From: Azolla caroliniana
Lineage: Eukaryota; Plantae; Polypodiophyta
DNA length: 64,000 bases
Direction: 5' to 3'
NCBI GenBank assembly: GCA_043228905.1
Contig: JBHGNT010000145.1
Span: 2,664 to 66,663 of the forward strand
The notes under the pieces are model-generated. The model did not search any database, was not told the origin of the DNA, and worked only from the letters and a program-made list of their open reading frames with translations. Made by a program: the position numbers and the translations under genes. This document shows positions 1-64,000 of this stretch, in pieces (positions within the stretch are counted from its first letter, which is position 1; every line of letters begins with the position of its first letter).

Positions 1-3000
1 CATGTTTGCTAATTTCGTCATGTCTCTCGACCTGAGTTTCAAAATCTTGATTTTTTAATTCCATATCATAGCTAGCGTTGTTAGGTTCGATTCGCATGTT
101 TGAACACAAAAATCCGATATCACACGAGCCAGATATGAACATTTTAATTTACCTACTAGCTCTTCCCAACTCACTCCTGAAATTTGGTAATTTCGTCATG
201 TCTCTCGACCTGAGTTTCAAAATCTTGATTTTTTAATTCCATTTCATAGCTAGCGTTGTTAGCTTCGATTCGCATGTTTGAACACAAAAATCCGATATCA
301 CACGAGCCAGGTATGAACATTTTAATTTACTCAAGGCCTCCTCTGAACTCCCTCCTCATGTTTGCTAATTTCGTCATGTCTCTCGACCTGAGTTTCAAAA
401 GCTTGATTTTTTAATTCCATATTATCGATAGCGTTGTTAGCTTCGATTCGCATGTTTGAACACAAAAATCCGATATCACACTCGCTAGGTATGAACATTT
501 TAATTTACTCAAGGGCTCCTCTCAACTCACTCCTCAAATTTGCTAATTTCGTCATTTCTCTCGACCTGAGTTTCAAAATCTTGATTTTTTAGTTCCATAT
601 CATAGCTAGCGTTGTTAGCTTCGATTCGCATGTTTGAACACAAAAATCCGATATCACACTCGCCAGGTATGAACATTTTAATTTACTCAAGGCCTCCTTT
701 GAACTCCCTCCTCATGTTTGCTAATTTCATCATGTCTCTCGACCTGAGTTTCAAAATCTTGATTTTTTAATTCCATATTATCGATAGCGTTGTTAGCTTC
801 GATTTGCATGTATGAACATAAAAATCTGATATCACACTCGCCAGGTATGAACATTTTAATTTACTCAAGGCCTCCTTTGAACTCCCTCCTCATGTTTGCT
901 AATTTCGTCATATCTCTCGACCTGAGTTTCAAAATCTTGATTTTTTAATTCCATATTATCGATAGCGTTGTTAGCTTCGATCCGCATGTTTGAACACAAA
1001 AATCCGATATCACACTCGCTAGGTATGAACATTTTAATTTACTCAAGGGCTCCTCTCAACTCACTCCTCAAATTTGGTAATTTCGTCATTTCTCTCGACC
1101 TGAGTTTCAAAATCTTGATTTTTTAATTCCATATCATAGCTAGCGTTGTTAGCTTCGATTCGCATGTTTGAACACAAAAATCCGATATCACACTCGCTAG
1201 GTATGAACATTTTAATTTACTCAAGGGCTCCTCTCAACTCACTCCTCATGTTTGCTAATTTTGTCATTTCTCTCGACCTGAGTTTCAAAATCTTGATTTT
1301 TTAACTCCATATCATAGCTAGCGTTGTTAGCTTCGATTCGCATGTTTGAACACAAAAATCCGATATCACACGAGCCAGGTATGAACATTTTAATTTACTC
1401 AAGGCCTCCTTTGAACTCCCTCCTCATGTTTGCTAATTTCGTCATGTCTCTCGACCTGAGTTTCAAAATCTTGATTTTTTAATTCCATATCATAGCTAGC
1501 GTTGTTAGCTTCGATTCGCATGTTTGAACACAAAAATCCGATATCACACTCGCCAGGTATGAACATTTTAATTTACTCAAGGCCTCCTTTGAACTCCCTC
1601 CTCATGGTTGCTAATTTCGTCGTGTCTCTCGACCTGAGTTTCAAAATCTTGATTTTTTAATTCCATATTATCGATAGCGTTGTTAGCTTCGATTTGCATG
1701 TTTGAACACAAAAATCCGATATCACACGAGCCAGGTATGAACATTTTAATTTACTCAAGGCCTCCTTTGAACTCCCTCCTCATGTTTGCTAATTTCGTCG
1801 TGTCTCTCGAACTGAGTTTCAAAATCTTGATTTTTTAATTCCATATTATCGATAGCGTTGTTAGCTTCGATTCGCATGTTTGAACACAAAAATCCGATAT
1901 CACACTCGCCAGGTATGAACATTTTAATTTACTCAAGGCCTCCTTTGAACTCTCTCCTCATGGTTGCTAATTTCGTCGTGTCTCTCGACCTGAGTTTCAA
2001 AATCTTGATTTTTTAATTCCATATTATCGATAGCGTTGTTAGCTTCGATTGGCATGTTTGAACACAAAAATCCGATATCACACGAGCCAGGTATGAACAT
2101 TTTAATTTACTCAAGGCCTCCTTTGAACTCCCTCCTCATGTTTGCTAATTTCGTCGTGTCTCTCGAACTGAGTTTCAAAATCTTGATTTTTTAATTCCAT
2201 ATCATAGCTAGCGTTGTTAGCTTCGATTCGCATGTTTGAACACAAAAATCCGATATCACACGAGCCAGGTATGAACATTTTAATTTACTCAAGGCCTCCT
2301 CTGAACTCCCTCCTCATGGTTGCTAATTTCGTCGTGTCTCTCGACCTGAGTTTCAAAATCTTGATTTTTTAATTCCATATCATAGCTAGCGTTGTTAGGT
2401 TCGATTCGCATGTTTGAACACAAAAATCCGATATCACACGAGCCAGATATGAACATTTTAATTTACCTACTAGCTCTTCCCAACTCACTCCTGAAATTTG
2501 GTAATTTCGTCATGTCTCTCGACCTGAGTTTCAAAATCTTGATTTTTTAATTCCATTTCATAGCTAGCGTTGTTAGCTTCGATTCGCATGTTTGAACACA
2601 AAAATCCGATATCACACGAGCCAGGTATGAACATTTTAATTTACTCAAGGCCTCCTCTGAACTCCCTCCTCATGTTTGCTAATTTCGTCATGTCTCTCGA
2701 CCTGAGTTTCAAAAGCTTGATTTTTTAATTCCATATTATCGATAGCGTTGTTAGCTTCGATTCGCATGTTTGAACACAAAAATCCGATATCACACTCGCT
2801 AGGTATGAACATTTTAATTTACTCAAGGGCTCCTCTCAACTCACTCCTCAAATTTGCTAATTTCGTCATTTCTCTCGACCTGAGTTTCAAAATCTTGATT
2901 TTTTAGTTCAATATCATAGCTAGCGTTGTTAGCTTCGATTCGCATGTTTGAACACAAAAATCCGATATCACACTCGCCAGGTATGAACATTTTAATTTAC

Positions 3001-4300
3001 TCAAGGCCTCCTTTGAACTCCCTCCTCATGTTTGCTAATTTCATCATGTCTCTCGACCTGAGTTTCAAAATCTTGATTTTTTAATTCCATATTATCGATA
3101 GCGTTGTTAGCTTCGATTTGCATGTATGAACATAAAAATCTGATATCACACTCGCCAGGTATGAACATTTTAATTTACTCAAGGCCTCCTTTGAACTCCC
3201 TCCTCATGTTTGCTAATTTCGTCATATCTCTCTACCTGAGTTTCAAAATCTTGATTTTTTAATTCCATATTATCGATAGCGTTGTTAGCTTCGATTCGCA
3301 TGTTTGAACACAAAAATCCGATATCACACTTGCTAGGTATGAACATTTTAATTTACTCAAGGGCTCCTCTCAACTCACTCCTCAAATTTGGTAATTTCGT
3401 CATTTCTCTCGACCTGAGTTTCAAAATCTTGATTTTTTAATTCCATATCATAGCTAGCGTTGTTAGCTTCGATTCACATGTTTGAACACAAAAATCCGAT
3501 ATCACACTCGCTAGGTATGAACATTTTAATTTACTCAAGGGCTCCTCTCAACTCACTCCTCATGTTTGCTAATTTCGTCATTTCTCTCGACCTGAGTTTC
3601 AAAATCTTGATTTTTTAACTCCATATCATAGCTAGCGTTGTTAGCTTCGATTCGCATGTTTGAACACAAAAATCCGATATCACACGAGCCAGGTATGAAC
3701 ATTTTAATTTACTCAAGGCCTCCTTTGAACTCCCTCCTCATGTTTGCTAATTTCGTCATGTCTCTCGACCTGAGTTTCAAAATCTTGATTTTTTAATTCC
3801 ATATCATAGCTAGCGTTGTTAGCTTCGATTCGCATGTTTGAACACAAAAATCCGATATCACACTCGCCAGGTATGAACATTTTAATTTACTCAAGGCCTC
3901 CTTTGAACTCTCTCCTCATGGTTGCTAATTTCGTCGTGTCTCTCGACCTGAGTTTCAAAATCTTGATTTTTTAATTCCATATTATCGATAGCGTTGTTAG
4001 CTTCGATTTGCATGTTTGAACACAAAAATCCGATATCACACGAGCCAGGTATGAACATTTTAATTTACTCAAGGCCTCCTTTGAACTCCCTCCTCATGTT
4101 TGCTAATTTCGTCGTGTCTCTCGAACTGAGTTTCAAAATCTTGATTTTTTAATTCCATATCATAGCTAGCGTTGTTAGCTTCGATTCGCATGTTTGAACA
4201 CAAAAATCCGATATCACACGAGCCAGGTATGAACATTTTAATTTACTCAAGGCCTCCTCTGAACTCCCTCCTCATGGTTGCTAATTTCGTCGTGTCTCTC
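1..4300. repeat. 13-monomer (2314-bp) higher-order duplication
   Basis: Rare variants recur at an offset of 2314 = 13x178: AAAAGCTTGA at 397/2711, TATGAACATAAAAATCTGAT at 811/3125, and the CCTACTAGCTCTTCCC monomer at ~152/2466/4780. The right boundary is approximate. Confidence 0.85.
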
Positions 4301-7300
4301 GACCTGAGTTTCATAATCTTTATTTTTTAATTCCATTTCATAGCTAGCATTGTTAGCTTCGATTCGCATGTTTGAACACAAAAATCCGATATCACACGAG
4401 CCAGGTATGAACTATTTAATTTACTCAAGGCCTCCTTTGAACTCCCTCCTCATGTTTGCTAATTTCGTCATGTCTCTCGACCTGAGTTTCAAAATCTTGA
4501 TTTTTTAATTCCATATCATAGCTAGCGTTGTTAGCTTCGATTCGCATGTTTGAACACAAAAATCCGATATCACACGAGCCATGTATGAACATTTTAATTT
4601 ACTCAAGGCCTCCTTTGAACTCCCTCCTCATGTTTGCTAATTTCGTCGTGTCTCTCGACCTGAGTTTCAAAATCTTGATTTTTTAATTCCATATCATAGC
4701 TAGCGTTGTTAGGTTCGATTCGCATGTTTGAACACAAAAATCCGATATCACACGAGCCAGATATGAACATTTTAATTTACCTACTAGCTCTTCCCAACTC
4801 ACTCCTGAAATTTGGTAATTTCGTCATGTCTCTCGACCTGAGTTTCAAAATCTTGATTTTTTAATTCCATTTCATAGCTAGCGTTGTTAGCTTCGATTCG
4901 CATGTTTGAACACAAAAATCCGATATCACACTCGCTAGGTATGAACATTTTAATTTACTCAAGGGCTCCTCTCAACTCACTCCTCATGTTTGCTAATTTC
5001 GTCATTTCTCTCGACCTGAGTTTCAAATTCTTGATTTTTTAACTCCATATCATAGCTAGCGTTGTTAGCTTCGATTCGCATGTTTGAACACAAAAATCCG
5101 ATATCACACGAGCCAGGTATGAACATTTTAATTTACTCAAGGCCTCCTTTGAACTCCCTCCTCATGTTTGCTAATTTCGTCATGTCTCTCGACCTGAGTT
5201 TCAAAATCTTGATTTTTTAATTCCATATCATAGCTAGCGTTGTTAGCTTCGATTCGCATGTTTGAACACAAAAATCCGATATCACACTCGCCAGGTATGA
5301 ACATTTTAATTTACTCAAGGCCTCCTTTGAACTCCCTCCTCATGGTTGCTAATTTCGTCGTGTCTCTCGACCTGAGTTTCAAAATCTGGATTTTTTAATT
5401 CCATATTATCGATAGCGTTGTTAGCTTCGATTTGCATGTTTGAACACAAAAATCCGATATCACACGAGCCAGGTATGAACATTTTAATTTACTCAAGGCC
5501 TCCTTTGAACTCCCTCCTCATGTTTGCTAATTTCGTCGTGTCTCTCGAACTGAGTTTCAAAATCTTGATTTTTTAATTCCATATCATAGCTAGCGTTGTT
5601 AGCTTCGATTCGCATGTTTGAACACAAAAATCCGATATCACACGAGCCAGGTATGAACATTTTAATTTACTCAAGGCCTCCTCTGAACTCCCTCCTCATG
5701 GTTGCTAATTTCGTCGTGTCTCTCGACCTGAGTTTCATAATCTTTATTTTTTAATTCCATTTCATAGCTAGCATTGTTAGCTTCGATTCGCATGTTTGAA
5801 CACAAAAATCCGATATCACACGAGCCAGGTATGAACTATTTAATTTACTCAAGGCCTCCTTTGAACTCCCTCCTCATGTTTGCTAATTTCGTCATGTCTC
5901 TCGACCTGAGTTTCAAAATCTTGATTTTTTAATTCCATATCATAGCTAGCGTTGTTAGCTTCGATTCGCATGTTTGAACACAAAAATCCGATATCACACG
6001 AGCCAAGTATGAACATTTTAATTTACTCAAGGCCTCCTTTGAACTCCCTCCTCATGTTTGCTAATTTCGTCGTGTCTCTCGACCTGAGTTTCAAAATCTT
6101 GATTTTTTAATTCCATATCATAGCTAGCGTTGTTAGGTTCGATTCGCATGTTTGAACACAAAAATCCGATATCACACGAGCCAGATATGAACATTTTAAT
6201 TTACCTACTAGCTCTTCCCAACTCACTCCTGAAATTTGGTAATTTCGTCATGTCTCTCGACCTGAGTTTCAAAATCTTGATTTTTTAATTCCATATCATA
6301 GCTAGCGTTGTTAGCTTCGATTCGCATGTTTGAACACAAAAATCCGATATCACACGAGCCAGGTATGAACATTTTAATTTACTCAAGGCCTCCTTTGAAC
6401 TCCCTCCTCATGTTTGCTAATTTCGTCATGTCTCTCGACCTGAGTTTCAAAATCTTGATTTTTTAATTCCATATCATAGCTAGCGTTGTTAGCTTCGATT
6501 CGCATGTTTGAACACAAAAATCCGATATCACACTCGCTAGGTATGAACATTTTAATTTACTCAAGGGCTCCTCTCAACTCACTCCTCATGTTTGCTAATT
6601 TCGTCATTTCTCTCGACCTGAGTTTCAAAATCTTGATTTTTTAACTCCATATCATAGCTAGCGTTGTTAGCTTCGATTCGCATGTTTGAACACAAAAATC
6701 CGATATCACACGAGCCAGGTATGAACATTTTAATTTACTCAAGGCCTCCTTTGAACTCCCTCCTCATGTTTGCTAATTTCGTCATGTCTCTCGACCTGAG
6801 TTTCAAAATCTTGATTTTTTAATTCCATATCATAGCTAGCGTTGTTAGCTTCGATTCGCATGTTTGAACACAAAAATCCGATATCACACTCGCCAGGTAT
6901 GAACATTTTAATTTACTCAAGGCCTCCTTTGAACTCTCTCCTCATGGTTGCTAATTTCGTCGTGTCTCTCGACCTGAGTTTCAAAATCTTGATTTTTTAA
7001 TTCCATATTATCGATAGCGTTGTTAGCTTCGATTTGCATGTTTGAACACAAAAATCCGATATCACACGAGCGAGGTATGAACATTTTAATTTACTCAAGG
7101 CCTCCTTTGAACTCCCTCCTCATGTTTGCTAATTTCGTCGTGTCTCTCGAACTGAGTTTCAAAATCTTGATTTTTTAATTCCATATCATAGCTAGCGTTG
7201 TTAGCTTCGATTCGCATGTTTGAACACAAAAATCCGATATCACACGAGCCAGGTATGAACATTTTAATTTACTCAAGGCCTCCTCTGAACTCCCTCCTCA

Positions 7301-10300
7301 TGGTTGCTAATTTCGTCGTGTCTCTCGACCTGAGTTTCATAATCTTTATTTTTTAATTCCATTTCATAGCTAGCATTGTTAGCTTCGATTCGCATGTTTG
7401 AACACAAAAATCCGATATCACACGAGCCAGGTATGAACTATTTAATTTACTCAAGGCCTCCTTTGAACTCCCTCCTCATGTTTGCTAATTTCGTCATGTC
7501 TCTCGACCTGAGTTTCAAAATCTTGATTTTTTAATTCCATATCATAGCTAGCGTTGTTAGCTTCGATTCGCATGTTTGAACACAAAAATCCGATATCACA
7601 CGAGCCATGTATGAACATTTTAATTTACTCAAGGCCTCCTTTGAACTCCCTCCTCATGTTTGCTAATTTCGTCGTGTCTCTCGACCTGAGTTTCAAAATC
7701 TTGATTTTTTAATTCCATATCATAGCTAGCGTTGTTAGGTTCGATTCGCATGTTTGAACACAAAAATCCGATATCACACGAGCCAGATATGAACATTTTA
7801 ATTTACCTACTAGCTCTTCCCAACTCACTCCTGAAATTTGGTAATTTCGTCATGTCTCTCGACCTGAGTTTCAAAATCTTGATTTTTTAATTCCATTTCA
7901 TAGCTAGCGTTGTTAGCTTCGATTCGCATGTTTGAACACAAAAATCCGATATCACACTCGCTAGGTATGAACATTTTAATTTACTCAAGGGCTCCTCTCA
8001 ACTCACTCCTCATGTTTGCTAATTTCGTCATTTCTCTCGACCTGAGTTTCAAATTCTTGATTTTTTAACTCCATATCATAGCTAGCGTTGTTAGCTTCGA
8101 TTCGCATGTTTGAACACAAAAATCCGATATCACACGAGCCAGGTATGAACATTTTAATTTACTCAAGGCCTCCTTTGAACTCCCTCCTCATGTTTGCTAA
8201 TTTCGTCATGTCTCTCGACCTGAGTTTCAAAATCTTGATTTTTTAATTCCATATCATAGCTAGCGTTGTTAGCTTCGATTCGCATGTTTGAACACAAAAA
8301 TCCGATATCACACTCGCCAGGTATGAACATTTTAATTTACTCAAGGCCTCCTTTGAACTCCCTCCTCATGGTTGCTAATTTCGTCGTGTCTCTCGACCTG
8401 AGTTTCAAAATCTGGATTTTTTAATTCCATATTATCGATAGCGTTGTTAGCTTCGATTTGCATGTTTGAACACAAAAATCCGATATCACACGAGCCAGGT
8501 ATGAACATTTTAATTTACTCAAGGCCTCCTTTGAACTCCCTCCTCATGTTTGCTAATTTCGTCGTGTCTCTCGAACTGAGTTTCAAAATCTTGATTTTTT
8601 AATTCCATATCATAGCTAGCGTTGTTAGCTTCGATTCGCATGTTTGAACACAAAAATCCGATATCACACGAGCCAGGTATGAACATTTTAATTTACTCAA
8701 GGCCTCCTCTGAACTCCCTCCTCATGGTTGCTAATTTCGTCGTGTCTCTCGACCTGAGTTTCATAATCTTTATTTTTTAATTCCATTTCATAGCTAGCAT
8801 TGTTAGCTTCGATTCGCATGTTTGAACACAAAAATCCGATATCACACGAGCCAGGTATGAACTATTTAATTTACTCAAGGCCTCCTTTGAACTCCCTCCT
8901 CATGTTTGCTAATTTCGTCATGTCTCTCGACCTGAGTTTCAAAATCTTGATTTTTTAATTCCATATCATAGCTAGCGTTGTTAGCTTCGATTCGCATGTT
9001 TGAACACAAAAATCCGATATCACACGAGCCAAGTATGAACATTTTAATTTACTCAAGGCCTCCTTTGAACTCCCTCCTCATGTTTGCTAATTTCGTCATG
9101 TCTCTCGACCTGAGTTTCAAAATCTTGATTTTTTAATTCCATATTATCGATAGCGTTGTTAGCTTCGATTCGCATGTTTGAACACAAAAATCCGATATCA
9201 CACTTGCTAGGTATGAACATTTTAATTTACTCAAGGGCTCCTCTCAACTCACTCCTCAAATTTGGTAATTTCGTCATTTCTCTCGACCTGAGTTTCAAAA
9301 TCTTGATTTTTTAATTCCATATCATAGCTAGCGTTGTTAGCTTCGATTCACATGTTTGAACACAAAAATCCGATATCACACTCGCTAGGTATGAACATTT
9401 TAATTTACTCAAGGGCTCCTCTCAACTCACTCCTCATGTTTGCTAATTTCGTCATTTCTCTCGACCTGAGTTTCAAAATCTTGATTTTTTAACTCCATAT
9501 CATAGCTAGCGTTGTTAGCTTCGATTCGCATGTTTGAACACAAAAATCCGATATCACACGAGCCAGGTATGAACATTTTAATTTACTCAAGGCCTCCTTT
9601 GAACTCCCTCCTCATGTTTGCTAATTTCGTCATGTCTCTCGACCTGAGTTTCAAAATCTTGATTTTTTAATTCCATATCATAGCTAGCGTTGTTAGCTTC
9701 GATTCGCATGTTTGAACACAAAAATCCGATATCACACTCGCTAGGTATGAACATTTTAATTTACTCAAGGCCTCCTTTGAACTCTCTCCTCATGGTTGCT
9801 AATTTCGTCGTGTCTCTCGACCTGAGTTTCAAAATCTTGATTTTTTAATTCCATATTATCGATAGCGTTGTTAGCTTCGATTTGCATGTTTGAACACAAA
9901 AATCCGATATCACACGAGCCAGGTATGAACATTTTAATTTACTCAAGGCCTCCTTTGAACTCCCTCCTCATGTTTGCTAATTTCGTCGTGTCTCTCGAAC
10001 TGAGTTTCAAAATCTTGATTTTTTAATTCCATATCATAGCTAGCGTTGTTAGCTTCGATTCGCATGTTTGAACACAAAAATCCGATATCACACGAGCCAG
10101 GTATGAACATTTTAATTTACTCAAGGCCTCCTCTGAACTCCCTCCTCATGGTTGCTAATTTCGTCGTGTCTCTCGACCTGAGTTTCATAATCTTTATTTT
10201 TTAATTCCATTTCATAGCTAGCATTGTTAGCTTCGATTCGCATGTTTGAACACAAAAATCCGATATCACACGAGCCAGGTATGAACTATTTAATTTACTC

Positions 10301-13300
10301 AAGGCCTCCTTTGAACTCCCTCCTCATGTTTGCTAATTTCGTCATGTCTCTCGACCTGAGTTTCAAAATCTTGATTTTTTAATTCCATATCATAGCTAGC
10401 GTTGTTAGCTTCGATTCGCATGTTTGAACACAAAAATCCGATATCACACGAGCCATGTATGAACATTTTAATTTACTCAAGGCCTCCTTTGAACTCCCTC
10501 CTCATGTTTGCTAATTTCGTCGTGTCTCTCGACCTGAGTTTCAAAATCTTGATTTTTTAATTCCATATCATAGCTAGCGTTGTTAGGTTCGATTCGCATG
10601 TTTGAACACAAAAATCCGATATCACACGAGCCAGATATGAACATTTTAATTTACCTACTAGCTCTTCCCAACTCACTCCTGAAATTTGGTAATTTCGTCA
10701 TGTCTCTCGACCTGAGTTTCAAAATCTTGATTTTTTAATTCCATTTCATAGCTAGCGTTGTTAGCTTCGATTCGCATGTTTGAACACAAAAATCCGATAT
10801 CACACTCGCTAGGTATGAACATTTTAATTTACTCAAGGGCTCCTCTCAACTCACTCCTCATGTTTGCTAATTTCGTCATTTCTCTCGACCTGAGTTTCAA
10901 ATTCTTGATTTTTTAACTCCATATCATAGCTAGCGTTGTTAGCTTCGATTCGCATGTTTGAACACAAAAATCCGATATCACACGAGCCAGGTATGAACAT
11001 TTTAATTTACTCAAGGCCTCCTTTGAACTCCCTCCTCATGTTTGCTAATTTCGTCATGTCTCTCGACCTGAGTTTCAAAATCTTGATTTTTTAATTCCAT
11101 ATCATAGCTAGCGTTGTTAGCTTCGATTCGCATGTTTGAACACAAAAATCCGATATCACACTCGCCAGGTATGAACATTTTAATTTACTCAAGGCCTCCT
11201 TTGAACTCCCTCCTCATGGTTGCTAATTTCGTCGTGTCTCTCGACCTGAGTTTCAAAATCTGGATTTTTTAATTCCATATTATCGATAGCGTTGTTAGCT
11301 TCGATTTGCATGTTTGAACACAAAAATCCGATATCACACGAGCCAGGTATGAACATTTTAATTTACTCAAGGCCTCCTTTGAACTCCCTCCTCATGTTTG
11401 CTAATTTCGTCGTGTCTCTCGAACTGAGTTTCAAAATCTTGATTTTTTAATTCCATATCATAGCTAGCGTTGTTAGCTTCGATTCGCATGTTTGAACACA
11501 AAAATCCGATATCACACGAGCCAGGTATGAACATTTTAATTTACTCAAGGCCTCCTCTGAACTCCCTCCTCATGGTTGCTAATTTCGTCGTGTCTCTCGA
11601 CCTGAGTTTCATAATCTTTATTTTTTAATTCCATTTCATAGCTAGCATTGTTAGCTTCGATTCGCATGTTTGAACACAAAAATCCGATATCACACGAGCC
11701 AGGTATGAACTATTTAATTTACTCAAGGCCTCCTTTGAACTCCCTCCTCATGTTTGCTAATTTCGTCATGTCTCTCGACCTGAGTTTCAAAATCTTGATT
11801 TTTTAATTCCATATCATAGCTAGCGTTGTTAGCTTCGATTCGCATGTTTGAACACAAAAATCCGATATCACACGAGCCAAGTATGAACATTTTAATTTAC
11901 TCAAGGCCTCCTTTGAACTCCCTCCTCATGTTTGCTAATTTCGTCGTGTCTCTCGACCTGAGTTTCAAAATCTTGATTTTTTAATTCCATATTATCGATA
12001 GCGTTGTTAGCTTCGATTCGCATGTTTGAACACAAAAATCCGATATCACACTTGCTAGGTATGAACATTTTAATTTACTCAAGGGCTCCTCTCAACTCAC
12101 TCCTCAAATTTGGTAATTTCGTCATTTCTCTCGACCTGAGTTTCAAAATCTTGATTTTTTAATTCCATATCATAGCTAGCGTTGTTAGCTTCGATTCACA
12201 TGTTTGAACACAAAAATCCGATATCACACTCGCTAGGTATGAACATTTTAATTTACTCAAGGGCTCCTCTCAACTCACTCCTCATGTTTGCTAATTTCGT
12301 CATTTCTCTCGACCTGAGTTTCAAAATCTTGATTTTTTAACTCCATATCATAGCTAGCGTTGTTAGCTTCGATTCGCATGTTTGAACACAAAAATCCGAT
12401 ATCACACGAGCCAGGTATGAACATTTTAATTTACTCAAGGCCTCCTTTGAACTCCCTCCTCATGTTTGCTAATTTCGTCATGTCTCTCGACCTGAGTTTC
12501 AAAATCTTGATTTTTTAATTCCATATCATAGCTAGCGTTGTTAGCTTCGATTCGCATGTTTGAACACAAAAATCCGATATCACACTCGCTAGGTATGAAC
12601 ATTTTAATTTACTCAAGGCCTCCTTTGAACTCTCTCCTCATGGTTGCTAATTTCGTCGTGTCTCTCGACCTGAGTTTCAAAATCTTGATTTTTTAATTCC
12701 ATATTATCGATAGCGTTGTTAGCTTCGATTTGCATGTTTGAACACAAAAATCCGATATCACACGAGCCAGGTATGAACATTTTAATTTACTCAAGGCCTC
12801 CTTTGAACTCCCTCCTCATGTTTGCTAATTTCGTCGTGTCTCTCGAACTGAGTTTCAAAATCTTGATTTTTTAATTCCATATCATAGCTAGCGTTGTTAG
12901 CTTCGATTCGCATGTTTGAACACAAAAATCCGATATCACACGAGCCAGGTATGAACATTTTAATTTACTCAAGGCCTCCTCTGAACTCCCTCCTCATGGT
13001 TGCTAATTTCGTCGTGTCTCTCGACCTGAGTTTCATAATCTTTATTTTTTAATTCCATTTCATAGCTAGCATTGTTAGCTTCGATTCGCATGTTTGAACA
13101 CAAAAATCCGATATCACACGAGCCAGGTATGAACTATTTAATTTACTCAAGGCCTCCTTTGAACTCCCTCCTCATGTTTGCTAATTTCGTCATGTCTCTC
13201 GACCTGAGTTTCAAAATCTTGATTTTTTAATTCCATATCATAGCTAGCGTTGTTAGCTTCGATTCGCATGTTTGAACACAAAAATCCGATATCACACGAG

Positions 13301-16300
13301 CCAAGTATGAACATTTTAATTTACTCAAGGCCTCCTTTGAACTCCCTCCTCATGTTTGCTAATTTCGTCGTGTCTCTCGACCTGAGTTTCAAAATCTTGA
13401 TTTTTTAATTCCATATTATCGATAGCGTTGTTAGCTTCGATTCGCATGTTTGAACACAAAAATCCGATATCACACTTGCTAGGTATGAACATTTTAATTT
13501 ACTCAAGGGCTCCTCTCAACTCACTCCTCAAATTTGGTAATTTCGTCATTTCTCTCGACCTGAGTTTCAAAATCTTGATTTTTTAATTCCATATCATAGC
13601 TAGCGTTGTTAGCTTCGATTCACATGTTTGAACACAAAAATCCGATATCACACTCGCTAGGTATGAACATTTTAATTTACTCAAGGGCTCCTCTCAACTC
13701 ACTCCTCATGTTTGCTAATTTCGTCATTTCTCTCGACCTGAGTTTCAAAATCTTGATTTTTTAACTCCATATCATAGCTAGCGTTGTTAGCTTCGATTCG
13801 CATGTTTGAACACAAAAATCCGATATCACACGAGCCAGGTATGAACATTTTAATTTACTCAAGGCCTCCTTTGAACTCCCTCCTCATGTTTGCTAATTTC
13901 GTCATGTCTCTCGACCTGAGTTTCAAAATCTTGATTTTTTAATTCCATATCATAGCTAGCGTTGTTAGCTTCGATTCGCATGTTTGAACACAAAAATCCG
14001 ATATCACACTCGCTAGGTATGAACATTTTAATTTACTCAAGGCCTCCTTTGAACTCTCTCCTCATGGTTGCTAATTTCGTCGTGTCTCTCGACCTGAGTT
14101 TCAAAATCTTGATTTTTTAATTCCATATTATCGATAGCGTTGTTAGCTTCGATTTGCATGTTTGAACACAAAAATCCGATATCACACGAGCCAGGTATGA
14201 ACATTTTAATTTACTCAAGGCCTCCTTTGAACTCCCTCCTCATGTTTGCTAATTTCGTCGTGTCTCTCGAACTGAGTTTCAAAATCTTGATTTTTTAATT
14301 CCATATCATAGCTAGCGTTGTTAGCTTCGATTCGCATGTTTGAACACAAAAATCCGATATCACACGAGCCAGGTATGAACATTTTAATTTACTCAAGGCC
14401 TCCTCTGAACTCCCTCCTCATGGTTGCTAATTTCGTCGTGTCTCTCGACCTGAGTTTCATAATCTTTATTTTTTAATTCCATTTCATAGCTAGCATTGTT
14501 AGCTTCGATTCGCATGTTTGAACACAAAAATCCGATATCACACGAGCCAGGTATGAACTATTTAATTTACTCAAGGCCTCCTTTGAACTCCCTCCTCATG
14601 TTTGCTAATTTCGTCATGTCTCTCGACCTGAGTTTCAAAATCTTGATTTTTTAATTCCATATCATAGCTAGCGTTGTTAGCTTCGATTCGCATGTTTGAA
14701 CACAAAAATCCGATATCACACGAGCCATGTATGAACATTTTAATTTACTCAAGGCCTCCTTTGAACTCCCTCCTCATGTTTGCTAATTTCGTCGTGTCTC
14801 TCGACCTGAGTTTCAAAATCTTGATTTTTTAATTCCATATCATAGCTAGCGTTGTTAGGTTCGATTCGCATGTTTGAACACAAAAATCCGATATCACACG
14901 AGCCAGATATGAACATTTTAATTTACCTACTAGCTCTTCCCAACTCACTCCTGAAATTTGGTAATTTCGTCATGTCTCTCGACCTGAGTTTCAAAATCTT
15001 GATTTTTTAATTCCATTTCATAGCTAGCGTTGTTAGCTTCGATTCGCATGTTTGAACACAAAAATCCGATATCACACTCGCTAGGTATGAACATTTTAAT
15101 TTACTCAAGGGCTCCTCTCAACTCACTCCTCATGTTTGCTAATTTCGTCATTTCTCTCGACCTGAGTTTCAAATTCTTGATTTTTTAACTCCATATCATA
15201 GCTAGCGTTGTTAGCTTCGATTCGCATGTTTGAACACAAAAATCCGATATCACACGAGCCAGGTATGAACATTTTAATTTACTCAAGGCCTCCTTTGAAC
15301 TCCCTCCTCATGTTTGCTAATTTCGTCATGTCTCTCGACCTGAGTTTCAAAATCTTGATTTTTTAATTCCATATCATAGCTAGCGTTGTTAGCTTCGATT
15401 CGCATGTTTGAACACAAAAATCCGATATCACACTCGCCAGGTATGAACATTTTAATTTACTCAAGGCCTCCTTTGAACTCCCTCCTCATGGTTGCTAATT
15501 TCGTCGTGTCTCTCGACCTGAGTTTCAAAATCTGGATTTTTTAATTCCATATTATCGATAGCGTTGTTAGCTTCGATTTGCATGTTTGAACACAAAAATC
15601 CGATATCACACGAGCCAGGTATGAACATTTTAATTTACTCAAGGCCTCCTTTGAACTCCCTCCTCATGTTTGCTAATTTCGTCGTGTCTCTCGAACTGAG
15701 TTTCAAAATCTTGATTTTTTAATTCCATATCATAGCTAGCGTTGTTAGCTTCGATTCGCATGTTTGAACACAAAAATCCGATATCACACGAGCCAGGTAT
15801 GAACATTTTAATTTACTCAAGGCCTCCTCTGAACTCCCTCCTCATGGTTGCTAATTTCGTCGTGTCTCTCGACCTGAGTTTCATAATCTTTATTTTTTAA
15901 TTCCATTTCATAGCTAGCATTGTTAGCTTCGATTCGCATGTTTGAACACAAAAATCCGATATCACACGAGCCAGGTATGAACTATTTAATTTACTCAAGG
16001 CCTCCTTTGAACTCCCTCCTCATGTTTGCTAATTTCGTCATGTCTCTCGACCTGAGTTTCAAAATCTTGATTTTTTAATTCCATATCATAGCTAGCGTTG
16101 TTAGCTTCGATTCGCATGTTTGAACACAAAAATCCGATATCACACGAGCCATGTATGAACATTTTAATTTACTCAAGGCCTCCTTTGAACTCCCTCCTCA
16201 TGTTTGCTAATTTCGTCGTGTCTCTCGACCTGAGTTTCAAAATCTTGATTTTTTAATTCCATATCATAGCTAGCGTTGTTAGGTTCGATTCGCATGTTTG

Positions 16301-19300
16301 AACACAAAAATCCGATATCACACGAGCCAGATATGAACATTTTAATTTACCTACTAGCTCTTCCCAACTCACTCCTGAAATTTGGTAATTTCGTCATGTC
16401 TCTCGACCTGAGTTTCAAAATCTTGATTTTTTAATTCCATTTCATAGCTAGCGTTGTTAGCTTCGATTCGCATGTTTGAACACAAAAATCCGATATCACA
16501 CTCGCTAGGTATGAACATTTTAATTTACTCAAGGGCTCCTCTCAACTCACTCCTCATGTTTGCTAATTTCGTCATTTCTCTCGACCTGAGTTTCAAATTC
16601 TTGATTTTTTAACTCCATATCATAGCTAGCGTTGTTAGCTTCGATTCGCATGTTTGAACACAAAAATCCGATATCACACGAGCCAGGTATGAACATTTTA
16701 ATTTACTCAAGGCCTCCTTTGAACTCCCTCCTCATGTTTGCTAATTTCGTCATGTCTCTCGACCTGAGTTTCAAAATCTTGATTTTTTAATTCCATATCA
16801 TAGCTAGCGTTGTTAGCTTCGATTCGCATGTTTGAACACAAAAATCCGATATCACACTCGCCAGGTATGAACATTTTAATTTACTCAAGGCCTCCTTTGA
16901 ACTCCCTCCTCATGGTTGCTAATTTCGTCGTGTCTCTCGACCTGAGTTTCAAAATCTGGATTTTTTAATTCCATATTATCGATAGCGTTGTTAGCTTCGA
17001 TTTGCATGTTTGAACACAAAAATCCGATATCACACGAGCCAGGTATGAACATTTTAATTTACTCAAGGCCTCCTTTGAACTCCCTCCTCATGTTTGCTAA
17101 TTTCGTCGTGTCTCTCGAACTGAGTTTCAAAATCTTGATTTTTTAATTCCATATCATAGCTAGCGTTGTTAGCTTCGATTCGCATGTTTGAACACAAAAA
17201 TCCGATATCACACGAGCCAGGTATGAACATTTTAATTTACTCAAGGCCTCCTCTGAACTCCCTCCTCATGGTTGCTAATTTCGTCGTGTCTCTCGACCTG
17301 AGTTTCATAATCTTTATTTTTTAATTCCATTTCATAGCTAGCATTGTTAGCTTCGATTCGCATGTTTGAACACAAAAATCCGATATCACACGAGCCAGGT
17401 ATGAACTATTTAATTTACTCAAGGCCTCCTTTGAACTCCCTCCTCATGTTTGCTAATTTCGTCATGTCTCTCGACCTGAGTTTCAAAATCTTGATTTTTT
17501 AATTCCATATCATAGCTAGCGTTGTTAGCTTCGATTCGCATGTTTGAACACAAAAATCCGATATCACACGAGCCATGTATGAACATTTTAATTTACTCAA
17601 GGCCTCCTTTGAACTCCCTCCTCATGTTTGCTAATTTCGTCGTGTCTCTCGACCTGAGTTTCAAAATCTTGATTTTTTAATTCCATATCATAGCTAGCGT
17701 TGTTAGGTTCGATTCGCATGTTTGAACACAAAAATCCGATATCACACGAGCCAGATATGAACATTTTAATTTACCTACTAGCTCTTCCCAACTCACTCCT
17801 GAAATTTGGTAATTTCGTCATGTCTCTCGACCTGAGTTTCAAAATCTTGATTTTTTAATTCCATTTCATAGCTAGCGTTGTTAGCTTCGATTCGCATGTT
17901 TGAACACAAAAATCCGATATCACACTCGCTAGGTATGAACATTTTAATTTACTCAAGGGCTCCTCTCAACTCACTCCTCATGTTTGCTAATTTCGTCATT
18001 TCTCTCGACCTGAGTTTCAAATTCTTGATTTTTTAACTCCATATCATAGCTAGCGTTGTTAGCTTCGATTCGCATGTTTGAACACAAAAATCCGATATCA
18101 CACGAGCCAGGTATGAACATTTTAATTTACTCAAGGCCTCCTTTGAACTCCCTCCTCATGTTTGCTAATTTCGTCATGTCTCTCGACCTGAGTTTCAAAA
18201 TCTTGATTTTTTAATTCCATATCATAGCTAGCGTTGTTAGCTTCGATTCGCATGTTTGAACACAAAAATCCGATATCACACTCGCCAGGTATGAACATTT
18301 TAATTTACTCAAGGCCTCCTTTGAACTCCCTCCTCATGGTTGCTAATTTCGTCGTGTCTCTCGACCTGAGTTTCAAAATCTGGATTTTTTAATTCCATAT
18401 TATCGATAGCGTTGTTAGCTTCGATTTGCATGTTTGAACACAAAAATCCGATATCACACGAGCCAGGTATGAACATTTTAATTTACTCAAGGCCTCCTTT
18501 GAACTCCCTCCTCATGTTTGCTAATTTCGTCGTGTCTCTCGAACTGAGTTTCAAAATCTTGATTTTTTAATTCCATATCATAGCTAGCGTTGTTAGCTTC
18601 GATTCGCATGTTTGAACACAAAAATCCGATATCACACGAGCCAGGTATGAACATTTTAATTTACTCAAGGCCTCCTCTGAACTCCCTCCTCATGGTTGCT
18701 AATTTCGTCGTGTCTCTCGACCTGAGTTTCATAATCTTTATTTTTTAATTCCATTTCATAGCTAGCATTGTTAGCTTCGATTCGCATGTTTGAACACAAA
18801 AATCCGATATCACACGAGCCAGGTATGAACTATTTAATTTACTCAAGGCCTCCTTTGAACTCCCTCCTCATGTTTGCTAATTTCGTCATGTCTCTCGACC
18901 TGAGTTTCAAAATCTTGATTTTTTAATTCCATATCATAGCTAGCGTTGTTAGCTTCGATTCGCATGTTTGAACACAAAAATCCGATATCACACGAGCCAA
19001 GTATGAACATTTTAATTTACTCAAGGCCTCCTTTGAACTCCCTCCTCATGTTTGCTAATTTCGTCATGTCTCTCGACCTGAGTTTCAAAATCTTGATTTT
19101 TTAATTCCATATTATCGATAGCGTTGTTAGCTTCAATTCGCATGTTTGAACACAAAAATCCGATATCACACTTGCTAGGTATGAACATTTTAATTTACTC
19201 AAGGGCTCCTCTCAACTCACTCCTCAAATTTGGTAATTTCGTCATTTCTCTCGACCTGAGTTTCAAAATCTTGATTTTTTAATTCCATATCATAGCTAGC

Positions 19301-22300
19301 GTTGTTAGCTTCGATTCACATGTTTGAACACAAAAATCCGATATCACACTCGCTAGGTATGAACATTTTAATTTACTCAAGGGCTCCTCTCAACTCACTC
19401 CTCATGTTTGCTAATTTCGTCATTTCTCTCGACCTGAGTTTCAAAATCTTGATTTTTTAACTCCATATCATAGCTAGCGTTGTTAGCTTCGATTCGCATG
19501 TTTGAACACAAAAATCCGATATCACACGAGCCAGGTATGAACATTTTAATTTACTCAAGGCCTCCTTTGAACTCCCTCCTCATGTTTGCTAATTTCGTCA
19601 TGTCTCTCGACCTGAGTTTCAAAATCTTGATTTTTTAATTCCATATCATAGCTAGCGTTGTTAGCTTCGATTCGCATGTTTGAACACAAAAATCCGATAT
19701 CACACTCGCTAGGTATGAACATTTTAATTTACTCAAGGCCTCCTTTGAACTCTCTCCTCATGGTTGCTAATTTCGTCGTGTCTCTCGACCTGAGTTTCAA
19801 AATCTTGATTTTTTAATTCCATATTATCGATAGCGTTGTTAGCTTCGATTTGCATGTTTGAACACAAAAATCCGATATCACACGAGCCAGGTATGAACAT
19901 TTTAATTTACTCAAGGCCTCCTTTGAACTCCCTCCTCATGTTTGCTAATTTCGTCGTGTCTCTCGAACTGAGTTTCAAAATCTTGATTTTTTAATTCCAT
20001 ATCATAGCTAGCGTTGTTAGCTTCGATTCGCATGTTTGAACACAAAAATCCGATATCACACGAGCCAGGTATGAACATTTTAATTTACTCAAGGCCTCCT
20101 CTGAACTCCCTCCTCATGGTTGCTAATTTCGTCGTGTCTCTCGACCTGAGTTTCATAATCTTTATTTTTTAATTCCATTTCATAGCTAGCATTGTTAGCT
20201 TCGATTCGCATGTTTGAACACAAAAATCCGATATCACACGAGCCAGGTATGAACTATTTAATTTACTCAAGGCCTCCTTTGAACTCCCTCCTCATGTTTG
20301 CTAATTTCGTCATGTCTCTCGACCTGAGTTTCAAAATCTTGATTTTTTAATTCCATATCATAGCTAGCGTTGTTAGCTTCGATTCGCATGTTTGAACACA
20401 AAAATCCGATATCACACGAGCCATGTATGAACATTTTAATTTACTCAAGGCCTCCTTTGAACTCCCTCCTCATGTTTGCTAATTTCGTCGTGTCTCTCGA
20501 CCTGAGTTTCAAAATCTTGATTTTTTAATTCCATATCATAGCTAGCGTTGTTAGGTTCGATTCGCATGTTTGAACACAAAAATCCGATATCACACGAGCC
20601 AGATATGAACATTTTAATTTACCTACTAGCTCTTCCCAACTCACTCCTGAAATTTGGTAATTTCGTCATGTCTCTCGACCTGAGTTTCAAAATCTTGATT
20701 TTTTAATTCCATTTCATAGCTAGCGTTGTTAGCTTCGATTCGCATGTTTGAACACAAAAATCCGATATCACACTCGCTAGGTATGAACATTTTAATTTAC
20801 TCAAGGGCTCCTCTCAACTCACTCCTCATGTTTGCTAATTTCGTCATTTCTCTCGACCTGAGTTTCAAATTCTTGATTTTTTAACTCCATATCATAGCTA
20901 GCGTTGTTAGCTTCGATTCGCATGTTTGAACACAAAAATCCGATATCACACGAGCCAGGTATGAACATTTTAATTTACTCAAGGCCTCCTTTGAACTCCC
21001 TCCTCATGTTTGCTAATTTCGTCATGTCTCTCGACCTGAGTTTCAAAATCTTGATTTTTTAATTCCATATCATAGCTAGCGTTGTTAGCTTCGATTCGCA
21101 TGTTTGAACACAAAAATCCGATATCACACTCGCCAGGTATGAACATTTTAATTTACTCAAGGCCTCCTTTGAACTCCCTCCTCATGGTTGCTAATTTCGT
21201 CGTGTCTCTCGACCTGAGTTTCAAAATCTGGATTTTTTAATTCCATATTATCGATAGCGTTGTTAGCTTCGATTTGCATGTTTGAACACAAAAATCCGAT
21301 ATCACACGAGCCAGGTATGAACATTTTAATTTACTCAAGGCCTCCTTTGAACTCCCTCCTCATGTTTGCTAATTTCGTCGTGTCTCTCGAACTGAGTTTC
21401 AAAATCTTGATTTTTTAATTCCATATCATAGCTAGCGTTGTTAGCTTCGATTCGCATGTTTGAACACAAAAATCCGATATCACACGAGCCAGGTATGAAC
21501 ATTTTAATTTACTCAAGGCCTCCTCTGAACTCCCTCCTCATGGTTGCTAATTTCGTCGTGTCTCTCGACCTGAGTTTCATAATCTTTATTTTTTAATTCC
21601 ATTTCATAGCTAGCATTGTTAGCTTCGATTCGCATGTTTGAACACAAAAATCCGATATCACACGAGCCAGGTATGAACTATTTAATTTACTCAAGGCCTC
21701 CTTTGAACTCCCTCCTCATGTTTGCTAATTTCGTCATGTCTCTCGACCTGAGTTTCAAAATCTTGATTTTTTAATTCCATATCATAGCTAGCGTTGTTAG
21801 CTTCGATTCGCATGTTTGAACACAAAAATCCGATATCACACGAGCCAAGTATGAACATTTTAATTTACTCAAGGCCTCCTTTGAACTCCCTCCTCATGTT
21901 TGCTAATTTCGTCATGTCTCTCGACCTGAGTTTCAAAATCATGATTTTTTAATTCCATATTATCGATAGCGTTGTTAGCTTCGATTCGCATGTTTGAACA
22001 CAAAAATCCGATATCACACTCGCTAGGTATGAACATTTTAATTTACTTAAGGGCTCCTCTCAACTCACTCCTCAAATTTGGTAATTTCGTCATTTCTCTC
22101 GACCTGAGTTTCAAAATCTTGATTTTTTAATTCCATATCATAGCTAGCGTTGTTAGCTTCGATTCGCATGTTTGAACACAAAAATCCGATATCACACTCG
22201 CTAGGTATGAACATTTTAATTTACTCAAGGGCTCCTTTGAACTCCCTCCTCATGTTTGCTAATTTCGTCATGTCTCTCGACTTGAGTTTCAAATTCTTGA

Positions 22301-23400
22301 TTTTTTAACTCCATATCATAGCTAGCGTTGTTAGCTTCGATTCGCATGTTTGAACACAAAAATCCGATATCACACGAGCCAGGTATGAACATTTTAATTT
22401 ACTCAAGGCCTCCTTTGAACTCCCTCCTCATGTTTGCTAATTTCGTCCTGTCTCTCGACCTGAGTTTCAAAATCTTGATTTTTTAATTCCATATCATAGC
22501 TAGCGTTGTTAGCTTCGATTCGCATGTTTGAACACAAAAATCCGATATCACACTCGCCAGGTATGAACATTTTAATTTACTCAAGGCCTCCTTTGAACTC
22601 TCTCCTCATGGTTGCTAATTTCGTCGTGTCTCTCGAACTGAGTTTCAAAATCTTGATTTTTTAATTCCATATTATCGATAGCGTTGTTAGCTTCGATTTG
22701 CATGTTTGAACACAAAAATCCGATATCACACGAGCCAGGTATGAACATTTTAATTTACTCAAGGCCTCCTTTGAACTCCCTCCTCATGTTTGCTAATTTC
22801 GTCGTGTCTCTCGAACTGAGTTTCAAAATCTTGATTTTTTAATTCCATATCATAGCTAGCGTTGTTAGCTTCGATTCGCATGTTTGAACACAAAAATCCG
22901 ATATCACACGAGCCAGGTATGAACATTTTAATTTACTCAAGGCCTCCTCTGAACTCCCTCCTCATGGTTGCTAATTTCGTCGTGTCTCTCGACCTGAGTT
23001 TCATAATCTTTATTTTTTAATTCCATTTCATAGCTAGCATTGTTAGCTTCGATTCGCATGTTTGAACACAAAAATCCGATATCACACGAGCCAGGTATGA
23101 ACTATTTAATTTACTCAAGGCCTCCTTTGAACTCCCTCCTCATGTTTGCTAATTTCGTCATGTCTCTCGACCTGAGTTTCAAAATCTTGATTTTTTAATT
23201 CCATATCATAGCTAGCGTTGTTAGCTTCGATTCGCATGTTTGAACACAAAGATCCGATATCACACGAGCCATGTATGAACATTTTAATTTACTCAAGGCC
23301 TCCTTTGAACTCCCTCCTCATGTTTGCTAATTTCGTCATGTCTCTCGACCTGAGTTTCAAAATCATGATTTTTTAATTCCATATTATAGATAGCGTTGTT
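4300..23400. repeat. 8-monomer (1424-bp) higher-order repeat region with two HOR variants
   Basis: Marker TCATAATCTTTATTTTTT is at 4311, 5735, 7337, 8761, 10185, 11609, 13033, 14457, 15881, 17305, 18729, 20153, 21577 and 23001. Spacing is 1424, except one 1602 (9-mer) step. Confidence 0.92.
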
Positions 23401-26400
23401 AGCTTCGATTCGCATGTTTGAACACAAAAATCCGATATCACACGAGCCAGGTATGAACATTTTAATTTACTCAAGGCCTCCTTTGAACTCCCTCCTCAAA
23501 TTTGTTAATTTCGTCATTTCTCTCGACCTGAGTTTCAAAATCTTGATTTTTTAACTCCATATCATAGCTAGCGTTGTTAGCTTCGATTCGCATGTTTGAA
23601 CACAAAAATGCGATATCACACTCGCCAGGTATGAACATTTTAATTTACTCAAGGCCTCCTTTGAACTCCCTCCTCATGTTTGCTAATTTCGTCATGTCTC
23701 TCGACCTGAGTTTCGAAATCTTGATTTTTTAATTCCATATCATAGCTAGCGTTGTTAGGTTCGATTCGCATGTTTGAACACAAAAATCCGATATCACACG
23801 AGCCAGATATGAACATTTTAATTTACCTACTAGCTCTTCCCAACTCCCTCCTCATGTTCGCTAATTTCGTCATGTCTCTCGACCTGAGTTTCAAAATCTT
23901 GATTTTTTAATTCCATATCATAGCTAGCGTTGTTAGCTTCGATTCGCATGTTAGAACACAAAAATCCGATATCACACGAGCTAGGTATGAACATTTTAAT
24001 TTACTCAAGGCCTCTTGTGAACTCCCTCCTCATGTTTGCTAATTTCGTCATGTCGCTCGACTTGAGTTTCAAAATATTGATTTTTTAATTTCATATCATA
24101 GCTAGCGTTGTTAACTTCGATTCGTATGTTTGTACACAAAAATCCGATATCACACTAGCCAGATATGAACATTTTAAATTACCTACTAGCTCTTCGCAAC
24201 TCACTCCTCAAACTTGGTAATTTCGTCATGTCTCTCGACCTGAGTTTCAAAATCTTGATTTATTAACTCCATATCATAGCTAGCGTTGTTAGCTTCGATT
24301 CCCATGTTTGAACACAAAAATCCGATATCACACTCGCAAGGTATGAACATTTTAATTTACTCAAGGCCTCCTCTGAACTCCCTCCTCATGTTTGCAAATT
24401 TCGTCATGTCTCTCGACCTGAGTTTCAAAATCTTGATTTTTTAAATCCATATCATAGCTAGCGTTGTTAGCTTGGATTCGCATGTTTGAACACAAAAATC
24501 CAATATCACACGAGCCAGATATGAACATTTTAATTTACCTACTAGCTCTTCCCAACTCACTCCTCAAATTTGGTAATTTCGTCATGTCTCTCGACTTGAG
24601 TTTCAAAATCTTGATTTATTAACTCCATATCATAGCTAGCGTTGTTAGCTTCGATTCCCATGTTTGAACACAAAAATCCGATATCACACGAGCAAGGTAT
24701 GAACATTTTAATTTACTCAAGGCCTCCTCTGAACTCCCTCCTCATGTTTGCAAATTTCGTGATGTCTCTCGACCTGAGTTTCAAAATCTTGATTTTTTAA
24801 ATCCATATCATAGCTAGCGTTGTTAGCTTCGATTCGCATGTTTGAACACAAAAATCCAATATCACACGAGCCAGATATGAACATTTTAATTTACCTACTA
24901 GCTCTTCCCAACTCACTCCTCAAATTTGGTAATTTCGTCATTTCTCTCGACCTGAGTTTCAAAATCTTGATTTTTTAACTCCATTTCATAGCTAGCGTTG
25001 TTAGCTAATTTACTCAAGGCCTCCTCTGAACTCCCTCCTCATGTTTGCTAATTTCGTCATGTCTCTCGACGTGAGTTTCAAAATCTTGATTTTTTAATTA
25101 CATATTATCGATAGCGTTGTTAGCTTCGATTTGCATGTTTGAACACAAAAATCCGATATCACACGAGCCAGGTATGAACATTTTAATTTACTCAAGGCCT
25201 CCTTTGAACTCCCTCCTCATGTTTGCTAATTTCGTCATGTCTCTCGACCTGAGTTTCAAAATCTTGATTTTTTAATTCCATATCATAGCTAGCGTTGTTA
25301 GCTTCGATTCGCATGTTTGAACACAAAAATCCGATATCACACTCGCCAGGTATGAACATTTTAATTTACTCAAGGCCTCCTTTGAACTCCCTCCTCATGG
25401 TTGCTAATTTCGTCGTGTCTCTCGACCTGAGTTTCAAAATCTGGATTTTTTAATTCCATATTATCGATAGCGTTGTTAGCTTCGATTTGCATGTTTGAAC
25501 ACAAAAATCCGATATCACACGAGCCAGGTATGAACATTTTAATTTACTCAAGGCCTCCTTTGAACTCCCTCCTCATGTTTGCTAATTTCGTCGTGTCTCT
25601 CGAACTGAGTTTCAAAATCTTGATTTTTTAATTCCATATCATAGCTAGCGTTGTTAGCTTCGATTCGCATGTTTGAACACAAAAATCCGATATCACACGA
25701 GCCAGGTATGAACATTTTAATTTACTCAAGGCCTCCTCTGAACTCCCTCCTCATGGTTGCTAATTTCGTCGTGTCTCTCGACCTGAGTTTCATAATCTTT
25801 ATTTTTTAATTCCATTTCATAGCTAGCATTGTTAGCTTCGATTCGCATGTTTGAACACAAAAATCCGATATCACACGAGCCAGGTATGAACTATTTAATT
25901 TACTCAAGGCCTCCTTTGAACTCCCTCCTCATGTTTGCTAATTTCGTCATGTCTCTCGACCTGAGTTTCAAAATCTTGATTTTTTAATTCCATATCATAG
26001 CTAGCGTTGTTAGCTTCGATTCGCATGTTTGAACACAAAAATCCGATATCACACGAGCCAAGTATGAACATTTTAATTTACTCAAGGCCTCCTTTGAACT
26101 CCCTCCTCATGTTTGCTAATTTCGTCATGTCTCTCGACCTGAGTTTCAAAATCATGATTTTTTAATTCCATATTATCGATAGCGTTGTTAGCTTCGATTC
26201 GCATGTTTGAACACAAAAATCCGATATCACACTCGCTAGGTATGAACATTTTAATTTACTTAAGGGCTCCTCTCAACTCACTCCTCAAATTTGGTAATTT
26301 CGTCATTTCTCTCGACCTGAGTTTCAAAATCTTGATTTTTTAATTCCATATCATAGCTAGCGTTGTTAGCTTCGATTCGCATGTTTGAACACAAAAATCC

Positions 26401-29400
26401 GATATCACACTCGCTAGGTATGAACATTTTAATTTACTCAAGGGCTCCTTTGAACTCCCTCCTCATGTTTGCTAATTTCGTCATGTCTCTCGACTTGAGT
26501 TTCAAATTCTTGATTTTTTAACTCCATATCATAGCTAGCGTTGTTAGCTTCGATTCGCATGTTTGAACACAAAAATCCGATATCACACGAGCCAGGTATG
26601 AACATTTTAATTTACTCAAGGCCTCCTTTGAACTCCCTCCTCATGTTTGCTAATTTCGTCCTGTCTCTCGACCTGAGTTTCAAAATCTTGATTTTTTAAT
26701 TCCATATCATAGCTAGCGTTGTTAGCTTCGATTCGCATGTTTGAACACAAAAATCCGATATCACACTCGCCAGGTATGAACATTTTAATTTACTCAAGGC
26801 CTCCTTTGAACTCTCTCCTCATGGTTGCTAATTTCGTCGTGTCTCTCGAACTGAGTTTCAAAATCTTGATTTTTTAATTCCATATTATCGATAGCGTTGT
26901 TAGCTTCGATTTGCATGTTTGAACACAAAAATCCGATATCACACGAGCCAGGTATGAACATTTTAATTTACTCAAGGCCTCCTTTGAACTCCCTCCTCAT
27001 GTTTGCTAATTTCGTCGTGTCTCTCGAACTGAGTTTCAAAATCTTGATTTTTTAATTCCATATCATAGCTAGCGTTGTTAGCTTCGATTCGCATGTTTGA
27101 ACACAAAAATCCGATATCACACGAGCCAGGTATGAACATTTTAATTTACTCAAGGCCTCCTCTGAACTCCCTCCTCATGGTTGCTAATTTCGTCGTGTCT
27201 CTCGACCTGAGTTTCATAATCTTTATTTTTTAATTCCATTTCATAGCTAGCATTGTTAGCTTCGATTCGCATGTTTGAACACAAAAATCCGATATCACAC
27301 GAGCCAGGTATGAACTATTTAATTTACTCAAGGCCTCCTTTGAACTCCCTCCTCATGTTTGCTAATTTCGTCATGTCTCTCGACCTGAGTTTCAAAATCT
27401 TGATTTTTTAATTCCATATCATAGCTAGCGTTGTTAGCTTCGATTCGCATGTTTGAACACAAAGATCCGATATCACACGAGCCATGTATGAACATTTTAA
27501 TTTACTCAAGGCCTCCTTTGAACTCCCTCCTCATGTTTGCTAATTTCGTCATGTCTCTCGACCTGAGTTTCAAAATCATGATTTTTTAATTCCATATTAT
27601 AGATAGCGTTGTTAGCTTCGATTCGCATGTTTGAACACAAAAATCCGATATCACACGAGCCAGGTATGAACATTTTAATTTACTCAAGGCCTCCTTTGAA
27701 CTCCCTCCTCAAATTTGTTAATTTCGTCATTTCTCTCGACCTGAGTTTCAAAATCTTGATTTTTTAACTCCATATCATAGCTAGCGTTGTTAGCTTCGAT
27801 TCGCATGTTTGAACACAAAAATGCGATATCACACTCGCCAGGTATGAACATTTTAATTTACTCAAGGCCTCCTTTGAACTCCCTCCTCATGTTTGCTAAT
27901 TTCGTCATGTCTCTCGACCTGAGTTTCGAAATCTTGATTTTTTAATTCCATATCATAGCTAGCGTTGTTAGGTTCGATTCGCATGTTTGAACACAAAAAT
28001 CCGATATCACACGAGCCAGATATGAACATTTTAATTTACCTACTAGCTCTTCCCAACTCCCTCCTCATGTTCGCTAATTTCGTCATGTCTCTCGACCTGA
28101 GTTTCAAAATCTTGATTTTTTAATTCCATATCATAGCTAGCGTTGTTAGCTTCGATTCGCATGTTAGAACACAAAAATCCGATATCACACGAGCTAGGTA
28201 TGAACATTTTAATTTACTCAAGGCCTCTTGTGAACTCCCTCCTCATGTTTGCTAATTTCGTCATGTCGCTCGACTTGAGTTTCAAAATATTGATTTTTTA
28301 ATTTCATATCATAGCTAGCGTTGTTAACTTCGATTCGTATGTTTGTACACAAAAATCCGATATCACACTAGCCAGATATGAACATTTTAAATTACCTACT
28401 AGCTCTTCGCAACTCACTCCTCAAACTTGGTAATTTCGTCATGTCTCTCGACCTGAGTTTCAAAATCTTGATTTATTAACTCCATATCATAGCTAGCGTT
28501 GTTAGCTTCGATTCCCATGTTTGAACACAAAAATCCGATATCACACTCGCAAGGTATGAACATTTTAATTTACTCAAGGCCTCCTCTGAACTCCCTCCTC
28601 ATGTTTGCAAATTTCGTCATGTCTCTCGACCTGAGTTTCAAAATCTTGATTTTTTAAATCCATATCATAGCTAGCGTTGTTAGCTTGGATTCGCATGTTT
28701 GAACACAAAAATCCAATATCACACGAGCCAGATATGAACATTTTAATTTACCTACTAGCTCTTCCCAACTCACTCCTCAAATTTGGTAATTTCGTCATGT
28801 CTCTCGACTTGAGTTTCAAAATCTTGATTTATTAACTCCATATCATAGCTAGCGTTGTTAGCTTCGATTCCCATGTTTGAACACAAAAATCCGATATCAC
28901 ACGAGCAAGGTATGAACATTTTAATTTACTCAAGGCCTCCTCTGAACTCCCTCCTCATGTTTGCAAATTTCGTGATGTCTCTCGACCTGAGTTTCAAAAT
29001 CTTGATTTTTTAAATCCATATCATAGCTAGCGTTGTTAGCTTCGATTCGCATGTTTGAACACAAAAATCCAATATCACACGAGCCAGATATGAACATTTT
29101 AATTTACCTACTAGCTCTTCCCAACTCACTCCTCAAATTTGGTAATTTCGTCATTTCTCTCGACCTGAGTTTCAAAATCTTGATTTTTTAACTCCATTTC
29201 ATAGCTAGCGTTGTTAGCTAATTTACTCAAGGCCTCCTCTGAACTCCCTCCTCATGTTTGCTAATTTCGTCATGTCTCTCGACGTGAGTTTCAAAATCTT
29301 GATTTTTTAATTACATATTATCGATAGCGTTGTTAGCTTCGATTTGCATGTTTGAACACAAAAATCCGATATCACACGAGCCAGGTATGAACTATTTAAT

Positions 29401-32400
29401 TTACTCAAGGCCTCCTCTGAACTCCCTCCTCATGTTTGCTAATTTCGTCATGTCTCTCGACCTCAGTTTCAAAATCTTGATTTTTTAATTCCATATCATA
29501 GCTAGCGTTGTTAGCTTCGATTCGCATGTTTGAACACAAAAATCCGATATCACACGAGCCAGGTATGAACTATTTAATTTACTCAAGGCCTCCTTTGAAC
29601 TCCCTCCTCATGTTTGCTAATTTCGTCATGTCTCTCGACCGGAGTTTCAAAATCTTGATTTTTTAATTCCATATCATAGCTAGCGTTGTTAGCTTCGATT
29701 CGCATGTTTGAACACAAAAATGCGATATCACACTCGCCAGGTATGAACATTTTAATTTACTCAAGGCCTCCTTTGAACTCCCTCCTCATGTTTGCTAATT
29801 TCGTCATGTCTCTCGACCTGAGTTTCAAAATCTTGATTTTTTAATTCCATATCATAGCTAGCGTTGTTAGGTTCGATTCGCATGTTTGAACACAAAAATC
29901 CGATATCACACGAGCCAGATATGAACATTTTAATTTACCTACTAGCTCTTCCCAACTCCCTCCTCATGTTCGCTAATTTCGTCATGTCTCTCGACCTGAG
30001 TTTCAAAATCTTGATTTTTTAATTCCATATCATAGCTAGCGTTGTTAGCTTCGATTCGCATGTTAGAACACAAAAATCCGATATCACACGAGCTAGGTAT
30101 GAACATTTTAATTTACTCAAGGCCTCTTGTGAACTCCCTCCTCATGTTTGCTAATTTCGTCATGTCGCTCGACTTGAGTTTCAAAATATTGATTTTTTAA
30201 TTTCATATCATAGCTAGCGTTGTTAACTTCGATTCGTATGTTTGTACACAAAAATCCGATATCACACTAGCCAGATATGAACATTTTAAATTACCTACTA
30301 GCTCTTCGCAACTCACTCCTCAAACTTGGTAATTTCGTCATGTCTCTCGACCTGAGTTTTAAAATCTTGATTTATTAACTCCATATCATAGCTAGCGTTG
30401 TTAGCTTCGATTCCCATGTTTGAACACAAAAATCCGATATCACACTCGCAAGGTATGAACATTTTAATTTACTCAAGGCCTCCTCTGAACTCCCTCCTCA
30501 TGTTTGCAAATTTCGTCATGTCTCTCGACCTGAGTTTCAAAATCTTGATTTTTTAAATCCATATCATAGCTAGCGTTGTTAGCTTGGATTCGCATGTTTG
30601 AACACAAAAATCCAATATCACACGAGCCAGATATGAACATTTTAATTTACCTACTAGCTCTTCCCAACTCACTCCTCAAATTTGGTAATTTCGTCATGTC
30701 TCTCGACTTGAGTTTCAAAATCTTGATTTATTAACTCCATATCATAGCTAGCGTTGTTAGCTTCGATTCCCATGTTTGAACACAAAAATCCGATATCACA
30801 CGAGCAAGGTATGAACATTTTAATTTACTCAAGGCCTCCTCTGAACTCCCTCCTCATGTTTGCAAATTTCGTGATGTCTCTCGACCTGAGTTTCAAAATC
30901 TTGATTTTTTAAATCCATATCATAGCTAGCGTTGTTAGCTTCGATTCGCATGTTTGAACACAAAAATCCAATATCACACGAGCCAGATATGAACATTTTA
31001 ATTTACCTACTAGCTCTTCCCAACTCACTCCTCAAATTTGGTAATTTCGTCATTTCTCTCGACCTGAGTTTCAAAATCTTGATTTTTTAACTCCATTTCA
31101 TAGCTAGCGTTGCTAGCTAATTTACTCAAGGCCTCCTCTGAACTCCCTCCTCATGTTTGCTAATTTCGTCATGTCTCTCGACGTGAGTTTCAAAATCTTG
31201 ATTTTTTAATTACATATTATCGATAGCGTTGTTAGCTTCGATTTGCATGTTTGAACACAAAAATCCGATATCACACGAGCCAGGTATGAACTATTTAATT
31301 TACTCAAGGCCTCCTCTGAACTCCCTCCTCATGTTTGCTAATTTCGTCATGTCTCTCGACCTCAGTTTCAAAATCTTGATTTTTTAATTCCATATCATAG
31401 CTAGCGTTGTTAGCTTCGATTCGCATGTTTGAACACAAAAATCCGATATCACACGAGCCAGGTATGAACTATTTAATTTACTCAAGGCCTCCTTTGAACT
31501 CCCTCCTCATGTTTGCTAATTTCGTCATGTCTCTCGACCGGAGTTTCAAAATCTTGATTTTTTAATTCCATATCATAGCTAGCGTTGTTAGCTTCGATTC
31601 GCATGTTTGAACACAAAAATCCGATATCACACGAGCCAGGTATGAACATTTTAATTTACCTACTAGCTCTTCCCAACTCACTCCTGAAATTTGGTAATTT
31701 CGTCATGTCTCTCGACCTGAGTTTCAAAATCTTGATTTTTTAATTCCATATCATAGCTAGCGTTGCTATCTTCGATTCGCATGTTTGAACACAAAAATCC
31801 AATATCACACGAGCTAGGTATGAACATTTTAATTTACTCAAGGCCTCCTCTGACCTCCCTCCTCATGTTTGCAAATTTCGTCATGTCTCTCGACCTGAGT
31901 TTCAAAATCTTGATTTTTTAATTCCATATCATAGCTAGCGTTGTTAGCTTCGATTCGCATGTTTGAACACAAAAATCCGATATCACACGAGCCAGGTATG
32001 AACTATTTAATTTACTCAAGGCCTCCTTTGAACTCCCTCCTCATGTTTGCTAATTTCGTCATGTCTCTCGACCGGAGTTTCAAAATCTTGATTTTTTAAC
32101 TCCATATCATAGCTAGCGTTGTTAGGTTCGATTCGCATGTTTGAACACAAAAATCCGATATCACACTCGCCAGATATGAACATTTTAATTTACTCAAGGC
32201 CTCCTCTGAACTCCCTCCTCATGGTTGCTAATTTCGTCGTGTCTCTCGACCTGAGTTTCATAATCTTGATTTTTTAATTCCATTTCATAGCTAGCGTTGT
32301 TAGCTTCGATTCGCATGTTTGAACACAAAAATCCGATATCACACGAGCCAGGTATGAACATTATAATTTACTCAAGGCCTCCTCTGAACTCCCTCCTCAT

Positions 32401-35400
32401 GTTTGCTAATTTCGTCATGTCTCTCGACCTGAGTTTCAAAATCTTGATTTTTTAATTCCATATTATTGATAGCGTTGTTAGCTTCGATTCGCATGTTTGA
32501 ACACAAAAATCCGATATCACACGAGCTAGGTATGAACATTTTAATTTACTCAAGTGCTCCTCTCAACTCACTCCTCAAATTTGCTAATTTCGTCATTTCT
32601 CTCGACCTGAGTTTCAAAATCTTGATTTTTTAACTCTAGATCATAGCTAGCGTTGTTAGCTTCGATTCGCATGTTTGAACACAAAAATCCGATATCACAC
32701 TCGCCAGGTATGAACATTTTAATTTACTGAAGGCCTCCTCTGAACTCCCTCCTCATGGTTGCTAATTTCGTCGTGTCTCTCGACCTGAGTTTCATAATCT
32801 TGATTTTTTAATTCCATTTCATAGCTAGCGTTGTTAGCTTCGATTCGCATGTTTGAACACAAAAATCCGATATCACACGAGCCATGTATGAACATTTTAA
32901 TTTAGTCAAGGCCTCCTTTGAACTCCCTCCTGAAATTTGGTAATTTCGTCATGTCTCTCGACCTGAGTTTCAAAATCTTGATTTTTTAATTCCATATTAT
33001 CGATAGCGTTGTTAGCTTCGATTCGCATGTTTGAACACAAAAATCCGATATCACACGAGCCAGGTATGAACTATTTAATTTACTCAAGACCTCCTTTGAA
33101 CTCCCTCCTCACGTTTGCTAATTTCGTCATGTCTCTCGACCTGAGTTTCAAAATCTTGATTTTTTAATTCCATATCATACCTAACGTTGTTAGCTTCGAT
33201 TCGCATGTTTGTACACAAAAATCCGATATCATACTCACTAGGTATGAACATTTTAATTTACTCAAGGGCTCCTCTGAACTCCCTCCTCATGTTAGCTTCG
33301 ATTCGCATGTTTGAACACAAAAATCCGATATCACACTCGCTAGGTATGAACATTTTAATTTACTCAAGGGCTCCTCTCAACTCACTCCTCAAATTTGCTA
33401 ATTTCGTCATTTCTCTCGACCTGAGTTTCAAAATCTTGATTTTTTAATTCCATATCATAGCTAGCGTTGTTAGCTTCGATTCGCATGTTGGAACACAAAA
33501 ATCCGATATCACACTCGCTAGGTATGAACATTTTAATTTACTCAAGGCCTCCTGTGAACTCCCTCCTCATGTTTGCTAATGTCGTCATGTCTCTCGACTT
33601 GAGTTTCAAAATCTTGATTTTTTAATTTCATATCATAGCTAGCGTTGTTAATTTCGATTCGTATGTTTGTACACAAAAATCCGATATCACACTCGCTAGG
33701 TATGAACATTTTAATTTACTCAAGGGCTCCTCTCAACTCACTCCTCAAATTTGCTAATTTCGTCATTTCTCTCGACCTGAGTTTCAAAATCTTGATTTTT
33801 TAACTCCATATCATAGCTAGCGTTGTTAGCTTCGATTCGCATGTTTGAACACAAAAATCCGATATCACACTCGCCAGGTATGAACATTTTAATTTACTCA
33901 AGGCCTCCTCTGAACTCCCTCCTCATGGTTGCTAATTTCGCCATGTCTCTCGACCTGAGTTTCAAAATCTTGATTTTTTAAATCCATATCATAGCTAGCG
34001 TTGTTAGCTTCGATTCGCATGTTTGAACACAAAAATCCAATATCACACGAGCCAGATATGAACATTTTAATTTACCTACTAGCTCTTCCCAACTCAGTCC
34101 TGAAATTTGGTAATTTCGTCATGTCTCTCGACCTGAGTTTCAAAATCTTGATTTTTTAATTCCATATCATAGCTAGCGTTGCTATCTTCGATTCGCATGT
34201 TTGAACACAAAAATCCAATATCACACGAGCTAGGTATGAACATTTTAATTTACTCAAGGCCTCCTCTGAACTCCCTCCTCATGTTTGCAAATTTTGTCAT
34301 GTCTCTCGACCTGAGTTTCAAAATCTTGATTTTTTAATTCCATATCATAGCTAACGTTGTTAGCTTCGATTCGCATGTTTGAACACAAAAATCCGATATC
34401 ACACGAGCCAGGTATGAACTATTTAATTTACTCAAGGCCTCCTTTGAACTCCCTCCTCATGTTTGCTAATTTCGTCATGTCTCTCGACCGGAGTTTCAAA
34501 ATCTTGATTTTTTAATTCCATATCATAGCTAGCGTTGTTAGCTTCGATTCGCATGTTTGAACACAAAAATCCGATATCACACGAGCCAGGTATGAACATT
34601 TTAATTTACTCAAGGCCTCCTTTGAACTCCCTCCTCATGTTTGCTAATTTCGTCGTGTCTCTCGAACTGAGTTTCAAAATCTTGATTTTTTAATTCCATA
34701 TTATCGATAGCGTTGTTAGCTTCGATTCGCATGTTTGAACACAAAAATCCGATATCACACTCGCTAGGTATGAACTATTTAATTTACTCCAGGCCTCCTT
34801 TGAACTCCCTCCTCATGTTTGCTAATTTCGTCATGTCTCTCGACCTGAGTTTCAAAATCTTGATTTTTTAATTCCATATCATAGCTAGCGTTGTTAGCTT
34901 CGATTCGCATGTTTCAACACAAAAATCCGATATCACACGAGCCAGGTATGAACTCTTTAATTTACTCAAGGCCTCCTTTGAACTCCCTCCTCATGTTTGC
35001 TAATTTCGTCATTTCTCTCGACCTGAGTTTCAAAATCTTGATTTTTTAACTCCATATCATAGCTAGCGTTGTTAGCTTCGATTCGCATGTTTGAACACAA
35101 AAATCCGATATCACACTCGCCAGGTATGAACATTTTAATTTACTGAAGGCCTCCTCTGAACTCCCTCCTCATGGTTGCTAATTTCGTCGTGTCTCTCGAC
35201 CTGAGTTTCATAATCTTGATTTTTTAATTCCATTTCATAGCTAGCGTTGTTATCTTCGATTCGCATGTTTGAACACAAAAATCCGATATCACACGAGCCA
35301 GGTATGAACATTTTAATTTACTCAAGGCCTCCTCTGAACTCCCTCCTCATGTTTGCTAATTTCGTCATGTCTCTCGACCTGAGTTTCAAAATCTTGATTT

Positions 35401-38400
35401 TTTAATTCCATATTATCGATAGCGTTGTTAGCTTCGATTTGCATGTTTGAACACAAAAATCCGATATCACACGAGCCAGGTATGAACTATTTAATTTACT
35501 CAAGGCCTCCTTTGAACTCCCTCCTCATGTTTGCTAATTTTGTCATGTCTCTCGACCTGAGTTTCGAAATCTTGATTTTTTAATTCCATATCATAGCTAG
35601 CGTTGTTAGCTTCGATTCGCATGTTTGAACACAAAAATCCGATATCACACGAGCCAGCTATGAACATTTTAATTTACTTAAGGCCTCCTTTGAAGTCACT
35701 CCTCATGTTTGCTAATTTCGTCATGTCTCTCGACCTGAGTTTCAAAATCTTGATTTTTTAATTCCATATCATACCTAACGTTGTTAGCTTCGATTCGCAT
35801 GTTTGTACACAAAAATCCGATATCATACTCGCTAGGTATGAACATTTTAATTTACTCAAGGGCTCCTCTCAACTCACTCCTCAAATTTGCTAATTTCGTC
35901 ATTTCTCTCGACCTGAGTTTCAAAATCTTGATTTTTTAACTCCATATCATAGCTAGCGTTGTTAGCTTCGATTCTCATGTTTGAACACAAAAATCCGATA
36001 TCACACGAGCCAGACATGAACATTTTAATTTACCTACTAGCTCTTCCCAACTCAGTCCTGAAATTTGGTAATTTCGTCATGTCTCTCGACCTGAGTTTCA
36101 AAATCTTGATTTTTTAATTCCATATCATAGCTAGCGTTGCTATCTTCGATTCGCATGTTTGAACACAAAAATCCAATATCACACGACCTAGGTATGAACA
36201 TTTTAATTTACTCAAGGCCTCCTCTGAACTCCCTCCTTATGTTTGCTAATTTCGTCATGTCTCTCGACCTGAGTTTCAAAATCTTGATTTTTTAATTCCA
36301 TATTATCGATAGCGTTGTTAGCTTCGATTCGCATGTTTGAACACAAAAATCCAATATCACACTCGCTAGGTATGAACATTTTAATTTACTCAAGGGCTCC
36401 TCTCAACTCACTCCTCAAATTTGGTAATTTCGTCATTTCTCTCGACCTGAGTTTCAAAATCTTGATTTTTTAATTCCATTTCATAGCTATCGTTGTTAGC
36501 TTCGATTCGCATGTTTGAACACAAAAATCCGATATCACACGAGCCAGGTATGAACATTTTAATTTACTCAAGGCCTCCTTTGAACTCCCTCCTCATGTTT
36601 GCTAATTTCGTCATGTCTCTCGACCTGAGTTTCAAAATCTTGATTTTTTAATTCCATATTATCGATAGCGTTGTAAGCTTCGATTGGCATGTTTGAACAC
36701 AAAAATCCGATATCACACGAGCCAGGTATGAACTATTTAATTTACTCAAGGCCTCCTTTGAACTCCCTCCTCATGTTTGCGAATTTCGTCATGTCTCTCG
36801 ACCTGAGTTTCAAAATCTTGATTTTTTAATTCCATAACATAGCTAGCGTTGTTAGCTTCGATTCGCATGTTTGAACACAAAAATCCGATATCACACTCGC
36901 TAGGTATGAACATTTTAATTTACTCAAGACCTCCTCTGAACTCCCTCCTCATGTTTGCTAATTTCGTCCCTGAGTTTCAAAATCTTGATTTTTTAATTCC
37001 ATATCATACCTAGCGTTGTTAGCTTCGATTCGCATGTTTGAACACAAAAATCCGATATCACACGAGCCAGGTATGAACATTTTAATTTACTCAAGGCCTC
37101 CTTTGAACTCCCTCCTGAAATTTGGTAATTTCGTCATGTCTCTCGACCTGAGTTTCAAAATCTTGATTTTTTAATTCCATATTATCGATAGCGTTGTTAG
37201 CTTCGATTCGCATGGTTGAACACAAAAATCCGATATCACACGAGCCAGGTATGAACTATTTAATTTACTCAAGACCTCCTTTGAACTCCCTCCTCATGTT
37301 TGCTAATTTCGTCATGTCTCTCGACCTGAGTTTCAAAATCTTGATTTTTTAATTCCATTTCATAGCTAGCGTTGTTAGCTTCGATTCGCATGTTTGAACA
37401 CAACAATCCGATATCACACGAGCCAGGTATGAACATTTTAATTTACTCAAGGCCTCCTCTGAACTCCCTCCTCATGGTTGCTAATTTCGTCGTGTCTCTC
37501 GACCTGAGTTTCATAATCTTGATTTTTTAATTCCATTTCATAGCTAGCGTTGTTAGCTTCGATTCGCATGTTTGAACACAAAAATCCGATATCACACGAG
37601 CCAGGTATGAACATTTTAATTTACTCAAGGGCTCCTCTCAACTCACTCCTCAAATTTGCTAATTTCGTCATTTTTCTCGACCTGAGATTCAAAATCTTGA
37701 TTTTTTAACTCCATATCATCGCTAGCGTTGTTAGCTTCGATTCGCATGTTTGAACACAAAAATCCGATATCACACTCGCCAGGTATGAACATTTTAATTT
37801 ACTCAAGGCCTCCTCTGAACTCCCTCCTCATGTTTGCTAATTTCGTCGTGTCTCTGGACCTGAGTTTCATAATCTTGATTTTTTAATTCCATTTCATAGC
37901 TAGCGTTGTTAGCTTCGATTCGCATGTTTGAACACAAAAATCCGATATCACACGAGCCAGGTATGAACATTTTAATTTACTCAAGGCCTCCTCTGAACTC
38001 CCTCCTCATGTTTGCTAATTTCGTCATGTCTCTCGACCTGAGTTTCAAAATCTTGATTTTTTAATTCCATATTATCGATTGCGTTGTTAGCTTCGATTCA
38101 CATGTTTGAACACAAAAATCCGATATCACACTCGCTAGGTATGAACATTTTAATTTACTCAAGGGCTTCTCTCAACTCACTCCTCAAATTTGCTAATTTC
38201 GTCATATCTCTGGACCTGAGTTTCAAAATCTTGATTTTTTAAATCCATATCATAGCTAGCGTTGTTAGCTTCGATTCGCATGTTTGAACACAAAAATCCA
38301 ATATCACACGAGCCAGATATGAACTTTTGAATTTACCTACTAGCTCTTCCCAACTCACTCCTCAAATTTGGTAATTTCGTCATGTCTCTCGACTTGAGTT

Positions 38401-41400
38401 TCAAAATCATGATTTTTTAATTCCATATCATAGCTAGCGTTGTTAGCTTCGATTCGCATGTTTGAACACAAAAATCCGATATCACACGAGACAGATATGA
38501 ACATTTTAATTTACCTACTAGCTCTTCCCAACTCACTCCTCAAATTTGGTAATTTCGTCCTGTCTCTCGACCTAGGTTTCAAAATCTTGATTTTTTAACT
38601 CCATATCATAGCTAGCGTTTTTAATTTCGATTCACATGTTTGAACACAGAAATCCGATATCACACTCGCCAGGTATGAACATTTTAATTTACTCAAGGCC
38701 TCCTCTGAACTCCCTCCTCATGTTTGCAAATTTCGTCATGTCTCTCTACTTGAGTTTCAAAATCATGATTTTTTAATTCCATATCATAGCTAGCGTTGTT
38801 AGGTTCGATTCGCATGTTTGAACACAAAAATCCGATATCACACGAGCCAGATATGAACATTTTAATTTACCTACTAGCTCTTCCCAACTCACTCCTGAAA
38901 TTTGGTAATTTCGTCATGTCTCTCGACCTGAGTTTCAAAATCTTGATTTTTTATTTCCATATCATAGCTAGCGTTGCTATCTTCGATTCGCATGTTTGAA
39001 CACAGAAATCCAATATCACACGAGCTAGGTATGAACATTTTAATTTACTCAAGGCCTCCTCTGAACTCCCTCCTTATGTTTGCTAATTTCGTCATGTCTC
39101 TCGACCTGAGTTTCAAAATCTTGATTTTTTAATTCCATATTATCGATAGCGTTGTTAGCTTCGATTCACATGTTTGAACACAAAAATCCGATATCACACT
39201 CACTAGGTATGAACATTTTAATTTACTCAAGGGCTCCTCTCAACTCACTCCTCAAATTTGGTAATTTTGTCATTTCTCTCGACCTAAGTTTCAAAATCTT
39301 GATTTTTTAACTCCATATCATAGCTAGCGTTGTTAGCTTCGATTCGCATGTTTGAACACAAAAATCCGATATCACACTCGCCAGGTATGAACATTTTAAT
39401 TTACTCAAGGCCTCCTCTGAACTCCCTCCTCATGGTTGCTAATTTCGTCGTGTCTCTCGACCTGAGTTTCATAATCTTGATTTTTTAATTCCATTTCATA
39501 GCTAGCGTTGTTAGCTTCGATTCGCATGTTTGAACACAAAAATCCGATATCACACGAGCCAGGTATGAACATTTTAATTTACTCAAGGGCTCCTCTCAAC
39601 TCACTCCTCAAATTTGCTAATTTCGTCATTTCTCTCGACCTGAGTTTCAAAATCTTGATTTTTTAACTCCATATCATAGCTAGCGTTGTTAGCTTCGATT
39701 CGCATGTTTGAACACAAAAATCCGATATCACACTCGCCAGGTATGAACATTTTAATTTACTCAAGGCCTCCTCTGAAATCCCTCCTCATGGTTGCTAATT
39801 TCGTCGTGTCTCTGGACCTGAGTTTCATAATCTTGATTTTTTAATTCCATTTCATAGCTAGCGTTGTTAGCTTCGATTCGCATGTTTGAACACAAAAATC
39901 CGATATCACACGAGCCAGGTATGAACATTTTAATTTACTCAAGGCCTCCTCTGAACTCCCTCCTCATGTTTGCTAATTTCGTCATGTCTCTCGACGTGAG
40001 TTTCAAAATCTTGATTTTTTAATTCCATATTATCGATAGCGTTGTTAGCTTCGATTTGCATGTTTGAACACAAAAATCCGATATCACACGAGCCAGGTAT
40101 GAACTATTTAATTTACTCAAGGCCTCCTTTGAACTCCCTCCTCATGTTTGCTAATTTCGTCATGTCTCTCGACCTGAGTTTCAAAATCTTGATTTTTTAA
40201 TTCCATATCATAGCTAGCGTTGTTAGCTTCGATTCGCATGTTTGAACACAAAAATCCGATATCACACTCGCTAGGTATGAACATTTTAATTTACTCAAGA
40301 CCTCCTCTGAACTCCCTCCTCATGTTTGCTAATTTCGTCCCTGAGTTTCAAAATCTTGATTTTTTAATTCCATATCATACCTAGCGTTGTTAGCTTCGAT
40401 TCGCCTGTTTGAACACAAAAATCCGATATCACACGAGCCAGGTATGAACATTTTAATTTACTCAAGGCCTCCTTTGAACTCCCTCCTGAAATTTGGTAAT
40501 TTCGTCATGTCTCTCGACCTGAGTTTCAAAATCTTGATTTTTTAATTCCATATTATCGATAGCGTTGTTAGCTTCGATTCGCATGTTTGAACACAAAAAT
40601 CCGATATCACACGAGCCAGGTATGAACTATTTAATTTACTCAAGACCTCCTTTGAACTCCCTCCTCATGTTTGCTAATTTCGTCATGTCTCTCGACCTGA
40701 GTTTCAAAATCTTGATTTTTTAATTCCATTTCATAGCTAGCGTTGTTAGCTTCGATTCGCATGTTTGAACACAAAAATCCGATATCACACGAGCCAGGTA
40801 TGAACATTTTAATTTACTCAAGGGCTCCTCTCAACTCACTCCTCAAATTTGCTAATTTCGTCATTTCTCTCGACCTGAGTTTCAAAATCTTGATTTTTTA
40901 ACTCCATATCATAGGTAGCGTTGTTAGCTTCGATTCGCATGTTTGAACACAAAAATCCGATATCACACTCGCCAGGTATGAACATTTTAATTTACTCAAG
41001 GCCTCCTCTGAACTCCCTCCTCATGGTTGCTAATTTCGTCGTGTCTCTGGACCTGAGTTTCATAATCTTGATTTTTTAATTCCATATCATAGCTAGCGTC
41101 GCTATCTTCGATTCGCATGTTTGAACACAAAAATCCAATATCACACGAGCTAGGTATGAACATTTTAATTTACTCAAGGCCTCCTCTGAACTCCCTCCTT
41201 ATGTTTGCTAATTTCGTCATGTCTCTCGACCTGAGTTTCAAAATCTTGATTTTTTAATTCCATATTATCGATAGCGTTGTTAGCTTCGATTCGCATGTTT
41301 GAACACAAAAATCCGATATCACACCCGCCAGGTATGAACATTTTAATTTACTCAAGGGCTCCTCTCAACTCACTCCTCAAATTTGGTAATTTCGTCGTGT

Positions 41401-44400
41401 CTCTCGACCTGAGTTTCATAATCTTGATTTTTTAATTCCATATCATAGCTAGCGTTGTTAGCTTCGATTCGCATGTTTGAACACAAAAATCCGATATCAC
41501 ACGAGCCAGGTATGAACATTTTAATTTACTCAAGGGCTCCTCTCAACTCACTCCTCAAATTTGCTAATTTCGTCATTTCTCTCGACCTGAGTTTCAAAAT
41601 CTTGATTTTTTAACTCCATATCATAGCTAGCGTTGTTAGCTTCGATTCGCATGTTTGAACACAAAAATCCGATATCACACTCGCCAGGTATGAACATTTT
41701 AATTTACTCAAGGCCTCCTCTGAACTCCCTCCTCATGGTTGCTAATTTCGTCGTGTCTCTGGACCTGAGTTTCATAATCTTGATTTTTTAATTCCATTTC
41801 ATAGCTAGCGTTGTTAGCTTCGATTCGCATGTTTGAACACAAAAATCCAATATCACACGAGACAGATATGAACATTTTAATTTACCTACTAGCTCTTCCC
41901 AACTCACTCCTCAAATTTGGTAATTTCGTCCTGTCTCTCGACCTAGGTTTCAAAATCTTGATTTTTTAACTCCATATCATAGCTAGCGTTTTTAATTTCG
42001 ATTCACATGTTTGACCACAGAAATCCGATATCACACGAGCCAGGTATGAACATTTTAATTTACTCAAGGCCTCCTCTAAAGTCCCTCCTCATGGTTGCTA
42101 ATTTCGCCATGTCTCTCGACCTGAGTTTCAAAATCTTGATTTTTTAAATCCATATCATAGCTAGCGTTGTTAGCTTCGATTCGCATGTTTGAACACAAAA
42201 ATCCAATATCACACGAGCCAGATATGAACATTTTAATTTACCTACTAGCTCTCCCCAACTCAGTCCTGAAATTTGGTAATTTCGTCATGTCTCTCGACCT
42301 GAGTTTCAAAATCTTGATTTTTTAATTCCATATCATAGCTAGCGTTGCTATCTTCGATTCGCATGTTTGAACACAAAAATCCATTATCACACGAGCTAGG
42401 TATGAACATTTTAATTTACTCAAGGCCTCCTCTGAACTCCCTCCTTATGTTTGCTAATTTCGTCATGTCTCTCGACCTGAGTTTCAAAATCTTGATTTTT
42501 TAATTCCATATTATCGATAGCGTTGTTAGCTTCGATTCGCATGTTTGAACACAAAAATCCAATATCACACTCGCTAGGTATGAACATTTTAATTTACTCA
42601 AGGGCTCCTCTCAACTCACTCCTCAAATTTGGTAATTTCGTCATTTCTCTCGACCTGAGTTTCAAAATCCGATATCACACTCGCCAGGTATGAACATTTT
42701 AATTTACTCAAGGCCTCCTTTGAACTCTCTCCTCATGGTTGCTAATTTCGTCGTGTCTCTCGACCTGAGTTTCAAAATCTTGATTTTTTAATTCCATATT
42801 ATCGATAGCGTTGTTAGCTTCGATTTGCATGTTTGAACACAAAAATCCGATATCACACGAGCCAGGTATGAACATTTTAATTTACTCAAGGCCTCCTCTA
42901 AAGTCCCTCCTCATGTTTGCAAATTTCGTCATGTCTCTCTACTTGAGTTTCAAAATCATGATTTTTTAATTCCATATCATAGCTAGCGTTGTTAGGTTCG
43001 ATTCGCATGATTGAACACAAAAATCCGATATCACACGAGCCAGATATGAACATTTTAATTTACCTACTAGCTCTTCCCAACTCACTCCTGAAATTTGGTA
43101 ATTTCGTCATGTCTCTCGACCTGAGTTTCAAAATCTTGATTTTTTATTTCCATATCATAGCTAGCGTTGCTATCTTCGATTCGCATGTTTGAACACAAAA
43201 ATCCAATATCACACGAGCTAGGTATGAACATTTTAATTTACTCAAGGCCTCCTCTGAACTCCCTCCTTATGTTTGCTAATTTCGTCATGTCTCTCGACCT
43301 GAGTTTCAAAATCTTGATTTTTTAATTCCATATTATCGATAGCGTTGTTAGCTTCGATTCACATGTTTGAACACAAAAATCCGATATCACACTCGCTAGG
43401 TATGAACATTTTAATTTACTCAAGGGCTCCTCTCAACTCACTCCTCAAATTTGGTAATTTTGTCATTTCTCTCGACCTAAGTTTCAAAATCTTGATTTTT
43501 TAACTCCATATCATAGCTAGCGTTGTTAGCTTCGATTCGCATGTTTGAACACAAAAATCCGATATCACACTCGCCAGGTATGAACATTTTAATTTACTCA
43601 AGGCCTCCTCTGAACTCCCTCCTCATGGTTGCTAATTTCGTCGTGTCTCTCGACCTGAGTTTCATAATCTTGATTTTTTAATTCCATTTCATAGCTAGCG
43701 TTGTTAGCTTCGATTCGCATGTTTGAACACAAAAATCCGATATCACACGAGCCAGGTATGAACATTTTAATTTACTCAAGGGCTCCTCTCAACTCACTCC
43801 TCAAATTTGCTAATTTCGTCATTTCTCTCGACCTGAGTTTCAAAATCTTGATTTTTTAACTCCATATCATAGCTAGCGTTGTTAGCTTCGATTCGCATGT
43901 TTGAACACAAAAATCCGATATCACACTCGCCAGGTATGAACATTTTAATTTACTCAAGGCCTCCTCTGAACTCCCTCCTCATGGTTGCTAATTTCGTCGT
44001 GTCTCTAGACCTGAGTTTCATAATCTTGATTTTTTAATTCCATTTCATAGCTAGCGTTGTTAGCTTCGATTCGCATGTTTGAACACAAAAATCCGATATC
44101 ACACGAGCCAGGTATGAACATTTTAATTTACTCAAGGCCTCCTCTGAACTCCCTCCTCATGTTTGCTAATTTCGTCATGTCTCTCGACGTGAGTTTCAAA
44201 ATCTTGATTTTTTAATTCCATATTATCGATAGCGTTGTTAGCTTCGATTTGCATGTTTGAACACAAAAATCCGATATCACACGAGCCAGGTATGAACTAT
44301 TTAATTTACTCAAGGCCTCCTTTGAACTCCCTCCTCATGTTTGCTAATTTCGTCATGTCTCTCGACCTGAGTTTCAAAATCTTGATTTTTTAATTCCATA

Positions 44401-47400
44401 TCATAGCTAGCGTTGTTAGCTTCGATTCGCATGTTTGAACACAAAAATCCGATATCACACGAGCCAGGTATGAACTATTTAATTTACTCAAGGCCTCCTT
44501 TGAACTCCCTCCTCATGTTTGCTAATTTCGTCATGTCTCTCGACCTGAGTTTCAAAATCTTGATTTTTTAATTCCATATCATAGCTAGCGTTGTTAGCTT
44601 CGATTCGCATGTTTGAACACAAAAATCCGATATAACACGAGCCAGGTATGAACTATTTAATTTACTCAAGGCCTCCTTTGAACTCCCTCCTCATGTTTGC
44701 TAATTTTGTCATGTCTCTCGACCTGAGTTTCAAAATCTTGATTTTTTAACTCCATATCATAGCTAGCGTTGTTAGCTTCGATTCCCATGTTTGAACACAA
44801 AAATCTGATATCACACTCGCTAGGTATGAACATTTTAATTTACTCAAGGCCTCCTCTGAACTCCCTCCTCATGTTTGCTAATTTCGTCGTGTCTCTCGAC
44901 CTGAGTTTCAAAATCTTGATTTTTTAATTCCATATCATACCTAGCATTGTTAGCTTCAATTCGCATGTTTGAACACAAAAATCCGATATCACACGAGCCA
45001 GGTATGAACATTTTAATTTACTCAAGGCCTCCTTTGAACTCCCTCCTCATGTTTGCTAATTTCGTCATGTCTCTCGACCTGAGTTTCAAAATCTTGATTT
45101 TTTAATTCCATATTATCGATAGCGTTGTTAGCTTCGATTCGCATGTTTGAACACAAAAATCCGATATCACACTCGCTAGGTATGAACATTTTAATTTACT
45201 CAAGGGCTCCTCTCAACTCACTCCTCAAATTTGCTAATTTCGTCATATCTCTGGACCTGAGTTTCAAAATCTTGATTTTTTAAATCCATATCATAGCTAG
45301 CGTTGTTAGCTTCGATTCGCATGTTTGAACACAAAAATGCAATATCACACGAGCCAGATATGAACATTTTAATTTACCTACTAGCTCTTCCCAACTCACT
45401 CCTCAAATTTGGTAATTTCGTCATGTCTCTCGACTTGAGTTTCAAAATCATGATTTTTTAATTCCATATCATAGCTAGCGTTGTTAGCTTCGATTCGCAT
45501 GTTTGAACACAAAAATCCGATATCAGACGAGACAGATATGAACATTTTAATTTACCTACTAGCTCTTCCCAACTCACTCCTCAAATTTGGTAATTTCGTC
45601 CTGTCTCTCGACCTAGGTTTCAAAATCTTGATTTTTTAACTCCATATCATAGCTAGCGTTTTTAATTTCGATTCACATGTTTGAACACAGAAATCCGATA
45701 TCACACTCGCCAGGTATGAACATTTTAATTTACTCAAGGCCTCCTCTGAACTCCCTCCTCATGTTTGCAAATTTCGTCATGTCTCTCTACTTGAGTTTCA
45801 AAATCATGATTTTTTAATTCCATATTATAGCTAGCGTTGTTAGCTTCGATTCGCATGTTTGAACACAAAAATCCGATATCACACGAGCCAGATATGAACA
45901 TTTTAATTTACTCAAGGGCTCCTCTCAACTCACTCCTCAAATTTGGTAATTTCGTCATTTCTCTCGACCTGAGTTTCAAAATCTTGATTTTTTAACTCCA
46001 TATCATAGCTAGCGTTGTTAGCTTCGATTCGCATGTTTGAACACAAAAATCCGATATCACACTCGCCAGGTATGAACATTTTAATTTACTCAAGGCCTCC
46101 TCTGAACTCCCTCCGCATGGTTGCTAATTTCGTCGTGTCTCTCGACCTGAGTTTCATAATCTTGATTTTTTAATTCCATTTCATAGCTAGCGTTGTTAGC
46201 TTCGATTCGCATGTTTGAACACAAAAATCCGATATCACACGAGCCAGATATGAACATTTTAATTTACCTACTAGCTCTTCCCAACTCAGTCCTGAAATTT
46301 GGTAATTTCGTCATGTCTCTCGACCTGAGTTTCAAAATCTTGATTTTTTAATTCCATATCATAGCTAGCGTTGCTATCTTCGATTCGCATGTTTGAACAC
46401 AAAAATCCAATATCACACGAGCTAGGTATGAACATTTTAATTTACTCAAGGCCTCCTCTGAACTCCCTCCTTATGTTTGCTAATTTCGTCATGTCTCTCG
46501 ACCTGAGTTTCAAAATCTTGATTTTTTAATTCCATATTATCGATTGCGTTGTTAGCTTCGATTCGCATGTTTGAACACAAAAATCCGATATCACACTCGC
46601 TAGGTATGAACATTTTAATTTACTCAAGGGCTCCTCTCAACTCACTCCTCAAATTTGGTAATTTCGTCATTTCTCTCGATCTGAGTTTCAAAATCTTGAT
46701 TTTTTAATTCCATATCATAGCTAGCGTTGTTAGCTTCGATTCGCATGTTGGAACACAAAAATCCGATATCACACTCGCTAGGTATGAACATTTTAATTTA
46801 CTCAAGGCCTCCTGTGAACTCCCTCCTCATGTTTGCTAATGTCGTCATGTCTCTCGACTTGAGTTTCAAAATCTTGATTTTTTAATTTCATATCATAGCT
46901 AGCGTTGTTAACTTCGATTCGTATGTTTGTACACAAAAATCCGATATCACACTCGCTAGGTATGAACATTTTAATTTACTCAAGGGCTCCTCTCAACTCA
47001 CTCCTCAAATTTGCTAATTTCGTCATTTCTCTCGACCTGAGTTTCAAAATCTTGATTTTTTAACTCCATATCATAGCTAGTGTTGTTAGCTTCGATTCCC
47101 ATGTTTGAACACAAAAATCCGATATCACACTCGCTAGGTATGAACATTTTAATTTACTCAAGACCTCCTCTGAACTCCCTCCTCATGTTTGCTAATTTCG
47201 TCCCTGAGTTTCAAAATCTTGATTTTTTAATTCCATATCATACCTAGCGTTGTTAGCTTCGATTCGCCTGTTTGAACACAAAAATCCGATATCACACGAG
47301 CCAGGTATGAACATTTTAATTTACTCAAGGCCTCCTTTGAACTCCCTCCTCATGTTTGCTAATTTCGTCATGTCTCTCGACCTGAGTTTCAAAATCTTGA

Positions 47401-48036
47401 TTTTTTAATTCCATATTATCGATAGCGTTGTTAGCTTCGATTCGCATGTTTGAACACAAAAATCCGATATCACACACGCTAGGTATGAACATTTTAATTT
47501 ACTCAAGGGCTCCTGTGAACTCCCTCCTCATGTTTGCTAATTTCGTCATGTCTCTCGACCTGAGTTTCAAAATTTTGATTTTTTAACTCCATATCATAGC
47601 TAACGTTGTTAGCTTCGATTCGCATGTTTGAATACAAAAATCCGATATCACACTCGCTAGGTATGAACACTTTAATTTACTCAAGACCTCCTCTCAACTC
47701 CCTCCTCATGTTTGCTAATTGCGTTCCTGAGTTTCAAAATCTTGATTTTTTAATTCCATATCATAGCTAGGGTTGTTAGCTTCGATTCGCATGTTTGAAC
47801 ACAAAAATCCGATATCACACGAGCTAGGTATGAACATTTTAATTTACTCAAGGCCTCTTGTGAACTCCCTCCTCATGTTTGCTAATTTGGTCATGTCTCT
47901 CGACTTGAGTTTAAAAATCTTGATTTTTTTAATTCCATATCATACCTAGCGTTGTTAGCTTCAATTCGCATGTTTGTACACAAAAATCCGATATCACACT
48001 CGCTAGGTATGAACATTTTAATTTACTCAAGGGCTC

Positions 48037-48041
48037 CTCTC
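48037..48041 (+). other. Target-site duplication CTCTC (left copy; right copy at 53829-53833)
   Basis: Empty paralogous sites read GGGCTC-CTCTC-AACTCAC (58411-58428, 59825-59842). The filled site reads GGGCTC-CTCTC-[element]-CTCTC-AACTCAC. Confidence 0.95.
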
Positions 48042-48112
48042 TGTCATAACTAGACTCGAACCCATAACCTTTTGTTACACGGGTCGAGACTTTACCATTA
48101 GGTTATGAGTTG
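48042..48112 (-). other. Degenerate tRNA-like segment (Pol III A-box/B-box-like) at the U3 edge of the 5' LTR
   Basis: The minus strand reads TAACCTAATGGTAAAGT...AGGTTATGGGTTCGAGTCTAGTTATGACA. It has an A-box-like motif (48095-48105) and a B-box-like GGTTCGAGTCT (48052-48062) at tRNA spacing. Acceptor and anticodon stems do not pair, so it is not a functional tRNA. Confidence 0.55.
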
Positions 48113-48164
48113 TAATTTGAAGGATATTATTTTCATTTAGGTTTTATTAGGAAATTGATGTATA

Positions 48165-48212
48165 TTCCAGATTTCTCTGGAACATTCTAGAAACTTCAGG
48201 AGTATTCCTGAA
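48165..48212. promoter_or_regulatory. Heat-shock element (alternating nGAAn/nTTCn array) in U3; second copy at 53459-53506
   Basis: TTCcaGATttCTCtgGAAcaTTCtaGAAacTTCagGAGtaTTCctGAA gives ten in-phase pentamer units. Seven are perfect, including four consecutive perfect units. Confidence 0.8.
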
Positions 48213-48217
48213 GACAC

Positions 48218-48224
48218 TATAAAA
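48218..48224 (+). promoter_or_regulatory. TATA box of the LTR promoter (3' LTR copy at 53512-53518)
   Basis: TATAAAA lies directly downstream of the HSE array and about 30 nt upstream of the predicted transcript 5' end. Confidence 0.75.
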
Positions 48225-48331
48225 GGAGGCGCAAGGCATTAGTTCGAACCAAATCGGTTCAACGCCAGTCTTAAGCCTTCTAACTACTGTTGTATATCTT
48301 CCGTCATATAATACATATATCTTTCGCATCA

Positions 48332-48336
<5 letters not shown>

Positions 48337-48370
<34 letters not shown>
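48337..48370. repeat. (CT)17 microsatellite in the 5' LTR
   Basis: Counted directly. Confidence 0.95.
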
Positions 48371-48374
<4 letters not shown>

Positions 48375-48401
48375 CCTTCTCTCAAAGTTCGACACCTCTC
48401 A

Positions 48402-48480
48402 TAGTACTAATCCTTCTCTGTCTTAGTACTATTCCCCAACAATAGTACTAATCCTTCTTTTAGTACTAATTCCTTCTCTG
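48402..48480. repeat. Four short tandem subrepeats, each containing the palindrome TAGTACTA, near the LTR 3' end (same in the 3' LTR)
   Basis: TAGTACTA at 48402, 48424, 48443 and 48461, each followed by a variant of ATCCTTCT. Confidence 0.9.
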
Positions 48481-48502
48481 CCTGAATAGAGTTCCTGACA
48501 GT

Positions 48503-48514
48503 TTGAACCGATTT
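48503..48514 (+). promoter_or_regulatory. Primer-binding site of self-priming type
   Basis: There is no TGG after the LTR. TTGAACCGATTT is the exact reverse complement of AAATCGGTTCAA at 48251-48262, which lies 33 nt after the TATA start. Confidence 0.85.
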
Positions 48515-48589
48515 TCTCCTACTAGTCTCCCTCTTCCTTCTGTCTCTCTCCTTTCCTACTAGTCTCTTATTTCCCTTTTCCTTCATCCC

Positions 48590-49759
48590 ATGGCCACCGT
48601 TAGCGCTGAAGAGTATCAATCCGTTTTCTCGGAATTTCAATGCTTGAAAGAGAAGTTTCATGCTTTGGAACAAGAAAATCAACGCTTGTTGGGGGATCTT
48701 CAGCAAATTTCCTTAGAAAAGCAGCAAACGCAACAACAGCATGGGGAACTTGCGTTACGCGTGCAACAACTCGAAGCAACCATCGTAGCAATGCAACAAC
48801 AAGGGCACGGAGCACAAGGGATTCATAAAGAACCCAAGATTGGCCTTCCCACGAAGTTCGATGGAACGCGATCGCAGTTTAGAGGGTTTCTTAACCAGGT
48901 ACGGTTAGTTATTCAAATGCATCCATCCCGATATCCCACCGATGCATCACGAGTGGGTTTAGTAGGCACGTTGTTAAATGGCTCAGCATTAGCATGGTTC
49001 GCTCCGCTACTAGAAAAGGAATCTCCAGTACTAAATAATTTTGAAGAATTCATAAGTGAGTTTAAAGCATGTTTTGGAGATACTGACAGCATAAGGACTG
49101 CAATCAACAAAATCCGGCGATTACGCCAAGGTGACCGTCCAGCCTCCGCATATGCTGCAGATTTCCGCCTACTCGCCGCCGATATCCCCTGGGATGATCA
49201 AGCATTGATGGAGCAGTTCCGCTATGGTCTACGCAACGATGTCAAGGATTTACTCTTGACTTTCCCTGAAGAGCCAAAATCATTAACAGAAGCAATCAGT
49301 CGAGCGGTCAGATGTGACAACCGCCTCTTCGAGCGACGTTCGGAACGACAATTTCAGATGCCGAGGGCAAGATCCGAGCCTACCTATGCCTCAATGGTAG
49401 CGAAACCTTTTCAAAGGGAGTCACATAATGCGCCTCCAGTAAGTACTCCAACTCCAATGGAAATTGACACTACACGTCGTCGTGGGCCGCTATCGGAGGA
49501 GGAAAAGCAACGACGCCGAACAAACCGATTATGCCTTTATTGCGGTGGACCAGGGCATATCGCGATAAACTGTCCCCATAGACCAAGAAGGCAGGTAAAC
49601 CAAGTCATTGTTAGTTCTGACTATACTAAACCCGAGTCTATGTCAGTAGGAATCTCTGATAATCCTCATAGTCATAATAGTCCTAATAGTACTAATAGTC
49701 CGAATCTCGCAAACAAATTTGATGTCCTTAGCCAATTAGAAGAAGAGTTAAACGACTAA
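48590..49759 (+). CDS. gag: Gag (N-terminal coiled coil, Ty3/sushi/PEG10-like capsid, CCHC zinc knuckle), 389 aa
   Basis: Capsid-type motifs PTKFDGTRSQFRGFL, LLNGSALAWF and LRQG...AYAADF, plus PTPMEID. Zinc knuckle CLYCGGPGHIAINC (CX2CX4HX4C) at 49532-49573. Confidence 0.95.
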   Translation: MATVSAEEYQSVFSEFQCLKEKFHALEQENQRLLGDLQQISLEKQQTQQQHGELALRVQQLEATIVAMQQQGHGAQGIHKEPKIGLPTKFDGTRSQFRGFLNQVRLVIQMHPSRYPTDASRVGLVGTLLNGSALAWFAPLLEKESPVLNNFEEFISEFKACFGDTDSIRTAINKIRRLRQGDRPASAYAADFRLLAADIPWDDQALMEQFRYGLRNDVKDLLLTFPEEPKSLTEAISRAVRCDNRLFERRSERQFQMPRARSEPTYASMVAKPFQRESHNAPPVSTPTPMEIDTTRRRGPLSEEEKQRRRTNRLCLYCGGPGHIAINCPHRPRRQVNQVIVSSDYTKPESMSVGISDNPHSHNSPNSTNSPNLANKFDVLSQLEEELND

Positions 49760-49798
49760 GTCCAGCCAAAATAGGAGCCGTTTGGTTGGACAGCCCTA
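49747..49798 (+). promoter_or_regulatory. -1 programmed ribosomal frameshift signal (slippery heptamer plus stem/pseudoknot)
   Basis: G TTA AAC (49747-49753) is in the gag frame. After a 6-nt spacer comes an 11-bp stem GTCCAGCCAAA (49760-49770) / TTTGGTTGGAC (49781-49791) with one G-U pair. Loop TAGG can pair with CCTA (49795-49798). Confidence 0.85.
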
Positions 49799-52700
49799 GA
49801 TCTGTGCAGCCCATTAGTGGTTCCATTCCCTCTAAGCAAGTTAGTGATGTGTTCGTAGTCCAAGTAGCAGTTAGTACTAAAAGAACCCCTCCAGTACATA
49901 CCTTAGCCCTTCTAGATTCCGGAGCTAATTCTTGCTTCATGGATAGGAATTTTGCCCGAGCTCATCAGATATCTCTCAGAAAGCTCCCATGTCCAGCCTC
50001 AGTAGTAGTCATTGATGGTCGTCCCATTGCTTCTGGTAATATCATAGAAGAGTCGGAACCCGTTAATATTGTCCTAGATAACTTAACATGTGTAGTATCA
50101 TTTAATATTATTAGTATTCCAGAACATCCCATAGTTTTAGGATTACCATGGTTCGAGTTACATGACCCAGACATAGATTGGAGGACAAGGGAAATCCGGT
50201 TGCGACAAACCCAAGGATCTACCCAGAAGGTTGCAACCATTTCGCTACGTCAGTTGCGTGAGGAAGGGCGCAAGGAGGAAATGTTTCTCTTTGCAATATC
50301 AGTACAACCCTCCAGCACCACCAAAGAGGAGTCCACCGTTCAACTTCCCGAGAAGTATCGTCAGTATGCTGATGTGTTCGATAAAGTACAAGCCAACACA
50401 CTTCCTCATCATCGGCCGTACGACTGCGCCATCGACTTACAACCGGGAAAAGAGCCGCCATGGGGGCCGATCTACAATTTGTCACCAACCGAGCTAGAAG
50501 TCCTTCGAGCCTATATAGAGGAGAATTTGGAGAACGGTTTCATTCGGCATTCGAAATCTCCAGCCGGCGCACCCATTTTCTTCGTCAAGAAAAAAGATGG
50601 CTCGCTTCGACTCGTTGTAGATTACCGTGGCTTGAATAAGGTCACAGTAAGAAATAGGTATGCTCTTCCCCTTATCTCAAGTCTTTTAGAACGGATCAAC
50701 GGTGCCAGGTTCTTCACGAAGATCGACTTACGAGGAGCCTATAACCTCGTACGGATCCGACCAGGAGATGAATGGAAGACCGCGTTTCGCACCAGATATG
50801 GGCACTTCGAGTATACGGTCATGCCGTTCGGACTCACTAATGCGCCGGCAGTCTTCCAGCACATGGCGAATGATATATTTCGAGACCTCTTGGATGATTT
50901 TTTGATCATCTATTTGGATGATCTACTGGTTTATTCAAAGACCCAAGAAGAACATGATTCTCATGTACTATTAGTACTAAAACGACTTCGAGAACATGGT
51001 CTGTATGCAAAGTTAGAGAAATGTAGTTTCGGGTGCAACCAAGTGGAGTTTCTCGGCTATGTCATCTCCTCAGAAGGCATATCTATGGACCCAGCCAAGG
51101 TCAAAACGGTGATAGAATGGCACACTCCGCGTTCGGTGCGGGATGTGCAATGCTTCCTAGGCTTTGCAAATTTCTATCGGAAGTTCATACAAAATTACTC
51201 AAAAATTGTGCTGCCTCTCACACAGCTCACCAGGAAGGGACAATCATTCATTTGGTCTAAAGAGACGGACATGGCTTTCGAGAGTCTTAAGAAGGCGTTT
51301 ACATCAGCTCCAATTTTAGGTCATGTGGATCCGGAAAAACCATTCATTATCGAAGCTGATGCATCGGATTTCGCATTGGGGAGCATTCTGTCACAACAGG
51401 GTAACGACGAGAAGCTACATCCTGTGGCTTTCCACTCCCGTAAGTTTGACGCCGCCGAAATCAACTACGAAATTCATGATAAAGAGCTATTAGCAATAGT
51501 TGATTCTTTTATGCAATGGAGGCATTTCCTGGAGGGATCTCCTCATCAGGTCACTGTATTCAGTGACCACAAGAACCTTGCCTACTTTCAAGATGCTCGT
51601 GTACTGAATCGACGTCAAGCTCGGTGGGCCCATTTCCTCACACGCTTCGACTTCAAAATTACATATCGTCCGGGGAAGCACCAAGGGAAGGCAGATGCAT
51701 TATCACGGCGCTCGTATCTAACACCACGTCCCGGTGAGCCAGCTTTCGATAACCAGAAGCAAGTAATCTTGGGTCCAGCACGACTGCAAGCAGCACAGAT
51801 CTTTGACATGCCCGTGGATTCCGACATTACCAATACTATACGTGAGGACTTGAAGACTGACGCTTTCGCCCAAGCTATACTAGCACAAATTGACCCCTCT
51901 CGAGCGTCATGTTCACAATCACAATCACCAGGTACGGATTATCGGCAATTCAAATACTGTGATGGATTACTCTTCTTTAAAGAACTTTTGTATGTTCCTA
52001 ATGGTTCTTGCCGCCTTCAAGTAGTACAAAACTGCCATGACACATATACAGCAGGACATTTTGGTAGTACTAAAACATTAGATTTAGTACAACGATCATT
52101 CTGGTGGCCCCGTATGCGACAATTTGTCGAAGATTTTGTTCGGACTTGCGATACATGCTGCAGAGCGAAAATGCCAAGACATCATCCATATGGTTTATTA
52201 GAACCATTACCAATTCCAAGCAAGCCATGGCAATCCATTGCTCTTGACTTCATTACAGATCTTCCAGTCTCTAAGGGATTCAGTGCGATTCTCACAGTGG
52301 TGGATCGATATACGAAGATGGCTCATTTCTTACCATGTACTAAAGAAATATCTAGTGAAGACACCGCCGAAATTGTCATGCGGGAAGTATGTCGGCATCA
52401 TGGACTCCCTGATAATATCATCAGCGATCGTGGACCCCAGTTTGTGTCAAAATTCTGGAAGCACCTTTTTAAAATGCTGAAGGTCACTTGTAACCTCTCC
52501 TCCGGCTACCACCCACAAACCGACGGTCAAGCCGAACGAACAAATCAAACACTGGAGCAGTATCTGCGGTGCTTTCTCAACTATCATCAGAATGACTGGG
52601 CAGATATTCTTCCGTTCGCCGAATTTGCCTATAATAACGCTATCCACGCATCGACTAAAGTCACGCCATTCTACGCTTATACGGGATATCATCCCCGGTG

Positions 52701-53343
52701 GTGTGTCCTTGAAACCCCAGAAGTGTCCACAAATCCTTGCGCGGAGGATCGTTTGGAGCGGTTACGCAAGATACAAGCGGATTTATCTACTCAACTCCAG
52801 CAAGCTCAACAATCACACAAGGACTACGCAGATCGTCATCGACTTCCATCCAGTTTTAACATTGGAGATCGGGTGTGGCTGCTACGACGACACATCAAGA
52901 CTACTCGCCCATGTGAGAAGTTGGATTATCGACGATTAGGTCCTTTCCGTATTATCGGGAAGATTAATGATGTCGCTTTTCGTCTCGAGCTACCTCCGCA
53001 ACTTCGGATACACCCGGTGTTTCATAGTTCTCTCCTCGAACCCTATCACGAGAGCACTATCCCAGGACGTACTATACAACCTCCACCTCCTATCGAGCTC
53101 GAAGATGGACCTGAGTATGAGGTCGCTGCCATCCTCGATTCCAAGATTGTTCGCAACAAGCTCTACTATCTAGTCGATTGGCTAGGATATAGTCCCAGCG
53201 AGCGTACTTGGGAACCGATCGAGAATGTGACCAATGCTCGTGCTCTTCTAGAAGACTTCCATCGACGATATCCCGAGAAACCGGGTCCTCAATCCAAAAC
53301 GACTCGTGAAACTCGTCGTTTTAAAGGGGGGATAGTGTCATAA
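49753..53343 (+). CDS. pol: Pol polyprotein (aspartic protease, reverse transcriptase, RNase H, integrase, chromodomain), probably expressed as a Gag-Pol fusion by -1 frameshift
   Basis: Protease ALLDSGA; RT motifs KIDLRGAY, MPFGLTNAP and YLDD (50911-50922); RNase H EADASDFALG and HDKELLAI. Integrase has H..H..CDTC, LDFITDL, SDRGPQF, GQAERTNQ and the GPF module, followed by chromodomain EYEVAAILD..YYLVDWLGY..RTWEP. The frame is open from 49732, in -1 relative to gag; the ORF-track start at 49786 is a TTG. Confidence 0.95.
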   Translation, partial: RLSPAKIGAVWLDSPRSVQPISGSIPSKQVSDVFVVQVAVSTKRTPPVHTLALLDSGANSCFMDRNFARAHQISLRKLPCPASVVVIDGRPIASGNIIEESEPVNIVLDNLTCVVSFNIISIPEHPIVLGLPWFELHDPDIDWRTREIRLRQTQGSTQKVATISLRQLREEGRKEEMFLFAISVQPSSTTKEESTVQLPEKYRQYADVFDKVQANTLPHHRPYDCAIDLQPGKEPPWGPIYNLSPTELEVLRAYIEENLENGFIRHSKSPAGAPIFFVKKKDGSLRLVVDYRGLNKVTVRNRYALPLISSLLERINGARFFTKIDLRGAYNLVRIRPGDEWKTAFRTRYGHFEYTVMPFGLTNAPAVFQHMANDIFRDLLDDFLIIYLDDLLVYSKTQEEHDSHVLLVLKRLREHGLYAKLEKCSFGCNQVEFLGYVISSEGISMDPAKVKTVIEWHTPRSVRDVQCFLGFANFYRKFIQNYSKIVLPLTQLTRKGQSFIWSKETDMAFESLKKAFTSAPILGHVDPEKPFIIEADASDFALGSILSQQGNDEKLHPVAFHSRKFDAAEINYEIHDKELLAIVDSFMQWRHFLEGSPHQVTVFSDHKNLAYFQDARVLNRRQARWAHFLTRFDFKITYRPGKHQGKADALSRRSYLTPRPGEPAFDNQKQVILGPARLQAAQIFDMPVDSDITNTIREDLKTDAFAQAILAQIDPSRASCSQSQSPGTDYRQFKYCDGLLFFKELLYVPNGSCRLQVVQNCHDTYTAGHFGSTKTLDLVQRSFWWPRMRQFVEDFVRTCDTCCRAKMPRHHPYGLLEPLPIPSKPWQSIALDFITDLPVSKGFSAILTVVDRYTKMAHFLPCTKEISSEDTAEIVMREVCRHHGLPDNIISDRGPQFVSKFWKHLFKMLKVTCNLSSGYHPQTDGQAERTNQTLEQYLRCFLNYHQNDWADILPFAEFAYNNAIHASTKVTPFYAYTGYHPRWCVLETPEVSTNPCAEDRLERLRKIQADLSTQLQQAQQSHKDYADRHRLPSSFNIGDRVWLLRRHIKTTRPCEKLDYRRLGPFRIIGKINDVAFRLELPPQLRIHPVFHSSLLEPYHESTIPGRTIQPPPPIELEDGPEYEVAAILDSKIVRNKLYYLVDWLGYSPSERTWEPIENVTNARALLEDFHRRYPEKPGPQSKTTRETRRFKGGIVS
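53323..53335 (+). promoter_or_regulatory. Polypurine tract
   Basis: AAAGGGGGGATAG directly abuts the TG of the 3' LTR. Confidence 0.9.
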
Positions 53344-53406
53344 CTAGACTCGAACCCATAACCTTTTCTTACACGGGTCGAGACTTTACCATTAGGTTAT
53401 GAGTTG
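53336..53406 (-). other. Degenerate tRNA-like segment in the 3' LTR (points antisense into pol)
   Basis: Same sequence as 48042-48112 with one substitution. Confidence 0.55.
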
Positions 53407-53625
53407 TAATTTGAAGGATATTATTTTCATTTAGGTTTTATTAGGAAATTGATGTATATTCCAGATTTCTCTGGAACATTCTAGAAACTTCAGGAGTATT
53501 CCTGAAGACACTATAAAAGGAGGCGCAAGGCATTAGTTCGAACCAAATCGGTTCAACGCCAGTCTTAAGCCTTCTAACTACTGTTGTATATCTTCCGTCA
53601 TATAATACATATATCTTTCGCATCA

Positions 53626-53630
<5 letters not shown>

Positions 53631-53695
<65 letters not shown>

Positions 53696-53698
53696 ACT
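53631..53698. repeat. (CT)30(CACT)2 microsatellite in the 3' LTR
   Basis: Counted directly. Confidence 0.95.
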
Positions 53699-53828
53699 CA
53701 TTCCTTCTCTCAAAGTTCGACACCTCTCATAGTACTAATCCTTCTCTGTCTTAGTACTATTCCCCAACAATAGTACTAATCCTTCTTTTAGTACTAATTC
53801 CTTCTCTGCCTGAATAGAGTTCCTGACA

Positions 53829-56800
53829 CTCTCAACTCACTCCTCAAATTTGCTAATTTCGTCATTTCTCTCGACCTGAGTTTCAAAATCTTGATTTTTT
53901 AACTCCATATCATAGCTAGCGTTTGAACACAAAAATCCGATATCACACTCGCCAGGTATGAACATTTTAATTTACTCAAGCCCTCCTCTGAACTCCCTCC
54001 TCATGGTTGCTAATTTCGTCGTGTCTCTCGACCTGAGTTTTATAATCTTGATTTTTTAATTCCATTTCATAGCTAGCGTTGTTAGCTTCGATTCGCATGT
54101 TTGAACACAAAAATCCGATATCACACGAGCCAGGTATGAACATTTTAATTTACTCAAGGCCTCCTCTAAACTCCCTCCTCATGTTTGCTAATTTCGTCAT
54201 GTCTCTCGACCTGAGTTTCAAAATCTTGATTTTTTAATTCCATATCATAGCTAGCGTGGTTAGCTTCGATTCGCATGATTGAATACAAAAATCCGATATC
54301 ACACGAGCTAGGTATGAACATTTTAATTTACTCAAGGCCTCCTGTGAACTCCCTCCTCATGTTTGCTAATTTGGTCATGTCTCTCGACTTGAGTTTCAAA
54401 ATCTTGATTTTTTTAATTCCATATCATACCTAGCGTTGTTAGCTTCCATTCACATGTTTGTACACAAAAATCCGATATCACACTCGCTAGGTATGAACAT
54501 TTTAATGTACTCAAGGGCTCCTCTCAACTCACTCCTCAAATTTGGTAATTTCGTCATTTCTCTCGACCTGAGTTTCAAAATCTTGAGTTTTTTAACTCCA
54601 TATCATAGCTAGCGTTGTTAGCTTCGATTCGCATGTTTGAACACAAAAATCCGATATCACACTCGCCAGGTATGAACATTTTAATTTACTCAAGGCCTCC
54701 TCTGAACTCCCTCCTCATGGTTGCTAATTTCGTCGTGTCTCTCGACCTGAGTTTTATAATGTTGATTTTTTAATCCCATTTCATAGCTAGCGTTGTTAGC
54801 TTCGATTCGCATGTTTGAACACAAAAATCCGATATCACACTCGCTAGGTATGAACCTTTTAATTTACTCAAGGCCTCCTCTGAACTCCCTCCTCATGTTT
54901 GCTAATTTCGTCATGTCTCTCGACCTGAGTTTCAAAATCTTGATTTTTTAATTCCATATTATCGATAGCGTTGTTAGATTCGATTCGCATGTTTGAACAC
55001 AAAAATCCGATATCACACGAGCCAGGTATGAACATTTTAATTTACTCAAGGCCTCCTTTGAACTCCCTCCTCATGTTTGCTAATTTCGTCATGTCTCTCG
55101 ACCTGAGTTTCAAAATCTTGATTTTTTAATTCCATATCATACCTAACGGTGTTAGCTTCGATTCGCGTGTTTGTACACAAAAATCCGATATCACACTCGC
55201 TAGGTATGAACATTTTAATTTACTCAAGGGCTCCTCTGAACTCCCTCCTCATGTTTGCTAATTTCGTCGTGTCTCTCGACCTGAGTTTCAAAATCTTGAT
55301 TTTTTAAAAACATATCATAGCTAGCGTTGTTAGCTTCGATTCGCATGTTAGAACACAAAAATCCGATATCACCCGAGCTAGGTATGAACATTTTAATTTA
55401 CTCAAGGCCTCTTGTGAACTCCCTCCTCATGGTTGCTAATTTCGTCGTGTCTCTCGACCTGAGTTTCATAATCTTGATTTTTTAATTCCATTTCATAGCT
55501 AGCGTTGTTAGCTTCGATTCGCATGTTTGAACACAAAAATCCGATATCACACGAGCCAGATATGAACATTTTAATTTACCTACTAGCTCTTCCCAACTCA
55601 GTCCTGAAATTTGGTAATTTCGTCATGTCTCTCGACCTGAGTTTCAAAATCTTGATTTTTTAATTCCATATCATAGCTAGCGTTGCTATCTTCGATTCGC
55701 ATGTTTGAACACAAAAATCCAATATCACACGAGCTAGGTATGAACATTTTAATTTACTCAAGGCCTCCTCTGAACTCCCTCCTTATGTTTGCTAATTTCG
55801 TCATGTCTCTCGACCTGAGTTTCAAAATCTTGATTTTTTAATTCCATATTATCGATTGCGTTGTTAGCTTCGATTCGCATGTTTGAACACAAAAATCCGA
55901 TATCACACTCGCTAGGTATGAACATTTTAATTTACTCAAGGGCTCCTCTCAACTCACTCCTCAAATTTGCTAATTTCGTCATTTCTCTCGACCTGAGTTT
56001 CAAAATCTTGATTTTTTAATTCCATATCATAGCTAGCGTTGTTAGCTTCGATTCGCATGTTGGAACACAAAAATCCGATATCACACTCGCTAGGTATGAA
56101 CATTTTAATTTACTCAAGGCCTCCTGTGAACTCCCTCCTCATGTTTGCTAATGTCGTCATGTCTCTCGACTTGAGTTTCAAAATCTTGATTTTTTAATTT
56201 CATATCATAGCTAACGTTGTTAACTTCGATTCGTATGTTTGTACACAAAAATCCGATATCACACTCGCTAGGTATGAACATTTTAATTTACTCAAGGGCT
56301 CCTCTGAACTCCCTCCTCATGTTTGCTAATTTCGTCATGTCTCTCGACCTGAGTTACAAAATCTTGATTTTTTAAAAACATATCATAGCTAGCGTTGTTA
56401 GCTTCGATTCGCATGTTAGAACACAAAAATCCGATATCACCCGAGCTAGGTATGAACATTTTAATTTACTCAAGGCCTCTTGTGAACTCCCTCCTCATGG
56501 TTGCTAATTTCGTCGTGTCTCTCGACCTGAGTTTCATAATCTTGATTTTTTAATTCCATTTCATAGCTAGCGTTGTTAGCTTCGATTCGCATGTTTGAAC
56601 ACAAAAATCCGATATCACACGAGCCAGATATGAACATTTTAATTTACCTACTAGCTCTTCCCAACTCAGTCCTGAAATTTGGTAATTTCGTCATGTCTCT
56701 CCACCTGAGTTTCAAAATCTTGATCTTTTAATTCCATATCATAGCTAGCGTTGCTATCTTCGATTCGCATGTTTGAACACAAAAATCCAATATCACACGA

Positions 56801-59800
56801 GCTAGGTATGAACATTTTAATTTACTCAAGGCCTCCTCTGAACTCCCTCCTTATGTTTGCTAATTTCGTCATGTCTCTCGACCTGAGTTTCAAAATCTTG
56901 ATTTTTTAATTCCATATTATCGATTGCGTTGTTAGCTTCGATTCGCATGTTTGAACACAAAAATCCGATATCACACTCGCTAGGTATGAACATTTTAATT
57001 TACTCAAGGGCTCCTCTCAACTCACTCCTCAAATTTGCTAATTTCGTCATTTCTCTCGACCTGAGTTTCAAAATCTTGATTTTTTAATTCCATATCATAG
57101 CTAGCGTTGTTAGCTTCGATTCGCATGTTGGAACACAAAAATCCGATATCACACTCGCTAGGTATGAACATTTTAATTTACTCAAGGCCTCCTGTGAACT
57201 CCCTCCTCATGTTTGCTAATGTCGTCATGTCTCTCGACTTGAGTTTCAAAATCTTGATTTTTTAATTTCATATCATAGCTAACGTTGTTAACTTCGATTC
57301 GTATGTTTGTACACAAAAATCCGATATCACACTCGCTAGGTATGAACATTTTAATTTACTCAAGGGCTCCTCTCAACTCACTCCTCAAATTTGCTAATTT
57401 CGTCATTTCTCTCGACCTGAGTTTCAAAATCTTGATTTTTTAACTCCATATCATAGCTAGCGTTGTTAGCTTCGATTCCCATGTTTGAACACAAAAATCC
57501 GATATCACACTCGCTAGGTATGAACATTTTAATTTACTCAAGACCTCCTCTGAACTCCCTCCTCATGTTTGCTAATTTCGTCCCTGAGTTTCAAAATCTT
57601 GATTTTTTAATTCCATATCATACCTAGCGTTGTTAGCTTCGATTCGCCTGTTTGAACACAAAAATCCGATATCACACGAGCCAGGTATGAACATTTTAAT
57701 TTACTCAAGGCCTCCTTTGAACTCCCTCCTCATGTTTGCTAATTTCGTCATGTCTCTCGACCTGAGTTTCAAAATCTTGATTTTTTAATTCCATATTATC
57801 GATAGCGTTGTTAGCTTCGATTCGCATGTTTGAACACAAAAATCCGATATCACACACGCTAGGTATGAACATTTTAATTTACTCAAGGGCTCCTCTGAAC
57901 TCCCTCCTCATGTTTGCTAATTTCGTCATGTCTCTCGACCTGAGTTTCAAAATTTTGATTTTTTAACTCCATATCATAGCTAACGTTGTTAGCTTCGATT
58001 CGCATGTTTGAATACAAAAATCCGATATCACACTCGCTAGGTATGAACACTTTAATTTACTCAAGACCTCCTCTCAACTCCCTCCTCATGTTTGCTATTT
58101 GCGTCCTTGAGTTTCAAAATCTTGATTTTTTAATTCCATATCATAGCTAGGGTTGTTAGCTTCGATTCGCATGTTTGAACACAAAAATCCGATATCACAC
58201 GAGCTAGGTATGAACATTTTAATTTACTCAAGGCCTCTTGTGAACTCCCTCCTCATGTTTGCTAATTTGGTCATGTCTCTCGACTTGAGTTTAAAAATCT
58301 TGATTTTTTTAATTCCATATCATACCTAGCGTTGTTAGCTTCAATTCGCATGTTTGTACACAAAAATCCGATATCACACTCGCTAGGTATGAACATTTTA
58401 ATTTACTCAAGGGCTCCTCTCAACTCACTCCTCAAATTTGCTAATTTCGTCATTTCTCTCGACCTGAGTTTCAAAATCTTGATTTTTTAACTCCATATCA
58501 TAGCTAGCGTTGTTAGCTTCGATTCGCATGTTTGAACACAAAAATCCGATATCACACTCGCCAGGTATGAACATTTTAATTTACTCAAGGCCTCCTCTGA
58601 ACTCCCTCCTCATGTTTGCTAATGTCGTCATGTCTCTCGACTTGAGTTTCAAAATCTTGATTTTTTAATTTCATATCATAGCTAACGTTGTTAACTTCGA
58701 TTCGTATGTTTGTACACAAAAATCCGATATGACACTCGCTAGGTATGAACATTTTAATTTACTCAAGGGCTCCTCTCAACTCACTCCTCAAATTTGCTAA
58801 TTTCGTCATTTCTCTCGACCTGAGTTTCAAAATCTTGATTTTTTAACTCCATATCATAGCTAGCGTTGTTAGCTTCGATTCCCATGTTTGAACACAAAAA
58901 TCCGATATCACACTCGCTAGGTATGAACATTTTAATTTACTCAAGACCTCCTCTGAACTCCCTCCTCATGTTTGCTAATTTCGTCCCTGAGTTTCAAAAT
59001 CTTGATTTTTTAATTCCATATCATACCTAGCGTTGTTAGCTTCGATTCGCCTGTTTGAACACAAAAATCCGATATCACACGAGCCAGGTATGAACATTTT
59101 AATTTACTCAAGGCCTCCTTTGAACTCCCTCCTCATGTTTGCTAATTTCGTCATGTCTCTCGACCTGAGTTTCAAAATCTTGATTTTTTAATTCCATATT
59201 ATCGATAGCGTTGTTAGCTTCGATTCGCATGTTTGAACACAAAAATTCGATATCACACACGCTAGGTATGAACATTTTAATTTACTCAAGGGCTCCTCTG
59301 AACTCCCTCCTCATGTTTGCTAATTTCGTCATGTCTCTCGACCTGAGTTTCAAAATTTTGATTTTTTAACTCCATATCATAGCTAACGTTGTTAGCTTCG
59401 ATTCGCATGTTTGAATACAAAAATCCGATATCACACTCGCTAGGTATGAACACTTTAATTTACTCAAGACCTCCTCTCAACTCCCTCCTCATGGTTGCTA
59501 TTTTCGTCGTGTCTCTCGACCTGAGTTTCAAAATCTTGATTTTTTAATTCCATATCATAGCTAGGGTTGTTAGCTTCGATTCGCATGTTTGAACACAAAA
59601 ATCCGATATCACACGAGCTAGGTATGAACATTTTAATTTACTCAAGGCCTCTTGTGAACTCCCTCCTCATGTTTGCTAATTTGGTCATGTCTCTCGACTT
59701 GAGTTTAAAAATCTTGATTTTTTTAATTCCATATCATACCTAGCGTTGTTAGCTTCAATTCGAATGTTTGTACACAAAAATCCGATATCACACTCGCTAG

Positions 59801-62800
59801 GTATGAACATTTTAATTTACTCAAGGGCTCCTCTCAACTCACTCCTCAAATTTGCTAATTTCGTCATTTCTCTCGACCTGAGTTTCAAAATCTTGATTTT
59901 TTAACTCCATATCATAGCTAGCGTTGTTAGCTTCGATTCGCATGTTTGAACACAAAAATCCGATATCACACTCGCCAGGTATGAACATTTTAATTTACTC
60001 AAGGCCTCCTCTGAACTCCCTCCTCATGGTTGCTAATTTCGTCGTGTCTCTCGACCTGAGTTTTATAATCTTGATTTTTTAATTCCATTTCATAGCTAGC
60101 GTTGTTAGCTTCGATTCACATGTTTGAACACAAAAATCCGATATCACACGAGCCAGGTATGAACATATTAATTTACTCAAGGCCTCCTCTAAACTCCCTC
60201 CTCATGTTTGCTAATTTCGTCATGTCTCTCGACCTGAGTTTCAAAATCTTGATTTTTTAATTCCATATCACAGCTAGCGTGGTTAGCTTCGATTCGCATG
60301 ATTGAATACAAAAATCCGATATCACACGAGCTAGGTATGAACATTTTAATTTACTCAAGGCCTCCTGTGAACTCCCTCCTCATGTTTGCTAATTTGGTCA
60401 TGTCTCTCGACTTGAGTTTCAAAATCTTGATTTTTTTAATTCCATATCATACCTAGCGTTGTTAGCTTCAATTCGCATGTTTGTACACAAAAATCCGATA
60501 TCACACTCGGTAGGTATGAACATTTTAATGTACTCAAGGGCTCCTCTCAACTCACTCCTCAAATTTGGTAATTTCGTCATTTCTCTCGACCTGAGTTTCA
60601 AAATCTTGATTTTTTAACTCCATATCATAGCTAGCGTTGTTAGCTTCGATTCGCATGTTTGAACACAAAAATCCGATATCACACTCGCCAGGTATGAACA
60701 TTTTAATTTACTCAAGGCCTCCTCTGAACTCCCTCCTCATGGTTGCTAATTTCGTCGTGTCTCTCGACCTGAGTTTTATAATCTTGATTTTTTAATCCCA
60801 TTTCATGGCTAGCGTTGTTAGCTTCGATTCGCATGTTTGAACACAAAAATCCGATATCACACTCGCTAGGTATGAACCTTTTAATTTACTCAAGGCCTCC
60901 TCTGAACTCCCTCCTCATGTTTGCTAATTTCGTCATGTCTCTCGACCTGAGTTTCAAAATCTTGATTTTTTAATTCCATATTATCAATAGCGTTGTTAGC
61001 TTCGATTCGCATGTTTGAACACAAAAATCCGATATCACACGAGCCAGGTATGAACATTTTAATTTACTCAAGGCCTCCTTTGAACTCCCTCCTCATGTTT
61101 GCTAATTTCGTCATGTCTCTCGACCTGAGTTTTAAAATCTTGATTTTTTAATTCCATATCATACCTAACGTTGTTAGCTTCGATTCGCGTGTCTGTACAC
61201 AAAAATCCGATATCACACTCGCTAGGTATGAACATTTTAATTTACTCAAGGGCTCCTCTGAACTCCCTCCTCATGTTTGCTAATTTCGTCATGTCTCTCG
61301 ACCTGAGTTTCAAAATCTTGATTTTTTAAACACATATCATAGCTAGCGTTGTTAGCTTCGATTCGCATGTTAGAACACAAAAATCCGATATCACCCGAGC
61401 TAGGTATGAACATTTTAATTTACTCAAGGCCTCTTGTGAACTCCCTCCTCATGTTTGCTAATTTGGTCATGTCGCTCGACTTGAGTTTCAAAATCTTGAT
61501 TTTTTAATTTCATATCATAGCTAGCGTTGTTAACTTCGATTCGTATATTTGTACACAAAAATCCGATATCACACTAGCCAGATATAAACATTTTAATTTA
61601 CTCAAGGCCTCCTCTGAACTCCCTCCTCATGTTTGCAAATTTCGTCATGTCTCTTGACCTGAGTTTCAAAATCTTGATTTTTTAAATCCATATCATAGCT
61701 AGCGTTCTTAGCTTCGATTCGCATGTTTGAACACAAAAATCCAATATCACACGAGCCAGATATGAACATTTTAATTTACCGACAAGCTCTTCCCAACTCA
61801 CTCCTCAAATTTGGTAATTTCGTCCTGTCTCTCGACCTAGGCTTCAAAATCTTGATTTTTTAACTCCATATCATAGCTAGCGTTTTTAGTTTCGATTCGC
61901 ATGTTTGAACACAAAAATCCGATATCACACTCGCCGGGTATGAACATTTTAATTTACTCAAGGCCTCCTCTGAACTCCCTCCTCATGTTTGCAAATTTCG
62001 TCATGTCTCTCTACTTGAGTTTCAAAATCATGATTTTTTAATTCCATATCATAGCTAGCGTTGTTAGGTTCGATTCGCATGTTTGAACACAAAAAATCCG
62101 ATATCACACGAGCCAGATATGAACATTTTAATTTACCTACTAGCTCTTCCCAACTCACTCCTGAAATTTGGTAATTTCGTCATGTCTCTCGACCTGAGTT
62201 TCAAAATCTTGATTTTTTAATTCCATATCATAGCTAGCGTTGTTATCTTCGATTCGCATGTTTGAACACAAAAATCCAATATCACACGAGCTAGGTATGA
62301 ACATTTTAATTTACTCAAGGCCTCCTCTGAACTCCCTCCTTATGTTTGCTAATTTCGTCATGTCTCTCGACCTGAGTTTCAAAATCTTGATTTTTTAATT
62401 TCATATTATCGATAGCGTTGTTAGCTTCGATTCGCATGTTTGAACACAAAAATCCGATATCACACTCGCTAGGTATGAACATTTTAATTTACTCAAGGGC
62501 TCCTCTCAACTTACTCCTCAAATTTGGTAATTTCGTCATATCTCTGGACCTGAGTTTCAAAATCTTGATTTTTTAACTCCATATCATAGCTAGCGTTATT
62601 AGCTTCGATTCCCACGTTTGAACACAAAAATCCGATATCACACTCGCTAGGTATGAACATTTTAATTTACTCAAGGGCTCCTCTGAACTCACTCCTGAAA
62701 TTTGCTAATTTCGTCGTGTCTCTCGACCTGAGTTTTATAATCTTGATTTTTTAATTCCATTTCATAGCTAGCGTTGTTAGCTTCGATTCGCATGCTTGAA

Positions 62801-64000
62801 CACAAAAATCCGATATCACACGAGCCAGGTATGAACATTTTAATTTACTCAAGGCCTCCTCTAAACTCCCTCCTCATGTTTGCTAATTTCGTCATGTCTC
62901 TCGACCTGAGTTTCAAAATCTTGATTTTTTAATTCCATATCATAGCTACCGTTGTTAGCTTCGATTCGCATGTTTGAATACAAAAATCCGATATCACACG
63001 AGCTAGGTATGAACATTTTAATTTACTCAAGGCCTCCTCTGAACTCCCTCCTCATGTTTGCTAATTTGGTCATGTCTCTCGACTTGAGTTTCAAAATCTT
63101 GATTTTTTAATTCCATATTATCGATAGCGTTGTTAGCTTCGATTCGCATGTTTGTACACAAAAATCCGATATCACACTCGCTAGGTATGAACATTTTAAT
63201 CTACTCAAGGGCTCCTCTCAACTCACTCCTCAAATTTGGTAATTTCGTCATTTCTCTCGACCTGAGTTTCAAAATCTTGATTTTTTAACTCCATATCATA
63301 GCTAGCGTTGTTAGCTTCGATTCGCATGTTTGAACACAAAAATCCGATATCACACTCGCCAGGTATGAACATTGTAATTTACTCAAGGCCTCCTCTGAAC
63401 TCCCTCCTCATGGTTGCTAATTTCGTCGTGTCTCTCGACCTGAGTTTCATAATCTTGATTTTTTAATTCCATTTCATAGCTAGCGTTGTTAGCTTCGATT
63501 CGCATGTTTGAACACAAAAATCCGATATCACACGAGCCAGGTACGAACATTTTAATTTACTCAAGGCCTCCTCTGAACTCCCTCCTCATGTTTGCTAATT
63601 TCGTCATGTCTCTCGACCTGAGTTTCAAAATCTTGATTTTTTAATTCCATATTATCGATAGCGTTGTTAGCTTCCATTTGCATGTTTAAACACAAAAATC
63701 CGATATCACACGAGCCAGGTATGAACTATTTAATTTACTCAAGGCCTCCTTTGAACTCCCTCCTCATGTTTGCTAATTTCGACATGTCTCTCGACCTGAG
63801 TTTCAAAATCTTGATTTTTTAATTCCATATCATAGCTAGCGTTGTTAGCTTCGATTCGCATGTTTGACTACTAGCTCTTCCCAACTCACTCCTCAAATTT
63901 GGTAATTTCGTCCTGTCTCTCGACCTAGGTTTCAAAATCTTGATTTTTTAACTCCATATCATAGCTAGCGTTTTTAGTTTCGATTCGCATGTTTGAACAC
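53829..64000. repeat. Continuation of the same 178-bp satellite array, same orientation; runs off the window end
   Basis: The interrupted monomer resumes in register after the TSD (CTCTC AACTCACTCCTCAAATTTG...). The monomer variants are the same as on the left. Confidence 0.98.

What the first reader, a model, noticed from the sequence alone, without database searches (positions are those of the whole stretch)
48042..48112. tRNA-like A/B-box module at the very edge of both LTRs of an autonomous chromovirus, oriented antisense to the element
Seen: on the minus strand, TAACCTAATGG (A-box-like, TRGCNNARYGG with one mismatch) and GGTTCGAGTCT (B-box-like, GGTTCGANNCC with one mismatch) sit 45 nt apart from T8 to T54. 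That is the spacing in a standard tRNA lacking position 17. Three of four D-stem pairs and an AGGTT variable-loop-like segment are present, and tRNA position 72 falls on the terminal LTR base. Known: small-RNA-derived LTR segments occur in non-autonomous TRIMs (5S rRNA in Cassandra; tRNA-like in Helenus, as I recall). TFIIIC-bound B boxes can act as chromatin barriers. Inference: this autonomous element may use the module as a Pol III promoter, firing into the upstream satellite from the 5' LTR and antisense into pol from the 3' LTR. It could instead be a TFIIIC insulator shielding the Pol II promoter from satellite chromatin. I do not know this arrangement from an autonomous chromovirus.
Basis: partly seen in the sequence, partly recalled or inferred. 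Interest (0 to 1): 0.8.

Follow-up and report, generated by a model that had tools for sequence, protein, structure and literature searches.

The report
Backwards tRNA promoter in retrotransposon LTRs
A whole group of protein-coding jumping genes, likely from mosses or similar plants, keeps the two promoter boxes of a tRNA gene, back to front and at fixed spacing, at the outer edge of its end repeats while the DNA around them drifts freely, which likely means that the element recruits the tRNA transcription machinery to keep its own promoter open in silenced chromatin.

Summary
Both LTRs of an intact, self-priming, Tcn1-like chromovirus (48042-53828) carry antisense A and B boxes 45 nt apart; 0 of 3000 shuffles matched. 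Related elements show purifying selection. The boxes sit 45-46 nt apart in 43 of 54 distinct LTR starts (4% in shuffles). Across 15 diverged families the boxes and the AGGT segment are conserved (pair identity 0.66-0.78), while the anticodon arm and flanks (0.38-0.40) are as diverged as four-fold codon sites (0.44). None of 42 more distant chromovirus loci has the module. It is not a foldable tRNA (4 bits against 76 for true tRNAs; no consensus fold). The fit of 'position 72' to the LTR end is coincidence (19-71 nt in relatives), and no terminator position is conserved. Best reading, inferred: a tDNA-type TFIIIC/TFIIIB site set back to back with the Pol II promoter (heat-shock-element-like repeats, TATA), acting as barrier or chromatin opener. 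Binding and transcription are untested. Ten literature searches found no report in plant chromoviruses; Helenus TRIMs are nearest. This scan noted similar boxes before in fungal chromovirus LTRs on other DNA.

The parts
48042..48500 (+). 5' LTR (459 nt, TG...CA), target-site duplication CTCTC at 48037-48041 and 53829-53833
48095..48105 (-). A box (tRNA positions 8-19) of the antisense module, 5' LTR
48067..48070 (-). AGGT, tRNA variable-loop positions 44-47; G45, G46, T47 invariant in 15 of 15 families
48052..48062 (-). B box (tRNA positions 52-62), 5' LTR
48106..48145 (-). A/T-rich stretch upstream of the A box, predicted TFIIIB seat (78% A+T here; mean 81% in 15 families against 62% on the other side of the module)
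   Evidence: role inferred
48180..48197 (+). Heat-shock-element-like array of alternating GAA/TTC units (motif label recalled)
48218..48224 (+). TATA box of the predicted Pol II promoter
48251..48262 (+). Predicted RNA 5' end and 12-nt self-primer, complementary to the PBS
48503..48514 (+). Self-priming PBS (not tRNA-complementary), 2 nt after the LTR
48590..49759 (+). gag ORF (Retrotrans_gag, Ty3_capsid, zinc knuckle)
49732..53343 (+). pol ORF: protease, RT, RNase H, integrase, SH3, chromodomain; the stop lies inside the 3' LTR
53336..53828 (+). 3' LTR (493 nt; one substitution and a longer TC run against the 5' LTR)
53389..53399 (-). A box, 3' LTR
53346..53356 (-). B box, 3' LTR
53296..53299 (-). 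First T4 run downstream of the 3' LTR module, possible Pol III stop; position not conserved in relatives
47982..47986 (-). First T5 run downstream of the 5' LTR module, in the satellite
1..48040 (.). 178-bp satellite array in which the element sits (continues 53921-63867)

Best explanation
The module is a tRNA-derived A-box/B-box pair that a clade of autonomous self-priming chromoviruses keeps antisense at the outer end of its LTRs, and it likely works as DNA, binding TFIIIC and placing TFIIIB back to back with the element's Pol II promoter, where it would act as a tDNA-type barrier or chromatin opener against the surrounding heterochromatin. Shown: tRNA origin, orientation, fixed spacing, conservation above neutral sites, restriction to one clade, and absence of a shared fold or terminator. 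Inferred: TFIIIC binding (about 0.7), TFIIIB/Pol III loading from the retained A box and A/T-rich upstream stretch, and the benefit to the Pol II promoter. Any short antisense RNA would be a by-product. Origin by capture of a tRNA-derived repeat into an ancestral LTR is inferred.
For: Spacing 45-46 nt in 43 of 54 distinct LTR starts with spacing left free, against 4.2% of 1080 shuffles; at most 3 mismatches in 36 of 54 on the minus strand, 0 of 54 on the plus strand, 2 of 1080 shuffles. Fifteen families, 62-82% identical to the window at the pol end: pair identity A box 0.66, positions 44-51 0.71, B box 0.78; anticodon arm 0.39, flanks 0.40 and 0.38; four-fold sites 0.44. An unanchored alignment with two host tRNAs gives the same invariant bases. 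Core deviations 26 of 528 in copies with an open pol end, 24 of 192 in broken ones; at the B-box CpG, A57 occurs in 12 of 33 open copies and T56 in 0 of 33, but T56 in 3 of 12 broken copies. No consensus fold on either strand. Upstream 40 nt are 81% A+T against 62% on the other side, as for plant tRNA genes (PMC11700998, passages). Self-priming with five co-varying primer/PBS pairs removes the need for a tRNA primer. tDNAs and TFIIIC sites are barriers in yeast, more so with TFIIIB (PMC3395662, passages). Group I chromodomains were shown to bind H3K9 methylation in MAGGY (PMC3350952, passages).
Against: No binding, transcription or chromatin data. Strict 45-46 nt spacing and invariant AGGT are tighter than TFIIIC is recalled to need, and one search found no paper tying positions 44-47 to TFIIIC. 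G10 is kept in only 5 of 15 families and C61 in 12 of 15; no conserved CAA start motif. Three copies with an open pol end (L025, L038, L054) lack a placeable module. The families share ancestry, so counts are not independent events; the A57/T56 contrast rests on about six clusters. The A57/T56 asymmetry is also what RNA pairing with host tRNA predicts. Barrier data come from yeasts, not plants. A 3' LTR copy has no Pol II promoter that needs shielding.
Confidence: 0.5

Rival explanations
1. The module is a working Pol III promoter whose antisense RNA is the selected product: from the 3' LTR it would cover U3, the polypurine tract and the pol end, and so tune silencing, RNA stability or plus-strand priming.
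For: Complete A+B promoter at tRNA spacing. Six of 15 families have no T4 within 500 nt downstream. A4 runs in the last 480 nt of pol number 15 against 24.0 expected, while the rest of pol gives 159 against 158.3 (12 families); this is a weak, after-the-fact signal.
Against: Predicted RNA ends differ widely: T4 inside the LTR in 6 of 15 families, 40-55 nt past T54 in 3, beyond 500 nt in 6. No shared fold.
Confidence: 0.18
2. The module acts in the genomic RNA: U3 is complementary to the conserved D, variable and T loops of host tRNAs and binds them to aid dimerisation, packaging or strand transfer, like the tRNA-like stretch reported in HIV-1 U3-R (title seen in the reference list of PMC11241228; content recalled) or the bipartite Ty3 primer site (recalled).
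For: It explains the antisense orientation, the U3 position, exact tRNA spacing with the one-base variation mostly in the D loop, and the conserved AGGT. G57 to A would be a tolerated wobble, C56 to T would not.
Against: The clade self-primes, so no tRNA is tethered to the PBS. Other G-to-A changes that wobble pairing should tolerate are rare in open copies: G53 33 of 33, G46 32 of 33, G18 and G19 31 of 33. Modified bases and the folded elbow would hinder pairing (recalled). The A/T-rich upstream stretch is not explained.
Confidence: 0.17
3. A neutral relic of a tRNA-derived repeat that landed in an ancestral LTR and is carried along.
For: Host DNA next to two loci holds a tRNA-derived repeat sharing a stretch with one family's module (L041, L021), so a donor exists.
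Against: Box positions stay invariant while neighbouring positions and four-fold sites are near saturation; spacing is fixed while the distance to the edge varies 19-71 nt; decay is faster in broken copies.
Confidence: 0.06
4. A hairpin at the U3 start (anticodon-side sequence pairing with the T arm) is the selected feature and the box likeness is incidental.
For: The window's module folds better than shuffles (z -2.2 to -3.1) and L005 strongly (z -3.9, -4.8) (one search gave z -1.7 to -2.2).
Against: Only 3 of 15 families reach z below -2; no consensus pair on either strand; true tRNA profiles recognise the module.
Confidence: 0.05

Closest known systems
Helenus / TRIMp3 (Kojima 2024, PMC10886601; parts 1-4 of 6 and searched passages read, supplements not read)
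   Same: tRNA-like sequence in both LTRs, conserved around boxes A and B, not a functional tRNA, proposed origin from a SINE inserted into an LTR.
   Different: Helenus is non-autonomous, under 1.3 kb, tRNA-primed, and is proposed to use Pol III to make its own template. This element is 5.8 kb, encodes gag and pol, self-primes, has a TATA promoter, and its boxes point away from the element, so they cannot drive the genomic RNA. That paper argues autonomous partners should not share such LTR sequence, though it notes that 'not a few' Repbase LTRs hit tRNA and followed up only the TRIMs.
Tcn1 clade chromoviruses of mosses and club-mosses, Tf1/Sushi group (PMC6317226, PMC2864245, PMC3350952; passages)
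   Same: Ty3/gypsy domain order, chromodomain with the three aromatic residues, self-priming, 5-bp target duplication, LTR about 450 nt.
   Different: The passages read mention TATA and CAAT boxes in the SM-Tcn1 LTR but no tRNA-like module. Placement on a tree with named Tcn1 references was not possible.
tDNA barriers and ETC/COC TFIIIC sites of yeasts (PMC3395662, passages)
   Same: B-box elements that insulate or block heterochromatin without a needed RNA product.
   Different: ETC sites are described as an extended B box alone, at fixed chromosomal loci. Here A and B boxes are both kept at tRNA spacing and travel with a mobile element in a plant.
tRNA(Lys3)-like sequence in HIV-1 U3-R (Piekna-Przybylska 2010; only the title seen, in a reference list; the rest recalled)
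   Same: tRNA-like sequence in the U3 region of an autonomous LTR element, recalled as complementary to tRNA on the genomic RNA.
   Different: There it is recalled to pair with the primer tRNA. This element has no tRNA primer and keeps only promoter-box positions.
Cassandra TRIM (as described in PMC10886601)
   Same: Pol III promoter inside plant LTRs.
   Different: 5S-derived, non-autonomous, transcribes the element itself.

Membership tests
Helenus / TRIMp3 | tRNA-derived A and B boxes conserved in the LTRs | tested here: met
Helenus / TRIMp3 | Non-autonomous, short (311-1263 bp), no coding capacity | tested here: not met
   5787-bp element with open gag and pol
Helenus / TRIMp3 | tRNA-complementary PBS | tested here: not met
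   PBS is complementary to the element's own R start
Helenus / TRIMp3 | Pol III promoter placed to make the RNA template of the element | tested here: not met
   boxes are antisense and point out of the element
tRNA gene | Cloverleaf with paired acceptor, D, anticodon and T stems | tested here: not met
   paired cells in 15 families: acceptor 37 of 105, anticodon 30 of 75, D 38 of 60, T 49 of 75; 4.2 bits against 76; ARAGORN 0 in the window and no module called in 60 loci
Type 2 Pol III promoter | A and B boxes at tRNA spacing | tested here: met
Type 2 Pol III promoter | A/T-rich upstream region, CAA start motif, T-run terminator | tested here: inconclusive
   A/T-rich met; CAA within 25 nt in 6 of 15; terminator position not conserved
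Type 2 Pol III promoter | TFIIIC/TFIIIB/Pol III occupancy and a transcript | not testable with these tools
   only unstranded contigs were available
Tcn1 chromovirus | PR-RT-RH-INT order with C-terminal chromodomain bearing the aromatic cage | tested here: met
   Pfam order; Y, W, Y read in the chromodomain
Tcn1 chromovirus | Self-priming instead of tRNA priming | tested here: met
   12-nt perfect complement in 12 of 15 in-clade PBS sites, 1 with one mismatch, 2 where the contig starts too close; five co-varying pairs
Tcn1 chromovirus | RT-RH-INT phylogeny groups with named Tcn1 elements | not testable with these tools
   no named reference among the homologues
ETC/COC TFIIIC insulator | TFIIIC bound without Pol III; barrier activity | not testable with these tools
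   needs ChIP and reporter assays

The most novel reading that the evidence does not exclude
A whole lineage of heterochromatin- and satellite-inserting plant chromoviruses carries its own portable tDNA barrier: a captured tRNA promoter, turned outward at the LTR edge, loads TFIIIC and TFIIIB so that each new copy opens and shields its stress-responsive Pol II promoter. The element would thereby scatter Pol III sites and boundaries through heterochromatin and satellite arrays, giving a first natural test of TFIIIC barriers in plants.
Probability: 0.4. Interest if true: 0.8.

Novelty: new variant of a known kind. Interest (0 to 1): 0.6.

Why it matters
Elements that aim at silent chromatin must still be transcribed from it. 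A selected, outward-facing tRNA promoter in the LTR offers a concrete mechanism that one base change can test. It extends Pol III modules in LTRs from non-coding TRIMs to autonomous elements, where they cannot serve to copy the element. If TFIIIC binds, a high-copy family would add many TFIIIC sites to a plant genome, including satellite arrays.

Tried and rejected
No genome is held for the window, so copy number and insertion preference are unknown. Rfam gave no tRNA match for the window or for any module in 20 loci, while it found two true host tRNAs. A tRNA covariance model scored the window's module at background and relatives at 8-19 bits (9 of the 14 family loci searched gave a module match at E up to 5). 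One search shows some covariation above shuffles, but that alignment holds two true tRNAs; without them no pair is predicted. Expression: no RNA holder listed; contigs of guessed RNA runs laid on the LTR and pol end show neither strand nor start. Viral contigs gave no close relatives and two distant ones. Landing-pad idea from earlier notes: 34 of 46 LTRs run on to the R start; among the 12 others one (L061) has foreign sequence about 40 nt upstream of T8, judged by eye; inconclusive. Pairing of the self-primer with the B-box complement was dropped because primers change between families without matching change in the box. The protein atlas held neither query. The HIV-1 paper was not held. Literature searches found no description of this module in plant chromoviruses; subscription journals, Repbase entries and the Helenus supplements were not seen and could hold one.

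Full report
The element. The window is a 178-bp satellite array with one LTR retrotransposon at 48042-53828, flanked by the duplication CTCTC. The LTRs (48042-48500, 53336-53828) differ by one substitution and the length of a TC run, so the insertion is young. gag and pol are open and pol ends in a chromodomain; the best solved-structure match is Ty3 Gag-Pol. There is no tRNA primer site. The 12 nt at 48503-48514 are the exact complement of 48251-48262, about 33 nt after a TATA box. Relatives show five different primer/PBS pairs that change together (12 of 15 in-clade sites perfect). Self-priming plus an aromatic-cage chromodomain is what PMC6317226 (passages) gives for the Tcn1 clade, found among plants only in mosses and club-mosses. 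A plant receptor kinase lies beside one relative and several sequencing runs are labelled leaf or plant metagenome. A non-seed plant host is therefore inferred, not shown.

Observation. The boxes, spacing, D-stem count and AGGT segment are as described. In 3000 dinucleotide shuffles of the LTR, 0 gave the pair at 44-47 nt and 2 at any spacing from 28 to 78. It is not a tRNA: ARAGORN and Rfam are blank, and a covariance model from 21 genuine tRNAs gives 4.2 bits, below several chance hits in pol.

Relatives. A scan with the pol C-terminus returned 77 loci. I dropped 18: 11 with no placeable LTR start and 7 with under 130 nt. The other 59 plus the window gave 54 distinct LTR starts. With spacing free, the best A/B pair was 45 or 46 nt apart in 43 of 54, against 4.2% of 1080 shuffles. 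At most 3 mismatches were found in 36 of 54 on the minus strand, 0 of 54 on the plus strand and 2 of 1080 shuffles. The distance from T54 to the LTR edge ran from 19 to 71 nt among these, so position 72 on the last base is coincidence. A tree of the pol end (55 rows; 2 short rows left out) separates 51 rows from 4 outgroup rows with full support. A profile of the module found nothing at E up to 5 in those 4 or in 38 more distant chromovirus loci (207 kb; 8 of the 42 had under 200 nt downstream). One decayed element of a more distant sub-lineage nested in L063 has the boxes 47 nt apart, read by eye, so the module may be wider than the clade sampled.

Selection. Sixteen in-clade clusters (85% cut) had a member with an open pol end. 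I used 15, leaving out L054, whose LTR is cut inside the module, and chose the representative by hand in four clusters, including L034 for a cluster whose first member L025 has a rearranged module. Pair identity was 0.66 (A box), 0.71 (positions 44-51) and 0.78 (B box), against 0.39 (anticodon arm), 0.40 and 0.38 (flanks) and 0.44 at four-fold codon sites. That alignment was anchored on the boxes, which inflates box values, but an unanchored alignment with two host tRNAs gave the same picture: T16, G18, G46, T47, G53, T54, T55, C56 and A58 invariant in 17 of 17. The module could be placed in 45 of 54 starts; the 9 misses were the outgroup L058, 5 broken copies and 3 with an open pol end. Core positions deviated in 26 of 528 cells in open copies and 24 of 192 in broken ones. 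At the B-box CpG the change that tRNA genes allow (A57) is common in open copies (12 of 33) and T56 appears only in broken ones (3 of 12). These counts share ancestry and are not independent.

tRNA origin without tRNA structure. A sequence profile from 21 true tRNAs picked the minus strand in 15 of 15 families and beat all 200 shuffles in 14. The module's own profile retrieved T5, E. coli and host tRNA genes, best E 3.8e-4. Stems are not kept: acceptor 37 of 105 cells paired, anticodon 30 of 75, D 38 of 60, T 49 of 75, the last mostly the two pairs inside the B box. No consensus pair is predicted on either strand. The hairpin seen in the window is limited to 3 of 15 families. A tRNA-derived repeat in host DNA beside L041 and L021 shares a stretch with the L034 family's module and is a candidate donor type.

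Layout. From the edge inward the U3 reads: B box, A box, 40 nt at 81% A+T (62% on the edge side, 70% further in), heat-shock-element-like GAA/TTC arrays in 8 of 15 families (three of the others are short contigs), TATA, RNA start. TFIIIB would sit on the A/T-rich stretch, back to back with the Pol II promoter. Plant tRNA genes have such an A/T-rich 50 nt (PMC11700998, passages). A CAA motif lies within 25 nt in only 6 of 15. The first T4 lies inside the LTR in 6 families, 40-55 nt past T54 in 3 (the window's among them) and beyond 500 nt in 6. An RNA product of fixed length or fold is thus not what is kept.

Mechanism. The retained bases are those of the internal promoter, their spacing is fixed, and fold and terminator are free. 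That points to a DNA site for TFIIIC (inferred, about 0.7). Because the boxes face outward they cannot make the genomic RNA, unlike the role proposed for Helenus (PMC10886601, parts 1-4 of 6). In yeasts tDNAs and TFIIIC sites block heterochromatin, more so with TFIIIB (PMC3395662, passages). Group I chromodomains were shown to bind H3K9 methylation in MAGGY (PMC3350952, passages), and the moss element RLG1 is transcribed although it lies in heterochromatic islands (PMC7466625, passages). I therefore favour a portable barrier or chromatin opener (0.5 overall). Against it: no occupancy data; spacing and AGGT are stricter than I recall TFIIIC needing; three open copies lack the module. The antisense-RNA rival (0.18) has one weak hint, a shortage of A4 runs at the pol end (15 against 24.0). 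The rival in which genomic RNA pairs with host tRNAs (0.17) explains orientation and spacing well, but the clade has no tRNA primer and wobble-tolerated changes are rare. A neutral relic (0.06) is largely excluded.

Novelty. Ten searches found no report of this module in plant chromoviruses. The Helenus paper says that many Repbase LTRs hit tRNA but followed only TRIMs; its supplements were not read. Earlier unchecked notes of this scan describe tRNA-type boxes in fungal chromovirus LTRs (e1-10420520, e1-10420559, e1-9852194); none covers this lineage. Their landing-pad idea was inconclusive here. Verdict: a real, selected feature; a new variant of a known kind; function predicted, not shown. 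Interest 0.6.

Noticed in passing
window 48180-48197 and LTRs of L008, L012, L014, L023, L024, L029, L034, L056: Arrays of alternating GAA/TTC units upstream of the TATA box resemble heat-shock elements (label recalled), suggesting a heat-inducible promoter; absent in the L022, L027, L037 and L044 families.
   Followed up: partly
window 48251-48262 and 48503-48514; L009, L012, L014, L037: Self-primer and PBS co-vary across families, followed by a conserved CAACRCCAGTC motif; in L008 and L012 the primer itself resembles a T-loop/B-box core.
   Followed up: partly
L063 about 1165-1260: A nested, decayed chromovirus of a more distant sub-lineage also starts its LTR with antisense A and B boxes, 47 nt apart.
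   Followed up: partly
L041 about 135-210 and L021 about 290-330: A tRNA-derived repeat in host DNA with remains of an acceptor stem, possibly a SINE head, sharing a stretch with the module of the L034 family.
   Followed up: partly
L031 553-626 and 832-905: Two true host tRNA genes (Asn-GTT, Thr-AGT), convergent, lie directly beside a 5'-truncated element of this clade.
   Followed up: no
window 1-48040 and 53921-63867: The 178-bp satellite shows higher-order patterns and truncated 102-129 nt units; its monomer has a weak B-box-like site (one mismatch in about 28 monomers) that the module profile did not match in the ~1 kb scanned. Whether it is centromeric was not tested.
   Followed up: partly
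window 49732-49759: gag and pol overlap by 28 nt in different frames, and several relatives' pol products start at an ATG near this point, so pol may be expressed by frameshift, reinitiation or splicing.
   Followed up: no
L080-L115: Thirty-six contigs filed in prokaryotic genomes encode chromovirus-like integrase ends, probably eukaryotic contamination of those assemblies.
   Followed up: no
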